A stretch of 64,000 nt of DNA. Origin: Macrostomum lignano. Taxonomy: Eukaryota. The position numbers were made by a program, and so were the translations under genes. Position 1 is the first letter of the stretch. The number at the start of each line of letters is the position of its first letter. This document shows, piece after piece, positions 1-64,000 of the stretch. A model generated the notes under the pieces. It ran no database searches, was not told where the DNA came from, and worked only from the letters and a program-made list of their open reading frames with translations. The DNA is taken from contig NIVC01001677.1 in the NCBI GenBank assembly GCA_002269645.1, positions 124,001 to 188,000 on the forward strand, in the 5' to 3' direction.

Positions 1-124
1 GCGTGCCCAGAACCCATAGTGTCAGACAACACATCGGAGTTCTGCGACGGCGAGCTTCAGCAGTGGCTATGGCGCATTGAGTGCAACCTGGGGCACTGTT
101 CATCGAACCATCCTCAGTTCAAGG

Positions 125-1305
125 TGTAGTGTGAGCATCTTTGCGTATATTTTGTTGTAAATTGACTGCATTAGTTTCTATATTGTTATTGAATTGTTAT
201 TTTGCTTTAGTTTAGTCATGCGTTTTTTTGTGTACTTTTTCTAGTTGGTTGAAATCTAAAATTGTAAACAGGTTAGAGTTAGACGCCAAATTTTGTGACT
301 CAGCGGAGGGTTGAGTTTGTCTGCGAACCCCAGCTTTGCGCGGTCAGCCAATCAGAACCGGCCTGGACCCTGGCACGCGGCAAGTTTCAATTCTACCCGG
401 CGCCGCGGGCACAGTGCCATTCGGCTTAAGCAAGCGGCCGGCCAGACGACCACCACCCGGCTTGAGGGGGGTTTTGAGGGGTTGTGACTCTGACTATAAA
501 TGAATGTGTGTTTGGCAATCGGATCTCGCCTTCTCCTCTCTTCCCCGGTTTTGTCTTGTCTCCCGGCCGGTGGCCTAGCTGTTTCCCTTTGGTTCGCGCT
601 TTGAGGCGCCTGAATTCATCACCCCCGGTCCATATTTTTGTTCCCGCTCAACCGCAGTAGTCTTGTGGCGTAACGTCTACGGCAAATTTCTGTCTGAAGT
701 CGTCGCTATCAAGCGCGGTTAGATAGAGACTGTCGGATCTGATCAAGTACGCGGCCTCGACCCCGAGGGCCCCAGTGTTACACTGAAGGGCAGTGCCGAT
801 AGAACTTAGTCGGTACTCCGTTGAACGGTCGATTCGGCAGGGCTCTCGTTTGAGTGTAGGTTCTGGCTTAGGCCAGGGGTTAGGAGTCTTTCTCCGTGGT
901 CGTGTTCGGTTCTTCTCCTTCTTCTTCAGCTGAGATCCGCTTGTCAGTGCGTAATATAATCATTATTATTAATCGTTACTATTCGTTATCATCAGTCTAA
1001 TTATCTGCGTCGCGAATTTGCTTGAATCCTGTAACTTGAATAATCAAATTAAACCGTCTAGCCAATTATCAGTTGTATCACGTAGGATTATCACTCTCTA
1101 AATCTTTCGGTTTGTGTTCCCTCGTGTTCTTTATTTTCTTGTACTGTACCTGCGGCAATTGGAGAAAGACTGGTATGACTCGCCGACCGGCGATAGGCGA
1201 TTAGGATTAATAGCTTTAAAATCTCCAAACGCTCCAAGTAGGTTTGTCTAGGGCCTAAATAATTGCTTACCGTGCATGCTATTATCTAATTGCCTATTTA
1301 TCACA
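125..1305. mobile_element. Solo LTR (1181 bp) inserted into the integrase
   Basis: Starts TGT (125) and ends ACA (1305), flanked by AAGG at 121-124 and 1306-1309. Its removal restores the integrase frame. A TATAAA lies near 495. No coding capacity recognised. Confidence 0.8.
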
Positions 1306-1835
1306 AAGGGCTGCTCAGAGTGCATGGTCAGCCTACTTCTCAAAGTGCATGGTGCACAGCGGCTCCTTAGAGGCCAACCTGGCCAAGTTGCTGCTCAACT
1401 ACCGGTCGATAGCACGGTGGGACGGCCGAGGCAGTCCATCAGCGCTAAAAATGGGCCGACAGCTGAGGAGCCCTCTGACTATGACATTCGAGACCGACGT
1501 GCCGATAATTTACGCTCGTATCAGCCTGTCTCCGGTGCATCTACCGAGATAGCCATGTTTCGGCGTTCAGGCAGGCAGTAACACGGCTGCAGTGGTCATT
1601 CGAGACAACAACCGGTCGGTGCTCGCCCATCGAGACCAAAGCTTCCAGCGGACACGGCGTCCACGCCCCTCCAGCAGCAAGGGACCGGAGGCGAAATGGA
1701 GCAGTTGGCTTGGAGAGACTGCTGATGAGTCCGAGTCCGAGAGCTCGACCGCAAGAACTCAGGAGACCAACGCACCTTCCGAGCTGCAACAGAAGAGTCC
1801 ATCCCCAGCGGCTTACGCCTCGGTGGTGAGGCGGA

Positions 1836-2063
1836 TGTGGCGCCGCTGGGTTGCGTCACTTTTGATGAGCTAACGATCTACGCATTTCTATTATTGACTG
1901 GCTCTATGAGTTTAATGTACAAGTACTGTACTCAGCATGGAGGCCTGCCACGAATGCCGCCTATTGCACTTTAATAAGATTTTGTTTTGTTACAATATAA
2001 ATGCATGTATATGAGACTTGACGGTTAACAAGTCGTGAATATTAACCGAACTACGGAGCGACA
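1836..2063 (+). mobile_element. Probable 3' LTR of the host Gypsy element
   Basis: Purine-rich GGTGGTGAGGCGGA precedes TGTGGCGCC at 1836. The end GGAGCGACA (2063) matches the start as an inverted repeat at 7/9 positions. Confidence 0.5.
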
Positions 2064-2666
2064 CTATCAATTGCAGCATCTACAGATTCTCAAACAGGCT
2101 CTTTATGCCTACCGTCAATCGCTGTAAGCCCCTAAACAGTGAGCTTAAAATATTTTTTAAGTTATGCACAGTTCAAACTAAGCTTTATTTGGTTTAGCCA
2201 ACTAAAACGTTCGGGTAAGGTCTCAGGTAAATCTAGACGTAGCTACGAGCGAATGTTTCACCAACGTACCGACCTACAACTTTGTCGGTCATTCGTAAAA
2301 TATTTACCTCTGTCTCGGTGCCTCGGCGGAGAATTTCACAGTCAAGTGGCTTTCTGAAGATCACTAGCATCTCCAAAAAATGCACTTTTATTAAAAACAT
2401 TTTTATCGGTAGCTAATTCGTAGCTGGATGTGAAAAAATGTTTTTAGCGCCGATTGGTTAAGCAATCAAGCTTCTCTACGCCACTCATGGCCAATTGAAT
2501 TCACAAAACCAAATTTGCTGGAGCCCCTTTTACTCAGGATGAAAACTTCGTTTTGATTCTGCTTAGAAGCTGTCAGCATTTGTCATTCTGAAGAAAAAAA
2601 TTGAAAACAGAAGCTCACAGAATATTTGACGAGCTGAGAGTCAATTTCGATCGGATAGTTATAGCT

Positions 2667-5348
2667 ATGCAAGTACAACAGATAATTGCAATTGTTCTAA
2701 TGACTCAGACTCCAGCATCATCGTTTATTAAAGTCGCAGCTGCACAGCCAAGGAAAAATAGCTACTGTGTGGCTGGAGACTTCACACTAGCAATGCTGCA
2801 CAGTACCAGCTACTGTAGAAATAGTCTCAAAGAGGAGGATTTCCTGCGACAGTTGGTGCCTCGCTTCGTGCTCGAGAAAGTGGCAGCGAAGCCGGGCACA
2901 ATATTCAGCCAGAGTGAAAACCTCACTTTAGGAGTCGTTTTTCTCGACACCTGCTACTCCGAGGCTAAAGGTGCCGCTGCTGCGAGTCGAGTTCGAGCTG
3001 CTTGGAGACGTCCGGCTCTTTTGGAAACTGGAGACCGGTGCAGTATGCTCAATGGCATCGATCCCGACCCGGTGTATCTGGTGCACGGTGTCGTTGGCGG
3101 CTGGTCCAGCACCGTCACTCAGACTTTGTTATTCCCATTGCAGAACGAAGCTCTGCCCACAGTCGGAACCGAGTGCAGCAGCGACTCGCTCAGCGATCGA
3201 GTTCGGTTCCCCAACTTTGTACGACTGGTGAGTCCGGACTCATATCAAGCGATGGTGATCATCGACCTGCTCCGCGAGTTCAACTGGACGTACATCGGTC
3301 TGCTCTACGATCCAGGAAGTGTCTACAACACAAACATAGTAACGCAGCTAATCTCAATTCTGCCAACTCGATTCCCCCTTGCCTGTCTAGCCTTTCTAAT
3401 GCCACTGACAAGTGCAAATGTAGCAGCAGCTATAATAGAACAATATCAAACCCAACCAAATTTACGAGCACTGATTTGGCTAAAAAGTATCGACAATAAT
3501 TTGGAGACTATTCAACTTCTTCAAGCATTGGGAAAAGCTGGCGTGTATCTCATTATGGTTGATGGGAACTACAATAAAAATATCTATACAAACAACTCAT
3601 TCACCGTCTACTTCAATATGTTCCCAACACCCGACTTGATGCAGTGGTACCTGAACCTTACCTACTCTGACCTCTCTAAGATGTACAACGGTGCAATCAT
3701 GTTTGATCAGCTGATGAACTGCTCAACGTGTGCCTGTTGCACTACGAACTCGTCTCGTCGAGTGTCCGAGTCGAGCAGCTTCACCCCGTCCAGCATTGTC
3801 GCTCCAGTCGCTCGGATGCTGGACGCGTTTCTCTTGTTCGCCCACGCGATCGACGCGGTGGCCAGGTCGGAGTGCGCGACCAGCCTGGAGTCGAGGCTGA
3901 ACAAGTCGGCGCTGCTGCAGTGCGTGACCGGACCGCTGCTGCTGAGGCAGCTGTACCGAACGAACTTCACCGGCTACACGGGAGAGGTGAAACTCGACAG
4001 CAATGGAAACGGTCCCGCTTCCTATGTTGTGCTCTACCAGAGCAGCAAACAGGTGAGCTCGAGAGTGACTGTCGGTGTGTGGAGCTCTGAGCACGGTCTC
4101 AGCATGAATCGAAGCCTGATCTCGTGGCCTGGAGACGCGAGCGACCAACGCTCGGTACCAACAAGTGTGTGCTCTCTACCGTGCGGCAATCGCGAGTACC
4201 GAGTGCAGGTGAGCAAGTGCTGCTGGGTGTGCAGACCGTGCAGCTCCGACGAGATCGTAGGGTCGAACGGTACGTTGTGCGAGAAGTGCGCCTCGCTTAC
4301 CTGGCCGAGCTCGAACTACTCTCGCTGCGAGCCGCTCGCGCTGACCGTCCTCCGACCGAGTGACACTAGCGGCATCGTGTTCATCGGCGTGTCGGCGCTC
4401 GGCTCTGCGGTCACCATGGCGACCGGAGTGTTCTTCTTGGCCAGGTCGAACGTGCCGCTGCTGAAGGCGTCCTCGCTAGAGCTGAGCGTGTTCCAACAGG
4501 TCGGCATCCAGCTCGGACTCGTCGACGTGGCGCTGTTCTTCGGCAAGCCGTCGCTCACCGTGTGCAACGTGCAGGCGTTTCTGTACCACTTCAGCCTCAC
4601 GATGGTGTACGCGGCTCTGCTGACCAAGAGCGCTCGGATCTACCGCGTGTTCGTGGGCTCCATGCGCGGCACATCTGGACTGAAATTCACAGGGCGCAGG
4701 GCCGTAATAGTCATGACAATTGCAGTTTGTATGTTGCAGGTAACTCGTTCTTGGTTTATTTGCTTCAGAAGAACTCCCGCATTTTTTCGTATTTTACTTT
4801 TCCTATGTTACTCTAAAACTGAAGTTTACCTAGAAAATATATTGTAAATAAGGGTTATTTAATATTCAATATTGGACGATCCATCTCTTCAGGTGTTGCT
4901 ACTGTGCAGCGTTCTCAGCGCGCGTCCGATCCGCCCCGTCAAGCTGCTGCTCAACGGCCTCCGATCCGACGCCAGACCCGTCGTGGAGTTCCAGTGCGAC
5001 TACTTTTCCAGCAGCCTGTGGATTCCCTACGCGCTCAACCTGATGCTCATGCTGGTCACGTGCTCGCTGGCCGTGCGAGTTCGCAGCCTACCGGACAATT
5101 TCCACGACAGCAAGTGCATCCTGGCCTTCACGGCGTGCGCCACCTTCGTGTGGATCGCCTTCATTCCCAGCCTCGTCACGATGGCCTCGCTGACGTCAGC
5201 AGCCGCTTTGCTGATCTTCGTTCTGCTTTTCACCAACCTGTTCGCGGTGAGCATCCTGTTCCTGCCCAAGGTCTACGCCGTTGTGTTCAATAAGTCCGAC
5301 GATGCCAAGCACTACAACAATGGCGTCATATGTGCCACTGTGGCTTAA
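2667..5348 (+). CDS. Class C (mGluR/CaSR-like) GPCR; join(2667..4739,4893..5348)
   Basis: Venus-flytrap motifs (LGVVFLDTC, SDRVRFPNFVRLVSPD, FNWTYIGLLY, NFTGYTGEVKLDSNGN), a nine-cysteine domain (PTSVCSLPC..KCCWVCRPC..CEKC..CEP) and 7TM motifs (LLKASSLELS, LLTKSARIYRVF, LPDNFHDSKCI, LFLPKVY). Intron 4740-4892 is CAG|GTAACT...TTCAG|GTG, phase 0. The ATG at 2667 is followed by a hydrophobic leader. Confidence 0.92.
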
Positions 5349-5757
5349 CAAACGTATTATGGCTTTAAGAAAGGCAACAGTGACTCTTGCTTTATTTTAC
5401 TCTATTGATAATAAATTTTGTGTAAAGGATCAAATACTAAGGTAATTTTTTAAAAAAATCTTCACTTGTATTGTATGTCGAAAGTTTATTTTACATGAAA
5501 TTGTAAGTGTAAATCTGCTTGGGTTTATTGCTGATTTGTTCTACTAAGCAATGTCTCGCTTAGTCTGATTCATCATAGTCTTGTCACGTACTTGTGTCAC
5601 GTGCTTGTCACGTAGTCTTGTCTTGTCGGACTTACACTTCATGTGTAAACGAATGTAGCTGAATTAATCAAGATTGCAGTTTTTTGTCGTCATAATTGTT
5701 TAGTGTAATTTTTGCGTCTTCTCTTTAGTCTCGCACTGTCGTTAATCTCCATTTTAA

Positions 5758-6929
5758 TAGTCGAGTATAGTAAAATCGTAATGACTTGAAGTTTAAAGTA
5801 CATGTATGTACGCTGGTGCAGCCAAACGAACATTATAATTTTGTTAGATCCGCGTAATTCTTTGGCCTACAGAATACGGTCGGGTGTACAAGGTACTGAA
5901 TACGCTCGTATGACCTAATTAACCCCACTACGGTATAAATAGTCCCTAGCTGCATTTTTCTCCAAGTTATCTGTACTACTTGTACGTGTAACATTTACAC
6001 ATCATAAGAGGACATTCTGTTTCTCAAACTTAGCAGATCTTGTCTCTGTGCCATTCTAGCAGATCTTCTCAATTTGCTCGGTTCTTGCAGGAACTTCTAA
6101 GAAGGGATGTACATTTGTTTTGTCATTTATTTGGCCAAAGTGTTCTAGCTTCATTATTTTTCATTTTGTGACAAAATGGGGCAATAAATTCAATAAAATA
6201 TGCGATTCGAAGCTATAAAAAGATATAATTAAAAGTTAAGATCTTGTACGATGTAGCAAGTCGACCAGATCTAGTACGTTTACCTAAGTATTATCATAGC
6301 GAAGATCTTGCACGTTCTTGCAAGTACTTGCGCAGCAACTCAAGAAGATAGATAAGATCTGTTAAGAATCAACACGTCAATGTCTTCTAGGGATGTATGG
6401 GCCGGCCTCTTTAACTCCAAAGAGATTGCCAAGCCCGGCAAGGCGCAAGCACAAATTTTAGATCCAAATACATGTATTAACCTGAAAGACGCTTAAAGTT
6501 GTATTGTTTCTGCACTTTCGACCCGATTCATCGATGAGCGGTCAGTTTTGTAATTGTAAATTAGCTTACTGACGTTACTTATGGCTTACGCCAATTGGTA
6601 CATTGGCAGACAATAAATTAAATATTGGTTATAATTAGATATTTAAAATCGAGTAAAAAAGCTAAATGATAGAGATGGATTAGACAACAACATGCCACAC
6701 CCTACTCTATTAAACCTTAGTAGTCGAGTATAGTAAAATCGTAATGAGTTGAGGTTTAAAGTACATGTATGTACGCATGTGCAGCCAAATGAAACATTAT
6801 AATTTTGTTAGATCCGTAACTCTTTGGCCTACAGAATACGGTCGGGTGTACAAGGTACTGAATATGACCAAATTAACCCCACTACTAAATAAAACAGTCC
6901 TTAGCTGCATTTTTCTCCAAGTTATCTGT
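5758..6929 (+). repeat. Dispersed ~210-bp direct repeat pair (5758-5974 and 6721-6929)
   Basis: Both copies run TAGTCGAGTATAGTAAAATCGTAATGA...GCTGCATTTTTCTCCAAGTTATCTGT, with scattered substitutions and a small indel. Confidence 0.85.
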
Positions 6930-7310
6930 CACTCAAGTACGTATTTCCAGAGTGATAACAGAAAAACAAATTATCAAATATTTTTTCTCTTAGTAAATAC
7001 AGTTATGAAAATAGCCTTCAGAAAAGTATCAAGTATAGTTGATTATTTAAAATCTTTTATGAGTGTTTCAAGTTTTGATTTTTTAAGTTGTTTTTTCCTT
7101 ACTTTTAATTGATATTTTACGCCTAATATTAAATTTGCCGCTATTAAATAAGGGTCATTGTGTCAAGTAGCAACTAGCAAGCGCAATTGTTGTGCATATA
7201 TTCTCGCTCTATTCACTTTATTATATATACGAAAACATCAGAATTATTTGTCCATGTTTTCCGTTCTCGTTATTGGTGCCAGATAAAACGATCTGCTTCA
7301 GTCGAATTGA

Positions 7311-10300
7311 ATGCAACTGCGTGTGCTGCGTTGGATTTTAAACAGATTACGGCGCATTTATATTATCTTTCCAATTTTGCTTCTTTTTGGATTGATTTTT
7401 GTCTTCTATCGCAACCCAGAGGTAAGTGGTGTACCTACGCCTTGACTGAATTTGTGCTAAATTTTAAATTGTGCTAATTGTGCTAAAATGCAAATGATGT
7501 ACTTTTACTTGTTATTTTGCTTTTGTTTGACAAGTTTTAAAATGCTTTCAGTGCCTAGGCCTATTTTAATTTTTTATGAGAATGACTAGTTATAGTAACT
7601 TAAACAGGTTAGATAGATATAAAATTAATTTATAGACCATACTTTGGTTTGGGTGCAAGAAAGTTCTTTCTGTTTTGGTTGGCTATGTGACATTTTTGCT
7701 AATCACAATGTAATTTTTCAGCAAATTTTGTATCATTTCACACAGAGATTGTGATTAGAGGTCGGATGGGATCCCGATCCCAAAATCTCGGGATCCCAAG
7801 GAAAATTAAATTCTTGCGGGATCCCTATTGGAATAAATGTTAAAAACCAGCAGACACGCATTTTAGAAAAGAGTCAAACTATTTTACCGTGCTTTAGGAT
7901 TATTAGAGACATTCCAAAAGATCTGCAGTTTTGTCAAAATCAAAATTCGCTAACTTTCCAAAATCAAAATTGAAATTTCCTGAAATCATAATTCAGAAAA
8001 ACAAAGTTTAGAAATTAGTATGATCAACACTCACTATTTTACTTTTAATTTACTGCTTAAGCAAAAAGTAATACATGTATATGTATAGACATGCGCAACC
8101 TTGGGAATCACTTGGCCATTTCTATTGGCAACACACACATGTAAACTTGTTGCTATTGGATGGAATAGTAGTCACATGCTCTCAGCCAATAGCAACTTAC
8201 ATGTGTGTGTGTTGCCAATAGAAATGGCCGGGTGAATCCCTGACCCTAGGTTGCGCCCAAGCATGTATATATAGTAGAAAGTAGTTTATTTTTAGCAACT
8301 TTTTAGACACTACCAAAATTTTCACTTCTAAATTTTTTTGAAATTGAAATTCGCTCTAAAAAATTTCAAATTTTGGAAAATTGAAATCGAATTTTTGGAA
8401 CATCTCTAAGCTTAATAAATTACGAGTGTATAAGCCCCTTCAACAGAGGTATATACCCATTTCCATGTATATGTATTTGCTAGAGCAGCAGCCAGTAAGA
8501 AAGGGCAGCGCGCGCAGGCAATGCGCCTGTGCGCGCGCTGCACTTTAGAAAAATTTCAAAAGTGCGCCGGACACCGTCTGCGGTTTTACAACTTTTTCCT
8601 ATAGGGCGCGGGACCAGAATCCTGACCCTAAAAAACTCTAGATTTGGCAACAGGTCTTTTGATTAAAAATTGATAGAATTAGTTATTACTTGAAGGTATT
8701 TTGCTTTAACTTATACTCATTACATTATTTACTTTGTTGGTTACAAAACTTCATATCAATTTTGTTGCATTTTACTTCTTGATCTTGACAATCTTTTCTC
8801 AATTTTGTTTAACTTTACATGGACAATACACTAAAAGACCTGATCCCAATTCCTGAATCCCAATCCCAATCCTGATCCAGCCTGAAGATTTCAATCCTAT
8901 CCGACCTCTAATTGTGATTATATTTGAACAAAGTATTAAAAGTAAAACAAATAAAAAAACAAAATAAGAGGTTTAATAACAAATAAGAAACAAGCTTCTA
9001 CCTTACCTTACAAATCATTACTAGGGCCTAGCCATTACTTTATAAATAAATAAAATAGTTACAAATAAAAAATGTTAAAAGTAATGAGATATAAGTAAAC
9101 AAAAGGGTGACAAGCTTTGACCTTAAAAATTTAAAAGAGAATGGTAAAAGTTAAAAGTAACAATCCCCTCATGCCTACTTGGGTCTGGGTCCAAACTTGT
9201 TGAGGACTGGTTGTATCATGTGGGCTGCAGGCATAACCCTACTCTAGAATCTTACATATATGCTAGAGTTCCTTTATTGTTGCAACATCTTTCTGATAAT
9301 ATCCAGCATATATATCACAAGTAAATTTGTTTTTCTGGCATAAACTTGAATTTATGATATAGGGGGTCACTTTGTCTAGCATTCTGTATAACAGATTTGA
9401 ATGTGGCATAGGCATTGATTGTATGTTTATGATAAAAAGTTTTGTCCTCTTTCCTCCACTGTTTTTCTTTCCAAGAAATTACACAATCTCAAGGTTAAAT
9501 TTGAGATGTATGTTTGATTTAAAAATCAAACATTTTTTTGTTTAACTGATTTTGTATAGAGTTTGGAAAGAATTCCAAAAACATTTATAAGTTTTTTTTA
9601 CAATAGAAATTAGGATAAATTTGATCGACTTAGTCGGTGGATTGCAGGCTCGTCACTTCGCCTTTTTACTCATTTATAACAGAGTTTTAGCAGCGGCTCG
9701 CAAGACAGCACCGAACAACTGCTCGCCTTCAAGTGGCAGTCGCGGCATCCGCTCGATCTCGATCAGGTGGGCTCTGGGACCGGCAACACTTCCAGTGCTG
9801 CGGATTCCTCCGCTGCTGCCAGCAAAAACTTCTCTTCACCGCAGCTGAGGCTCAGGTTGGTTTTGTTTAAATCTTCCGTAGAGTTGGCACTAACTATGAA
9901 ATAATGCAGCCAGATATGTGTCTGCCAGCCAGACACACTGCCAGACACACTGAACTTTATGGGCGGACAGGCAGTCAAATTGGTACAGTACAGACGAACG
10001 CTGAAAACCACGGCAAGGCAGACACAGAGACGGGCAGCCGGACACTGCACTGTTGGAGGCTACCTTCAGGCAGTCAGAGATTTCCACACAGAAGGGCGGA
10101 CAGACAGACACACTGGTACAGACAGACAGATATACAGGCACAGGAACAGACACAGGAGGCAGAGACGCACAGAGAGATAGACAGACAGACAGACAGACAG
10201 ATATACAGGCACAGGAACAGACACAGGAGGCAGAGACGCACAAAGAGATAGACAGACAGACAGACAGACATACACAGAAAGACAGACAGACACATACACA

Positions 10301-11107
10301 GATAGACAGACAAACATACACAGAAAGACAGACAGACACATACACAGACAGACATACACAGAAAGACAGACAGACAGACACATACACAGATAGACAGACA
10401 GACAGACAGACAGACATACACAGAAAGACAGACAGACAGACAGACATACACAGAAAGACAGACAGACAGACACATGCACAGACAGACAGACAGACATACA
10501 CAGAAAGACAGACAGACAGACACATACACAGACAGACAGACAGACAGACACATACAGACAGACAGTCAGACAGACAGACAGACACAGACAGACACATACA
10601 CAGAGAGACAGACAGACAGACACAGACAGACACATACACAGATAGACAGACAGACACATACACAGAGAGACAGACAGACACATACACAGAGAGACAGACA
10701 GACAGACAGACATACACAGAAAGACAGACAGACAGACACATACACATATAGACAGACAGACAGACACATACAGACAGACAGACAGTCAGACAGACAGACA
10801 CAGACAGACACATACACAGACAGACAGACAGACACATACACAGAGACAGAGAGACAGACAGACAGACAGACAGACACATACACAGACAGACAGACAGACA
10901 GACAGACACATACACAGAGAGACAGACAGACAGACACATACACAGATAGACAGACAGACACATACACAGAGAGACAGACAGACACATACACAGAGAAACA
11001 GACAGACACATACACAGAGAGACAGACAGACAGACATACACAGAAAGACAGACAGACAGACACATACACAGATAGACAGACAGACAGACAGACAGACATA
11101 CACAGAA

Positions 11108-11140
<33 letters not shown>

Positions 11141-11227
11141 CATACACAGAGAGACAGACAGACACATACACAGAGAGACAGACAGACAGACAGACATACA
11201 CAGAAAGACAGACAGACAGACATACAC

Positions 11228-11260
<33 letters not shown>

Positions 11261-11531
11261 TACACAGAAAGACAGACAGACAGACACATACACAGACAGA
11301 CAGACACATACAGACAGACAGACAGACAGACAGACAGTCAGACAGACAGACAGACAGACACAGACAGACACATACACAGAGAGACAGACAGACACATACA
11401 CAGAGAGACAGACAGACAGACACAGACAGACACATACACAGAGAGACAGACAGACAGACACATACACAGATAGACAGACAGACAGACAGACAGACATACA
11501 CAGAGAGACAGACAGACAGACAGACATACAC

Positions 11532-11568
<37 letters not shown>

Positions 11569-11571
11569 CAT

Positions 11572-11610
<39 letters not shown>

Positions 11611-13637
11611 CAGACAGACACATACACAGACAGACAGACACACAGACAGACATCCTCAGCCGATCGCTCGCTGCTCCGCAGGCAATACACGTGCCGCAAT
11701 TCAGTCGGCGGCCGAGACTCCCTAGTCGACGAGCGAGGCGTGGTCTGTTCTCGCGCGGATCTCCTGACCGGCGGCTGCTGCCCCTACCCCAGCCAGCGGT
11801 CCGTGAGGTACCACTGCTCCGCTTGTAATCAGTTTAGTCTGTGCTGCAAAAGCTTCGAATTCTGCGTCTCGTGCTGTCTGCAGCCGAATCAGCGACCGAT
11901 CCTAGAGGCGGTGCTGCTCAGAGCGCGAGCACTCGGTGACAAAGTTTTACTGCGGGTGGCCGATCCGTTTCAGTTGTGCCTGGCCCGCTGCCGGACCAGC
12001 TCTGAGAGCGTGCAGCACGAGAACGCTTATAGGTTGGCTTGATTATATACTGCAGAGTACAGTTTCGGCTCTGGGATCTGTGGATCTGGGATCTGAGGAT
12101 ATGAGATCTGAGGATCTGAGGACCTGGGATCTTAGGATCTGAGAATCTGGATCTGAGGATCTGGATCTGAGGATCTGAGGATCTGAGGATCTGGATCTGA
12201 GGATCTGGGATCTGAGGATCTGGATCTGAGGATCTGGGATCTGAGGATCTGGATCTGAGGATCTGGGATCTGAGGATCTGGATCTGAGGATATGAGGATC
12301 TGGGATCTGAATATCTGGGATCTGAAGATCTGGGATCTGAAGATCTGGGATCTGAGGATATGAGGAACTGGGATCTGAATATCTGGGATCTGAGGATCTG
12401 AAGATCTGGGATCTGAGGATATGAGGAACTGGGATCTGAATATCTGGGATCTGAGGATCTGAAGATCTGGGATCTGAAGATCTGGGATCTGGGATCTGAA
12501 GATCTGGGATCTGAAGATCTGGGATCTGAAGATCTGGGATCTGAGGATATGAGGATCTGGGATCTGAATATCTGGGATCTGAGGATCTGAAGATCTGGGA
12601 TCTGGGATCTGAAGATCTGGGATCTGAAGATCTGGGATCTGAATATCTGGGATCTGAAGATCTGGGATCTGAAGATCTGGGATCTGAAGATCTGGGATCT
12701 GAAGATCTGGGATCTGAAGATCTGGGATCTGAAGATCTGGGATCTGAAGATCTGGGATCTGAGGATCTGAGAATCTGGGATCTGAGGATCAGGATCTGAG
12801 AATCTGGGATCTGAGGATCAGGATCTGAGAATCTGGGATCTGAGGATCAGGATCTGGGGATCTGAGGATCAGGATCTGGGATCTGAGAATCTGGGATCTG
12901 AAGATCTGGATATGAGAATCTGGGATCTGAGGATCTGGATATGAGGATCTGGATATGAGGATCTGGATATGAGAATCTGGGATCTGAGGATCTGAGAATC
13001 TGGGATCTGAGGATCTGAGAATCTGGGATCTGAGGATCTGAGAATCTGGGATCTGAGGATCTGAGGATCTAGATTTGAGGATCTGAGGGTCTAAGGATCT
13101 GAATCTGGGATATGAGAATCTGGGATCTGAGGATCTGAGAATCTGGGATCTGAGGATCTGAGAATCTAGATTTGAGGATCTGAGGGTCTAAGGATCTGGA
13201 TCTGAGGATCTGAGTATCTGGGATCTAAAAAATCAAAGAATCTGGGATCTGAAGATCGGAGATCTGATATCTGAGGATTTGGCGTTTTAGAATCCGAAAT
13301 TCAAGGATTTGAGGATTTAGGTTTATAGAGCTCCAATATTTTTAAAGCGAATATTAAATCTAGAATTGAGAATCTATAATTAATCAATAATTTGGGGATC
13401 TGTTTTCTGGGTATGAAAAGCTGTCAGTGGATCAGAGGGTCTGCGATCTGGCGTAGTAATTATCTAGGATCTCAATTCAACAGAAAATGTTGCATATTAA
13501 ATCTCGTGCATTAAAGCTGCTGAGCTGGTGTTAGATAGACAAATTTCAATCGCATCTCTGTTTCAACCCGCAGAGACCCGGTGAACAAGCACTGCTTCGG
13601 TCTGCAGCCGCCAACTCTGAGATTAGCCAATCGTTAA
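7311..13637 (+). CDS. SPRING1: SREBP pathway regulator SPRING1/C12orf49 homologue; join(7311..7421,9683..9855,11682..12032,13574..13637), 232 aa
   Basis: Exon 1 is a type II anchor ([33 protein letters not shown]). Exon 3 has [41 protein letters not shown] and [22 protein letters not shown]; exon 4 is DPVNKHCFG. All junctions are GT-AG with compatible phases (0,2,2), total 699 nt. Confidence 0.9.
7756..8910. mobile_element. Non-autonomous hAT element in SPRING1 intron 1
   Basis: TIRs TAGAGGTCGGAT (7756) and ATCCGACCTCTA (8910); perfect 8-bp TSD ATTGTGAT at 7748-7755 and 8911-8918. Confidence 0.9.
8093..8256. repeat. Long imperfect palindrome (MITE-like) nested in the hAT element
   Basis: GCGCAACC..GGCCATTTCTATTGGCAACACACACATGTAA..GTTGCTATTGG is mirrored by CCAATAGCAACTTACATGTGTGTGTGTTGCCAATAGAAATGGCC..GGTTGCGC. 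Confidence 0.8.
10105..11650. repeat. Complex (GACA)n-derived minisatellite in SPRING1 intron 2
   Basis: GACA runs interleaved with CACATACACAGA(G/A/T)A units; source of many spurious SVCL/RQTD ORFs. Confidence 0.97.
12068..13330. repeat. GGATCT/GAGGATCT/GAAGATCT short-period satellite in SPRING1 intron 3
   Basis: Nested units of about 6-14 bp, e.g. TGGGATCTGAAGATC, decaying towards 13330. Confidence 0.95.
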
Positions 13638-14174
13638 TCGCTAATCGCTAACAAAACACTCACACACAGCTGCAACATTGCAACACCCGGCGAGCATGTC
13701 TGAGAAGCCGTTCGCCCAGCGTTGGTTGAACAACGCCTATCAGGACAGCCTGCAGCCAACCAGCCAATGGCAGCGCGCCTCTCACCTATTGGCTGAGCGG
13801 CTAGCCAATAGCATCGAAGCTGAGCCAGCGTTCAGCCAATCGGATCGGTTCAAACAGATGACGTTTCAATTGTTAGGCGAAGTGTTTGTTAGAAATTATT
13901 TTCCACACGACAGCATTGACCCGGGCGTAATAGTGAGTCACTGCTCAGCTGCTGGTCTGATATAAAACTGTTTGATCAATTGTTGAGCTCGAATCAACTT
14001 CTAGAAGCACTTTGCCTCTCTTTAACCTTGTACATGTTTGCTTGTACAGCTTTGACATGTCTACATTGAATCTGTTTGTTTTCTAGCAATTGTGTATTCT
14101 AGCAAGTAAACTTCCACCGATGTTTATTAAATCAGGGTTGAAACTTGCTTAGGTGCTTGTCGGGTAGTGAAATC

Positions 14175-14920
14175 TCATGGGTGTTTTAAGGTCGGATAAT
14201 AAACTTTCATGGGTGTTTATAAGGTCGGATAATAAACTTTCATGGGTGTTTATAAGGTCGGATAATAAACTTTCATGGGTGTTTATAAGGTCGGATGATA
14301 AACTTTCATGGGTGTTTATGAGGTCGGATAATAAACTTTCATGGGTGTTTATAAGGTCGGATGATAAACTTTCATGGGTGTTTATAAGGTCGGATGATAA
14401 ACTTTCATGGGTGTTTTAAGGTCGGATAATAAACTTTCATGGGTGTTTTAAGGTCGGATAATAAACTTTCATGTGTGTTTATAAGGTCGGATAATAAACT
14501 TTCATGGGTGTTTTAAGGTCGGATAATAAACTTTCATGGGTGTTTTAAGGTCGGATGATAAACTTTCATGGGTGTTTTAAGGTCGGATAATAAACTTTCA
14601 TGGGTGTTTTAAGGTCGGATGATAAACTTTCATGGGTGTTTTAAGGTCGGATAATAAACTTTCATGGGTGTTTATAAGGTCGGGAAATAAACTTTCATGG
14701 GTGTTTATGAGGTCGGATAATAAACTTTCATGGGTGTTTATAAAGTCGGATAATAAACTTTCATGGGTGTTTATAAGGTCGGGTGATAAACTTTCATGGG
14801 TGTTTATAAGGTCGGGAAATAAACTTTCATGGGTGTTTATGAGGTCGGATAATAAACTTTCATGGGTGTTTATAAAGTCGGATAATAAACTGTCATGGGT
14901 GTTTATAAGATCGGGAAATA
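14175..14920. repeat. 33-bp (and 32-bp variant) minisatellite, about 22 copies
   Basis: Unit CATGGGTGTTTATAAGGTCGGATAATAAACTTT. Confidence 0.97.
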
Positions 14921-15811
14921 AACTCCCTCGATTGTTAATCTAACTTCAACATTATTCTCACGGATGTTTATAGTGTTTATCGTTTTAGAACTAGCATTAT
15001 AGATGTTAATTAAACTTGTTTGCAAAGTTAACTTATTCATATATTAGAACACTATGCAATACTGATTTAATAGTCTTAATCAGTACGCTGACATGCAATC
15101 TCATTCTCCGCTCATTCTGTTACGCCGTCACTTTGCAGACGCCTCCAAACATAGCCTGGGAGGACAGGCGCACCCTGGACACAGACTGCAGAGCTTGGCT
15201 TGATGCCAAGCTGCAGGCTTGTATTGAAACCCTACCGCCTGAGTAAATATATTGTCATGCTTTTATTGTCAGAAACGCAACACCTGTAGCATAAATTAAC
15301 ATTCGATATAACCTCAATAATCCTTTTGCGCGCGTCTTTTTGCTTTCAATTTTAATTATTTTCCTAATAGAAATTAACCGGTTCAGTAGATAACAATCTT
15401 AACAATTAATTAACACCATAACTGATTTTATAATTTGCTTAGAATTTTAAGTTTATGCGTCAAACATCCTACTTGAATAAAATAATTAGTAGTGTAATCC
15501 GCAAATTAATTTATTTTACCTGGAAATTGTGTGTTTTGTATTGGTGGTTCTACCTACATATAGAAAAGAGAAGAGAGGTAGCTGAGATTCCAGCCAGAGC
15601 AAATATTAGCCGAGTATAAAATATGAGAAACTAATTCTACGAAAGAAAAGTACAAATTCAATTTGGAACTGTTGCCGTGCTTGTTAGCCTGAGTACACTC
15701 GGCTATGCGCTAAAACTACTCGACTCGATGGTTGAGTGTCTTAAGTGGGGCATTCGCTTCCTGAGCCAGGGGCTTTTGGATCTAGAAATTGGGAATATAA
15801 TATTCTTCAGC

Positions 15812-16104
15812 AATAATAATAAAAATAACAATTGATTACACCTGCCCTAATTAGGCAGATGTGCAACTGACAGCTCAGCCGTAGCTATTGCTCCGCGCAT
15901 CTGAAGGCTGCGTACGGCTGTTCAGTCCCACACACCCTCAATTACCCCAGCTAATGCTGGCACCCATTTTACAGCTGGGTGAATTAAAGCAATGCAGAGT
16001 TAAGTGTCTTGCTCAAGGACACACATTTTTTCAGTGGGATCGAGAATCGAACCCCCGACCTTCAAGTCGTGAGTCGGCCGCTCTAACCACTAGGCTACAA
16101 CACC
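15812..16104 (-). mobile_element. tRNA-derived SINE
   Basis: The minus strand has an A box TAGCCTAGTGGTTAGAGCG, a B box GGTTCGATTC, a central GTGTCCTTGAGCAAGACACTTAAC..CACCCAGCTGTAAAATGGG domain (V-/Meta-SINE-like) and a TTA-rich tail. Confidence 0.8.
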
Positions 16105-16782
16105 ACTTCAGCAAGATGTCCATTATTGTTGACTTGGATATCCAGTCCAGACACTAACTATATAAAAGTCCTTGATCGCTCCATGCAGATAATTGATATA
16201 TCAAATTCAGACAGAATTGAATTGGTTGAAGTACATTTTATTTATTAGCTATGAGCAGTGCCAGTGGATAAATTAATTTAGAATCTTAATTTGATTTCAG
16301 AGACACTGCTACTGATTTCATTATTTGATTTTGATATAAAAGCGGATTTGTGACTACATCGGAGAGATTACATGTAGTTACTTGCTGATAACTCGTGTGT
16401 CAATCAATCAAATTACTGTCGGGGCGTTTGCATCAATCAAGCCTTGGATAAAAGCCAGATATGTGCGTCTGATAACGTACGTTAATTACGCTAATATATA
16501 AATAATTAAGAGCAGTAGGAATTAGGAAATGACCTTCAGTTGGTTCCGTCTGGCTTACAACAATTAACAATAAGCAAATGTAAATAAATATTTCTTCAGG
16601 GCTTCTCAAGCTGTCAGCCAGTTTCAGACCGAGTGCGGTCAGCTGGTGACTGCTGGCTTGGACAAAGAGCTGTACAGGCGACAAGTTAACTATATGGTGA
16701 GGGCTTCTCATGTACGAGCGTTATTGTAACCGGAATTGGTTCAGAAATTTTATTTGAACATTAATCTCGAGATCCTTTAGAT

Positions 16783-16988
16783 CAGGGGTCAGCAACTCCG
16801 GCCCTCGGGTCCTTTGAAACTTTACAATAGCAATCTGGCCCACTCAAGCTAGGTTTGTATATCTCTTCTCAGCTCTCTTCTCTCCTTTATTATCTCTTCT
16901 TTCCTCTTCTCTCCTCTCTCATCGGACCCACAGCCATGAGCAGGATTCTTTAACTGGCTCTTGAGGTAAACAAGTTAGCCGACCCCAG
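16783..16988. mobile_element. Possible small degenerate hAT-type MITE
   Basis: Ends CAGGGGTCAGCAAC and GTTAGCCGACCCCAG are imperfect TIRs; the TSD match is poor. Confidence 0.35.
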
Positions 16989-17169
16989 CTCTACGAACTT
17001 AGGTGGCCTTTTGATCTTTATATGTACTCATGACCTTCAGAATTTCTAAATCTCCCTCAGAACCTCTAACTGACTCACAGAAATTTTTAATTTGACACGT
17101 TTCCACTTTTTCTTAACTTCGAAAATAAGGTCTAGATGCTCGCTATGGCACGTAGAATATCTATATGGC

Positions 17170-17515
17170 CTCTAGATTCTCTAAATGGTCTCTAGATTCT
17201 CTAAATGGTCTCTAGATTCTCTGAATGGTCTCTATATTATCTCAGTGGCCTCTAGATTCTCTTAATGACCTTTAGATTCTCTTATTGATCTCTAGATTCT
17301 CTTATTGATCTCTAGATTCTCTTATTGATCTCTAGATTCTCTTATTGATCTCTAGATTCTCTTATTGATCTCTAGATTCTCTTATTGATCTCTAGATTCT
17401 CTTATTGATCTCTAGATTCTCTTATTGATCTCTAGATTCTCTTATTGATCTCTAGATTCTCCATCTGGCCTCTAGATTCTTTTAATGACCTATAGATTCT
17501 CTAAATGGCCTCTAG
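17170..17515. repeat. 20-bp minisatellite
   Basis: Unit TCTAGATTCTCTTATTGATC, with a homogeneous core and diverged edges. Confidence 0.95.
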
Positions 17516-17888
17516 AGCTAAAATCTACATCAAATTCATGGTCTTGTAATCGCACTTGTGCTCTGACCCTCTAGACCAGCATAATGAAAATAGTATAGCC
17601 ACGCCAAGAGAAACAATCAATGTCTTTGCTTCTCTCCCACGGACAAAACAGCGCGATCCCAAAAAAAGCTGAGGCAGCCTGGACGGCCCCGCCGCCGAGT
17701 CAGCGTCAGAGGCAGGCGCCGGCCTCTCGAGCCACCGCGGTCACGGAGGACTCTGACTCCGTCGGTAAGTGCTGCATTAAAGTTATAAGATTTTAAGTAC
17801 CTTACTGTATGGCTTGCAACTACAGTCAACTCAGGGGCGTAGACAGAGGAGGGGAAATCGGGGTTAGCGCTCCCACTTCCGGTGGCCT

Positions 17889-18272
17889 TGCGCCCCTGGT
17901 GCTGGCGCCCCTGGTGCTGGCGCCCCTGGTGCTGGCGCCCCTGGTGCTGGCGCCCCTGGTGCTGGCGCCCCTGGTGCTGGCGCCCCTGGTGCTGGCGCCC
18001 CTGGTGCTGGCGCCCCTGGTGCTGGCGCCCCTGGTGCTGGCGCCCCTGGTGCTGGCGCCCCTGGTGCTGGCGCCCCTGGTGCTGGCGCCCCTGGTGCTGG
18101 CGCCCCTGGTGCTGGCGCCCCTGGTGCTGGCGCCCCTGGTGCTGGCGCCCCTGGTGCTGGCGCCCCTGGTGCTGGCGCCCCTGGTGCTGGCGCCCCTGGT
18201 GCTGGCGCCCCTGGTGCTAAAGCCCCTGGTGCTAAAGCCCCTGGTGCTGGCGCCCCTGGTGCTGGCGCCCCT
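17889..18272. repeat. 15-bp GC-rich minisatellite, about 25 copies
   Basis: Unit GCGCCCCTGGTGCTG; explains the LAPLV/WRPWC ORFs. Confidence 0.97.
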
Positions 18273-18799
18273 TATTTGACAGAGCTGATAAAAATCAGCT
18301 TGATTAAAAATTGCAATAACTTAAAATTGAAAACATTTTTGCAAGGGGTTTGAGTTGAATTTGGTACTCCATAACAGCACTCCATATAACTCAGGTTTCT
18401 AGATCTCATTTGATAAAGAATTTGATGAAGATCGATCAGTGGATTCTGGAAGCTTAAGCTCCGACTCATAAATTATTCATCAATCAAAGGCAAAGTATCC
18501 AAGTGTCCGCGCCACCCTCAGAGGGGTAAACTGTATCCGAATATCCAAACTGCATTCCGCCGAGATACACAGGCCCCGTGTGTGGCATTGCATGAGCTCG
18601 AATATCAATGCCTGAAATATGCTGCTTCCGTTATTTCTCTGTTCTTTCCGATTGGGTCTCGGGTGTCGCAGCCTTCACCGACTTGCGCTGCTAACAGCTT
18701 CTGGGGCTGAAATTCCTTTTTTGTTGCAAGGTGCTTTCAACCCTGACTCTTTCATGTCGATCTCTATGGACCTATTTATTTCTTTCCGTCTCAAGAGTC

Positions 18800-19620
18800 T
18801 CCCATCTCTCTCCCTTCCTCCCCCCTGTCTCCCATCTCTCTCCCTTCCTCCCCCCTGTCTCCCATCTCTCTCTCTTCCTCCCTCCCTGTCTCCCATCTCT
18901 CTCTCTTCCTCCCTCCCTGTCTCCCATCTCTCTCCTTTCCTCCCTCCCTGTCTCCCATCTCTCTCTCTTCCTCCCTCCCTGTCTCCCATCTCTCTCCCTT
19001 CCTCCCTCCCTGTCTCCCATCTCTCTCCCTTCCTCCCTCCCTGTCTCCCATCTCTCTCCCTTCCTCCCTCCCTGTCTCCCATCTCTCTCCCTTCCTCACT
19101 CCCTGTCTCCCATCTCTCTCCCTTCCTCACTCCCTGTCTCCCATCTCTCTCCCTTCCTCCCTCCCTGTCTCCCATCTCTCTCCCTTCCTCCCTCCCTGTC
19201 TCCCATCTCTCTCCCTTCCTCCCTCCCTGTCTCCCATCTCTCTCCCTTCCTCCCTCCCTGTCTCCCATCTCTCTCCCTTCCTCCCTCCCTGTCTCCCATC
19301 TCTCTCCCTTCCTCCCTCCCTGTCTCCCATCTCTCTCCCTTCCTCCCTCCCTGTCTACCCATCTCTCTCCCTTCCTCTCTGTCTACCTATCTCTCTCCCT
19401 CCCCCTGTATACCCATCTCTCTCCCTTCCCCCTATCTCTCTTCCCCCCTGTCTCTCCCTCCCCCCTGTCTACCCATCTCTCTCCCTCCCTCCTGTCTCTC
19501 ACTCCCCCCTGTCTACCAATCTCTCTCCCTCCCCCCGTCTACCCATCTCTCTCCCTTCCTCTCTGTCTACCCATCTCTCTCCCTTCCTCTCTGTCTATCC
19601 ATCTCTCTCCCTCTCTCCCC
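18800..19620. repeat. 31-bp polypyrimidine minisatellite
   Basis: Unit CTCCCTCCCTGTCTCCCATCTCTCTCCCTTC, degenerating after ~19350. Confidence 0.95.
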
Positions 19621-20423
19621 TGTCTACCGGTTGTCTCCCTCTCCACACATGTGCCACTCTGCTATCCTGCCATAGCCTATACACACTACTTAAAAGCTAA
19701 GCTGCATGACACACTGCCATCAATCTGCAGCCCTCCGACCCAACCTTAACGGATCTGTCATCTTGATAACAATCAAGTCAGTCCAAGTCAGCCCAGCTGA
19801 CACTTGCAGAAGTTGCCACCCCATTTCCCCCTCTAGATATAGGCTTTGTTGGCCTAAAATTTGCACAGATTTATCAATAAAGCTACAGATGAAAAGAGGC
19901 GAGGGACAGAAAGAGATCGAAGCGTTTAGTTAGCAAAGCGGGTTCGTGTACAAACACGAAACACTGACTTGTCCTGCTTTCACTTGCGCCTCACTTCATT
20001 CGGTACATTTTGCTAGTCAGTGAAAGATAGCGGAACACAGCCAGAGAGATGGATGCATGTATGGAGAGACTTTGCCGAATGTGGGAAACATTCCAGGAAC
20101 TCTCTCTGTCTCTGTGTCCTAACAGCGATAAGCGATGTTTAACTATGCCGCAGTCTGAAATGTATCGCCATATTTGACAGTTATTTATGACTGTCCGCGC
20201 GCTCCAGACGGGCGTCAAAAATGGATGCATTTCCGCCCCGTTGGGATCCGTGCCGGATTTTTGGTAGGCTGAAAATAATAACAAATTTGCACTTCTGTGG
20301 GAGGCCTGCGATGTCCAATTCTGCAATTGGTAGCCGATATGTATTGCTCATTGAAATCAGTTTAGGGGAGCGGAAATTTCTATTTTAGCTAAGAACTACT
20401 TCAATTTTGATCCTATTGCAATA

Positions 20424-20945
<522 letters not shown>

Positions 20946-21786
20946 ACACTAATACAGATGACATGCGTGAGACAGGTAAGAAATCCGCAAGGTCATGCAG
21001 TACACATTTCAACAGGAAATTCCTTGTATTTCCCAGCCAAACGCAAGACCGAAGTTTCCAAGGAATTTCCCATAATTTGCGCAGCAGATGAACGCACAGA
21101 CTGCTGTGATTCCGCATGGTCTCCCTTGCAGTTCAAACCGACTTTGAACTCTCGGTGGTGGTGAAAACACCTGCAGCTTCACCTTCACTGCAACCTGGCT
21201 TGTAGCGAGTGTCGCTGGGTCCAGCTATGCAAATGGCGCAGAATCTGCAACAACAGCAATATAGTAGAAAGCCATAATTTCCTAACGCAAAGTTTTTATT
21301 GCTCCGTACTGGTTGAAATGTCTGCAAATTATGGGACCGACCGGAGCGTTTGATATTAAATTTTTATCGAAAATTCCAATTCTGGATTAACTATAATTAA
21401 TGCTATGAACTATAAACTATGGTTTATTGTTGCCTTTCTGGTCTGAGGTGAGCTTCAGTTCGGGTCAGGCATGCGTTTGGTTTGCATGGCTGCCAAAGTC
21501 CCGAAATTCTGGCTACCAAATGCAAGCCGTTGAGATGAAGAATGAGAGGGCCTGTGAAGCAATGTTTTTTGAAGGTTCGTTTTGTTTAAAGGGGAAAGCA
21601 TTTCGAATCGAAGTGTGACAAATTGTCTCTTTGCCGGCTGTAAAATTGTGGTCTATGGCTGGTTGCCAACTGTTTGGGGATGTGGAGGATTGTGTTGGGA
21701 GCTGGGACATAGGAGAGGATGAGGTCACGGCACGGGAGAGCTGGCTTTTGGGGCGATAGAGATCCGCTTGGAAACTGAGATAACAT

Positions 21787-22178
<392 letters not shown>

Positions 22179-22249
22179 CGAGCTCGTTCTTAGAAAGTTT
22201 TAAGAAGAATTCTCTCCTTTCAGTCTTGTTAGGACCTGTCCGGCTACTA

Positions 22250-23700
22250 AGCAAATAGACATTCGGAATTTTATCTGTTGAGCTTTGAAGTTGAGCGCTA
22301 AGTCTGTTTGGTCAAGTTGAGCCCAGACGTAGACAGTGTGCTCGGAGTGATGTATGCTGATCGAGTGGAAGAAGATGCAAATTTGCCTTAACTTTTTGCC
22401 GGCGGATAGAATGGCAAAAGGAGCTCCTTGCATTCGCCGTGACTCGAGCGCACCGATAGAAAATTCTCTTTAAACTCCAAGCCGTCTTCCCACTTTGAGC
22501 TTCACTTGCGCGGGACCCTCTCGGCGCTTTTCAAGAAATTCCAACGCAAAAGCAGAGAAAAAAACAAGTTCAGCCTTGGGTGCAACAGAATTACTGTCTG
22601 CTCTCCGTGTTCTCTGTGAAATAATGGTCAGGAATTTCTTCTTCAACTCAGAGCGTGAGGAAATGCGCGCTCTCTCAGCTAGCTGTGCAGTGGCGATTTT
22701 AAGTGTGGCTCTGGGTGCAACACTTTTCTTTCTTAGAAAGAAGAAATTGACTATTTTTCTTTAACTGAAAGGAAGAAAGCGAGAAGCGAGCATCAAGATC
22801 TTCCCAACTACGAGTATAGGCGATGCGAAAATCAATGAATTCCTCCAATTCTTCCTAATCGTTCGTATTTCGGAAGGGCATTTCGATGCGTGGAGAATTT
22901 TCCCCTCGAGTTGGCGCAGGCTTAACGTACCCGACGAACGAGATAAGCGGAGCCGGTGAAAGATTATTTCTGGCTGATATTAGCAACAAGGTGCAGTCTT
23001 CTTTTCGCTAGACTATATTGGACTTGCCAGTAGTGAAAGCCTCTCTTCTCTGGATTGCGACACGGTTTACACTGAAAACAGCTGGGCCTCGAATGGAATT
23101 CTTGGATTTTCGATAATAGAGACAGAGAAGGCGGCCGAGCCTCCAAAGAAGATAAGGATGTTGAGGGTTGGGGGCTTATTTTCGATGGGTCAGTGCGGTG
23201 CACTTCCTACGGAAGATTTGGCTTATGCTGCAGGCTGTTAGCAACCCAGTCTCGCTGATAGAAATAGTTCAACCTATTTTTAACTGTATAAGCTAAATAA
23301 GGTTCCCTGAACTTTATCCTCCGTCTTTTAGTTAGACAGAAGAGATTTGGAGCTTTATGGATATGCATCAGTGTTAATTAACTTCTTGAAAGCGCGGAGT
23401 GCACACGTGGATGCGTGTTGCGCTCGTATTGACTTGTGTACTTTAAAATATTAAATTTCCCTATCTGCTGCTATGCTATCAGGTTGAGAGGCTTTTCTTG
23501 TTGCTTCGGGCAGAATCAACCCAAGCAGAAATCGACATCCTTGATCGCATTATCTCTAGCCTATATTTAGCTGTTCAAAGATATTTGGCATCCGGGCTGA
23601 TTGTGTATTGCATAGTGAAGCGCGCAACTGAGGGGAGAAACGAAATTATACAAGAAAATTTTTTATCCCAACACGACCAACAGTCAAATAGGCTATAGCT
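22250..23700 (-). pseudogene. Possible heavily decayed non-LTR retrotransposon RT/C-terminal remnant
   Basis: Stop-ridden minus-strand fragments only loosely recall LINE RT motifs (SCWDKKFSCII, RNNLHRLRLSRSSGTLSLRQL, NSLIFASPIL, LRAHCLRLG). No YADD-type motif was recognised. Confidence 0.3.
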
Positions 23701-24349
23701 GCAGCCATTAGTCTTTGATAGTGAAAGAACTCTGCTTCTAAAAGCTGCACCAGCACAGAGGCTGGGAGACAAACACATACACTCTTCTTCGTCTCGCCTT
23801 CCGACATTCTCCGATTCTGTTCTGGTATAGATTCCCTTTTTTGCTTAGCCGACCATGCAGGGCTTGATCTCCTCTCTGGCTTTCCCTTCTATACTGACGG
23901 AATGTTTATGCCAGGACTATAGGAGAGGCTTCTAAAAGAAGCTTCAGGCAAGCTATGTATATGCAAAGCAGGCTATACCAAAGGCTATGATGCCATATAT
24001 CTAGAGTGTATACATACATTCACGCACTGGAGGTCAGCCTGATGTGTGCGTCTCTTATAGCCAATGCACGGCTTTCAACCCTGCAGCGGCCTGAAATCCG
24101 GCAGTGGGGCTTGGCAAGATCGCTCGGCTGTGACGCCTGAGAGAATAAGACTGCATGGGGGAGATTGACTTGGATATTCGGTTTTGTTGGCATGCAATGA
24201 TGATTTCTGGGATTCCTCATTCTCTATGCTTGCAGAACAGCTTCGAGGGGGTACTTGAATTTTTGCTGGCAGTGCTGGAGTCTTTTATTAATTCGAGACG
24301 TGACTTTAGGTGTGGCGTAGGCATTTTTAACACGTTGTTTAGACATCTT

Positions 24350-24910
24350 CCACACGTGACTTGGGCAGCCCTGAACGCGTGACTTAGGCAATCCTGAACA
24401 CGTGACTTTGGCAACCCTGAACACGTGACTTAGGCAACCCTGAACGCGTGACTTAGGCAATCCTGAACACGTGACTTGGGCAGCCCTGAACGCGTGGCTT
24501 AGGGGAAACCTGAACGCTTGACTTAGGCGACCCTGAACGCGTGACTATGGCAACACTGAACAGGTGAGTTAGGCAACCCTGAACACGTGACTTAGGCAGC
24601 CCTGAACGCGTGACTTAGGCAATCCTGAACACGTGACTTAGGCAGCCCTGAACACGTGACTTAGGCAACCCTGAACACGTGACTTTGGCAACCCTGAACG
24701 CGTGACTTAGGCAACCCTGAACGCGTGACTTTGGCAACCCTGAACGCGTGACTTTGGCAACCCTGAACACGTGACTTAGGCAACCCTGAACGCGTGACTT
24801 AGGCAACCCTGAACACGTGACTTTGGCAACCCTGAACGCGTGACTTTGGCAACCCTGAACGCGTGACTTAGGCAACCCTGAACGCGTGACTTAGGCAACC
24901 CTGAACGCGT
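24350..24910. repeat. 23-bp minisatellite, about 24 copies
   Basis: Unit GTGACTT(A/T)GGCAACCCTGAAC(A/G)C. Confidence 0.95.
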
Positions 24911-26319
24911 TGGCTATGCTTAGACAGTTCAAGAACGGGACTTGTAGAAGAAACATCAAAACGGAACTTAGACACCTTGAAACGGGACTGAGACAACTAA
25001 TTACTAGATCATCAAGCGAGCTCAAAAACTTGACTTTGAATTACCAAAACCTGACTTAAAAGCCCAAGGCAACTTGACTTAGCACACGATGATAAAACGT
25101 GACGGAGGCACCTCAAAGCCTCTGTTGGGGCGCAATTGGCCACTTCAGCAAAAGAGGCAAAAAGGTTGGAATAAGATTGAGGATTTCAGTCTTTCTGTAA
25201 ACCCAAGCAGCAGCAGCAGCCGAGATTTATTTTCGCAAACACCCCCGGTGCACTTGCAGCGTCTCCACCTCTCGTCCATCGCTTACGTAACCGCATAGTT
25301 TGCCAACAAAATCTCCCAAGCCCAGGCAGGCAGCGCGCTACTAAATCTCTCTGCTCCTATCTGCTTTTGCGCCTCTCTTTCCAAACATTGGCTATGAAGG
25401 CAGCTTTAGGGTGGCTGCAGCAGCAGCAGCAGCATTAGCTTAGGCCACCAGCTGTGAAGTCAAGCCCCAGTCGCGGCCACTGCTTGCGAACCCAGCTGCT
25501 AGAGAGCTTAGAAAGCTTAAAGGCCCCCCTCTGGCCCTGATGAGGTCAATCGCCCCCCTCCCCTCCTAGTGACTCCTGCACCGCCCCCTGTCCCAGCCCA
25601 GCCCGGAAGATTTGCAAACAATTTCCGAGAAAGCAAGCGAGGCCGGAACGAATGTGAAAATCTTCAAAAGATTATCCTGAAGTTAATCGCTTCGTTTCTG
25701 CAAGCCTAATCTGATGGTTGGCGCGATTTTTTACTATATGCGAGCTAATTCCTTGGGACGTGTTTTTGTTCATTTTCTGCTTTTGCTAGTTGCCTGATGA
25801 ATGTTATCGAACAAATTTTCCCGAGAGAAACAAACCAAGATATGTCGAATGTGGAAATTAATGGCTTCAGACAAAATAAGAAAACTGGGTCGGGGAGAAG
25901 AGCTCCAGGAGAGTATAAAGAAGAGGAGAGTAGAGTCAAGTAGTGAATTCTAATTTAAACCACTTTAAAGCTCACTTTCAGGGAGGTTATTGACATAGAT
26001 TTTATATTTTGCGGGATTTAATCGATCACTTTCCCGGACATATTGCAAGGATTATTGTATGTACGAGCTTTCTAAATAAGCGAGCTTCTCTCTTCTCTTC
26101 CTTCGTGACTCGGGAAATTTCTTAATGAAATTTTGTCTATGGTAAGAATAGACAACCTCGGCTCTCGGGATTTAACCACATACCGACCTCAAACCCATAG
26201 AATATCTTATTCTTAACTATGTTTGGGCCATAGACAATCAAAATAAGGCAACAAAGAATAAACAGCGAAACAAGTTCATGCCCATTTCCACACTGTGTAC
26301 GTGTCTAAAGCACAGTCAG

Positions 26320-26560
26320 TAACAGGTACAGATAGCAACCACGAGCATCCAACAGACCGCTCACTCGTCGAGGCATTCCCGAACAAGGCGCCGCAGAAAG
26401 TCTTGTGGAAGCTGTTGCCACGCGACTGAAAGCGCATTGCGCAGCTGGACCATGTTCTGGGGGCATAGAGATTGTTGCACCGAATCGTGCGCTTCAGGAA
26501 ATCCCACACGTGCTCAATCGAGTTCAAATCCGGTGATCTGGATGGCCAACGCAGAGTGCG
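26320..26560 (-). pseudogene. Tc1/mariner transposase C-terminal remnant
   Basis: WPSRSPDLNSIEHVWDFLKRTIR, followed after a frameshift by QLRNALSVAWQQLPQDFLRRLV. Flanked by a 16-bp inverted pair TTTGGGCCATAGACAA (~26223) and TTGTCTATGGCCCAAA (~26699). Confidence 0.82.
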
Positions 26561-27740
26561 TTAATCAGTCATTTAGCGGATTATCGTTGTCACCTGCGTC
26601 CAGATGCCTCCAGTAAACCCCTGAACACTCGTTACTGTAACGCTTTTCCCTGTGACACCAGATATCGGTCTTTACACTTTCCTGCCCTTTTTGCTCTTTT
26701 GTCTATGGCCCAAAGCCAATTGGCGAAACCATCGATCGTGCTGCCCATGGACCCTTGGGGCAAGGGTGAACACTTTTAAATGTTGCTGAGTGTTTTGGCT
26801 AAGGGTTTGGGTCACAGACACCGGGCTGCTGCTGCTAATGCCTGAGAGTAGTGGAAGCTACAGTCTATGGTCTGAACCCTGGGGTTTTCGCGCTGTTTGC
26901 GCAAAACTATAATTTGACTGCATCGAAGCCATAATGTCTAAGAAGGGCATAACCGATATAAATGCAACAATCGTGTGTAGCATCCTTCTTCACCTATCTA
27001 TGAGCATAAATCTGTATTTTATGTATGTTTACTGAGAAGCCTGGAATCCATGCTTCAATCTTTTATCAAACAATTAATTATTGCTAAAATTGGTGTTTCT
27101 ACCTCGGTACTTTCACCTCAATATTATTGGCGATGGTTTCAATCTCGGATATCCAAAACATTGATAATTAGGAGGCATCAGCTTAAAAACACATTGGATT
27201 AGTCCGCTGTCGATTATTAGCAACCAATTATTTATTTCTCTTCTCATTCATTGTCCCTCCTTTCTGGCTATCAGCACGCCTCTTCTCACTTCTCTCATTT
27301 CTTACATTGGCTATTTTCTGTTTCGCAGAAACTTGGTATAGGTTTGAATTGAAGAACAAGAGACAACAAGAAGCGAGAGAGATAGATGGACAGGCAGGTA
27401 TGCTAAATTATAAACACCCATCTATATATATGGACTTGCAGGCTGTAAATATAGGGAGATGTAAACACGGGAAGGTACGGAAGGAGAAGGGGTTAGAATC
27501 GAAGTGGAGAGAGAAGGAATTGGGGAGGGAGAGATAAAGGAGAGGCAAGAGAAAAAATAGTAGATAGGTGAGGGGGTTAGTTGGGGGAAGACAGGGGAGG
27601 GGAGATAGGGGAGGGGAGATAGGGAAGGAGAGATAAGGAGAGATAGGGGAGGGGAGATAGGAGGGGAGATAGGAGGGGAGATAGGAGGGGAGATAGGAGG
27701 GGAGATAGGGGAGGGGAGGTAGGTGGGATAGAGAGGGGAG

Positions 27741-28048
27741 CAGGGGCGGATTTAGGGGGGAGGGCGTCAAACAGCTTGACAGAACATAACATATTGCGCC
27801 CCCCAAAAACCTGAGTTTGCGCCCCCTAAACTTGATTTTTCGCCCCAACCAATGCCTTCCTTTTTTGCGCCCCTAAGTTTGGCTTTTCGCCCTTTAAACG
27901 CATTTTTAGCGCCCCTAAGCTTGATTTTTCGCCCCATACACGCATTTTTTGCGCCCCCTAGCTTAAAAATTGGCGCCCTTATACTCGTGTTGGCGCCCCA
28001 AACTTGGACCGCCCCCGCCCCCAAAATGAAACTCTAGATCCGCCACTG
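27741..28048. mobile_element. hAT-type MITE in an AG-rich tract
   Basis: TIRs CAGGGGCGGATTTAG and CTAGATCCGCCACTG (13/15 match); 8-bp TSD GAGGGGAG at 27733-27740 and 28049-28056; internal GCGCCCC repeats. Confidence 0.82.
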
Positions 28049-30144
28049 GAGGGGAGGTAGGTGAGATAGGGAGGGGAGGTAGGGTGAAAAGGAGATCAGA
28101 CGAGGTGTTTTAAGCTCCTCAAGAGTTTATATTTCAAGATGAGAGGGAGGCGACCAACCTGAGGGAGACAGGCGCAGTACAATGAGGCAGACGGGGCGCC
28201 ACTTTCTTTCATAGATCGATATTCTTGGCGCCACCGCTTGCGGCCATCCCCAAGCCCCAAGCGTCGCCTCCTGTGACTCCTGAGTCGCCCAATTCGCATG
28301 CACAGCCTAGCAACTATACTTTCTCGCTGTCTCTCTTCCCTTCTCTCGCACGTTCTATTCTCCCATCTATCTACTCACCCAATCCCCTTCTTCCCCCCCC
28401 CGTCCCAATCCGCCCAGAGAGTTTTTTCTTGCATTTGAGTCAAGAGTGGCTGCATTGGGGGTGGGGGCTGGGGGCCTTCTCTAAGTCCTTCAGCCTGTAT
28501 ACGGGGACCCCAAGGCCCGGCCCTGAGTCCGGCACTCCAGACTCCAGCGTCCCTCTCGTCCCTTTTCTCCTCCCCCCCCCCCCAGGGGACAGAGTTGGGC
28601 GTTGGGGTGGGGGGTTTAGCTGCATTCGGATCCCGTCGTCGTCGGTCCCAGGAGCGAAAGCGACCGTAATTGGGATTTGGGGTGTCGGCTTCGGCAGACG
28701 GGCAGTTGAGGGGTGGGAGGTGCGAGAGTTTGTGGGATGTGAGAGTGGGAGAATTATGAGAACGCCTCAACTTCGAACCTGCGGAGACCAATTTTTTTTC
28801 TATGGGAGACAGCGAGTCACCATGGCGGCAGTCAGGCAGGCAAACGTGAGGTTCCGTTGCTCAGAAATTCAGATATTTGCCCTGCTCAGCGGCTCTGAGA
28901 AGCGTCGAGAATCGAGAATAAGATTGGATTGGACACGAAGTGACAAGGGGGTGGGTGAGCAATATTACTTGAATCTAGGCCTGCTTATCAATCCGTGATT
29001 TAATCAGACGCAGCCACTTCTTTCGACTTTATGGCTATAATAATCATAACGGAGCATTTTCGCGCTCAAATAAAAAAGTGCATTCATAACCGACTAAGCA
29101 AGAAAAAAATTAGGGACGGAAACCCAGTCTGAAGATTCTTCATCTTTGCTTTAGATTGGGGCGTTTTTTGAAACTTTTGAATACTTCTCAACCAGTTCCA
29201 CTGGAAATAGTTTTCCATGCTCAGCCTCAGTGTCTGCGACGTTTTTCGCCGGCGCGGAAGTGCTTGCCCATCTGTCTCATAATTCTCCTAATTCGAATGC
29301 TGTCCCGTTTCATTCTTTCTTATATCTTTCAGATCTTTTTCTTCCTTCTAATCTGTGCTTTTTCTTGCTCACTTCCATCTGCGCTACTTCGCTACAAATG
29401 CGCCCCTTGCATGCGCAGTTTTCTCATAGCTAGTTCAAACTCAAGCATTCATATGCGTGCGTATTAATGACCGCTCACCCGTGAAACGCTCTGCATGTCA
29501 ACAGCTCCTTTCCTGTCCTCACCCCCCGTTATTTCCTTCACAACCTGCAGTCGTGCAGCACTTGCCCATACCTGGCCTGCAATGCACTTGGGCTAACTGC
29601 CGGTCATGCTTAATCCGCCTTCGCCCACGTCAAGCATGTCTCTCTCTGCCCTCGCACTGTACAATTGATGTACTTTCAAACTATAGAGTCACTCTATTTG
29701 CTTCACACAAACTTCTGATTATTCTGTTCCATCATCGTCCAGTTCAACTCAAGCGGATGGATTTGCAGAATGTTTTTGGGTTTTTGGGAATATATGAGAT
29801 TGAAATTGAATGTATAGGCGCATTCATAAATAAAATATTAATTCCAGTCAGAAAGAAATACTATTAATTTCTTTGTCATAGTTTTGCGGGTAGGCATTTT
29901 TCTATGAAAAAAAACTGACTGTATGACTCAAGCCATGCTGCTGGTCACCCTGTATAGATTTACTAACTTGCAATTTGAGCATATACTAGTATTTTGAATA
30001 CTCAATTTTCTAGAACAGACACCTATAGATGAGCAACAAGGTTACACTTTAAATTTCCCAACAGAGTTCAATAGTTAATACATGTATAAATATGTTCTCA
30101 GATAGTGAAACCAGGTGCTCGTTTACTCAAGATTTACCAAGTTT

Positions 30145-30580
30145 GCTCAAGATTTGCAGCCAGGTACAGTGTACATGCATGCTCAAGATTTGCAACCAGG
30201 TACAGTGTACATGCATGCTCAAGATTTGCAACAAGGTACAGTGTACATGCATGCTCAAGATTTGCAACCAGGTACAGTGTACATGCATGCTCAAGATTTG
30301 CAACCAGGTACAGTGTACATGCATGCTCAAGATTTGCAACCAGGTACAGTGTACATGCATGCTCAAGATTTGCAACCAGGTACAGTGTACATGCATGCTC
30401 AAGATTTGCAACCAGGTACAGTGTACATGCATGCTCAAGATTTGCAACCAGGTACAGTGTACATGTATGCTCAAGATTTGCAACCAGGCACAGTGTACAT
30501 GTATGCTCAAGATTTGCAACCAGGTACAGTGTACATGTATGCTCAAGATTTGCAACCAGGTACAGTGTACATGTATTCTT
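30145..30580. repeat. 36-bp minisatellite, about 12 copies
   Basis: Unit GCTCAAGATTTGCAACCAGGTACAGTGTACATGCAT. It is open in several frames, so there is no evidence it is coding. Confidence 0.96.
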
Positions 30581-33500
30581 AAGATTTTCAGTTCCGGGAA
30601 TTAAAAAACAGACAAAAAAGAAGCCAAGCGATTTAAATTTTACAATGCGATCAGCGTGCGACTTTCTCTAAAAGTTCAGCCAAAATCTGTAACTAGGGTG
30701 TGCTGGACAATGCTTACTGTTTCTGTTTTACTTTCGGACTTTGTACACCGGAAAATTTCACACTGAGGACGATTACACAACTTTTTTGACTGACGACAGC
30801 TTTTGAAGTTCGGGTTATAAAAGTACACTGCGCCGTATTTACAAGGAATACAATAGAAGCTAGCAAGCTTGGGTTTTAAATTATAACTAGAAAAAATCTG
30901 ACACAACAAACGTTATTGCACTGATTAAACGTGTATGAAAAAGCATAATAGAAGCATTTTTTAAACGCGCGTCAGCTATATAGTTACGTAAATCGATTTT
31001 TAACCATGAAAATGAGGGCATAATCTCTTTCTTGATGGGCGCCAATTTAGTCAATATCGTTCTCAAATCATGATTGCAAAAAATATACTTGACTAAAAGT
31101 AACTACCCCACAAAATTATTAATAAGCAAGCGAAAACGGGTCAATTGTAGGCGCTGGTAGAGCGAGAGAAAACACTAGAGCATCAAAGCTTAAGGAACAG
31201 TCTTAAAATATTTAGTATATACCGGTATTACACGAAGTACTGCAATATAGAGATCGAAAATTTAAGCAATTCACCTACGTAGAAAAGTACTATCGAAACC
31301 GATATGTATGGAAAATAACTTTACCAACAGTTGATGGTATTGCTCACGCCAACACGCAGCAAATAGTGTGTGAGTCACCACTGTCCGTAAGACGCTAGCT
31401 GTGTGTTAGTTGGGTGAAACTGCGCAACACGAAACAGGTCTGGGTCTTTCTGCTCGATTCTAGTTACAATGACTATGACTATTGTATCTAATAAGAAAGG
31501 TATTAAGACGCGCGCCCAAAAATATGAATCCGATTTCTCTGGCCATGCGTATCAAATAGACAAAGAAGAAAAGGTGGACTGACTGAATTCGGTTTTTCAG
31601 TTCCTGTGAGCGCGTGCGTGTGTGGGCGCTTCGTCGTTCATGCTTTTAGCAGCTGTTGTCGGTTTTAGGCTATAGCTCTGAAGTTTGCAGTTCCTGCTTG
31701 CGTATTACAAAGCAAGGCCGGCTCGTGCCATTGCTTGGCCCGTTGGGCTTGGGTTTAGGTCGCCCCCTTCCCCCTATTGGCAGTGGATCGACTGACTGGA
31801 TGGCTCTGATTGCGTAATCAAGTATTAAGGTGGTAATTTTCCTGTCAATCGAGGGGGACAGGCGCACCCCAGGCCTCTCTCTCTCTCTCTGCCAGATTGG
31901 TTAATTCTCCCCATCCCTCTCTCTCCGTCCTCTCCACTCCTCGCCAGCTTCCCAATTTTAATATTGAAGGCAGAAGCGGGCGCTTGTTAAGGCAATGAGA
32001 TTGTCAGGGGGACAATGGGAACGGGGGAAGCCTATAGAAGCGAAAGAGAGTGGGGGAGAACAGTAAAGGAAAAAATAGGGGGAATAGAGTAGACCAGAAA
32101 GGAAATGTCTCGGATGACTCATTTCTTCCCTCACTGGCAGTTGTCTTCTCCTGCCTAAACTTGTCTCCCCAGTCCCCATTTATACCAACGACGAACCCCA
32201 AAATCAGCTTTTCCCTCTGTCTTCTTTCTTTCTCTGGCCAAATGCAAGCACACAGATGTTGACTTCTTTCGAGATTCGATGCCTGACTTTTCCTTGGGTT
32301 CCCGTGTCTTTAGTGATTGGGCGAAAAAATCACCTTTATTTATTCGGAATCCAGCAACGATGGAAACTGAAGAGGCATGCAGGTGACAGAGGAACAGAAC
32401 CGCGCATGGGACACAAACTTTCTGTACATAGCGCAGATGCAGATCTGGATTCGTCATCGCTGTGTAATATGACTCTTCCCGTCCCCAAATCACCTGGAAT
32501 TATCCCGAAATCTGGGGGGGGGGGCATAAAAATTCCTATACGATTGGGGTTCCCTCTAGCAAGTCAGAGGCCTGCCTTTTCAACAGTCATAACTTTTTTA
32601 CTACTCTTATTAATAAGATGGTGCCGCATTTTCCTGCAAAACTTGCGCGACACGATCGTTTGATGCGCAGTTTTTGGGACAGTTTAAACAAATCAAGATT
32701 CTTTTTTCAGCCCGAAATCTCCCACCAAACGTCTGTCTGCTTCTTCCGCCGCTCAAGAAGCTTAAACCTATGCTGCAGAAGCAAAACAGAGGCAAAGTCT
32801 GCTCTCTACTTCAATCTTGATTCTTGATCCTTAATTTTATTCCGAATGCCAATTGCTTTGCTACTCAAGTGGGAGCTGAGAGGAGAGGAGAGTTCAACTA
32901 AGGACAGACTGGAAAATTTTGTTTATAAATGTTTGGACCTGGACTAAATTAGGAAAAGTTTTGATCGTGCAAGGGGTGTGGGAAATGTAGAAATGGAAAA
33001 GCTACATTATCATGACAGGCTCATAAGTATCTTTTTTATGCGATTTTTCAAACCATCCCGGTGCAGTAGAAACCCTTAAACACCTGGGTTCGGGTTTTTT
33101 GTCTTCCTTCAAGCTTTAGTGATCTCTTCCAAGGTTCCTGGCTATCTCTGGACTGGATCCAGCAGAAAAAAACTAAAACCGTTCAGAACCTGACTCAAGC
33201 AGCTTCAGGGCTTCTGCTCCTAGGTGACTCACTCACCTCATTCTGCCACACCAAAGTTTAGCCTGCATGGGGGTCCCTTCCAATAGCCCAAAAACTGGAG
33301 CACAAAGCCGGTCCCTGTTTAGTAGTTATTAGTTAATATAGAACAATACTGTCTGTACTGCTGTACTGTGAGAATGCTTGTAGAGTAAGTGAACTGACTC
33401 AGACAAAGATGAGTTTCTGTCCTGCATAAAAAACTCAGAAAAGCCCCTCGCGGCCCTCCTACACATACAGCTACTGGCTACATGCATCCAAATTCATGAG

Positions 33501-33921
33501 AAACACGCAGAAACATGAAATTATCAGCATGACTTGGTCGTTGGCGGCTGTTGCTGCTGCAATTGCTTAGTCACAAGGAAAAACTGGAATTTTAAACTTG
33601 TTAAAACGGTACATAAAGTTGTTTATGCACAAAAAATAATTTTCAAATGCTCAATCATCCATCCAACGACCATTTCTGCTGATAGATGATTTGTATAAAC
33701 AAAGACATTGAGCTCTCATGCTCATATTAAACTCTAAGGAGGTCGGAAGTGGCAAAGCTCGAGCAGGCATTGCTGACAAGAAAATATAATAGGACTTACA
33801 AAATCAACCAATTAAGCAGCGGGAACTGTGAATTCATATAGATTCACAAACGATCGTCAACGAGCAAACGATGGGTCTAAATTCACCGAGTTAGGCGTCT
33901 CTCTCTAGTCGAGCTCGACAA

Positions 33922-35088
33922 TCACCGATGCTGGTAGTCGCTCCTGGCGATGCTGTGATTCGGGCTAGGCGGCTCCGACAGGCCCAGATCCCTCGGTCCC
34001 GGATGGTGCATCAGCTCGCGCTGCTTCCGCGCCTGTATGCTGCCCAATGTCAGGTAGCCATTGGTGTGCACTTGGCCGTGGTGGATCACTCGAGGACGTC
34101 GGGGCATTGTTGCCTGAGCGGCCAGAGAGTGCGCCTTCTCCTGCATGTGATAGTGATGCTGGTGATGATGCTGACCGCCTGGGAAGTCCATCAACGAGGA
34201 GGCCGTTCGCGGAATGCTGTTGCCGTTCTTGCCAACTCCGGTGACTACGCCGCCGACGTCGCCGTGAACTTCTTCCATGGCTGCTGCACGGGCGGCGGCT
34301 TCGTCGGCGCGTCGTCTCTTAGTTCGACAGACGATGAGCAAAGCGGTGGCCAAGCTGAGGCAGAGCACGCCGAGGAAAGCAACGGCAGCGAGCGGCCAGG
34401 CGAAGTCTAAGCCACTGCCGCCGCCAGCCTGACTCACGCCGCCAGAGCCGCAGGCGCATGGTACATTTGACGAGGACGAAGATGGAGCTACAGGCGCCGG
34501 AGGCTTCGGCGGCGGCGGTGGCGGCGGGCGAGGCAAATAGCGCTCCTTGACGCACATGATAATGGTTGGCTGTTTACTCTGGCCGACAATGTCCATGCTA
34601 TCGGAGTTCTGCATCGCAAGTATCATTTTGTCGTCGCCAAGTTCAATTAGCTGCTTCTGCCTGGACTGTTGCTTGCTGGCAAGGAAGAACTGACCAGTCT
34701 CCACCGACCACTGTCGAATCTTCTGGAAATCGTTTCCATTATCACCGGATCTAATCACCTCCTTTGTGACGCCGACCTTTCTGAAGTCGGGATTTTTTAA
34801 TATGAACTGTTGAAATAGTTCGCCTGCCAGGTCCTGCAAGCGAGGTAGGCGTGTTTGCGTGCTGGCGCATTTTTCCTCGGCCTCGTTGTATTGTTCGTTG
34901 ATCTGCACCAGACGTACAGGATCGAATGCCTTGTATCGGAAGGTGTACTGCGTATAATTATCAAATGGCGAGGTGGCCCACTGGCCCAGACTAGACCAGG
35001 TGGCCAGTACAGAGCCTGTTGTTGTTGTAGGGCGCCACATCAATAATAGAGCCACAATCGACCAGCAGTGGCTCCGTAGATACAGCAT
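33922..35088 (-). CDS. Single-exon type I membrane protein with a C-type-lectin-like ectodomain
   Basis: Signal peptide from MLYLRSHCWSIVALLLMW, then YNEAEEKCASTQTRLPRL...IMCVKE, a Pro-rich stalk, a TM helix (WPLAAVAFLGVLCLSLATALLIVC) followed by RTKRRR, and a His-rich tail with YLTL. The lectin-fold call is tentative. Confidence 0.75.
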   Translation of the reverse strand: MLYLRSHCWSIVALLLMWRPTTTTGSVLATWSSLGQWATSPFDNYTQYTFRYKAFDPVRLVQINEQYNEAEEKCASTQTRLPRLQDLAGELFQQFILKNPDFRKVGVTKEVIRSGDNGNDFQKIRQWSVETGQFFLASKQQSRQKQLIELGDDKMILAMQNSDSMDIVGQSKQPTIIMCVKERYLPRPPPPPPPKPPAPVAPSSSSSNVPCACGSGGVSQAGGGSGLDFAWPLAAVAFLGVLCLSLATALLIVCRTKRRRADEAAARAAAMEEVHGDVGGVVTGVGKNGNSIPRTASSLMDFPGGQHHHQHHYHMQEKAHSLAAQATMPRRPRVIHHGQVHTNGYLTLGSIQARKQRELMHHPGPRDLGLSEPPSPNHSIARSDYQHR

Positions 35089-37041
35089 GTTAGTTTTTCT
35101 CTTGTTGAATCGGAAGTCTAAACACAGGACTGATACAGTGATAGCTCTGGGTGTTAAACTAATGGCCTGTGCCACTCGCCCTGCTTGCAGTTTGTTGTTT
35201 TAACGGCTCACACGCAGAATGAGTCAGTATGAGGGAGGCAGTAGCCGTTGGCTAACAAGGGCAATATAGGAGGGTTGAGTTAGTTCCCTTTGAATGCTTT
35301 TGATGGATAGATGAGGAATAGAAAGGGAAGGCCCTCCTCTAAATGCACGCAAGGAAAAGAGGAGGGGAACCAAGCAGCAACCCCTTCCGCTCCGTTCACC
35401 TCCCTCTGAAATGGGCCTTCTCCCTGTCCTCTCTGTCCCGTCCTTTCTCAAGTCTGTGTTTCATTCGCTCGGGCCTTCCGCCAATCCAAGCTAAATTGCG
35501 CAGTGGCAGTTCAGTTCAGTGGGAGGGGTTGCTTTGTTATGCCCCCACCCACCCTACCCTCGACCGGGCAGGCGTCAAAACCACCCACCACCCCAATCCG
35601 GGGCGCCGCTCCAGTTTCTCTCTCCCGCGCAGTCCCCGATTAGTCACGTGGTTTTCACTTTGTGAAACGAAAAGGGTTAAGGGATTAAGAGACCCTCAAT
35701 TTGCCCCAATTTTCCTTGTTATGTGGTATGTGAACTCAGCTAGGAGGTGTACAGTAGTCTGTAAAGGCCAACCCAACCACCTCTATCTTGAATCTAGATT
35801 CTAGTATCTAGATCGTTTCTTTCCTCTTCTGAGCAAATCGTTCAGCTACCCTGCCAGAAATTATTCCCACTCTCATTCTCACACAAAGAATCCAGTTATA
35901 CGTGCCCGTGCTTGTGCTTGTGGCTCACTATTTTTACAACCAACACATTTTATTATATGATGTTGTAATGTCGACATTTTTACACATTTAACGGTGCCTT
36001 TAGGCTGCGCTATACTCGTATCAGTCCAACTACGAGCTAATTATCGACTTGGAAGTTTAGCGCTAAGATCCTAAGCTGCGCTCTCGTACAACATTAGTCA
36101 AAAGTCTCAAGCGCTAATTGCCTAAATACGAGCTTAGGCTAATTATCATCACGATAATTGAGCTTAGAAATTCAGAAGCCCCTTTCTCTTGGACTAATTT
36201 CACTGATTAAACAATTACAAGAACAAATTAAATTTATTTGTAGCTCGCGCCTAGTGTGCGAAAGGCAAGGCTGAAGGCTGCCTGCCCCCTCTTTGTACCC
36301 CCCCTCGTGTGCCCTCCTTTCTCTCAGCTCAGCCTATTTTGCCGAATATTGAATGTCACGCAAACTTCTGCCAATTTTCTCACGACGAGACCTCAAAGAA
36401 GGCCGGGTTTTTCAAGAAGATAGTCACAGAACGTCAGAAGTGACGGTTAGTTCAAAGCCCACTGAGGCTTGGGAATAAGATGCTGTTCAAATTTCACATG
36501 CCTGGCTAAGACTTACATGCGGATTGTTCAGTTCACGCACTTTCTGCTTCTGCTGCCTTTCATCTAAATGAATGAAGCCCTAAAACTAAAATAGCAAACA
36601 GGCACAGTTGTTATAAACTTTGCGTGCGTTAGTAGTACCTTTCGAATACTGCTGCTTTAATTAAATTAGGATGACTAATTAGTCTAGTTCAAGCGCGAAA
36701 TTCGCATTTATAGTGTTTTTTTGAATTTCCAACTACATGTAAGCACATCTATGATGCTAGCTAACATAGTTAAAGTGAATACTCCAGTTTATATGATCGC
36801 AGTTTCTCCCCTAAACTCATTGGCTAAGATTTGAGTAGGGAGGAAGCCAGCAGGGGAGGGGTTTTGGCTCTCCATCCCTATTTCCCGTCTCCTATGACCA
36901 AGCAAGAAATCGAATTCATCATTCACTTCGAGCTTTCGAAGACCAATTGGATTACAGTTTATACAGTATCGCCCGTGGTTTCTATATACTCTCCTTTCAT
37001 TTTCTATTCATTGTTTTTGTGGGAGTTCTGACTCTCCCTGC

Positions 37042-37510
37042 AGACACCCATTTGCCTCTCCCTGACACCCATTTGCCTCTCCCTGACACCCATTTGCCTC
37101 TCCCTGACACCCATTTGCCTCTCCCTGACACCCATTGCCTCTCCCTGACACCCATTTGCCTCTCCCTAACACCCATTGCCTCTCCCTGACACCCATTTGC
37201 CTCTCCCTGACACCCATTTGCCTCTCCCTGACACCCATTGCCTCTCCCTGACACCCATTTGCCTCTCCCTGACACCCATTGCCTCTCCCTGACACCATTG
37301 CCTCTCCCTGACACCCATTGCCTCTCCCCGACACCCATTGCCTCTCCCCGACACCCATTTGCCTCTCCCTGACACCCATTTGCCTCTCCCTGACACCCAT
37401 TTGCCTCTCCCTGACACCCATTTGCTTCTCCCCGACACCCATTGCCTCTCCCCGACACCCATTTGCCTCTCCCTGACACCCATTTGCCTCTCCCCGACAC
37501 CCATTGCCTC
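37042..37510. repeat. 21-bp (20-bp variants) minisatellite
   Basis: Unit GACACCCATTTGCCTCTCCCT. Confidence 0.95.
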
Positions 37511-40500
37511 CCTTGACATCATTCTCCTACCTGATACTCACCGTGACCTCCCCCCTGACAACCTCTAAGGCTCTTTTTCTGATACGACCAATCCAATAAT
37601 GCCAGCCTAGTATTAAGATGTCTGGTAGGAATTTCGTGATTAAAATGGTGTTTAAATAAGGTACAAAGTTGCATGTGGGTTTGCTTGTTTTCCAAATAAA
37701 CTTTCTAAAACCTTAAAATCTGAAACTGCATAAATTGTATTATTCCGACGTATGGATTTATTAACCTCGGTTAGCACACTCCTGTATTTGAAATTGTAGG
37801 CGTAGCTATAGTTAAATGATTCATTTTAGACCCCGACATGCTTCTTTTGACTTCTGCGCAGGAAGGCATTTCGCGTGTACAAATTATTGCGAATGATTAA
37901 AAAATTAATTTGTCACAGCTGTTGCACAAATCAGTGCTTAAAGTTTGGCCGCACTTTTAAACGATTCCGTGGGAAAAATAAGTTTCAGCTCTCTGCTCGA
38001 CAGTTAAATTTCACCATACGACATCATTTGTCTCCTTTATTTGTGTCCCCGTAAGATAAATGCTTTCATTGGGTATAGTGTACATGTAATTCATAATTAA
38101 TCCCCCCAGCTTCAAAATCTCTAGACTTTCCTATCCCGAACTTCACAAGGGGATTCAGGATTGTGAAAGCAACCCACAACATTCTATAAACTTCCCGTGT
38201 GTTTCAAAGCAACCTTCCGATGCACGTCGACACAAAGGTCAATTCGTGTTAAAGTAAAAAAATTCGCCCAGCGATTCTGTGCGGGGCCGGGGCGCTTTCA
38301 CATTTGTCAGCCAACAAGCATCGAATCGGATTTGGAATCCTTGATCTTTCCTTGGCGTTGTATGTGTGGCTTCTCAAGCGATTTCTCTTATTTTGCTCCT
38401 CGGCTCAGCTTTGACCCCGGGGGGGAATTCGCGGGGGCAGATCGAGAAGCTAGCTGACTCAACGATATTCACGCAGATCTAGCGGTGGGCATCTCTGATC
38501 AAATTAGTCCGTTCGACTTCTCTTGCACCCGCCTTCCCCCGAAAAATCCAGAAATGAGAATGAGTATTCTCAGATACTTTCAGTTGCGACTTGCGAGCTA
38601 TGCCGCTTGAGTTGCTTCACTCAAGCAACTCAGGCAACTTGAGTTGCAAAGACAGGCCAACTCGTTGTTGGCCTGTCTTTGCATTTACATGTAAGGCCTT
38701 TTGCTGCTTTTTGTCTCTTCAATCTTTTTCCTGATCCAAGCCATGCATCAGATACGATCTATCTATTCCTATTTAACCTGCAGTACGAACCAGACAGGCG
38801 CACTTTAAGGACCACTACGGAAGTAATAGAATGGCACATTTCTTTTTTCGAAAAAGATCGATGATGCTCATTATCGGAACAGAAATTTTAATTACTAGCG
38901 GCACATGTTCATGTGCATGATATCGTGTAACAGCGCATCTGCTTGTGGCTCCTTGCACAAAAATTGGCCTTGTTGGACTTGTCGTGCAATTCCCCATTTT
39001 CGCTCAAAAGGGCCAATCGCTGTACACTCGTAGACCAGCATACGGCTCGTACGTGCAGGTCCGAACGCTATTAAAGTCAGCAAAAGTAAATGTTTGAAAA
39101 CAGAGCCAATATAAACATTATCTTTTAAATTAACGCTATAGTATAATATTTGAACTGCTAAAATATGCCAATACATTTACTATTTTCCTTTTTAGTTCTA
39201 CAACAAATGTAGCTGACAAAGATAGCTAATTAAAAGTGATTTTTTGCTCTTCAGTACTGGCAAAAATGTATAGTGAAAATGGCACGCCAAAAAGGTGACA
39301 AAAGTAGTATAACAAGTATAGCACGTTGGTGTTTTAAAAATAGCACATAATTGACACCGTTTAGCCGCAGTAATTCAGGGGTGGTTAAGTCAGTCCCTAT
39401 AGTCCAATACAGGTCCATATTACTCATCATATTTAATATCAAAGTATACATTATAAATACATTGCACACTAAATCCGTGCATTTGCTGAGAACTTAAAAG
39501 AGATTGACAAAAAATTAGAGAGGAGGCTAGTGATGGAAAATCCAGAGTAGGTGTACTTAGTGAACTGGAAGCTATCAGCTGTAATAGCTGCTGTTTCAGG
39601 CATTCATTTGTTAAAAACAAACAAAGCGAATCGTTCACATTTGAAAATTGCACTTGGGGTAAAGGTGGTGAATTTTACACAATTGAGCCCTAATTTACAT
39701 ATGCATATGTAGGACATCGCAATCAGTTTGGTACAAAGGACGCATGACAGAGAAGTACGAAAGTTGTGTTCAAATTCACAAACCAAATTCTAGGCGGCAA
39801 TATCAATGCATTATAATTGGAAACGATAAGTTTGTTTTACTCAAAGCCGAAAAGAATCGCGGGAAACGCTAAGTACAAACGTATTTTGCGCACTTCTAAC
39901 TGTTTGGAGACAACTAGAGAGTTTACAACAGGAAAACAGAGCAAAAACGATTGGCTAACAGTTGTAAATTTTCAAGTCAATAAAGTTGAGGGGGAAGTAC
40001 TCGTACTGATGGGAAAGTGTGCCACTTATAGCGAGTGCAATAATGTACAGAATTGGGTAGTTGATATAAACGAGAATAGAATATAATCATAAGCACACGG
40101 TGTTTGAAATTGCTGGTTTTTGGCTCTCTTGCCTTTGGCGCCTATTGGTTTAAGGGGAAGTTTTTTCACAGCTTCTTGTTCTGTAGGGAAAAGAAATTAT
40201 ACGAAGGGAAGTTCATTTAAACAAAACAAATCAATCAATCGACTGGAGCAACGAAACGGCTCCTGTTGGGAAATTTTACAGAACCAATGACACGAGCGAA
40301 TATTGTATGACAAAGGCAAACTACTTTCGACAAAAACGGTACATTTTATTTACGTTATGATGCAGATTAGAATTAAAATACGGTTGATTTTATGGATTGA
40401 AACTAGAAATAAGTTTTTATGTATGGTTTTAACTGAGTAAGAGGGACAAACGTATTCTCAATAACACTGAAAGGCTAGGATTGTACCTTTAGTAAGGCTG

Positions 40501-40647
40501 GTTTTCTAGTATCCTACGAGTAATTTATCTGAGATTCTAGAACTTCCTGTTTCCAGACCTAATGATCGTACAAAACATAGGCCTAGTCTTCCTCTCACTG
40601 ATTATTTTTAACACAATCTATGATAGTCTCGGCCAGGTAAAGGACAG

Positions 40648-42862
40648 TCACACCAACTGCAGATGGTCGTAGCTCGCCCCCCGTTTCTCATCAATGAACG
40701 GCAGAGTGAAGCCCTCGCCGTAGGATGAACTGCAACGGAAGGTGCCAATCTCGCCGCCGCGCATTTGCAATTCAATTGAGCGTCGGCGACGCCTAACAAC
40801 GCCGGAGCCGCCGCTGCTAGTAACAGCGCCGCTGTCTAGCACTGAGAACTGATGCTGCTGAGCCTTGTTCCGACGAACTATGCACACTAGGCCGATGATA
40901 ATGGCGACAAACAGCAGGGAGGAAAGCAGGATGACGCTCATTAAAACTAGGTCTTCCCTAGTTAGCTTCATGCCTCCGGCCTGAGCCAGGCCGTCGACTC
41001 CTTCTGTTGGCGCTGTGGCGTTAAAATCGACAGTTGATGAATTACCTGGTTCGATCGCTTCAGGTACTGCCTTGGTGGTGGCTGCAGTAGTTGTAATCTT
41101 TATTGTTGCTGGACCTGCCCTCCCTGAACCGCCGGCTCTTACAGGCTTTGTTGTAGCCTGAACTTCGGCTGTTGTTAGCTTCTCAGTAGCTGTAGTAGAC
41201 TGAGTTGTTGATGCCGGTTTAAGTTTGGTGGTGGTCGCGGCTGGTGATTCTGTTGTACGAGTTTTCACTTCCAACGTTGTTGTTGCTTCAAGAGAAGTTT
41301 TTATAGATGTTGTTGATTGAATCTTCGTTGCAGGCATCTCAGTTGACTTTGATGCCATTTTTGATCCCTCCGTTGTTGTTTTAGCTTCTGTTGTAATCAA
41401 TGCGGCCTTTGTTGTTGTTAGCGTCTCAGTTACTGTTGTTGGTGCCGCAGTTGTTGGTGCTTCAGTTGTTGTAGTTTTTGGTGCCTCAGTTGTTTTTGTT
41501 GTTGTTTCTGTAGGTGCCTCGGTAGTAGTAATTGTTGTAGTTGTTGGTTTTTCAGTTGCTACAGTTGTTGGTGCTTCGGTAGTAGTTGTTGTTTTGGTTT
41601 TTGGTTCCTCAGTTGTCTTTGTAGTGGTTTGTGCCTCAATTGTTGTAATAGTAGTTGTTGGTGCCTCAGTTGTTGTTGTTGTCGTCGTCGTAGTTGTTAG
41701 TGCCTCTGTTGTTGTTGTCGTAGTTGTTGGTGCCTCAGTTGTTGTTGTCGTAGTTGTTGGTGCCTCAGTTGTTGTTGTAGTTGTTGGTGCCTCAGTTGTT
41801 GTTGTCGTAGTTGTTGGTGCCTCAGTTGTTGTTGTCGTAGTTGTTGGTGCCTCAGTTGTTGTTGTAGTTGTTGGTGCCTCAGTTGTTGTTGTAGTTGTTG
41901 GTGCCTCAGTTGTTGTTGTAGTTGTTGGTGCCTCAGTTGTTGTTGTCGTCGTAGTTGTTGGTGCCTCAGTTGTTGTTGGTGTTGTTGTTGTTGGTGTCGT
42001 AGTTGTGGTTGCATCAGTTGTTGTTGTTTTTGTTGTTGGTGCCTCAGTTGTTGTTGGTGTCGTAGTTGTGGTTGCATCAGTTGTTGTTGTTGTGGTTCTA
42101 GGTGCCTCAGTTGTTGTAGTAGCTTCCGTTTTGAGGGGCGGTTCTGCTTTACTATCGGCAACAGTCGTTTTGCTTATAGTCGTTGGTTCCGTCTTTGGTG
42201 TCTCTGTCGTCATCTCGGGAGCAATTTGTTTTGCAACAGTTGTGTTCGAAGCACTGTTAGAAAGCAAATCACTAGGCTTCATTGTTGTTGTCTTAAACTC
42301 GTCGCCAGGAATCGACGAGACTGCAAAGGGAGGCCACATTGAAGTAGAGAAGCAGTTAGCGGACGGAAAAAAGAGGAAAGTAGTTGCTGAAGAGTCGGAT
42401 TATAAAGTTAGCCCGATCATGGGCTTCACCCTCAAGGGATCGATTTGAGCACAGATTATGCGAATGATTTGATCAACTCTTCGGACAGGGGAACGCGCTC
42501 AAGAAGCCAGACAGATACACGCTAGAGTTAAGCTAGATGAGACGAGGGTCAGAGGAGCTAGGGATGTTGGATCGATGTTTAAGTCTAACTAACCATTCCG
42601 TGTTATTTAATCAACTAAATTTTCTGTCGTCTTTTTGTGTCGTGTGTCAGACTCGGCCTTGACACACTTGGATGCTAGTCTAAACTGAGCCACGATTATT
42701 GATAAATAACAATTTTCAAAAAGAAATAAAATATTAGTTACCTGGCGACGAGTCGCTTTCTTCAGGCTCAACAGCTGCACTTTGAACAGTTCCACAAGTG
42801 AGCAGCAGAAGCATCAGACAGGCGATTGTCGCTTGACGCGAAAGAGCGTTCCGGTGCGTCAT
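40648..42862 (-). CDS. Thr-rich mucin-like type I membrane protein; complement(join(40648..42320,42742..42862)), 597 aa
   Basis: Exon 1 is a signal peptide, MTHRNALSRQATIACLMLLLLTCGTVQSA, with a phase-1 CAG|GTAACT donor that matches the TTTGCAG acceptor. Exon 2 has TTTTTEAP repeats, a TM helix (LVLMSVILLSSLLFVAIIIGLVCIV) followed by RR, and a tail ending SYDHLQLV. Confidence 0.88.
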
Positions 42863-45800
42863 TCTAGTGAAGTCGCAACAGTTGTTGTTGATTTCTGTGT
42901 ATGGAAAAGAAGGAAATCGATCATAAGTCTGAAGCTATTTAGGATTAGAAAAAATAAGACAGAAGTCTGTTTAATTAATTGATTTGTCGCGTAGCACTTT
43001 AGGTTCAAGCTGAACCGTTACTCTCATCCTCCTAATTTTACTGAAAAGTTTCAAATGCGACTATTTCGCGTTTTCAAGTTCAAAGCATTGGGGACCCATT
43101 TTGTCTATGGTAAAACTGTCTGCGTACTTTGACAAATCATGACGGTGATATGGGCATGGTAGACAAAAGTGCATGGTGACTATAGATACCATATCTTTCT
43201 GATTCCCATAGATAGGGCACAATTTTGTGTCTTTTAGTAAACTATATGGAATACGCGGAAGCCCGCCCGCTGAGAATGTCTATGGCCAAGAGACCACGAA
43301 TATTGATTCAGTGCAAAGTCTGTCAGTGCAGACTGCAGAGACTGTCTACCAGCTATGGATCATAATCCTCACTTGATACGATGCTAGCTAACTACAGCAC
43401 TACAGCTTGTTACACAGCCTCTGTTTGCAGCCTGATAGAATATTTTACCAGCGTACACTAAATGATCATAGTTTACACATGTATACTATAACTTACCTAA
43501 CTTCTGAAAAGCACTTGAAATTCTGCGCGACATGATAAACGTAGCTTTTTAGTAGTATCTGTATCTGTTAAATTGTGCAAAAAGTGTTTTTTCGGCCTGT
43601 GTCCTACCGCCACCAGTAACTGCTTTATTGTGTCATGCTCATAAAGCAACAATGAACATGGGAAGAAATAGATAAACCAATGCAGATATATTATAGGCTA
43701 AAAATCGATACAGAAGGAGAGAGAGACAGTAGAGACGAGAGAAAGTCTAACCATAGAGAGAAACTCAACGTCAACTTAACTGTTGGACTGACGAAAGTAA
43801 AACGCCACTACGTGCGCGAGGGTGTACGAGCGTGCGCTACAATACATGCTCGTATTTTAGAGCACACCATTTTTACTCGTAATAGCTTTGAGAGGTGCAG
43901 AAGCAACGAAATGAAATTCCCGCAGTCCCGCACTCCAAATTGCATAGTTGTCTGAGCTCTAGATAGAAGCAACGAGCTCTTTTGCTGTTTTGCTGTTATC
44001 GATATTACTTTACCGTTTTAATATAAAGCAGCATAACGAATATTTCTAAAGCCTAGAAACTTTAATAGGCACTTAGAACGTGCGTGCCTTTCCCTTTCCG
44101 TTAGTCCTTTTCTCTTTTCGAGGCGAGAGACGAGAGAGCTCAACGCCAACGCAACGCGATGTCGCGATGACTCCAAACAAGAAAGAATGAATGAGAATTC
44201 GCGAAATGATAATATTGACAACTCTGGAAACAAAAGTTACATTTGCACAACAAAAAAACTGCATAGGTCACCAATTGTGTTTACATAGCCTCAAGCCTAC
44301 CTGTCTAGAATGAATTGCTCCAGTCGTGTCTCGCGGCGGCGGAGGCTTGGGAATCGGCAGATTTCCGACGAAGCTGAAGTTCTTTGCTTTCGCCGCAGTG
44401 CGTTTTTCCCCTTAATATATCTATATATATGGATGTCTGGTCTGCAGTCACGCAGCGAAGTGGCTGCTTGAAATGCCTTGGCCTCTTATGTAGTTCTGTG
44501 GTTGTTCGTGCGCCTGCCGTCTCCTGCGAAGAGAAATAGTCAGAAGAATGGCGTTTGCCCTGTCTGCCTGCCAATGCCAATGCCAACAGCGGCAAATGAA
44601 TCTCTTCTTCCACTGGGTTTGAAGTTTGTTGGCTAGTATAATAATATATTGGGCCTTATATTAAGAGGGGGAATTGGTAAATACGAGGCTTATAAAGGAG
44701 CAAAAACATGGAGAGGGAAGAGGGCCAAAGCGCATGGTCGGTAAGACTCTTTCTTCCCCTTTATTTGCCCTAAAAAACCCGTTGCAAAAATGGGGAACCA
44801 TACCTTGCATGCCCACCACCCCACTCTAAGCGGCTTGAATCCAACCTTGGCCCTCCCCCCCCCACAGTCCATAGTTCCTCCGTCCTCAACGTGTCCCCGC
44901 CAATAACTATTATACGTTTTGTGTCTGTCTGTCTACTGTGTCTCCCTCCAACCCTCCTCCTCCTGCTTGCCGCTGCCGGGCTGCCCCAACAACAGTTATA
45001 TAGGACAAAGTCAAGCAGAACCAGCTCTTTCTGAAACCCCCATTGGCGGTCCGTATAGCCTGCATAAGTACCGGGGGGGCACAACTTCTCTGTTTGTGTA
45101 TGCGCCCTTCCCACTCCCACCGCTTTAGTTCTTCCCTAAGAATCATACTGAATCCCACTTGGTCCCATGGACTTCCTCCCATCCTCTTCCATAACTCCCA
45201 CGCCGCTCCCCATTAGTGCCCCCCCCCACCTCCCCGAAGGACCATTTCCTTCATCTAGTGTGCATATTAAGCATCCGAGAGCTCTCAATGCGTCACACTC
45301 ACAGTGACGGATAGAGGAGCTGGGAAGGGTAGGAGGGGTTGCTGCTCTACCACCGTCCACTGCCACTCAACGATTCTATTATATTAGCTTAAAAAGCCTG
45401 GAAAATACTTTTAATACTTTTTCTACTTTGTATCTCTATTCCAAAAATGTTTATATAAATTCTTCACCAGCAAATTTTTCGTTTGTCCCGAATTGAATAG
45501 GAATTTCAATCAGAATTTTTACAACTGGAATGGTTGTGTCTGGGCTCTGAGCCAGCCTATTGAGGTGACCAATTTTAAACAAACAGTAGGGGCAGTATTT
45601 TTGCCTGAACTTCCTTGTTCTTTTTTCCTGTCTGTGAATGCGACTGTTTATTAGATTTTACAGCTGGCGCAAACCTGTCGTGGCTTGTTTCAATCTTTGC
45701 ATCTTTGTTGACTAATGCTGTTGACTAATGCTGTATCAAAACAACATTAGATTTGTCCGGATAAAGTGCAAGTTGCTTTGTGCGTTTATTCGAGGAAGGC

Positions 45801-45944
45801 CATTGGGAGCTTCGCATTGGGACAGGCCAGGCCTCGGTAGAGAAGCTCGCTTGTAAATGTCTGAACGACGAGCGCCAACTGCCGGACTGAACTTTATATT
45901 TTATTACGGCAGTGGCCCAAGGCTCGATAAACCGATCAGATGTC

Positions 45945-46417
<473 letters not shown>

Positions 46418-47860
46418 TTCTACTGTCTGTGTGTTTACGTGGACTTTTTGGAAGTTCAGTAGCCTCGTTAGCTGGACCACCCGGTGTAGGTAGACCACTT
46501 AGGTGGACCACCAAATAATTTTGTCTCTGGTGGGGTTAAGACGTTGATGAGGATCTCAAATTAATGTCAGGCGGGTCAAGAAGGGCTCTAGCAATTTTGG
46601 AATGTCTAGCATGGTTTTTTCCAAAGTTATTCGCATTTCAGTTTAGCTGGACCTCCAGCCTGGTCTACCTAAACCGAGCGAGTCTGGTCCACGTAAACCG
46701 AAAAATTTCAGAAAATTTTTCGAAAATCGTCTGTTTGTGTCTGTTTGTGTCTGTTTGTGTATAGCAGTTATTAAGCATAGATTCGATGCAAAACTGAATT
46801 TTTTTACATATCATTACCTTACGAACAAATGGCTATGTTAACATCATATTATGACCGCCACTGGCCTTAAAACAATATGCGTTAAAATTCTTTGACATTC
46901 AAGTAGGTACGCAGGTTAATTTAAAATTCTGACAACCTCGTATGCGAAATGAATTTTATATAGTAAACTTTAAACTCCATTTAATTAGCTCAGTTCCAGC
47001 AATTCCGGTATCGTACTCTGAGCAGAGACTCACAGAGTAAGACACCAATGTAAAGAAATCCAATTTACTAACCAGATCAAGCGATAAAGACTCCGAGACA
47101 AGAAAGATATTTAAGTGAAGCTTAAACAATATTCTTCAATGACTTCTCAAGAACTCCCAGTGGTCCTTGATAGCCACACTGTGTAAATGAAAATTTCTGA
47201 GGCTCTACCATTACACAAGAAAAAATTAATAGCAACTTCATAAATTAAGTGCTTGCCAACTCTATCGCAAACACTATGGGATATCTTGAAGAAGAAGATC
47301 CTAAGCTGCAGCCTTTTAAGTGCAAAGTTGAAGATGCAATTTACCTAATTGAAAAGGGCCATTCATACATGTACATGCAAAATCAAGAGGACGCAATTAA
47401 GAAGGGCCTTTTAGCTAGAAATTGGGTCTCTGAATCTCTAGCAAAAGATCGACTTGATTGCGGTCCCAGTAAAACTAAGAACGCATTAACAGTCAGCCTA
47501 ACACTCACTGTCTGTTTGGTCCACGTAAACACATTTGCAGGATTATAGGGTTGGAACAGACAGACAGACAGACCTCCCTTTCTATAATTGGCTGGTTAAC
47601 ACTTAGGAGGAAAGATCAACCCCAACGATGGGACCGACCTCAGCCAATAGGAAACCCGCAAGGGTTCTGAAGGTAAGACTGTAGAGAGAGGGATATATAA
47701 TGTCTAAGCGGGTGGTCCCCGTAAACCATGGCGTAGTTAGACCACACACAGACAGTTTTATAAATTAGAACTGATTCTATTCACACTTATTAGGTCTAAC
47801 ATTATTTTCCATACTCTAAGTTTCATCTATAGATAAATTTATTGTGCCAAGCAAGATATA

Positions 47861-50800
47861 ATGACCCGAAAAAAAAACAAAAAGGACGCCAAGCCTAAGC
47901 CTAAGGTAAAACCTAAAAAAACTGCGACGCAAAAAGCCACTGCAAAATCGAAGAAGGCCGCATCGCCTGGTGAAAACCGACAGTCTGCTCGCAAAACCAT
48001 CGACACCGAGTCCAGAAAAGTGAGTTTCGTTTGATGATCTCAAAATAGCTAATTGCAAGGCCTATCTAACCTACAGACACAACTGAAGCAGCTCTCTCAG
48101 TCTGTTTGGGGCTTTGGCTCACAGAGCTGTCTTGAAAGTTTAGTGCAGGAATGCTTACGTTTCTTGGAATGCAATCAGAACAGATTCTTAGAAAGCGAGC
48201 TGGTCCACCATGAGATCAGAATGTCTGCACTGTGTAAATGAATGGTCTCTAGGCATTCCGACTCAGATTATCGCCTAGTAGTGCTGTAGAGAAGGTGGTC
48301 CACCTAACCTACAGACACAACTGAAGCAGCTCTCTCAGTCTGAGGGTCACACGGATACACTGCAGCGGTTTTGAATTTAAGCTTCCGACTTTGACTTGTC
48401 TTTTTATTCTCTAACTTCCTAGGAGCCTGAGGTCGAATTTCGTTCTCCTGAGCTCGACCAGTCTGACGCTTCGAAAAAGTTGAAATCGCGCTCTACGTCT
48501 GCATCACGCCTTGATGAAGGCGCTCAGTCGCACAACGCTACCGCGGATGCAGGCGCTACTCCAGCCTCGAAGAAGGCCGCATCGCCTGGTGAAAATCGTC
48601 GGTCTACTGGCAAATCCGTCGACACCGAGTCCAGAAAAGTGAGTTTCGCTTGATGATCTCAAAGTAGCTAGCTGCAACTCAATTGCTGTAGAGAAGCTGG
48701 TCCACCTAACCTACAGACACAACTGAAGCAGCTCTCTCAGTCTGTTTGGGGCTTTGAATCTTGGAAGGTGGTCCACCTAACCTACAGACACAACTGAAGC
48801 AGCTCTCTCAGTCTGTTTGGGGCTTTGACTTTTATAAGGTGGTCCACCTAACCTACAGACACAACTGATGCAGCTCTCTCAGTCTGTTTGGGGCCTTGGC
48901 TGTCAGAGCTGTCTTGAAAGTTTAGTGCGGGAATGTTTCCGTTTCTTGGAATGCAATCAGAACAGATTCTTAGAAAGCGAGCTGGTCCACCATGAGATCA
49001 GAATGTCTGCACTGTGTAAATGAATGGTCTCTAGGCATTCCGACTCAGATTATCGCCTAGTAGTGCTGTAGAGAAGGTGGTCCACCTAACCTACAAACAC
49101 AACTGGAGCAGCTCTCTCAGTCTGTTTGAGGGTCACACGTAGGGATGTCGACCCCGGGGAGTGCTCCCCGGGGCCCCGGGGAGCTTGTCGGGGAATATTC
49201 CCCGGGGAATTGAACCGGGGACCCCGGGGAGAAAAATGCATTTTTAACCTAATTTTTGCCATTAAAATAAGAAAATAATTCACAGAGAGCTGATTGAAAC
49301 TCTGTCTATGCTTTTCTTACCGCATAACTGCTTATCTCAATGTAAAATTTCAAACGCAACACACGTTTGAATGTTTTTTCACTACGAGTCCTTCAATCAA
49401 GCAAATTTCACCTAAAAACCCGTCAGGAAAAAGAAGCTTTACTGACTACTGTGTTGGTCTGCGTTGACGGCTTGACGGAATTTGACGCAGGCACAGCGCT
49501 GCGTCCTGCGGACGCATGGGGGTGTCATACAATAACAAAATGCTCCCTATTAGACAAGGACAATGTCTGCTAGAAATAAAAATTTTGATTATAAAAACAG
49601 TCTCATTCATTAATTATCCTCCCACGAGCGTAGCTGCTGAGCATGCATTTTCCGCCTCCACACCACAGTCTGGACTCCTTCTGACAAAGGTGCACGCACG
49701 ATTTGATGATGCCACGTTGTCAAATACAGTTTTAAATAAACACAAGCTCCCCGGGGTCGACATCCCTACTACAACCAAGGGATATAGGCATTTCTTAGGA
49801 GCCATTTAAATTTTAAAGTGATCTTATGCGAATTTTAATGTTAAAAGCTTCATGCTGTAACTAACTAATTTAGTAGGATTGCATTGTAATCAGTTATTCA
49901 TTAATTTTTCGCTATTTTTACAAACCATCCCACGTTGTCTTGACTCTTGATTTGCCATCTACTGTTATAACTGAGCCTGAAGACTTGTCTATACAGAGGA
50001 CAGTGTTTTGAATCTCTGGCTAAACTGTCTCTCCTCTCTGCGCCTCTCCACTCGCGGGTACAGAGAAGGCTATTAAAAAGTTATTCCAAAACACTGTACA
50101 TTCGCTATGTACATTAAGCCCAATCGCCTGACCCTTCGTCTGGGGGTCTGGGCTGGTGGAATGAGTGAGCGGCACAAACAACAGAAAAAGCAGACAAACT
50201 TCACATGCTTACAGTTTCTGTCCTGATTGAGATACAGAGTTGAGACTTTACATTTAGATAGAGAATGAGTCAATAAAGAATTGCGTCAAATTTGAAGTCA
50301 ATCGCTTCACGTGGAGCAAGCTTATGACAGCCGAAAGTTAGTCATTTTAAACCTATTTACACTCCTTTGCCCAGATCGGGAAAGAGAGGCAGGCGGGCGG
50401 AGGTTGGGGTGGTTGCCTCGCTGAAAAAACAGTTAATTTTAAAGTGCACAGCGCCTTTCAGGATTAACTTTGAGACTTGAAATTTTACACGGTTGAAAGG
50501 ATCGGTAGAAGTGGAGCGGCGCTATGGAGGATTTAGTAAAAAATCGCGCATTTTGAGCAGTTTTTGCACTTTTAGGTAGGAAGACTTGAGTTTAGGAAAT
50601 TTTAAGGTAGCCTAAGACATTCTCCGTAGTAAATTTAGGGCGGGTGCAAAAGTTATCGTAATTTGGTTGAGCGGTTTGGGACTTGGGAGTCCATAGCAAA
50701 GTAATTTGTACACAGACACACACGCAGACAGAGTTTTCATTTTTATAGGTAGAGATTGTTTAGTTTTTACCCTTGCGCCTTGAACATGTAGTCTAAAGCT

Positions 50801-53800
50801 AAAATCAAAGTTTAAAATGCCATTTAAGATCTAAGCCAAAGTTATTCGCCGTTTTTAACTTATTTTTAATTTTCCCCGGGGTCCCCGGGAATGACAGTAA
50901 ATTCCCCGGGTCCCCGATAAGAATATTCCCCGGGGAATCGACATCCCTAGTCACACGGATACACGGCAGCGGTTTTGAATTTAAGCTTCCGACGTTGACT
51001 TGTCTTTTTATTCTCTAACATCCTAGGAGCCTGAGTTCGAATTTCATTCTCCTGAGCTCGACCAGTCTGACGCTTCGAAAAAGTCGAAATCGCGCTCTGC
51101 GTCTGCATCACGCCTTGATGAAGGCTCTCAGTTGCACAACGCTACCGCGGATGCAGGCGCTACTCCAGCCTCGAAGAAGGCCGCATCGCCTGGTGAAAAT
51201 CGTCGGTCTACTCGCAAATACGTCGACACCGAGTCCAGAAAAGTGAGTTTCGCTTGATGATCTCAAAGTAGCTAGCTGCAACTCAATTGCTGTAGAGAAG
51301 CTCTTAAAAGGTGGTCCACCTAACCTACAGACACAACTGAAGCAGCTCTCTCAGTCTGTTTGGGGCTTTGACTCTTATAAGGTGGTCCACCTAACCTACA
51401 GACACAACTGAAGCAGCTTTCTCAGTCTGTTTGGGGCTTTGACTCTTGGAAGGTGGTCCACCTAACCTACAGACACAACTGAAGCAGCTCTCTCAGTCTG
51501 TTTGGGGCTTTGACTTTTATAAGGTGGTCCACCTAACCTACAGACACAACTGATGCAGCTCTCTCAGTCTGTTTGGGGCCTTGGCTGTCAGAGCTGTCTT
51601 GAAAGTTTAGTGCGGGAATGTTTCCGTTTCTTGGAATGCAATCAGAACAGATTCTTAGAAAGCGAGCTGGTCCACCATGAGATCAGAATGTCTGCACTGT
51701 GTAAATGAATGGTCTCTAGGCATTCCGACTCAGATTATCGCCTAGTAGTGCTGTAGAGAAGGTGGTCCACCTAACCTACAGACACAACTGAAGCAGCTCT
51801 CTCAGTCTGTTTGAGGGTCACACGGATACACTGCAGCGGTTTTGAATTTAAGCTTCCGACGTTGACTTGTCTTTTTATTCTCTAACTTCCTAGGAGCCCG
51901 AGGTCGAATTTCGTTCTCCTGAGCTCGACCAGTCTGAGGCTTCGAAAAAGTTGAAATCGCGCTCTGCGTCTGCATCACGCCTTGATGAAGGCGCTCAGTC
52001 GCACAACGCTACCGCGGATGCAAGCGCTACTCCAGCCTCGAAGAAGGCCGCATCGCCTGGTGAAAATCGTCGGTCTACTGGCAAATCCGTCGACACCGAG
52101 TCCAGAAAAGTGAGTTTCGCTTGATGATCTCAAAGTAGCTAGCTGCAACTCAATTGCTGTAGAGAAGCTGGTCCACCTAACCTACAGACACAACTGAAGC
52201 AGCTCTCTCAGTCTGTTTGGGGCTTTGAATCTTGGAAGGTGGTCCACCTAACCTACAGACACATCTGAAGCAGCTTTCTCAGTCTGTTTGGGGCTTTGAC
52301 TCTTGGAAGGTGGTCCACCTAACCTACAGACACAACTGAAGCAGCTCTCTCAGTCTGTTTGGGGCTTTGACTTTTATAAGGTGGTCCACCTAACCTACAG
52401 ACACAACTGAAGCAGCTCTCTCAGTCTGTTTGGGGCTTTGACTCTTAAAAAGTGGTCCACCTAACCTACAGACACAACTGAAGCAGCTCTCTCAGTCTGT
52501 TTGGGGCTTTGACTCTTGGAAGGTGGTCCACCTAACCTACAGACACAACTGAAGCAGCTCTCTCAGTCTGTTTGGGGCTTTGACTCTTAGAAGGTGGTCC
52601 ACCTAACCTACAGTCAAAACTTATGTACTGTTTAGGCGTTTCCGTAATGGAGTAATATGTGAGAAATTTTTTTTTATTTTAGTTTCTACAGGGCTGTTTG
52701 GTCGAGCAGTTTACATTGGATTCTCTTCGAGGGAAGCGAGTTTTTTTTCTGTACGGCGAAAGTCAAAAGCGACAAAAGAAGCTGGAATCTGCCGTCGTCT
52801 ATTATGGCGGAAGCGTTGCTTCGTTTTTTTCAAATGAGGTGTGTAGTTTTTGCAATGCATTCGTTGTTTTTGTTTGTTGCTTGTTAATAGGGCAGATTAG
52901 AGACGTTGATAGATTTTTTGTAGCTATGGGCTCGTATTTTTTGCTTTTCCAGGTTGATTTAATCATCGCTGACGATTCCGCTGTCTCCATTGAAGCTAAA
53001 CAATCTTTTTCGGAGTTTTCTAGGGGTTTCACCATGCAGCAGAGAGCCGTTACGCAAACTTCGAGTTCGCAATGCAGAATTGTCAAAACATTCGAAGATA
53101 TTTTGACGAAAGCTCGCTTGCTGCAAATACCTGTCTACACTCCGGCAATATTTCGAGATCGAATTCGCGATCAAGTTTCTCAACACGAGCTGTGCCAGAA
53201 AACTATTTCTTCAGGGAGGTTTGCCGAAGAAGATCGGAATTTGACCCCACCGGCCGTTGTTGTTACGGATGCCCAGCATTTGCTGAGACCAATCTTCAAA
53301 GATAACATTGATGTCGTCGACATTTTTGCAAACCCAAGGGCTAATAATAACGATGAAAAAAATCGTCAAAAGCCTGACGGCAAAGAAAAACGGAAAGGTC
53401 GGTGTGAAAACTGTCGCGAAGCCTACGACGACTTTAATCAGCACATAACATTAAGCCAAAAGCACCAAGATTTCGTTTCGAATAAAAAAAATTTTTACTG
53501 AAATCGACCAAATCATTTCAACTCTTCCGACGCTAGACAGCGCCCTAAATGAAGCGACTCAAAAGGCTACCGCTCCTATGACACATCATGACACGAAAAA
53601 ACCGGATTCGAAAGCACTACCTAACATATTTCAGCAAAATGACGGTGATAGACGCCAAGCCGCATCGCTTGGCGAAAATCGTCAGTCTGCTCGCAAATAC
53701 GTCGACACCGAGTCCAAAAAAGTGAGTTTCGTTTAATGATCTCAAAATAGCTAGCTGCATGCAACTCAATTGCTGTAGAGAAGTTCTTAAAAGGTGGTCC

Positions 53801-56800
53801 ACCTAACCTACAGACACAACTGAAGCAGCTCTCTCAGTCTGTTTGGGGCTTTGACTTTTATAAGGTGGTCCACCTAACCTACAGACACAACTGAAGCAGC
53901 TCTCTCAGTCTGTTTGGGGCTTTGACTCTTAAAAGGTGGTCCACCTAACCTACAGGCACAACTAAAGCAGCTCTCTCAGTCTGTTTGAGGGTCACACGGA
54001 TACACGGCAGCGGTTTTGAATTTAAGCTTCCGACTTTGACTTGTCTTTTTATTCTCTAATTTCCTAGGAGCCTGAGGTCGAATTTCGTTCCCGCCAAATC
54101 GAACGCACTGGTGCCTCAAAAAGAGGGCGGAAATCGCGAAGCCGTTCGCGCTCTGCATCACGCCTTGATGAAGGCGCTCAGTCGCACAACGCTACCGCGG
54201 ATGCAGGCGCTACTCCAGCCTCGAAGAAGGCCGCATCGCCTGGTGAAAATCGTCGGTCTACTGGCAAATCCGTCGACACCGAGTCCAGAAAAGTGAGTTT
54301 CGCTTGATGATCTCAAAGTAGCTAGCTGCAACTCAATTGCTGTAGAGAAGCTGGTCCACCTAACCTACAGACACAACTGAAGCAGCTCTCTCAGTCTGTT
54401 TGGGGCTTTGACTCTTGGAAGGTGGTCCACCTAACCTACAGACACAACTGAAGCAGCTCTCTCAGTCTGTTTGGGGCTTTAACTCTTAAAAGGTGGTCAA
54501 CCTAACCTACAGACACAACTGAAGCAGCTCTCTCAGTCTGTTTGGGGCTTTGACTTTTATAAGGTGGTCCACCTAACCTACAGACACAACTGAAGCAGCT
54601 CTCTCAGTCTGTTTGGGGCTTTGACTTTTATAAGGTGGTCCACCTAACCTACAGACACAACTGAAGCAGCTCTCTCAGTCTGTTTGGGGCTTTGACTTTT
54701 ATAAGGTGTCCACCTAACCTACAGACACAACTGAAGCAGCTCTCTCAGTCTGTTTGGGGCTTTGACTCTTGGAAGGTGGTCCACCTAACCTACAGACACA
54801 ACTGAAGCAGCTCTCTCAGTCTGTTTGGGGCCTTGGCTGTCAGAGCTGTCTTGAAAGTTTAGTGCGGGAATGTTTCCGTTTCTTGGAATGCAATCAGAAC
54901 AGATTCTTAGAAAGCGAGCTGGTCCACCATGAGATCAGAATGTCTGCACTGTGTAAATGAATGGTCTCTAGGCATTCCGACTCAGATTATCGCCTAGTAG
55001 TGCTGTAGAGAAGGTGGTCCACCTAACCTACAGACACAACTGAAGCAGCTCTCTCAGTCTGTTTGAGGGTCACACGGATACACGGCAGCGGTTTTGAATT
55101 TAAGCTTCCGACTTTGACTTGTCTTTTTATTCTCTAACTTCCTAGGAGCCTGAGGTCGAATTTCGTTCCCGCCAAATCGAACGCACTGGTGCCTCAAAAA
55201 GAGGGCGGAAATCGCGAAGCCGTTCGCGCTCTGCATCACGCCTTGATGAAGGCGCTCAGTCGCACAACGCTACCGCGGATGCAGGCGCTACTCCAGCCTC
55301 GAAGAAGGCCGCATCGCCTGGTGAAAATCGTCGGTCAACTGTCAAATCCGTCGACACCGAGTCCAGAAAAGTGAGTTTCGCTTGATGATCTCAAAGTAGC
55401 TAGCTGCAACTCAATTGCTGTAGAGAAGCTGGTCCACCTAACCTACAGACATCAACTGAAGCAGCTCTCTCAGTCTGTTTGGGGCTTTGACTTTTATAAG
55501 GTGGTCCACCTAACCTACAGAAACAACTGAAGCAGCTCTCTCAGTCTGTTTGGGGCTTTGACTTTTATAAGGTGGTCCACCTAACCTACAGACACAACTG
55601 AAGCAGCTTTCTCAGTCTGTTTGGGGCTTTGACTTTTATAAGGTGGTCCACCTAACCTACAGACACAACTGAAGCAGCTCTCTCAGTCTGTTTGGGGCTT
55701 TGACTTTTATAAGGTGGTCCACCTAACCTACAGACACAACTGAAGCAGCTCTCTCAGTCTGTTTGAGGGTCACACGGATACACGGCAGCGGTTTTGAATT
55801 TAAGCTTCCGACTTTGACTTGTCTTTTTATTCTCTAACTTCCTAGGAGCCTGAGGTCGAATTTCGTTCCCGCCAAATCGAACGCACTGGTGCCTCAAAAA
55901 GAGGGCGGAAATCGCGAAGCCGTTCGCGCTCTGCATCACGCCTTGATGAAGGCGCTCAGTCGCACAACGCTACCGCGGATGCAGGCGCTACTCCAGCCTC
56001 GAAGAAGGCCGCATCGCCTGGTGAAAATCGTCGGTCTACTGGCAAATCCGTGGACACCGAGTCCAGAAAAGTGAGTTTCGCTTGATGATCTCAAAGTAGC
56101 TAGCTGCAACTCAATTGCTGTAGAGAAGCTGGTCCACCTAACCTACAGACACAACTGAAGCAGCTCTCTCAGTCTGTTTGGGGCTTTGACTTTTATAAGG
56201 TGGTCCACCTAACCTACAGACACAACTGAAGCAGCTCTCTCAGTCTGTTTGGGGCTTTGACTTTTATAAGGTGGTCCACCTAACCTACAGACACAACTGA
56301 AGCAGCTCTCTCAGTCTGTTTGGGGCTTTGGCTCTCAGAGCTGTCTTGAAAGTTTAGTGCGGGAATGTTTCCGTTTCTTGGAATGCAATCAGAACAGATT
56401 CTTAGAAAGCGAGCTGGTCCACCATGAGATCAGAACGTCTGCACTGTGTAAATGAATGGTCTCAAGGCATTCCGACTCAGATTATCGCCTAGTAGTGCTG
56501 TAGAGAAGGTGGTCCACCTAACCTACAGACACAACTGAAGCAGCTCTCTCAGTCTGTTTGGGGCTTTGACTCTTAAAAGGTGGTCCACCTAACCTACAGA
56601 CATCAACTGAAGCAGCTCTCTCAGTCTGTTTGGGGCTTTGACTCTTAAAAGGTGGTCAACCTAACCTACAGACACAACTGAAGCAGCTCTCTCAGTCTGT
56701 TTGGGGCTTTGACTTTTATAAGGTGGTCCACCTAACCTACAGACACAACTGAAGCAGCTCTCTCAGTCTGTTTGGGGCTTTGACTTTTATAAGGTGGTCC

Positions 56801-59800
56801 ACCTAACCTACAGACACAACTGAAGCAGCTCTCTCAGTCTGTTTGAGGGTCACACGGATACACGGCAGCGGTTTTGAATTTAAGCTTCCGACTTTGACTT
56901 GTCTTTTTATTCTCTAACTTCCTAGGAGCCTGAGGTCGAATTTCGTTCCCGCCAAATCGAACGCACTGGTGCCTCAAAAAGAGGGCGGAAATCGCGAAGC
57001 CGTTCGCGCTCTGCATCACGCCTTGATGAAGGCGCTCAGTCGCACAACGCTACGCGGATGCAGGCGCTACTCCAGCCTCGAAGAAGGCCGCATCGCCTGG
57101 TGAAAATCGTCGGTCTACTGGCAAATCCGTGGACACCGAGTCCAGAAAAGTGAGTTTCGCTTGATGATCTCAAAGTAGCTAGCTGCAACTCAATTGCTGT
57201 AGAGAAGCTGGTCCACCTAACCTACAGACACAACTGAAGCAGCTCTCTCAGTCTGTTTGGGGCTTTGACTTTTATAAGGTGGTCCACCTAACCTACAGAC
57301 ACAACTGAAGCAGCTCTCTCAGTCTGTTTGGGGCTTTGACTTTTATAAGGTGGTCCACCTAACCTACAGACACAACTGAAGCAGCTCTCTCAGTCTGTTT
57401 GGGGCTTTGGCTCTCAGAGCTGTCTTGAAAGTTTAGTGCGGGAATGTTTCCGTTTCTTGGAATGCAATCAGAACAGATTCTTAGAAAGCGAGCTGGTCCA
57501 CCATGAGATCAGAACGTCTGCACTGTGTAAATGAATGGTCTCAAGGCATTCCGACTCAGATTATCGCCTAGTAGTGCTGTAGAGAAGGTGGTCCACCTAA
57601 CCTACAGACACAACTGAAGCAGCTCTCTCAGTCTGTTTGGGGCTTTGACTCTTAAAAGGTGGTCCACCTAACCTACAGACATCAACTGAAGCAGCTCTCT
57701 CAGTCTGTTTGGGGCTTTGACTCTTAAAAGGTGGTCAACCTAACCTACAGACACAACTGAAGCAGCTCTCTCAGTCTGTTTGGGGCTTTGACTTTTATAA
57801 GGTGGTCCACCTAACCTACAGACACAACTGAAGCAGCTCTCTCAGTCTGTTTGGGGCTTTGACTTTTATAAGGTGGTCCACCTAACCTACAGACACAACT
57901 GAAGCAGCTCTCTCAGTCTGTTTGAGGGTCACACGGATACACGGCAGCGGTTTTGAATTTAAGCTTCCGACTTTGACTTGTCTTTTTATTCTCTAACTTC
58001 CTAGGAGCCTGAGGTCGAATTTCGTTCCCGCCAAATCGAACGCACTGGTGCCTCAAAAAGAGGGCGGAAATCGCGAAGCCGTTCGCGCTCTGCATCACGC
58101 CTTGATGAAGGCGCTCAGTCGCACAACGCTACCGCGGATGCAGGCGCTACTCCAGCCTCGAAGAAGGCCGCATCGCCTGGTGAAAATCGTCGGTCTACTG
58201 GCAAATCCGTCGACACCGAGTCCAGAAAAGTGAGTTTCGCTTGATGATCTCAAAGTAGCTAGCTGCAACTCAATTGCTGTAGAGAAGCTGGTCCACCTAA
58301 CCTACAGACACAACTGAAGCAGCTCTCTCAGTCTGTTTGGGGCTTTGACTCTTAAAAGGTGGTCCACCTAACCTACAGACACAACTGAAGCAGCTCTCTC
58401 AGTCTGTTTGGGGCTTTAACTCTTAAAAGGTGGTCAACCTAACCTACAGACACAACTGAAGCAGCTCTCTCAGTCTGTTTGGGGCTTTGACTTTTATAAG
58501 GTGGTCCACCTAACCTACAGACACAACTGAAGCAGCTCTCTCAGTCTGTTTGGGGCTTTGACTCTTGGAAGGTGGTCCACCTAACCTACAGACACAACTA
58601 AAGCAGCTCTCTCAGTCTGTTTGGGGCTTTGGCTCTCAGAGCTGTCTTGAAAGTTTAGTGCGGGAATGTTTCCGTTTCTTGGAATGCAATCAGAACAGAT
58701 TTTTAGAAAGCGAGCTGGTCCACCATGAGATCAGAACGTCTGCACTGTGTAAATGAATGGTCTCAAGGCATTCCGACTCAGATTATCGCCTAGTAGTGCT
58801 GTAGAGAAGGTGGTCCACCTAACCTACAGACACAACTGAAGCAGCTCTCTCAGTCTGTTTGGGGCTTTGACTCTTGGAAGGTGGTCCACCTAACCTACAG
58901 ACACAACTGAAGCAGCTCTCTCAGTCTGTTTGGGGCTTTGGCTCTCAGAGCTGTCTTGAAAGTTTAGTGCGGGAATGTTTCCGTTTCTTGGAATGCAATC
59001 AGAACAGATTCTTAGAAAGCGAGCTGGTCCACCATGAGATCAGAACGTCTGCACTGTCTAAATGAAGGGTGTCTAAACGTTTTGACTTAGATTATCGCGT
59101 TGTAGTGCTTCAGAGAATTGACTTATTGACTTTTCAGGAAAAATGAGCTAATGAGTATATCTAAGCTATGTAACTTGCTGTTTATTTTTCAGGTTTGCGA
59201 TAGAGACGGCGATGCTACCAAAGCAAGGATAGACGTTGCTTTCGATTTAGTAGATGATGATTCGTTTGTGGACAAAAATCTTACGGTAGTAGACGATATT
59301 CTTGGTGGAAGGTTGCACTCAGCTTTAAGGGACATTGCAAATACGAGTATACTACCTGAGGACGCTGAACTCGAGGAAGAAGATGGTGATGAAGATTATT
59401 ATTTGGAGGAAGTCTGGTCTGATGATTTAGTTCCGTCCCAAGCGAAACTTAAGCATGAGAAGAAGAGGCATTGCTGCCTCTTTTGCGGAGAAATGTTTTC
59501 GAAGATCAGAAGGCATCCTATTCGGGCACACTCGAAGGAAATGTGTGTACAGCGCGCCCTCGCATTTAATCCTAAGTCTGATAGTAAGTTTTTGAAATAA
59601 GTTTTTTATGTAGGTCCTCATAGTAGTATTTAGTTTGTCTGAAAATAATTATCTGTTCATATTTTTTTCAGAATATGACCAGGAATTTGATCGCTTGCGC
59701 TTTCGAGGAGATTACGAACATAACATAAAAGTTATGACCCAGGAGAAGGAGGGAGGAATCATTGTGTGTCGCGAAAGAAGTTCTTCGGACATGAAAGATA

Positions 59801-62136
59801 ATGAAGTTTCGTATTTGCCGTGCATTCACTGTTTTGGATTTTTTCGTAAAACTGAGTTAAGCAGGCATGTTCAGCGCTGCCGCTTTGTCGTAAATGTCAG
59901 CGATTTGAACAGGCGCACAGAAGCTGTCAGTGCAGGACGCTGCCTTCTCCTTGCATCATGCTTTCCGGCGAAATATCCGTCCAAATTTATTGAACTTATT
60001 AATAAAATGAAGGTAGACTCATGTAGCAAAGTAGCTCAATCAGACAAGCTTATAATGGAACTTGGCTACTACGCCTATGAAGGTTTTACATCCGGAAAGA
60101 CAGGAAAGAAAATTGTAACTGCGAAAATGCGTGAAATGTCGAGATTACTTATGTCAGCTCGTGAAATTATGGGCGATCCCAGCGCTTGTCTTGACGATTT
60201 GCTGAAGCCATCATCATTTGATTTAGTTGTTGAGGCGACTCGAAATGTAGCGAAATTTACGGCCCAAGAAGATGCTCAGATTTGCGATTCTTTTTCTATT
60301 CCTTCGATGGCACTTAAGTGCGGGTTTTCTCTGAAGCTGGCTGCTGAACTGTCGTTAGTACGTGCCGTGAAATGCGAAATGCCCGAAGTAGCTCAGGAGC
60401 GACGCAACTTCATCACTCTGTATGAAACATCATGGAGCCGTAAAATATCTTCGATTGCACTTTTGTCCTTGAAAGAAAGAAAAATTGACAAGGGTCAGAC
60501 ATTGCCGTTAACTAGCGACATTCAGTTAATCACGAAGCACATTAACGAATATTTAAGCCACATCGACACGGAAAAGCTAAAAAGCAGCCCTTCTTACTGG
60601 AAAGAGGTGGCCGAATATGTTGCGATTCGTTTGTCTATTTTCAACAAGCGCCGGGCGTCTGAGCCCTTCAAGCTGCGAGTTTCGGCGTGGCAGAAAGCAA
60701 GATCATGCAAAGATGTTGATGATACAACATTATCTGCGCTAAGTGAATTAGAAAAGCAAATGCTTTACCGGTTGACTATCGTTAATGTTCGAGGTAAGAG
60801 AGCACAGCGACCGGTTCCTCTGCTAGTTTCGAATGAGATTGCTGAAATTATCGATGAGCTCATTCGCACAAGACACCACGCTTCAAGTCCTTACGTATTC
60901 TGCAGTAGTGGAAGTTTGGGATATATATCCCCATTCGTTGCGCGCACAAATGTTGTCTCCAGTTGTCAAGGGCTCCAGTTCCCTGCTCGTCTATCTTCGA
61001 CCAACCTTCGAAAATACATTGCCACTGTCTCTCAGATCCTTGAAATGAGAGAAAATGAGCTCGGATGGCTCTCCAACCATCTTGGACATAGCCTTAATGT
61101 TCACCATAATTTCTATCGATTGCATGAAAACACTATTGAGCTTGCTAAAGTAGGCAAGCTACTTCTGGCTATCGAGGCCGGTAGATTCGACCAGCTTAAA
61201 GGCAAAACTATCGAAGAGATTGATGTTAACGACATCGAAATTGACTATGACATTGACGATAAGTCAGATGCAAAAAAAGATGATTTGAACGAATCCGGTG
61301 ATGTGGAAGCCTCAATAGGCTCACAGGCTCGAGAATTAAAACGTGGTGACCAAAAGAGTCAAGCACCTCCTGAGAATAATGGAGCTCGTATCCAAGCTAA
61401 GGAATTTGAGGACGAGTCAATTTATCACGAAGGTTCTGTCGACTTTCGCGGAGCCCCCCTGTCCATCAAGCAAGTCGAAAAAAAGAAGAATCGATTAGCT
61501 GTGCTCGACTCAGATGAATATGAAAGCGAAGTAGACAAAGACGATTCAGACTACCAACCGACGAAAAAAACCAGAAAAGTGCAGAAAGCTAGAGCAAACG
61601 AAAGGCGGATTCGAAGGACGACTAAGCCAAAGGGTGCGACAGCAACAACGACTAATAACAAAAGCGAGCCAGGACATGGACAAGAGGACCCACAGAAGGA
61701 CAAAAGCGAGCCAGGACCCGGACAAGAGGACCCACAGAAGGACAAAAGCGAGCCAGGACCCGGACAAGAGGACCCACAGAAGGACAAAAGCGAGCCAGGA
61801 CCCGGACAAGAGGACCCACAGAAGGACAAAAGCGCTCCTAGTTCGGAAGGTAAGGACAAAATGGGAACTGGGGGGAAGAAAAAAACCAAAGTTGATTTCA
61901 GTTACTTCAATCCATTTCAGAAGTCAAGAAAAAAACTAATTCAGGAGCACATTGCGTGGAACAAAGACGAAAATGAGGCAATTAACCGCGCGATAGAAAA
62001 GATCGAAGACGGCAAAGTACCTGGTTTTGCAGCCCTTGGAGAGCTAAAAGCACGCGAACCTGCACTCCAGTCACGATCGATCCATAAAATAAAAACGAAG
62101 TTTTTCAATGAAATGAAAAAACGCGGCATTTTGTGA
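47861..62136 (+). CDS. Predicted 13-exon H1-like/repeat/DBF4-like/tyrosine recombinase fusion gene, ~1900 aa, with two 1-nt frameshifts as assembled
   Basis: Exons 47861-48019, 48423-48638, 51027-51242, 51894-52109, 52683-52838, 52953-53721, 54068-54292, 55146-55370, 55846-56070, 56926-57149, 58005-58229, 59193-59583, 59672-62136. All have AG/GT boundaries; all junctions are phase 0 except the last (phase 1, compatible). There is +1 nt at ~53482-53496 and -1 nt at ~57052. Confidence 0.65.
49140..50949 (+). mobile_element. Non-autonomous hAT element (1810 bp) inserted in an intron of the YR gene
   Basis: TIRs TAGGGATGTCGA and TCGACATCCCTA; perfect TSD GTCACACG (49132-49139, 50950-50957), which is single in sister repeat units; CCCCGGGG subterminal repeats; hAT dimerization remnant YPPTSVAAEHAFSAS..GLLLTKVHARFDDATLS near 49610-49720. 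Confidence 0.93.
50260..50756 (-). mobile_element. Possible non-autonomous Helitron-like 5' fragment inside the hAT cargo
   Basis: The minus strand begins A|TCTCTACCTATAAAAATGAAAACTCTGTCTGCGTGTGTGTCTG, a TC start followed by a GTCT-like tract as in many invertebrate Helitron-like elements. No CTAG 3' end was found. Confidence 0.3.
52683..53721 (+). CDS. DBF4: DBF4-like exons (motif N/BRCT, motif M, zf-DBF motif C)
   Basis: After removing the in-frame intron 52839-52952: LRGKRVFF..KLESAVVYYGGSVASFFSNE|VDLIIAD..ILTKARLLQIPVY (N); LTPPAVVVTDAQHLLRPIFKD (M); KGRCENCREAYDDFNQHITLSQKHQDFVSN, continuing (+1 frame) as EIDQII (C). Confidence 0.85.
59193..62136 (+). CDS. Tyrosine recombinase exons with Cys/His N-terminal motifs, acidic linker, 14-aa repeat and Myb/SANT-like tail
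   Basis: CLFCGEMFSKIRRH and YLPCIHCFGFF..LSRHVQRC precede catalytic-type motifs FNKRRASE (R), VRGKR (K), STNLRKYIAT (R) and LGHSLNVHHNFYR (H,Y). KSEPGPGQEDPQKD occurs about 4 times (42 bp). C-terminus is WNKDENEAI..GKVPG..EPALQSRSIHKIK. Confidence 0.88.
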
Positions 62137-62229
62137 CTAAACGCTTTATGATTGCTAACACTAAGATTAAAAAGCATCTATTAGTTTAGCTGACAAGAAA
62201 TACCTGTTCACTATCGATAGCATAGCGAT

Positions 62230-62320
62230 GGCTTTTGGGGGCGGTCCAAGTTTGGGACGCCAAAATGAGTATGAGGGGCGCCAATTTTTAAGCTGGGGGT
62301 GCAAAAAACGTGTAGGGGGG
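62230..62320 (-). mobile_element. Fragment of the same MITE family as 27741-28048, inverted
   Basis: GGGGGCGGTCCAAGTTTGGG..GAGTATGAGGGGCGCCAATTTTTAAGCTGGGGG is the reverse complement of ~27950-28020, with substitutions. Confidence 0.75.
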
Positions 62321-62329
62321 GGAATGCGA

Positions 62330-63190
62330 GTCGCCGTTTTAAAAATGCTTCAATTTCTTGTATCTGTTTGATACAATTTCCATTTTAATAACTGTCGCCG
62401 TTTTAAAAATGCTTCAATTTCTTGTATCTGTTTGATACAATTTCCATTTTAATAACTGTCGCCGTTTTAAAAATGCTTCAATTTCTTGTATCTGTTTGAT
62501 ACAATTTCCATTTTAATAACTGTCGCCGTTTTAAAAATGCTTCAATTTCTTGTATCTGTTTGATACAATTTCCATTTTAATAACTGTCGCCGTTTTAAAA
62601 ATGCTTCAATTTCTTGTATCTGTTTGATACAATTTCCATTTTAATAACTGTCGCCGTTTTAAAAATGCTTCAATTTCTTGTATCTGTTTGATACAATTTC
62701 CATTTTAATAACTGTCGCCGTTTTAAAAATGCTTCAATTTCTTGTATCTGTTTGATACAATTTCCATTTTAATAACTGTCGCCGTTTTAAAAATGCTTCA
62801 ATTTCTTGTATCTGTTTGATACAATTTCCATTTTAATAACTGTCGCCGTTTTAAAAATGCTTCAATTTCTTGTATCTGTTTGATACAATTTCCATTTTAA
62901 TAACTGTCGCCGTTTTAAAAATGCTTCAATTTCTTGTATCTGTTTGATACAATTTCCATTTTAATAACTGTCGCCGTTTTAAAAATGCTTCAATTTCTTG
63001 TATCTGTTTGATACAATTTCCATTTTAATAACTGTCGCCGTTTTAAAAATGCTTCAATTTCTTGTATCTGTTTGATACAATTTCCATTTTAATAACTGTC
63101 GCCGTTTTAAAAATGCTTCAATTTCTTGTATCTGTTTGATACAATTTCCATTTTAATAACTGTTGCCCTTTTAAAAATGCTTCAACTTCT
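62330..63190. repeat. 64-bp AT-rich tandem array, about 13 near-identical copies
   Basis: Unit GTCGCCGTTTTAAAAATGCTTCAATTTCTTGTATCTGTTTGATACAATTTCCATTTTAATAACT; one or two diverged copies at ~63350-63440. Confidence 0.97.
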
Positions 63191-63873
63191 TGTACTCCCT
63201 ATGACTTTTTTAACTAATGCAATCCTAAGTTTGTTAAACGTGTAGTTTAAGAATGTACTTCCGGACTTAAATTAGTTTCAATGACTTTGCAGTTAGTTTA
63301 ATTAGGTTTAAATCTTTTGCGTTAAGGCAAGCGAAATGATGCGGTATTTATTTTCAAAATGCTTCAATTTCTTATATCTGTTTGATACAATTTCCATTTT
63401 AATAACTGTTGCCGTTTTAAAAATGCTTCAACTTCTTGTATCCCTGAGTGTGCGTTGTTTTTCTTTCGTAACTAATGCAGTTTAACCCATAGTTTAGTAA
63501 AGCTAAATAAATTCGTTTGAACCAGGGTTTTTTTAATAAAATGGAATCGTAAACCTTTTTTATCTTCTGTTTCTTGAGAATTTCTGTTTTAATTAGCCCA
63601 AAATAACAGTTTGAAACTCATAAATTTTCTACAAAGAAAGAGGTCTAACTAAACCAACTGTTTTTTTGCGGTCCACCTAACCCGGTCCCCAAAACGTAGT
63701 TAGTGAACCGCCACAGTTTCCACGAACTGGCTATTCCGTCAAGTTAACAAAAAGATAACCCTAGCTAGCCTTTCGCGTTGTCAAAACAGACTCTATTTTT
63801 TAACCGGAATTGCGTGGTCCACGTAACGCATTAACATAACTCAGGTCCCGCTAAACACACAGACAGTCGTAAG

Positions 63874-63875
63874 AG

Positions 63876-63932
<57 letters not shown>

Positions 63933-63933
63933 T

Positions 63934-64000
<67 letters not shown>
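63874..64000. repeat. (GTCT)n microsatellite, right flank of the YR element
   Basis: AGTG then a GTCT run to the window end, same orientation as the left flank. Confidence 0.98.

Follow-up and report, generated by a model that had tools for sequence, protein, structure and literature searches.

A mobile element encoding a predicted tyrosine recombinase targets (GTCT)n microsatellites in the flatworm Macrostomum lignano

The 64-kb stretch of the Macrostomum lignano genome that was analysed (the window) contains a 17.46-kb element, located at 46419-63873, which is flanked on both sides by co-oriented (GTCT)n arrays (Table 1). On the same strand, the repeat reads (TGTC)n from 45941 to 46412 in the left flank and, in the right flank, from 63876 onward until the window ends. 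The interior of the element is made up of tandem repeats and two genes. One gene, with two exons, encodes a recombinase of 965 amino acids, and the other, a small DBF4-like gene, is the sole extra gene beside it and contains a 114-nt in-frame intron at approximately 52842-52955 (spliced model P0035). A mucin-like gene neighbours the element.

Table 1. Features of the element and of its junctions with the host array (positions in the window)
Feature	Position	Strand	Remarks
Host (GTCT)n array, left half	45941..46418	+	Ends in variant unit ...GTCTTAGTGT
Shared TGT, left junction	46416-46418	+	Also at right junction
TCT, element bases between shared TGT and inverted end	46419..46421	+	Identical in L001
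Left terminal inverted repeat, ACTGTCTGTGTGTTTACGTGGAC	46422..46444	+	Microsatellite-like core and GTCCACGTAAA motif
Left subterminal motifs	46466..46509	.	CGTTAGCTGGACC at 46466-46478; CTTAGGTGGACC at 46497-46509
Tandem array block 1	47948..49139	+	71-nt units with GGTGGTCCACCTAACC
Segment between perfect 23-nt inverted repeats (GTAGGGATGTCGACCCCGGGGAG)	49139..49769	.	In both copies; possibly a nested MITE
Tandem array block 2	50950..52625	+	71-nt units
DBF4-like gene	52698..53501	+	BRCT-like domain and DBF-type zinc finger
Tandem array block 3	53659..59117	+	71-nt units in ~1079-nt higher-order repeats
Recombinase exon 1	59151..59582	+	Acidic N-terminus and first C2H2-like zinc knuckle
Recombinase exon 2	59674..62136	+	Second zinc knuckle, core-binding region, predicted YR catalytic domain
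42-nt in-frame tandem repeat	61658..61834	+	In the disordered linker of the recombinase
64-nt tandem array, 3' of recombinase gene	62330..63194	+	13.5 copies, 99% identity
Right subterminal motifs	63670..63826	+	GGTCCACCTAA at 63670-63680; GGTCCACGTAA at 63816-63826
Right terminal inverted repeat, GTCCCGCTAAACACACAGACAGT	63845..63867	-	
CGTAAGAG, element bases from right inverted end to shared TGT	63868..63875	+	Identical in L001
Host (GTCT)n array, right half	63876..64000	+	Opens with shared TGT; runs off the window

The inverted ends are complementary at 20 of 23 nucleotides and include a perfect 16-mer, ACTGTCTGTGTGTTTA, whose only two sites in the 64 kb are these ends, against an expectation of 0.04. 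The motif GGTCCACSTAA has 56 matches in the window, all of which lie within 46499-63826 with none elsewhere, and hence the boundaries enclose a coherent unit. When the flanks are joined without the element they read GTCTTAGTGTCTGTC, a variant that also exists without an insertion, both within the left array and at 20758/20774 (minus strand) in an array devoid of the element. Element-free arrays in the window are located at 10.1-11.65 kb and 20.4-20.9 kb. The original prediction had described a tyrosine recombinase (YR) element of ~17.5 kb with defined ends, 23-nt imperfect inverted termini resembling the target, co-oriented GTCT arrays on either side and flanks that join as an array variant. 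This description holds, with the YR identified by the fold match described below.

A second copy of the element (L001, family 1) was recovered from M. lignano contigs, together with three copies of a sister family 2 (L002, L007 and L008), with sizes of 8.8, 15.9 and 38.4 kb. The recombinases of the two families share 50% amino acid identity, whereas copies within a family are nearly identical (98.9-100% for family 1 and 99.1-99.9% for family 2). Apart from their end architecture the two families have no nucleotide similarity; the terminal inverted repeats (TIRs) are 23 nt long in family 1 and 24 nt in family 2, and the subterminal motif ~47 nt inward from the tip is kept on all four of their ends. 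The element is thus a real and recently active mobile element of M. lignano.

All five insertions lie within (GTCT)n, in the same register and with the array reading GTCT on the recombinase-gene strand each time, as had been anticipated for the flanks of other copies. This repeat, counted as (GTCT)n/(AGAC)n, makes up just ~1.5% of the ~100 kb of flanking sequence. The array varies in length on each side, from 3.5 units (right of L001) and ~9 (left of L002) up to more than 100, and the place of the element within it differs between loci. Compared over flanks of 10 kb, the unique sequences around the five loci are unrelated, apart from a ~260-bp dispersed repeat. Integration is therefore site- and orientation-specific into (GTCT)n, with five independent insertions across two families.

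The sequence AGTG, more fully AGTGT (46414-46418 and 63874-63878), had been put forward as the junction sequence on both sides. It is indeed present at both junctions of the window copy, but the left junction of L001 reads ...GTCTGTCTGT|TCTACTG, so that only TGT is common to both junctions and the 'AG' of the right-hand AGTG is element sequence. TGT is found at both junctions in all five insertions, and deletion of the element along with one TGT gives an in-phase (GTCT)n array again at every locus; the shared core is hence TGT, not AGTG.

The recombinase contains, beyond the domains listed in Table 1, a disordered linker that is followed by a C-terminal Myb/SANT-like helical domain, both encoded by exon 2. 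Numbered according to the ORF at 59635-62136, the catalytic candidates are R339/R340, K388, R459, H482 and Y494. R340, K388, R459, H482 and Y494 are invariant or nearly so across homologues and have a YR-like spacing, with 23 residues from R459 to H482 and 12 from H482 to Y494. The histidine of the HxxR motif is replaced by Thr456, leaving five of the six YR catalytic residues present. An AlphaFold model of the catalytic region (ORF residues 285-535) has a pLDDT of 84 and a pTM of 0.80, and when it was compared with the PDB using Foldseek the best 17 matches were all tyrosine recombinases, including XerA, XerH, the S. aureus integrase, Cre, IntI4, lambda Int and XerD, with probabilities of 0.75-1.0 and a TM of ~0.5. 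XerA is again the first match of the full-length model. On the basis of this modelled fold, the 965-aa protein is identified as a tyrosine recombinase.

Sequence profiles capture this relationship only in part. Among the window ORFs searched with Pfam, the recombinase has no match, Phage_integrase (PF00589) included, and none of the 21 family members matched a YR, DUF3504 or DUF3435 profile in Pfam. The family profile retrieved no YR from the PDB sequences, and the hhalign alignment of this profile to an approximate Cre sequence was limited to the NPYxF/NNYLF segment and had a negligible probability. The homologues P0067 and P0238 score 29.4 and 30.2 bits with the Pfam Phage_integrase profile, above its curated cut-off of 27.1. 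Relatives of the protein are found in cnidarians (octocorals) and fishes, and a further homologue, P0023, comes from oyster. On inspection of distant homologues for ends and targets, no clear TIRs were seen in mussel L006 and beetle L009, and the metagenome contigs L003-L005 diverge inside an unrelated dispersed repeat. In octocoral L010, a (TA)n with ACACAGTA-type inverted arms was considered as an end and rejected, since it is part of a recombinase-gene intron. No relatives of the recombinase were found in IMG/VR, and the idea of a provirus was also rejected.

Repeats of the element's own subterminal motif, arranged in tandem, make up approximately 54% of its length (~9.5 of 17.5 kb). In family 2, the 8.8-kb copy accounts for all of the sequence in the 15.9-kb and 38.4-kb copies, and hence the earlier description of the element as cargo-carrying has to be abandoned: the longer copies add nothing to the sequence of the shortest one, and the large size is due to internal tandem repeats, without cargo genes. 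Within the ORFs of at least 60 aa in the single-copy parts, no Pfam domain for a reverse transcriptase, RNase H or methyltransferase was found.

Taken together, the element is best regarded, with a probability of roughly 80%, as an autonomous DNA transposon that has the tyrosine recombinase as its sole transposition enzyme and integrates conservatively into (GTCT)n. Excision would yield a circle in which the two ends are joined into an attP-like core site, with predicted junctions of ...CAGACAGTCGTAAGAGTGTTCTACTGTCTG... for family 1 and ...CACATACACTAGTATGTGTTAGTGTATGTG... for family 2. Such a site would have inverted 13-nt target-like arms around a short TGT-bearing spacer, with the GTCCAC(C/G)TAA motif lying outward of the arms. 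For family 2 the inferred junction, CACACATACACTA-GTATGTGT-TAGTGTATGTGTG, has a loxP-like 13-8-13 layout, and six of its eight spacer positions agree with the target spacer, GTCTGTCT. The recombinase is thought to pair the junction site with a (GTCT)n array and to promote conservative strand exchange within TGT, probably 2 nt from the left arm, which would fix orientation and register without any real target duplication. GGTCCACCTAAC and the 13-nt arms are candidate sites for the zinc-knuckle, core-binding and Myb-like domains, and the internal copies of the subterminal motif are most likely accessory sites, amplified in tandem, to which the zinc-finger or Myb-like domains bind. The amplified arrays account for the size of the element and for the variation among copies. 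For the recurrent array variants (TAGT units and GTGTATGT), an origin as excision footprints of either family was also considered, but no exact derivation works.

Some observations count against mobilisation by the YR. No circular junction, empty allele or excision event was seen. In textbook YR sites the arms are 6-8 nt apart, whereas the equivalent 13-nt arms of family 1 are separated by 12 nt. Within the spacer, the identity with the canonical target is confined to TGT, so that the recombinase would need to accept heterology; to this can be added the threonine in place of the HxxR histidine and the lack of a profile match for the window protein. The element could instead be moved by a DDE transposase acting in trans, with TGT as a 3-bp target-site duplication and the recombinase as a passenger or resolution function. 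The 23-24-nt TIRs, the repeated subterminal motifs and the 3-nt direct repeat at every junction would be in keeping with this, as such features are typical of DDE cut-and-paste elements too. The target duplications of DDE elements directly adjoin the TIRs, however, whereas in family 1 a gap of 3 nt on the left and 8 nt on the right separates TGT from the TIR, and no DDE transposase was found among the ORFs of the element tested against Pfam. Moreover, the recombinase gene, the homologous ends and the target have been kept by both of the nucleotide-dissimilar families, and a strict orientation in an asymmetric repeat is better suited to site-specific recombination. Transposition by a DDE enzyme is hence considered improbable.

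It is even harder to sustain the view that the flanking arrays are not targets but outgrowths of the microsatellite-like termini that arose after insertion. The CTGTCTGT sequence in the termini could seed slippage, but the ends are inverted while the arrays are co-oriented, so that the right array is not derivable from the right end. The array lengths also vary from 3.5 to more than 100 units per side, the phase is exactly restored when the element is deleted, and the window contains the element-free arrays mentioned above. Just as implausible is the idea that all copies go back to one ancient insertion, multiplied by segmental duplication, polyploidy or errors of assembly. The identity of ~99-100% between copies would agree with such an origin, as would the genome of M. 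lignano, which is highly duplicated, but the lack of similarity between the flanks at all five loci, save for the dispersed repeat, and the differing position of the element within the array point to separate insertions.

Amongst the known systems, the closest described kind is CryptonV (Repbase; Kapitonov & Jurka 2012, Repbase Reports 12:2034), for which microsatellite targeting is reported. CryptonV comprises animal YR DNA transposons, and according to the account in PMC8869645 certain of its families have microsatellites as their specific insertion sites; in the terms of that account microsatellite-specific YR transposons are an already reported kind, to which the present five insertions add a flatworm host and a (GTCT)n target. 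Classical Cryptons (Goodwin 2003) likewise have a YR as their sole transposition protein, lack a reverse transcriptase, share a short sequence between terminus and target (TGT in the M. lignano element) and have the same proposed route, via a circular intermediate and conservative integration. CryptonF, S, A and I have no TIRs, and in animal Cryptons, which match DUF3504, a C-terminal domain is missing, with CryptonF carrying GCR1_C (Kojima & Jurka 2011, PMC3212892). In the active CryptonF-1_cRei of Chlamydomonas the sequence shared by terminus and target is CACCG/CAYCG (PMC9977147). The M. lignano element differs from these groups in its TIRs of 23-24 nt, in the zinc knuckles at the N-terminus of its protein and in the Myb-like domain at the C-terminus, and neither the window protein nor the 21 family members display the DUF3504 similarity of the CryptonA and CryptonI YRs, nor a DUF3435 match. 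The label 'Crypton-like' in the original prediction is therefore apt for the mechanism but not for affiliation with the classical groups.

The YRs of endogenous nimaviruses also have a C2H2 zinc-binding N-terminal region and a short-tandem-repeat target in animal genomes, the telomere repeat (TAACC)n, but belong to viruses with genomes above 200 kb (PMC10871703), whereas the M. lignano element has no viral genes. Starships, the giant YR elements of fungi, carry gene cargo and a DUF3435 'captain' (PMC10104507); they resemble the M. lignano element in being YR-mobilised, tens of kb in size, with short TIRs and a target-site preference, but the bulk of the latter is self-derived tandem repeat, with no cargo and no DUF3435 match. 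DIRS, Ngaro and PAT elements encode a reverse transcriptase/RNase H beside the YR, and no RT domain was found here. The family-2 junction has the 13-nt inverted arms and 8-nt asymmetric spacer of Cre/loxP and Flp/FRT, and the catalytic-domain fold is shared; the target differs in being a degenerate natural repeat with only one arm-like half-site, and the spacers mismatch at two of eight positions in family 2 and at more in family 1.

The YR DNA transposons of eukaryotes have received little characterisation, and the documentation of those with a specific target is essentially confined to a database report. The five insertions supply base-level attL/attR junctions, an inferred attP and attB, and an intact recombinase gene, in a flatworm amenable to laboratory culture and to transgenesis. 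The mechanism is therefore directly testable, including circle formation, the tolerance of spacer heterology and the control of orientation by the asymmetric repeat. There is practical interest, too, in an animal recombinase whose target is a harmless and abundant repeat, since it could serve for integration. On a broader and doubtful reading, the element would belong to an undescribed metazoan-wide superfamily of TIR-bearing YR transposons, distinct from CryptonV, which would number at least 8000 protein clusters and be marked by loxP-like 13-8-13 sites and by accessory domains of the zinc-knuckle and Myb-like types. In family 1, the DBF4-like protein would then link the excised circle to the licensing of host replication. 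If true, this coupling could account for the gain in copies by 'conservative' elements. The inflation of the element from 9 to 38 kb by amplification of a putative binding-site module would represent a route from transposon to satellite DNA.

The element is a real feature of the window. Its ends enclose a single coherent unit of 17.46 kb, as the ends, junctions, flanks and an internal motif together indicate. The terminal inverted repeats (TIRs) are complementary at 20 of 23 positions, in agreement with the original observation, and their perfect 16-mer is found at just two sites in the window, namely the TIRs themselves, against an expectation of 0.04. Arrays of (TGTC)n lie on both sides on the same strand, which bears out the co-oriented GTCT flanks that had been reported, and the motif GGTCCACSTAA has 56 matches in the window, every one inside 46499-63826. 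The AGTG previously described at both junctions is present in this copy, in the fuller form AGTGT (46414-46418 and 63874-63878), but is specific to it, the left AG belonging to a TAGT variant within the array and the right one to the element itself; the generally shared sequence is TGT.

Coordinates of features of the two element families and their flanks (window positions unless a contig is named)
Feature	Position	Remarks
Left TIR	46422-46444	ACTGTCTGTGTGTTTACGTGGAC; partner of right TIR
Right TIR	63845-63867	GTCCCGCTAAACACACAGACAGT; partner of left TIR
Single-copy parts	46418-47947, 49140-50949, 52626-53658, 59118-62329, 63446-63873	self-comparison
64-nt tandem array	62330-63194	
DBF4-like gene	52698-53501	only additional gene; one in-frame 114-nt intron
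Family-2 copy	L002 8870-17647	8.8 kb
Family-2 copy	L008 1770-17655	15.9 kb
Family-2 copy	L007 8873-47284	38.4 kb
~260-bp dispersed repeat	15820-16101; L001 20458-20625; L007 ~426-686, ~51390-51670	82-92% identity

A second copy of this family (family 1) is found on contig NIVC01000029.1 (L001), where it is 16.30 kb long and 98.9-100% identical. Its left flank is formed of (GTCT)n over ~400 bp and reads ...GTCTGTCTGT/TCTACTG across the junction (marked by the slash), and its right junction reads ...CGTAAGAGTGTCTGTCTGTCTGcc, followed by unique DNA. A sister family (family 2), defined by a 50% identical recombinase paralogue and with TIRs TAGTGTATGTGTGTTTGCGTAGAC / GTCTATGTAACCACACATACACTA, has junctions of the form (GTCT)nGTGT/TAGTG...CACTA/GTATGTCTG(TCTG)n in all three copies. 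Apart from a dispersed repeat, nothing is common to the unique flanks at these five loci. At each of the five, TGT is present at both junctions, deletion of the element together with one TGT gives an in-phase (GTCT)n array again, and the strand that encodes the recombinase is the one on which the array reads GTCT. Since (GTCT)n/(AGAC)n makes up ~1.5% of ~100 kb of flanking DNA, host arrays excluded, five out of five insertions in (GTCT)n in one orientation are far beyond chance, and the predicted microsatellite targeting holds at five independent loci. None of the further copies has other boundaries or flanks, which would have spoken against that prediction.

Joining the family-2 ends, as deduced from the junctions, gives a predicted circle junction of CACACATACACTA-GTATGTGT-TAGTGTATGTGTG, with 13-nt inverted arms around an 8-nt spacer, a layout similar to that of loxP and FRT. 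The target spacer GTCTGTCT mismatches the family-2 spacer at positions 3 and 7; the left junction (attL) has GTCTGTGT and the right (attR) GTATGTCT, so that exchange would take place inside the TGT between the two mismatches. The joined ends of family 1 would read ...CACACAGACAGTC-GTAAGAGTGTTC-TACTGTCTGTGTG, with TGT 2 nt from the left arm, as in family 2, and comparable arms 12 nt apart. Across the two families the four ends can be aligned well: each has a 24-nt TIR and the conserved motif CGTTAG(C/G)(T/G)GGACC ~47 nt in; beyond the ends the element bodies share no nucleotide similarity.

The recombinase gene is composed of 59151-59582 and 59674-62136 (tblastn with protein P0001). Its 833-aa ORF (59635-62136) has 96-99% identical proteins within Macrostomum lignano, a paralogue there at 50% identity (P0003), and relatives at 25-35% in bivalves, beetles, a leafhopper and many metagenome contigs. 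Sequence-based methods (Pfam, and a family profile against PDB sequences) left the protein without identification, and it is structure prediction that upholds the original assignment as a tyrosine recombinase (YR). The full-length model has archaeal XerA as its best match, whilst the model of residues 285-535 (pLDDT 84, pTM 0.80) has YRs as all of its top 17 PDB matches, including XerA, XerH, S. aureus integrase, Cre, IntI4, lambda Int and XerD. R340, K388, R459, H482 and Y494 are fully or almost fully conserved among homologues, with YR-like spacing, and the HxxR motif has Thr in place of His. Two homologues pass Pfam Phage_integrase. Profile searching places 8049 clusters at 50% identity in the family, 1883 of them at E <= 1e-30; named members come from molluscs, fishes, octocorals, insects and an isopod, and none was found in IMG/VR. 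In the octocoral Dendronephthya gigantea, an intron of a homologue contains a (TA)n array between inverted arms ATACACAGTA / TATTGTGTAT (L010 11375-11490); this may represent either a junction-like site or a related element inserted there.

The element is best read as a YR-only DNA transposon whose integration into (GTCT)n is conservative and fixed in register and orientation, and for which the core site of the circle junction would be used. At ~99% identity or more, the copies suggest recent activity. The main rival, in which a DDE transposase mobilises the element and TGT is a 3-bp duplication, is disfavoured because no DDE gene was found (the element's ORFs yielded neither an RT nor a DDE domain), because recombinase, ends and target are kept together across two diverged families, and because the distances from TGT to the TIR in family 1 are unequal on the two sides.

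Tandem repeats total ~9.5 kb of the window element by self-comparison; they are 71-nt units that bear the subterminal motif, grouped into higher-order repeats of ~1079 nt, and the 64-nt array. A 177-nt in-frame repeat (61658-61834) is the exception within the single-copy part 59118-62329. Within each family, no copy has a base that the others do not cover, and sizes from 8.8 to 38.4 kb therefore reflect internal module copy number and not cargo. Thus, whilst the recombinase and the targeting of the earlier interpretation stand, its cargo does not, the larger copies having no extra sequence. The 38.4-, 15.9- and 8.8-kb family-2 copies differ solely in the number of one module, made of 83-85-nt motif arrays and a duplicate of the recombinase gene's 5' part, as a result of which three ORFs start with the same MQMGSDVTIPQAEG... 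The DBF4-like gene, whose product has a BRCT-like domain and a DBF-type zinc finger, is present in both family-1 copies and absent from family 2; a protein search detected no homologue outside M. lignano. Both family-1 copies also contain a perfect 23-nt inverted-repeat pair (GTAGGGATGTCGACCCCGGGGAG) around 585 nt (49139-49769), with no obvious target duplication, which is possibly a nested MITE. At 47556-47573 the element has a short (ACAG)4.5 run whose orientation is the reverse of that of the host array.

Elsewhere in the window, two more (AGAC)n arrays (10099-11652 and 20424-20929) have the opposite orientation and no element; the former includes >40 variant units GTGTATGT, similar to the family-2 TIR TAGTGTATGTGTG. 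The TAGT variant (GTCTTAGTGTCT) occurs six times in the window's left array, six in L001, once in L008 and twice in the empty 20-kb array. Such recurrent units could be excision footprints or merely common variants; an exact derivation as footprints was sought and none found. The neighbourhood also holds a host class C GPCR gene over two ORFs (2601-5348; ANF_receptor, NCD3G and 7tm_3 domains) and, at a distance of 4 kb from the insertion, a gene without introns (40648-42339, minus strand) for a mucin-like protein that is rich in threonine and has a transmembrane segment at its C-terminus. The region 12070-42122 is unusually rich in satellites, among them a perfect (GATA)98 tract (21787-22178) and, at numerous positions, minisatellites with units of 8/15, 15, 20, 21, 23, 30, 31, 33 and 36 nt.

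Classical Cryptons are without TIRs and the animal ones match DUF3504 (PMC3212892); the element differs on both counts. Kojima, with reference to a Repbase Report of 2012 about elements from cnidarians, describes some CryptonV families as specific for microsatellite insertion (PMC8869645), a group to which the present element may belong. Endogenous nimaviruses enter (TAACC)n by means of zinc-finger-bearing YRs (PMC10871703). Given these reports, the targeting of microsatellites or short repeats by YRs is a known concept. To these the present analysis adds a flatworm host in which two families have a common target, the junction logic at base level from five insertions, a putative loxP-like core site, the runaway amplification of the element interior and the DBF4-like accessory gene.

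What the first reader, a model, noticed from the sequence alone, without database searches (positions are those of the whole stretch)
47861..58229. Hidden array of symmetric exons building a tunable basic, phosphosite-rich N-terminus
Seen: what looks like satellite DNA contains eight copies of an exon bounded by TTC/ATCCTAG acceptors and AAAA|GTGAGT donors. Three are 216 nt (EPEVEFRSPELDQSDASKK..) before the DBF4 exons. Five are 225 nt (EPEVEFRSRQIERTGASKRGRKSRSRSRSAS..) after them; one of these has a 1-nt deletion. All share GATPASKKAASPGENRRSTGKSVDTESRK or close variants. Exon 1 is H1-like (MTRKKNKKDAKPKPKVKPKKTATQKATAKSKKAASP). All are phase 0-0, so any subset can be skipped. Inference: a disordered DNA/chromatin-binding tail with repeated S/T-P sites, possibly regulated by CDK or the fused DDK module, with length set by unequal crossover or splicing.
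Basis: partly seen in the sequence, partly recalled or inferred. Interest (0 to 1): 0.7.

Follow-up and report, generated by a model that had tools for sequence, protein, structure and literature searches.

The report
Repeated exons inside a flatworm transposon gene
The "satellite" hides real, in-frame repeated exons, but they form the disordered front half of the recombinase gene of a young 17.5-kb mobile element in the flatworm Macrostomum lignano, which also carries a captured DBF4 module and inserts into (TGTC)n microsatellites.

Summary
Exon 1 (159 nt), three 216-nt exons, two DBF4 exons and five 225-nt exons (one is 224 nt) are all phase 0-0, with CCTAG acceptors and AAAA|GTGAGT donors. 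RNA-seq-derived database proteins use the DBF4-to-225-nt, 225-to-225 and 225-to-recombinase junctions.

The context changes the reading. The array is the 5' half of the single gene of a 17,460-bp Crypton-like, probably tyrosine-recombinase, transposon (window 46416-63875). The genome (Macrostomum lignano) holds eight near-identical copies at unrelated loci, each inside a (TGTC)n microsatellite. Two related loci are empty sites.

The number and order of repeat exons differ between copies (3+5, 4+4, 4+4, and 4+2 five times) while point divergence is almost nil, so the array rearranges quickly.

I found no sign of selection on the repeat peptide (pN/pS about 1; intron flanks as conserved as exons) and no full CDK-consensus sites. 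"Tunable phospho-tail" is therefore untested. A tolerated, drifting, basic disordered spacer or tail is more likely.

The window's own copy is broken, with +1 in DBF4 exon B and -1 in one 225-nt exon. The intron satellites carry the element's subterminal motif TGGTCCACSTAA.

The parts
45941..46415 (.). Left flanking compound (TGTC)n microsatellite, the target DNA and not part of the element
   Evidence: The same array is continuous at the empty sites on C63 and C576.
46416..63875 (+). Whole mobile element, 17,460 bp, Crypton-like, with a single multi-exon gene
   Evidence: Ends are identical in the copies where they could be read (left end 7 copies, right end 7 copies). Flanks are unrelated between copies. 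Empty sites exist. Coordinates.
46499..46510 (-). Left subterminal copy of the motif TGGTCCACSTAA, inverted relative to the right end
   Evidence: All 55 motif copies in the window lie inside the element, against 0.04 expected.
47861..48019 (+). Exon 1, 159 nt, with the ATG. Lys-rich (net +15). Its last 63 nt are 89% identical to the tail of the repeat exons.
48423..48638 (+). 216-nt repeat exon, variant v1, phase 0-0
49140..50949 (.). Nested 1,810-bp TIR element in intron 2. TIRs are TAGGGATGTCGA..CCCCGGGG and there is an 8-bp direct duplication GTCACACG (hAT-like).
   Evidence: A long intron 2 of 2.4-4.5 kb is present in all eight copies.
51027..51242 (+). 216-nt repeat exon, variant v2
51894..52109 (+). 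216-nt repeat exon, variant v3
52692..52838 (+). DBF4 exon A, 147 nt, BRCT-like motif N
   Evidence: Pfam BRCT E=7.7e-4, just below the cut-off.
52953..53721 (+). DBF4 exon B (motif M plus the zf-DBF motif C). It is 769 nt here, a +1 frameshift in the A8T5 run at about 53485-53497. Its last 63 nt are the repeat-exon tail.
   Evidence: (zf-DBF E=4.4e-16)
54068..54292 (+). 225-nt repeat exon (v4)
55146..55370 (+). 225-nt repeat exon (v5)
55846..56070 (+). 225-nt repeat exon (v6)
56926..57149 (+). 225-type repeat exon with a 1-nt deletion (224 nt, v7)
58005..58229 (+). 225-nt repeat exon (v4), the last of the array
48020..59192 (+). Introns of the array, filled with 1-8 copies each of an element-private 71-bp satellite that carries GGTGGTCCACCTAAC. 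This span also contains the exons and the nested TIR element listed above.
   Evidence: The listed genomic matches to the satellite all lie in the eight copies, plus one small contig (more matches were not listed).
59193..59583 (+). Recombinase-part exon 1 (acidic stretch plus the first Cys/His finger), phase 0 to 1
   Evidence: The junction TESRK|VCDRDGD is present in P0002.
59672..62139 (+). Recombinase-part exon 2: second finger, putative tyrosine-recombinase core, acidic tail, 4 x 14-aa repeat and a possibly SANT/Myb-like C-terminus (by eye, untested). It contains a 71-nt optional intron at 61850-61920.
62330..63194 (.). 64-bp tandem array (13.5 units) in the 3' non-coding part. Unit number varies between copies.
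63815..63826 (+). Right subterminal copy of TGGTCCACGTAA, 50 nt from the right end
   Evidence: It is conserved in the sister family.
63876..64000 (.). Right flanking (TGTC)n microsatellite (target DNA)

Best explanation
Region 47861-58229 is the 5' half of the single, 13-exon gene of a young mobile element of Macrostomum lignano. The element is about 15-17.5 kb long and Crypton-like, and its gene encodes a probable tyrosine recombinase.

How the array is built. The gene front is made of tandem cassettes. Each cassette runs: the last 63 nt of an exon, a GTGAGT donor, an intron made of 71-bp satellite units, a CCTAG acceptor, then the first roughly 150 nt of the next exon. Each cassette therefore yields one phase-0 exon of 216 or 225 nt.

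What it encodes. The exons are spliced into the mRNA and encode a low-complexity, S/T/K/R-rich, probably disordered segment. Two such arrays flank a captured DBF4 core (BRCT-like N motif, M motif, zf-DBF C motif) and lead into zinc fingers and the recombinase.

Why exon number varies. The cassettes are long, near-identical direct repeats. Unequal homologous exchange or slippage adds, removes and shuffles exons much faster than point mutation, and phase 0-0 keeps every product in frame.

Likely role (inferred, not shown). The peptide acts as a flexible basic tail or spacer, supplying NLS-like basic clusters and non-specific DNA or chromatin affinity around the DBF4 docking module. Its length drifts within tolerated limits and is not tuned.

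Shown: the exons, the 225-type junctions, the copy-to-copy variation, and the mobile-element context.
For: Exons and frames are.

Spliced reading frames:
- One copy (C2070) gives an uninterrupted spliced ORF of 1,897 aa with this exon model.
- Two others (C89, C3100) give 1,726 aa once the C-terminal 71-nt intron is removed.

Transcript evidence:
- P0002 (PAA93368.1) joins the DBF4-exon-B tail, four 225-nt exons in the genomic order of its locus C29, and the recombinase exon.
- P0013 joins DBF4 exon A, exon B and one 225-nt exon.
- The GenBank models of this assembly derive from RNA-seq assemblies (StringTie/TACO/TransDecoder; PMC5730564).

Mobile-element context:
- Eight copies are 100% identical over the 509-aa recombinase query.
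- Their flanks are unrelated and their ends are identical, inside (TGTC)n.
- Two empty sites differ from the filled locus by about 17.5-17.7 kb.

Array variation:
- Exon patterns are 3+5, 4+4, 4+4 and 4+2 (five copies), with hybrid exon variants and a 225-type exon placed ahead of the DBF4 exons.
- The recombinase exon has only 3 substitution sites in 2,465 nt across 7 copies.

Cassette boundaries: exon 1 and DBF4 exon B end in the same 63-nt tail at 87-89% identity.

The DBF4 evidence is.

Sister family (55% identity; locus C850, protein P0003). It has a chromodomain in place of DBF4, its own unrelated 387-nt phase-0 repeat exons, 83-85-bp intron satellites and (TGTC)n flanks.
Against: - The three 216-nt exons and exon 1 have no transcript or protein model in the data I could reach. 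Their use rests on identical splice signals and the continuous frame.
- No purifying selection on the repeat peptide is detectable. There are 14 nonsynonymous against 5 synonymous variable sites. The proximal intron flanks (85 nt upstream, 59 nt downstream) vary as little as the exons or less.
- The +1 frame of the 225-nt exons is also open, so openness alone proves little.
- Five of eight copies, including this window's, carry 1-nt indels in coding sequence. These may be PacBio homopolymer errors or real decay.
- The tyrosine-recombinase assignment is not backed by any Pfam hit. The fold match is weak: XerA, E=0.095, probability 0.92.
Confidence: 0.78

Rival explanations
1. One reading: the array is an adaptive, tunable, phospho-regulated chromatin-binding tail. 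Its length is set by regulated exon skipping or selected copy number, and CDK or the fused DBF4-recruited Cdc7 phosphorylates it.
For: - All upstream exons are phase 0-0.
- Each repeat has 2-3 [ST]P sites and 1-2 [ST][DE] dipeptides (S/T followed by an acidic residue), which by my own knowledge is a DDK-preferred context, next to a DBF4 module.
- In the sister family, the transcript-derived model P0003 omits one of the two 387-nt repeat exons present at its own locus.
- Two families independently evolved repeat-exon arrays in the same position.
Against: - There is no [ST]Px[KR] site.
- pN/pS is about 1.
- P0002 includes all four 225-nt exons of its locus.
- The five B-type copies all have the same 4+2 layout.
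- The apparent exon skip in P0003 could be a short-read assembler artefact in a repeat.
Confidence: 0.12
2. Exon-number changes are made by the element's own recombinase acting on internal pseudo-sites, not by homologous unequal exchange. The 71-bp intron satellite is an array of the element's subterminal binding motif.
For: - TGGTCCACSTAA occurs 55 times in the window, all inside the element. One copy lies near each end in inverted orientation, two lie upstream of the ATG, and 51 lie in the intron satellites.
- The right-end motif is conserved in the 55% sister family, whose intron satellite carries a related GGGTCCAGCTAA.
- Crypton recombinases mediate inversions and translocations between target-like sites in Chlamydomonas (PMC9977147).
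Against: - Binding of the protein to this motif is not shown.
- Long, near-identical direct repeats are sufficient for homologous unequal exchange.
- The presumed crossover core at the element ends is TGT(C), not this motif.
Confidence: 0.15
3. The repeat units are not translated as part of the recombinase. They would be 5'-UTR or pseudo-exons, with the functional protein starting in or after the DBF4 exons.
For: - The deposited models start internally: P0002 at a Met in DBF4 exon B, and P0001 in the last intron.
- No selection signal is seen on the repeats.
- Frameshifts lie in the front half of several copies.
Against: - The internal start of P0002 follows a 1-nt deletion in its locus (DBF4 exon B is 767 nt).
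- Three copies keep 1,726-1,897 codons open from the exon-1 ATG.
- The 216- and 225-nt types differ by a 9-nt length change that preserves frame, with no stops.
- The DBF4 exons are in phase with both arrays.
Confidence: 0.07
4. The differences in exon count between copies are assembly artefacts of a repeat-rich PacBio assembly, and the true copies are uniform.
For: - The assembly is described as difficult and redundant (PMC5730564).
- 1-nt indels are as frequent as substitutions in coding sequence: 3 against 3 in 2,465 nt. That ratio suggests consensus errors.
Against: - Five independent loci give the same 4+2 layout with near-identical intron lengths, so the assembler reproduces the array consistently.
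- The A-type copies differ by whole cassettes carrying diagnostic exon variants, not by ragged collapses.
Confidence: 0.1

Closest known systems
Crypton DNA transposons (Goodwin 2003; Kojima & Jurka 2011, PMC3212892; active CryptonF-1_cRei, PMC9977147)
   Same: - A single intron-containing gene for a recombinase with R..K..R..H..Y invariant residues.
- No reverse transcriptase and no long terminal repeats.
- Insertion without a target-site duplication, at a short sequence shared by the element end and the target (here TGT/TGTC).
- Clean empty sites.
   Different: - It is very large (15-17.5 kb).
- It is found only inside one microsatellite, (TGTC)n.
- It has subterminal inverted motif copies.
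- It has a captured DBF4 core and repeat-exon arrays in the N-terminal half.
- It has no Pfam Phage_integrase or DUF3504 match.
- The HxxR histidine is replaced by an invariant threonine.
Tandem symmetric exon arrays in repetitive or disordered proteins (for example titin PEVK and nebulin repeats; from my own knowledge)
   Same: - Same-length exons that are multiples of 3 and in the same phase.
- Near-identical splice sites.
- Copy number changes by unequal exchange.
- Any subset can be skipped and the product stays in frame.
   Different: - The array sits in a transposon gene.
- It varies between paralogous element copies within one genome.
- Its introns are themselves satellites that carry the element's terminal motif.
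- No regulated alternative splicing has been shown.
Chromatin-targeting modules on mobile-element integrases (chromodomain of chromoviruses/Tf1; from my own knowledge). Within this recombinase family: chromodomain (P0003), SET (13 of 34 homologues scanned), BRCT and ATF7IP_BD.
   Same: An N-terminal module fused to the recombinase that could tether it to chromatin or to replication factors.
   Different: The module is a DBF4 core (the Cdc7 activator and MCM/Rad53-docking protein). I found no paper linking DBF4 to a tyrosine-recombinase element. Its function here is untested.
Cellular DBF4/Dfp1/ASK
   Same: - zf-DBF CCHH finger: Pfam E=4.4e-16; aligns to yeast Dbf4 (7pt6) and human DBF4 (4f99).
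- A motif-M region 40% identical to the host DBF4-like gene (C723, C889, C948).
- A BRCT-like N motif.
   Different: - It is only about 305 aa.
- It is embedded in a transposon protein between repeat arrays.
- It has diverged from the host gene (40% identity over 123 aa).

Membership tests
Crypton (tyrosine-recombinase DNA transposon) | Encodes a tyrosine recombinase (R-H-R-Y catalytic residues, integrase fold) | tested here: inconclusive
   - Invariant R327, K375, T443-x-L-R446, H472, H477 and Y481 across 11 homologues. The same RRxGE / GKRGR / LRK / GHxxxxHxxYYR blocks appear in 34 more.
- No Pfam Phage_integrase or DUF3504 hit, and no PDB sequence hit.
- The first fold search found nothing.
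- In the fold search on the domain-only model, the top three hits are the archaeal XerA recombinase, but weakly (E=0.095, probability 0.92, TM 0.28).
Crypton (tyrosine-recombinase DNA transposon) | Multicopy, with defined ends, no LTRs or long TIRs, and a short sequence shared between terminus and target; no target-site duplication | tested here: met
   - Eight copies with identical ends.
- Unrelated flanks.
- Empty site ...CTTAG|TGTCTGTC... against filled site ...CTTAG|TGTTCTAC...AAGAG|TGTCTGTC....
Crypton (tyrosine-recombinase DNA transposon) | No reverse transcriptase or other transposition gene (this separates it from DIRS, Ngaro and PAT) | tested here: met
   Within 46416-63875 the only long reading frames are the exons of this one gene. 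The nested TIR element has no long ORF. The small ORFs were not searched against Pfam.
DBF4 (Cdc7 regulatory subunit) | Motif C: DBF4-type CCHH zinc finger | tested here: met
   - Pfam zf-DBF E=4.4e-16, 59 bits against a cut-off of 24.8.
- Aligns to yeast Dbf4 655-700 and human DBF4, with the C-x2-C...H...H ligands kept.
DBF4 (Cdc7 regulatory subunit) | Motif M (Cdc7-binding) upstream of motif C | tested here: met
   40% identity, E=1.7e-12, over residues 137-259 to the host DBF4-like ORFs on C723, C889 and C948. This is similarity to a paralogue only.
DBF4 (Cdc7 regulatory subunit) | Motif N (BRCT-like) | tested here: inconclusive
   Pfam BRCT E=7.7e-4, 20.1 bits against a cut-off of 21.3. 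There is a weak alignment to the yeast Dbf4 BRCT region.
DBF4 (Cdc7 regulatory subunit) | Binds and activates Cdc7 kinase | not testable with these tools
   Needs pull-down and kinase assays.
Tandem symmetric exon array | Repeated exons of equal length (a multiple of 3), same phase, conserved splice sites, used in mRNA | tested here: met
   The 225-type junctions are present in P0002 and P0013. The 216-type junctions are inferred only.
Tandem symmetric exon array | Copy-number variation by unequal exchange | tested here: met
   Patterns of 3+5, 4+4, 4+4 and five copies of 4+2, with hybrid variants (v13 is the v3 head joined to the v2 tail).
Tandem symmetric exon array | Regulated alternative inclusion of the exons | not testable with these tools
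   No reads were available. P0002 includes all four exons. Only the sister-family model P0003 omits one.
   No such hit for exon 1 plus the repeats. The resemblance is Lys/Ala/Pro composition only.
RS domain (SR proteins) | Long run dominated by Arg-Ser dipeptides | tested here: not met
   Only a 12-residue RKSRSRSRSASR stretch per 225-nt exon, and none in the 216-nt type.

The most novel reading that the evidence does not exclude
A recently active family of microsatellite-targeting Crypton-like transposons whose recombinase has captured the Cdc7-activator core of DBF4, with sister families carrying chromo or SET modules. In this family the intron satellites of the N-terminal exon array would be functional arrays of the recombinase's own binding motif. 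Recombinase binding inside its own gene would then either autoregulate expression or splicing, or catalyse the rapid gain and loss of symmetric exons. The DBF4 module would couple transposition to replication-origin firing.
Probability: 0.12. Interest if true: 0.8.

Novelty: new variant of a known kind. Interest (0 to 1): 0.55.

Why it matters
- Active or very young Cryptons are rare. The first direct observation of activity dates from 2023 (PMC9977147). Animal Cryptons were described as lacking recognisable termini or targets (PMC3212892).
- This family has exact ends, empty sites and a single microsatellite target. That makes its mechanism directly testable in a transgenesis-capable model flatworm.
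- A DBF4 core on a transposon recombinase suggests a new way to tie DNA transposition to replication licensing. I found no published example of this.
- For genome annotation, it shows that satellite-looking DNA can hide a long spliced coding region, and that repeat masking removed most copies from the deposited gene set.
- For protein evolution, it gives a within-genome series of exon-array variants produced faster than point mutations.

Tried and rejected
- **Haplotigs or homeologues as the source of the eight copies.** Rejected: the flanks beyond the (TGTC)n arrays share nothing.
- **Host gene.** Rejected: empty sites exist on C63 and C576.
- **Exon-versus-intron conservation as a coding test.** Uninformative: whole cassettes are homogenised. 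The 85 nt upstream and 59 nt downstream of each exon vary no more than the exon does. The three singleton 1-nt indels fall in exons and none in the proximal introns, but the numbers are tiny. pN/pS is about 1.
- **The high divergence of the 5' non-coding block.** It turned out to come from one copy: C89 holds 44 of the 53 variable sites.
- **Pfam on the recombinase part and on 11 homologues.** No integrase family was found. The one DUF3504 hit among distant homologues lies in a different region of a fused model.
- **PDB profile search.** Nothing relevant.
- **Fold search.** The whole 509-aa model gave nothing. The domain-only model gave weak XerA hits.
- **Exact look-up of the predicted full-length proteins** (1,726 and 1,820 aa). 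Not in the collection. The look-up of encoding contigs for P0002 had no record.
- **Homology between the repeat peptides of the two families.** None, BLASTP E=8.7, so the arrays arose independently.
- **Literature searches** for Crypton plus Macrostomum, DBF4 plus tyrosine recombinase, and Crypton plus SET domain. Nothing specific turned up.

Full report

Yes.

- The donor AAAAGTGAGT occurs ten times in the 64-kb window. All ten are on the + strand between 48016 and 58226, against 0.22 expected.
- Eight CCTAG|GAGCC acceptors pair with these donors. They give three 216-nt and five 225-nt units, the fourth of which is 224 nt.
- Between the two groups lie two exons (52692-52838 and 52953-53721). 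They encode a DBF4 core, with Pfam zf-DBF at E=4.4e-16 and BRCT at E=7.7e-4.
- All introns in front of the recombinase part are phase 0.
It is 768 nt in six of the eight genomic copies and 767 nt in one. The extra base sits in an A8T5 run and gives an immediate stop, so this window's copy is interrupted as assembled.

**2. What the array belongs to.**

- After the last 225-nt exon, an intron leads to 59193-59583 and then 59672-62139, in frame.
- This part has two Cys/His fingers and a conserved core. Across 11 and then 34 homologues the core keeps invariant RRxxE, GKR, TxLRK and GHxxxxHxxxYR blocks.
- That is the residue pattern of a tyrosine recombinase, except that Thr replaces the His of HxxR.
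- Pfam and PDB sequence searches find no integrase family.
- An AlphaFold model of the whole region matched nothing.
- For a domain-only model (mean pLDDT 69), the three best PDB matches were the XerA tyrosine recombinase, but weakly (E=0.095, probability 0.92).
- I therefore call it a probable tyrosine recombinase.
- The family is very large, with 15,472 representative clusters at E<=0.001.
- Its members often carry N-terminal chromatin-type modules. SET occurs in 13 of 34 scanned, and chromo, BRCT and ATF7IP_BD also occur.

**3. It is a mobile element.**

- Homologue names identify the organism as Macrostomum lignano.
- Its genome holds eight copies that are 100% identical over the 509-aa recombinase query. 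All eight carry the DBF4 exons and the repeat exons.
- Outside a (TGTC)n array on each side, the flanks of the copies share nothing.
- The ends are identical: (TGTC)n|TGTTCTACTGTCTGTGTG... and ...CAGACAGTCGTAAGAG|(TGTC)n. In the window the element is 46416-63875, 17,460 bp.
- Two related loci (C63, C576) contain both flanks of the window's copy at 97-99% identity. They are separated by about 1.1 and 0.8 kb, against 18.5 kb in the window's contig.
- On C63 the junction reads ...GTCTTAG|TGTCTGTC... in the empty site. The filled site reads ...GTCTTAG|TGTTCTAC...GTCGTAAGAG|TGTCTGTC....
- There is no duplication beyond a shared TGT.
- This fits the Crypton model: recombination between a short sequence at the element end and a near-identical target (PMC3212892; PMC9977147).
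- No other long ORF lies in the element.

**4. Are the repeat units used as exons?**

- The GenBank gene set of this assembly comes from RNA-seq-guided assemblies (StringTie, TACO, mapped de novo transcripts) with TransDecoder ORFs. Models overlapping annotated repeats were removed (PMC5730564).
- One surviving model, P0002 (PAA93368.1; locus C29), reads as follows: the tail of DBF4 exon B, then four 225-nt exons in the order of that locus (first ...STRKYVD..., then three ...STGKSVD...), then VCDRDGD..., the recombinase exon.
- Its start at an internal Met follows a 1-nt deletion in that copy's DBF4 exon B.
- P0013 and P0166, UniProt entries whose gene-model source I did not verify, join DBF4 exon A, exon B and one 225-nt exon with the intact frame.
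- With the same splice model, copy C2070 gives one open frame of 1,897 aa.
- Copies C89 and C3100 give 1,726 aa once a 71-nt C-terminal intron, seen spliced in P0001, is removed.
- I found no model covering exon 1 or the 216-nt exons. Their use is inferred from the identical splice signals and the continuous frame.

**5. How the array is built and how it changes.**

- The last 63 nt of exon 1 and of DBF4 exon B are 87-89% identical to the tail of the repeat exons. The first 30 intron bases are 90-97% identical.
- The repeating cassette is therefore exon tail, intron, exon head.
- The 216- and 225-nt types are almost identical apart from an internal stretch near the 5' end, and their overall lengths differ by 9 nt, which preserves the frame.
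- Introns hold 1-14 copies of a 71-bp satellite. The listed genomic matches to this satellite all lie in the eight copies, plus one small contig (more matches were not listed).
- Layouts differ across the eight copies:
  - The window's copy is E1-216-216-216-DBF4-225x5.
  - C29 and C2070 are 4+4, with different exon variants.
  - Five copies are E1-225-216-216-216-DBF4-225-225, including a hybrid exon (v13).
- Point divergence is minimal, with 3 substitution sites in 2,465 nt of recombinase exon across seven copies.
- The arrays therefore rearrange much faster than bases change, as expected for unequal exchange between long direct repeats.

**6. Is the peptide under selection, and is it "tunable"?**

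- Within each exon type there are 14 nonsynonymous and 5 synonymous variable sites, giving pN/pS of about 1.
- The intron stretches next to the exons are as invariant as the exons.
- The three singleton 1-nt indels among 54 repeat exons fall in exons, with none in the proximal introns.
But decay of individual transposon copies, or PacBio homopolymer errors, would give the same result.
- Composition is as follows:
  - 7-8% hydrophobic residues and 24% S+T.
  - Net charge +15 for exon 1, +1 for the 216 type and +8 for the 225 type.
  - 2-3 [ST]P sites and 1-2 [ST][DE] dipeptides per exon, and no [ST]Px[KR] site.
- There is no linker-histone domain.
- The peptide looks like a tolerated disordered basic spacer or tail with NLS-like clusters.
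- Regulation by CDK or DDK and regulated exon skipping remain untested.

**7. Independent support from a sister family.**

- A 55%-identical family (P0003; three copies; locus C850) has (TGTC)n on both sides and chromodomain exons in place of DBF4.
- It has two 387-nt phase-0 repeat exons plus a partial third, and introns filled with an 83-85-bp satellite.
- Its repeat peptide is unrelated to ours, so exon arrays arose twice in the same position.
- P0003 omits one of the two repeat exons present at its own locus. This is either true skipping or a short-read assembly artefact.

**8. An unexpected link between satellite and termini.**

- The motif TGGTCCACSTAA occurs 55 times in the window against 0.04 expected, and only inside the element:
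  - once near the left end, inverted;
  - once 50 nt from the right end;
  - twice upstream of the ATG;
  - 51 times in the intron satellites.
- The right-end copy (TGGTCCACNTAACGCATT) is conserved in the sister family, whose satellite carries a related GGGTCCAGCTAA.
- The satellites may therefore be arrays of the recombinase's binding motif. That offers a second route to exon gain and loss, or a means of autoregulation. This is a hypothesis only.

**9. The DBF4 module.**

- The finger aligns with yeast Dbf4 (7pt6) and human DBF4 (4f99), with the zinc ligands kept.
- The region covering motifs M and C is 40% identical to a host DBF4-like gene present at three loci.
- Capture from a cellular DBF4 is inferred.
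- From established knowledge, motifs M and C bind and activate Cdc7, and the BRCT region docks on Rad53 and the MCM complex. The module could tether the recombinase to replication origins or recruit Cdc7.
- I found no paper linking DBF4 to such elements.

**10. Verdict.**

The claims about H1 likeness, phospho-regulation and tuning are unsupported.
- The larger result is the context: a very young, microsatellite-targeting, Crypton-like element with a captured DBF4 core.
- This is a new variant of a known kind, of moderate interest.

Noticed in passing
window 46416-63875; loci L001-L028; empty sites L033, L034: The element inserts only within (TGTC)n microsatellites. All eight copies, and the sister family on C850, are flanked by (TGTC)n on both sides. 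Two related loci are clean empty sites, and no target-site duplication exists beyond a shared TGT.
   Followed up: yes
window 46499-46510 (-), 46685, 47517, 48296-58893 (51 copies), 63815-63826: The motif TGGTCCACSTAA occurs 55 times and is confined to the element. It lies at both subtermini in inverted orientation and once in most 71-bp intron satellite units. It may be the recombinase binding site.
   Followed up: partly
window 49140-50949: A nested 1,810-bp non-autonomous TIR element sits in intron 2. Its TIRs are TAGGGATGTCGA..CCCCGGGG and it has an 8-bp duplication GTCACACG (hAT-like). Intron 2 is long in all eight copies, and C89 has about 2 kb more there.
   Followed up: partly
window 61850-61920: A 71-nt intron lies near the 3' end of the gene. 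Copies with an A7 run after it (C1677, C29, C2070, C1122) need the intron retained to keep the C-terminal domain in frame. Copies with A6 (C416, C89, C3100, C2773) need it spliced.
   Followed up: partly
window 62330-63194: A 64-bp tandem array (13.5 units) lies in the 3' non-coding part of the element. The other copies lack 1, 2 or 9 units.
   Followed up: partly
window 61658-61834: A 42-bp in-frame coding repeat gives four copies of KSEPGPGQEDPQKD in the recombinase C-terminal region.
   Followed up: no
L010/L024 (copy C89), first ~1,050 nt of the element: The left about 1 kb of copy C89 carries 44 private substitutions (about 4%), while the rest of that copy is near-identical to the others. 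This suggests recombination with a diverged relative.
   Followed up: partly
L029+L030 (G000:C850:272001-290000), element about 6397-15179 in the joined locus coordinates: The sister element is about 8.8 kb. It has chromodomain exons, 387-nt repeat exons and an 83-85-bp intron satellite. The deposited protein P0003 omits one repeat exon present at its own locus.
   Followed up: partly
L031 (G000:C723:117027-118649), also C889 and C948: A host DBF4-like gene with a 541-aa Ala-rich exon carries motif M and a zf-DBF-like finger (by eye and by 40% identity to the element's module). It is the likely kind of source for the element's DBF4 module. Weaker DBF4/BRCT-like hits lie on C585, C586, C1484, C2852, C158, C3744 and C385.
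   Followed up: no
L032 (G000:C507:9200-11872) and six similar loci: A third family, 31% identical, has a single 891-aa ORF with the same fingers and recombinase core but no DBF4, chromodomain or repeat exons. It has seven copies and no (TGTC)n in the 10 kb fetched.
   Followed up: no
window 2592-4847 (+), 33922-35199 (-), 40648-42399 (-): Long ORFs lie in the flanking host DNA. By eye only, one looks like a class-C GPCR-type receptor, one has a C-type-lectin-like extracellular part, and one is a Thr/Pro-rich mucin-like membrane protein. The window also has large TGTC, TATC and other simple-repeat tracts at 9.9-12.8 kb and 18.6-22.3 kb.
   Followed up: no

What the first reader, a model, noticed from the sequence alone, without database searches (positions are those of the whole stretch)
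47861..62136. A mobile tyrosine recombinase apparently fused to a complete DBF4 (CDC7-kinase activator) module
Seen: exons 52683-52838 and 52953-53721 encode all three Dbf4 motifs (N/BRCT, M, zf-DBF C) in compact form. They lie in a chain of phase-0 exons that starts at ATG 47861 and splices in frame into the YR exons at 59193. Established: Dbf4 motifs M and C bind and activate Cdc7 (DDK), which phosphorylates MCM to fire replication origins; Crypton-type YRs excise and integrate DNA via circles. Inference: this element captured Dbf4 and could recruit or activate host Cdc7, tying transposition or replication of an excised circle to S phase. I do not know of a described DBF4-YR fusion, but novelty needs a search.
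Basis: partly seen in the sequence, partly recalled or inferred. Interest (0 to 1): 0.95.

Follow-up and report, generated by a model that had tools for sequence, protein, structure and literature searches.

The report
Flatworm transposon that captured Dbf4
A 17.4-kb mobile DNA element of the flatworm Macrostomum lignano has a single large gene that joins a tyrosine recombinase to a copy of the host's Dbf4, the activator of the Cdc7 kinase that fires replication origins; I found no report of this combination, and it hints at a link between transposition and DNA replication.

Summary
The window is Macrostomum lignano DNA. Exons 52692-52838 and 52953-53721 encode a Dbf4 module with motif N (BRCT), motif M and the zf-DBF finger. 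This module sits in a GT-AG, phase-0 exon chain running from ATG 47861 into a tyrosine-recombinase (YR) gene that ends at 62136.

In this window the frame is broken twice: by one extra base in an A8T5 run (53484-53496, giving a stop at 53499) and by a 1-nt deletion in repeat exon R7. Three assemblies disagree at the homopolymer, and ML2-derived proteins read through it, so it is probably an assembly error.

The host has a separate canonical Dbf4 (Mlig017237) with the same intron position, so the module was captured as genomic DNA.

The unit behaves as a mobile element. It has 23-bp imperfect terminal inverted repeats (46422-46444 and 63845-63867) and direct (TGTC)n arrays at both ends. It carries about 60 element-specific GGTCCANNTAA motifs, and its copies lie between unrelated flanks. 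A paralogous element carries a chromodomain at the same N-terminal position, and coral and fish relatives carry a SET domain.

No other Dbf4-YR protein and no paper describing one was found. A full-length transcript, binding to Cdc7 and circular intermediates remain untested.

The parts
45996..46421 (+). 5' flanking (TGTC)n array, degenerate from 46368; proposed recombination (att-like) tract
   Evidence: The same array in the same orientation flanks all 5 element copies examined.
46422..46444 (+). 5' terminal inverted repeat, ACTGTCTGTGTGTTTACGTGGAC
   Evidence: It matches the reverse complement of 63845-63867. A related TIR is found in the chromodomain paralog.
46445..47860 (+). 5' subterminal region, promoter and 5'UTR, with GGTCCANNTAA motifs: three inverted (46468, 46499, 46643) and two direct (46686, 47518)
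47861..48019 (+). Exon 1 (ATG; lysine-rich N-terminus)
   Evidence: In-frame stops lie upstream. The tail of this exon is present in the ML2 model P0033.
48423..52109 (+). Repeat exons R1 (48423-48638), R2 (51027-51242) and R3 (51894-52109), each 216 nt and phase 0, with introns that carry 71-bp tandem arrays
52692..52838 (+). Dbf4 exon 1: first half of motif N (BRCT)
52953..53721 (+). Dbf4 exon 2: rest of the BRCT domain, motif M (53241-53300), zf-DBF motif C (53388-53526), and a tail that merges into the 3' end of a repeat exon (from about 53653). One extra base in the A8T5 run at 53484-53496 gives a stop at 53499-53501.
54068..58229 (+). Repeat exons R4 (54068-54292), R5 (55146-55370), R6 (55846-56070), R7 (56926-57149, 1-nt deletion) and R8 (58005-58229), with intronic 71-bp arrays
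   Evidence: P0002 uses four of these exons.
48692..58945 (+). Twelve intronic arrays of a 71-bp tandem unit, each unit carrying GGTCCACCTAAC. About 50 direct copies of the motif lie in and beside these arrays.
59193..59583 (+). YR exon 1: acidic region and first C2H2-like zinc finger (from 59469)
59672..62136 (+). YR exon 2: second zinc finger (59815-59841); catalytic motifs NKRR (60640-60663), GKR (60787-60807), STNLRKY (60997-61017) and HLGH..HNFY (61078-61122, Tyr at 61114-61116); acidic and 42-nt repeat region; conserved C-terminal domain of about 60 aa that looks Myb/SANT-like by eye (no Pfam hit); stop at 62134-62136
62330..63194 (+). 64-bp tandem array (13.5 copies) in the 3' region; copy number differs in the Mlig_3_7 copy
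63670..63827 (+). 3' subterminal direct motif copies (63670-63681 and 63816-63827)
63845..63867 (-). 3' terminal inverted repeat (reverse complement reads ACTGTCTGTGTGTTTAGCGGGAC)
63876..64000 (+). 3' flanking (TGTC)n array, which runs off the end of the window

Best explanation
The region 46422-63867 is one copy of a roughly 17.4-kb autonomous DNA transposon of Macrostomum lignano that is mobilised by a tyrosine recombinase. It is Crypton-like in the operational sense.

Its single multi-exon gene (47861-62136) encodes, from N- to C-terminus: a basic N-terminus; tandemly amplified low-complexity exons; a captured N-M-C module of the host's Dbf4; more repeat exons; two zinc fingers; the YR; and a conserved C-terminal domain.

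Shown here:
- the exon anatomy;
- the Dbf4 identity of the module and its origin from the host gene, with the intron retained;
- the YR fold and conserved catalytic motifs;
- TIRs plus direct (TGTC)n arrays at both ends;
- element-specific GGTCCANNTAA motifs, inverted at the 5' end and direct at the 3' end;
- copies lying between unrelated flanks.

Inferred:
(a) The element excises as a circle and integrates by YR recombination into genomic (TGTC)n tracts, which leaves a (TGTC)n array on each side.
(b) GGTCCANNTAA is the binding site of the element's own protein.
(c) The N-terminal position of this YR family holds an exchangeable chromatin-tethering module: Dbf4 here, a chromodomain in the M. 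lignano paralog, and SET in coral and fish relatives.
(d) The Dbf4 module binds host Cdc7 through motifs M and C, and/or docks on MCM double hexamers through its BRCT domain. This would bring the recombinase and its DNA to licensed or firing origins and couple transposition to S phase. Such coupling would let a cut-and-paste circle gain copies.

My probabilities: anatomy, capture and mobility about 0.8; one fused protein actually made about 0.65; step (d) about 0.35.
For: Organism and YR:
- P0001 and P0002 of M. lignano are 96-99% identical to the window's YR.
- The AF2 model has pLDDT 81.5. The only high-probability Foldseek PDB match is the XerA recombinase (probability 1.0).
- The motifs NKRR, GKR, LRKY and HLGH..H..FY are conserved in about 25 family members.

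Dbf4 module:
- zf-DBF scores 58.5 bits, E 6.5e-16, over the whole profile. BRCT scores E 1.2e-3.
- All 11 invariant columns of a 10-protein Dbf4 alignment are retained, including the D and P of motif M.
- The top Foldseek hits are yeast Dbf4 in DDK-MCM complexes and the Dbf4 HBRCT crystal structures.

Capture from the host:
- The best non-self match among 1.84 billion representative proteins is M. lignano Mlig017237 (P0038, E 2e-17).
- P0038 aligns colinearly from N through M to C at 30% identity, E 3e-24.
- Its gene lies between ferlin-like and Ariadne-like genes.
- Its intron falls at FFSKQ|VD, the same place as FFSNE|VD in the element.

Exon chain:
- GT-AG junctions, all phase 0.
- An 1825-codon ORF after one homopolymer correction and skipping R7.
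- Model P0030 joins Dbf4 exon 1, exon 2 and a repeat exon. Model P0002, from the RNA-seq-guided annotation, starts at ATG 53578 inside Dbf4 exon 2 and runs into the YR. Model P0033 joins E1-R1-R2-R3-Dbf4 exon 1 and continues to the YR.

Mobility:
- Three chromodomain-YR copies share homology only between their (TGTC)n arrays and have no flank homology.
- The window and the Mlig_3_7 copy are 99% identical inside the element but have different 5' flanks.
- TIRs are present.
- The motif occurs 58 times inside the element and 0 times in the 46.5 kb outside it. The same layout is seen in the paralog, whose protein is only 50% identical.

Exchangeable N-terminal modules: a chromodomain in P0003; homologous SET domains in P0196 and P0200.
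Against: - No direct RNA or protein evidence was available for a full-length fusion. P0002's coding sequence begins downstream of the zinc finger. P0033 is a partly garbled and over-extended gene prediction.
- The window's sequence has a stop in the zf-DBF finger and a frameshift in R7. The Mlig_3_7 copy is also out of frame at the same homopolymer. If these are real, the gene is decaying.
- GenBank carries a 77-aa antisense CDS over the Dbf4 exons, so the annotators did not recognise a Dbf4 ORF there.
- Only one flank could be compared between the two Dbf4-YR copies, because the window ends inside the 3' array. A misassembly at the microsatellite could mimic a second insertion site.
- (TGTC)n is abundant in this genome, so flanking arrays alone are weak evidence of target choice.
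- The box-II histidine of the classical R-H-R-Y tetrad appears to be threonine in this family. This reading comes from the motif alignment only.
- Motif M has no Pfam hit and low pLDDT, although the host's own Dbf4 also lacks a Pfam hit for it.
- Nothing here tests Cdc7 binding.
Confidence: 0.68

Rival explanations
1. The element is the same, but the proteins are separate. The Dbf4 exons and the YR belong to one mobile unit but are expressed as distinct products, through alternative splicing of the symmetric phase-0 cassette exons, internal polyadenylation or SL trans-splicing. Dbf4 would then be cargo or an accessory gene and not a fusion domain.
For: All exons are phase 0-0, so any of them can be skipped. 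M. lignano resolves many precursor RNAs by trans-splicing (PMC5730564). P0002's CDS starts after the zinc finger. P0001 starts just upstream of the YR exon.
Against: Dbf4 exon 1 has no ATG before the BRCT domain, and the Dbf4 exons lie between coding repeat exons of the same frame. P0030 reads from Dbf4 into a repeat exon with no stop. P0002 links the same exon 2 to the YR. The paralog's chromodomain is annotated in one CDS with its YR in three RNA-seq-guided models.
Confidence: 0.2
2. It is a decaying relic. The fusion once existed, but the frameshifts at 53484-53496 and in R7 are real, so this copy, and perhaps all copies, no longer makes a Dbf4-YR protein.
For: The window and the Mlig_3_7 copy are both out of frame at the same site. 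R7 has a 1-nt deletion outside any long homopolymer.
Against: Three assemblies give three different lengths (A8T5, A7T4 and an in-frame A8T4) at a single homopolymer, which is typical of long-read indel error. Apart from that, there is no substitution across 1.2 kb between the two copies. All Dbf4 invariant residues and all YR catalytic motifs are intact. R7 can be skipped without changing the frame, and P0002 has four repeat exons.
Confidence: 0.1
3. It is a host gene, not a transposon. On this view a domesticated YR gene family acquired chromatin-related domains, and its copies arose by segmental duplication or neopolyploidy and not by transposition.
For: Copy number is low, and the models passed the annotators' repeat filter. 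The gene structure is intron-rich. Crypton-derived host genes are known (PMC3212892).
Against: Homology between copies stops exactly at the TIR and (TGTC)n boundaries, and the flanks are unrelated. One copy is nested in an intron of an Ank/ARM gene. TIRs and an element-specific motif are conserved between paralogs whose proteins are 50% identical. The catalytic residues are kept, unlike in DUF3504 genes. The phyletic distribution is patchy and the family is multi-copy in Acropora and oyster.
Confidence: 0.08
4. It is chance adjacency. On this view the genome's only, syntenic Dbf4 gene happens to have a YR element inserted next to it, and the gene predictors merged the two.
For: Only the general tendency of gene predictors to merge neighbouring genes. 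P0033 does also swallow a downstream gene.
Against: A separate canonical Dbf4 (P0038 and P0186, 594-597 aa, with the usual long tail) exists in a normal gene context. The Dbf4 exons lie inside the TIR-bounded unit, embedded in its repeat-exon array, and exon 2 ends in repeat-exon sequence. They are present in both copies.
Confidence: 0.01

Closest known systems
Crypton DNA transposons (Goodwin et al. 2003; Kojima & Jurka 2011, PMC3212892; active CryptonF-1_cRei, PMC9977147)
   Same: The only transposition enzyme encoded is a YR; there is no RT and no DDE transposase. Copy number is low. A short sequence is repeated directly at both ends and is plausibly the crossover substrate. The circle excision-integration model fits the anatomy.
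   Different: No Pfam DUF3504 or Phage_integrase hit. It has 23-bp imperfect TIRs, whereas animal Cryptons are reported to have none. The terminal direct repeat is a whole (TGTC)n microsatellite and not 4-6 bp. There are about 60 internal copies of a motif shared with the termini. The protein is much longer and carries zinc fingers, a conserved C-terminal domain and a captured Dbf4 module. Placement among the Repbase Crypton clades could not be tested.
Dbf4/Dfp1/ASK, the regulatory subunit of Cdc7 kinase (DDK); closest relative is M. lignano Mlig017237 (P0038)
   Same: Motifs N (BRCT), M and C (CCHH zf-DBF) occur in the canonical order. All invariant residues are kept. The intron position matches the host gene. 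The fold matches yeast Dbf4 in DDK-MCM complexes.
   Different: Only 30% identical to the host Dbf4. It lacks the long C-terminal tail and the host N-terminus. It is embedded in a transposon gene between low-complexity repeat exons and upstream of a recombinase. It is not the organism's canonical Dbf4.
The chromodomain-YR paralog of M. lignano (Mlig016835, P0003), and by analogy the chromodomain integrases of chromoviruses
   Same: Same element design: (TGTC)n arrays, TIR, N-terminal module exon, amplified exon-intron repeat units whose introns carry motif arrays, zinc fingers, YR and the conserved C-terminal domain. The Dbf4 module occupies the position held by a chromatin reader that is known to target integration in other transposons.
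   Different: A chromodomain in place of Dbf4. The intronic repeat is 83 bp and carries GGTCCAGCTAA. The proteins are 50% identical. Chromoviruses are LTR retrotransposons with DDE integrases.
Yeast 2-micron plasmid (Flp YR, FRT sites in inverted repeats, STB repeat array, host-dependent origin)
   Same: A eukaryotic YR combined with inverted recombinase sites and an array of direct repeats on one DNA unit. It offers a precedent for a YR-encoding circle whose copy number depends on host replication.
   Different: The 2-micron plasmid is an extrachromosomal plasmid with an ARS and the Rep1/Rep2 proteins. No episomal form, origin or partition function has been shown here. The analogy rests on resemblance only.
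Host-gene capture by transposons (Pack-MULEs, Helitrons, Starship cargo)
   Same: Host exons, with their intron, are incorporated into a mobile unit.
   Different: Here the captured exons are spliced in frame into the recombinase gene itself, and their functional motifs have stayed intact despite about 70% sequence divergence.

Membership tests
Crypton (YR-only eukaryotic DNA transposon) | Encodes a tyrosine recombinase with conserved catalytic residues and no RT or DDE transposase | tested here: met
   The top Foldseek match is XerA. The R, K, xxR and H..Y motifs are conserved family-wide; the box-II His appears to be Thr. No other Pfam domain was found in the element's ORFs.
Crypton (YR-only eukaryotic DNA transposon) | [quoted passage not shown] | tested here: met
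   (TGTC)n arrays in the same orientation flank all 5 copies. Homology between copies ends inside the arrays. The repeat is a 4-bp unit, but in arrays of 3 to more than 100 units.
Crypton (YR-only eukaryotic DNA transposon) | No terminal inverted repeats (as reported for animal Cryptons, PMC3212892) | tested here: not met
   23-bp imperfect TIRs at 46422-46444 and 63845-63867. A related TIR is present in the paralog.
Crypton (YR-only eukaryotic DNA transposon) | Copies at different genomic sites | tested here: met
   Three chromodomain-YR copies have unrelated flanks on both sides. Two Dbf4-YR copies have unrelated 5' flanks. The 3' flank could not be compared.
Crypton (YR-only eukaryotic DNA transposon) | YR groups with CryptonA/I/F/S, or shows DUF3504 similarity | tested here: not met
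   No DUF3504 or Phage_integrase hit even at E <= 10. A phylogeny against Repbase Cryptons cannot be built with these tools.
Crypton (YR-only eukaryotic DNA transposon) | Excision as a circle and site-specific reintegration | not testable with these tools
   Needs PCR across the circle junction, eccDNA sequencing or empty-site data.
Dbf4/Dfp1/ASK family | Motif C: CCHH zf-DBF zinc finger | tested here: met
   PF07535, 58.5 bits (cut-off 24.8), positions 1-45 of 45, in the in-frame protein P0030. It aligns to the yeast and human DBF4 fingers, including NFxxID beyond the frameshift site.
Dbf4/Dfp1/ASK family | Motif M (proline-rich, ..PPxhKVxD....RP..) | tested here: met
   LTPPAVVVTDAQHLLRPIFK (53241-53300) aligns with the consensus LxPPFIKVEDxSxxYRPxY, and the invariant D155 and P162 are kept. 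Caveats: no Pfam hit, which the host Dbf4 also lacks, and low pLDDT.
Dbf4/Dfp1/ASK family | Motif N: BRCT-like domain upstream of motif M | tested here: met
   Pfam BRCT at 19.5 bits is below the 21.3 cut-off. However, the model matches the Dbf4 HBRCT structures 3qbz, 5t2f, 3oq0 and 3oq4 and full Dbf4 chains at probability 1.0.
Dbf4/Dfp1/ASK family | Binds and activates Cdc7 | not testable with these tools
   Needs co-IP or a kinase assay.
Dbf4/Dfp1/ASK family | Is the organism's canonical (orthologous) Dbf4 gene | tested here: not met
   The canonical gene is Mlig017237 (P0038 and P0186), which lies in a normal gene context and has a long tail.
DIRS/Ngaro/PAT YR retrotransposons | Reverse transcriptase and RNase H alongside the YR | tested here: not met
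   No RT or RNase H ORF lies between the TIRs.
Domesticated Crypton-derived genes (DUF3504: WOC/ZMYM, KCTD1, KIAA1958) | Catalytic tetrad largely lost; a single syntenic host locus | tested here: not met
   The catalytic motifs are conserved. Copies sit at unrelated sites and have TIRs.

The most novel reading that the evidence does not exclude
The element could be a transposon that carries its own replication trigger. After excision as a circle, the fusion protein would bind the roughly 60 iteron-like GGTCCANNTAA sites on its own DNA and use the Dbf4 module to bring active Cdc7 to MCM complexes loaded there. The circle would then replicate, or the donor would re-replicate, before it reintegrates into a (TGTC)n tract. 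That would be a DDK-hijacking, plasmid-like phase in an animal DNA transposon. It would also explain how circle-forming YR elements gain copies.
Probability: 0.12. Interest if true: 0.95.

Novelty: new variant of a known kind. Interest (0 to 1): 0.8.

Why it matters
YR-only (Crypton-type) elements are the least understood eukaryotic DNA transposons. Active Cryptons gain copies even though they excise cleanly, and the reason is unknown (PMC9977147).

A recombinase that carries an intact copy of the Cdc7 activator gives a concrete, testable link between transposition and origin licensing or firing. Its relatives carry a chromodomain or a SET domain in the same position, which suggests a family of recombinases with exchangeable chromatin-tethering heads.

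M. lignano has working transgenesis and RNAi, so the idea can be tested in vivo.

If the recombinase proves to be specific for GGTCCANNTAA and (TGTC)n sites, it could also become a new site-specific recombination tool for animals.

Tried and rejected
Searches that found nothing:
- Pfam on the YR ORF, even at E <= 10.
- A sequence-profile search of the YR family against the PDB. It gave no recombinase hit; only the fold comparison found XerA.
- An empty-site test, by looking up the window's upstream 563-aa ORF in other assemblies. It is not on record.
- Fetching the coral SET-YR loci. They are not on record.
- Gene identifiers Mlig000236, Mlig016835 and Mlig017237 in papers and in the supplements of PMC5730564.
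- Literature searches for Crypton or tyrosine recombinase with Dbf4, for Macrostomum with DBF4, and for Dbf4 with transposon capture. Crypton with Macrostomum returned one unrelated review.

Explanations considered and rejected:
- This is the only Dbf4 of the genome.
- The copies are polyploid homeologs. Rejected because the flanks are unrelated.
- It is a DIRS- or Ngaro-type retroelement. Rejected because there is no RT.
- The 47948-59117 repeat field is just a satellite. Rejected because it is a higher-order repeat of coding exon plus intron that annotated models use.
- Other Dbf4-YR fusions exist. None of the 148 non-self Dbf4-like representatives matched the YR profile.

Full report
**Identity of the window**

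The 833-aa ORF at 59635-62136 is 96-99% identical to two Macrostomum lignano proteins. These are P0001 and P0002, the latter annotated as BOX15_Mlig000236g2. The window is therefore genomic DNA of this free-living flatworm. Elsewhere it carries ordinary host genes, namely a class C GPCR at 2601-5348 and a SPRING1 exon at about 11653-12042. It also has many (TGTC)n/(GACA)n microsatellites.

**Checking the observation**

The frame that starts at 52602 encodes a BRCT-like stretch (LRGKRVFFLYGE...GGSVASFFSNE), a 114-nt GT-AG intron, and then a long exon ending in a DBF zinc finger. Pfam finds zf-DBF in the raw ORF at E 3.6e-10.

Read literally, the second exon (52953-53721) is 769 nt long and stops at TGA 53499-53501, inside the finger. 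The conserved continuation (TEIDQIISTL...) lies in the +1 frame.

The break sits in an A8T5 homopolymer at 53484-53496. The Mlig_3_7 assembly copy (L001) has A7T4 there. Two proteins derived from the ML2 assembly (P0030 and P0032) read NKKNFTEIDQIISTL in frame, which implies A8T4. Three assemblies thus give three lengths at one homopolymer, and there is no other difference across 1.2 kb. I treat the stop as a probable assembly error, but this needs resequencing.

The in-frame protein P0030 gives:
- a full-length zf-DBF match (58.5 bits, E 6.5e-16);
- a sub-threshold BRCT match (19.5 bits against a cut-off of 21.3);
- an alignment to the yeast and human DBF4 fingers that continues past the frameshift site.

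**The exon chain**

A tblastn search with P0002, together with inspection of the splice sites, gives the following exons:
- E1, 47861-48019 (ATG, with in-frame stops upstream);
- R1, 48423-48638;
- R2, 51027-51242;
- R3, 51894-52109;
- Dbf4 exon 1, 52692-52838;
- Dbf4 exon 2, 52953-53721;
- R4, 54068-54292;
- R5, 55146-55370;
- R6, 55846-56070;
- R7, 56926-57149 (1-nt deletion);
- R8, 58005-58229;
- YR exon 1, 59193-59583;
- YR exon 2, 59672-62136.

All junctions are GT-AG. All are phase 0 except the last intron. With one T removed and R7 skipped, the chain is an uninterrupted 1825-codon ORF.

Independent annotated models use these junctions:
- P0030 joins Dbf4 exon 1, exon 2 and a repeat exon.
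- P0002 starts at ATG 53578 inside Dbf4 exon 2 and runs through four repeat exons into the YR. It comes from the GenBank annotation, which was built from StringTie/TACO RNA-seq assemblies (PMC5730564).
- P0033, the 1855-aa ML2 model, joins E1-R1-R2-R3-Dbf4 exon 1 and later the YR.

P0002 starts where it does because that is the first ATG after the frame break in the Mlig_3_7 copy. This is what an ORF caller would produce on a transcript that extends further upstream. It is consistent with a fused mRNA but does not prove one.

**Is the module really Dbf4, and is it complete?**

A full HMMER scan of 1.84 billion representative proteins returned 187 hits. Several aligned across the whole module, from N through M to C.

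In a 10-protein alignment, the element's copy keeps all 11 invariant columns. These include the D and P of motif M (LTPPAVVVTDAQHLLRPIFK against the consensus LxPPFIKVEDxSxxYRPxY) and the CCHH ligands.

An AlphaFold2 model is confident for the BRCT domain and the finger and poor for motif M. Its best PDB matches are yeast Dbf4 chains in DDK-MCM double-hexamer structures (7p5z_G at E 2.4e-7, also 7pt7, 7v3v and 7pt6) and the Dbf4 HBRCT crystal structures 3qbz, 5t2f, 3oq0 and 3oq4.

From established knowledge, which I did not test here: motifs M and C suffice to bind and activate Cdc7 (human CDC7-DBF4 structure 4F99), and the BRCT domain mediates docking on Rad53 and on MCM.

**Captured from the host, not the host's own Dbf4**

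The best non-self hit is M. lignano Mlig017237 (P0038 and P0186, 594-597 aa, E 2e-17). It has motifs N, M and C plus the usual long disordered tail. Its gene lies between ferlin-like and Ariadne-like genes.

P0030 and P0038 align colinearly at 30% identity (E 3e-24).

The host gene has an intron at FFSKQ|VDCLI, the same place and phase as FFSNE|VDLII in the element. The module was therefore copied as genomic DNA and not from mRNA.

In the window, about 1 kb of DNA (52620-53658) that contains the Dbf4 exons is unique. It is embedded in the repeat field. The last 69 nt or so of exon 2 are homologous to the 3' end of a repeat exon. The capture thus replaced part of one repeat unit and preserved phase 0.

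This refutes the 'only, syntenic Dbf4 with a chance neighbour' alternative.

**The recombinase**

Pfam and PDB sequence searches find nothing. An alignment-based AlphaFold2 model (pLDDT 81.5) has one high-probability PDB match, the XerA tyrosine recombinase (probability 1.0, E 1.6e-3).

The family alignment shows FNKRR-x-x-E, GKR, (S/T)TxLRKY and HLGHxxxVHxxFYR, conserved across about 25 proteins. The box-II histidine appears to be threonine throughout. This reading comes from motif alignment only.

Two C2H2-like fingers precede the YR, and a conserved C-terminal domain follows it. That domain looks Myb/SANT-like by eye but has no Pfam hit.

Relatives occur patchily in bivalves, beetles, a leafhopper, corals, an octocoral, a nemertean, a crinoid and a pipefish. 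In some of these the family is multi-copy.

**Evidence that the unit is mobile**

The M. lignano paralog P0003 (50% identical, with an N-terminal chromodomain) exists at three loci. These share 96-99% identity only between two (TGTC)n arrays and have no detectable flank homology. One copy lies in an intron of an Ank/ARM gene.

The window's element and L001 are 99% identical from the 5' array to the 3' end. Their 5' flanks, however, are unrelated, and the L001 flanks are absent from the window's 46 kb.

In all five copies, (TGTC)n arrays in the same orientation border the element.

Just inside the arrays are 23-bp imperfect inverted repeats (46422-46444 and 63845-63867). A related TIR is present in the paralog.

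The motif GGTCCANNTAA occurs 58 times between the TIRs and never in the other 46.5 kb of the window. Only 0.3 matches are expected by chance for the 12-mer. Three copies are inverted next to the 5' end. The rest are direct, lying mostly in the 71-bp intronic tandem arrays and beside the 3' end.

The paralog has the same layout. Its 83-bp intronic repeats share only this motif (GGTCCAGCTAA) with the 71-bp repeats. A motif conserved between elements whose proteins are 50% identical, in otherwise unalignable DNA, is most simply a binding site for the element's protein. This is inference.

No RT, DDE transposase or other domain is encoded inside the element.

**Proposed mechanism**

The anatomy fits the Crypton model. 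In that model, the element excises as a circle and integrates by YR recombination between a short sequence on the circle and the same sequence in the target, leaving a direct repeat on each side (PMC3212892; observed for the active CryptonF-1_cRei, PMC9977147). Here the crossover tract would be (TGTC)n. Array lengths vary between copies (3 to more than 100 units), as expected if the crossover can happen in any register of the repeat.

The function of the Dbf4 module is not shown. I favour tethering: the N-terminal position holds a chromodomain in the paralog and homologous SET domains in coral and pipefish relatives. On that view the position carries an exchangeable chromatin-targeting head. 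The Dbf4 version would bind Cdc7 and/or MCM double hexamers and place recombination at licensed or firing origins in S phase.

This would address the open question of how excising Cryptons gain copies. The bolder alternative is that the protein bound to its motif arrays recruits DDK to replicate the excised circle. The evidence does not exclude this, but nothing supports it directly.

**Comparison with known elements, and novelty**

Operationally this is a Crypton-like YR-only element. It fails two tested membership criteria: it shows no similarity to DUF3504 or to the Pfam integrase models, and it has TIRs. Its clade placement could not be tested.

The module is a true Dbf4 family member by sequence and by fold, but it is not the canonical gene.

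None of the 148 non-self Dbf4-like representatives carries this YR. Five literature searches found no description of a Dbf4-transposon or Dbf4-recombinase combination, or of Cryptons in Macrostomum.

I rate it a new variant of a known kind, of high interest. It remains conditional on transcript-level confirmation.

**Limits**

- There is no direct RNA or protein evidence.
- The window's own frame is broken at two 1-nt indels.
- Only the 5' flank could be compared for the two Dbf4-YR copies.
- The roles proposed for the motif and for (TGTC)n, and any interaction with Cdc7, are inferences.

Noticed in passing
L002 8865-17650; L003 8868-47299; L004 1765-17658 (Mlig_3_7 contigs NIVC01000850, NIVC01001364, NIVC01001010): A paralogous chromodomain-YR element is present at three unrelated sites. 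Its internal exon-plus-intron repeat unit (about 1.2-1.3 kb, with 83-bp sub-repeats) ranges from a few copies to roughly 25 copies, which stretches one gene to 36 kb.
   Followed up: partly
P0196 (Acropora millepora, SET at aa 43-152) and P0200 (pipefish Corythoichthys intestinalis): Members of the same YR family carry homologous N-terminal SET domains (45% identity over 55 aa). This suggests recurrent or ancient fusion of chromatin modules to this recombinase. The loci could not be fetched.
   Followed up: partly
window 62330-63194: A near-perfect 64-bp tandem array (13.5 copies, 99% matches) lies in the element's 3' region. Its copy number differs from the Mlig_3_7 copy, and it is absent from the chromodomain paralog. 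Function unknown.
   Followed up: no
window 48640-51026: The 2.4-kb intron between R1 and R2 holds about 1.8 kb (49140-50950) that is not part of the repeat field and has no recognisable ORF or domain. It is conserved in the Mlig_3_7 copy.
   Followed up: no
L001 9227-9460 (equivalent to window 52803-53036, minus strand): GenBank annotates a 77-aa CDS antisense to the Dbf4 exons and across their intron. It is probably an artefact of ORF calling on a transcript whose sense frame is broken by the homopolymer error.
   Followed up: no
window 9890-11653, 20438-20947, 45996-46367, 63876-64000: There are long (TGTC)n/(GACA)n microsatellites. Those away from the element are in the opposite orientation and have no element beside them. 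If (TGTC)n is the integration target, the genome offers very many sites.
   Followed up: partly
P0040, P0047, P0060, P0154 (ENA and Logan contigs, 244-264 aa): These are very short Dbf4-like proteins made of motifs N, M and C only, with no tail. They come from unidentified eukaryotic contigs and resemble the size of the captured module.
   Followed up: no
window 2601-5348 (+); 11653-12042 (+): Ordinary host genes lie in the window: a class C GPCR (ANF_receptor, NCD3G and 7tm_3) and a SPRING1 homolog exon that directly follows a microsatellite-derived pseudo-ORF.
   Followed up: partly
P0031 (UniProt A0A1I8JFC0): This is an ML2 gene model of the same Dbf4 exons that skips the zinc finger and then reads the repeat exons in a wrong frame. 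Its database name ('NTP_transf_2 domain-containing') is unrelated to its sequence.
   Followed up: no
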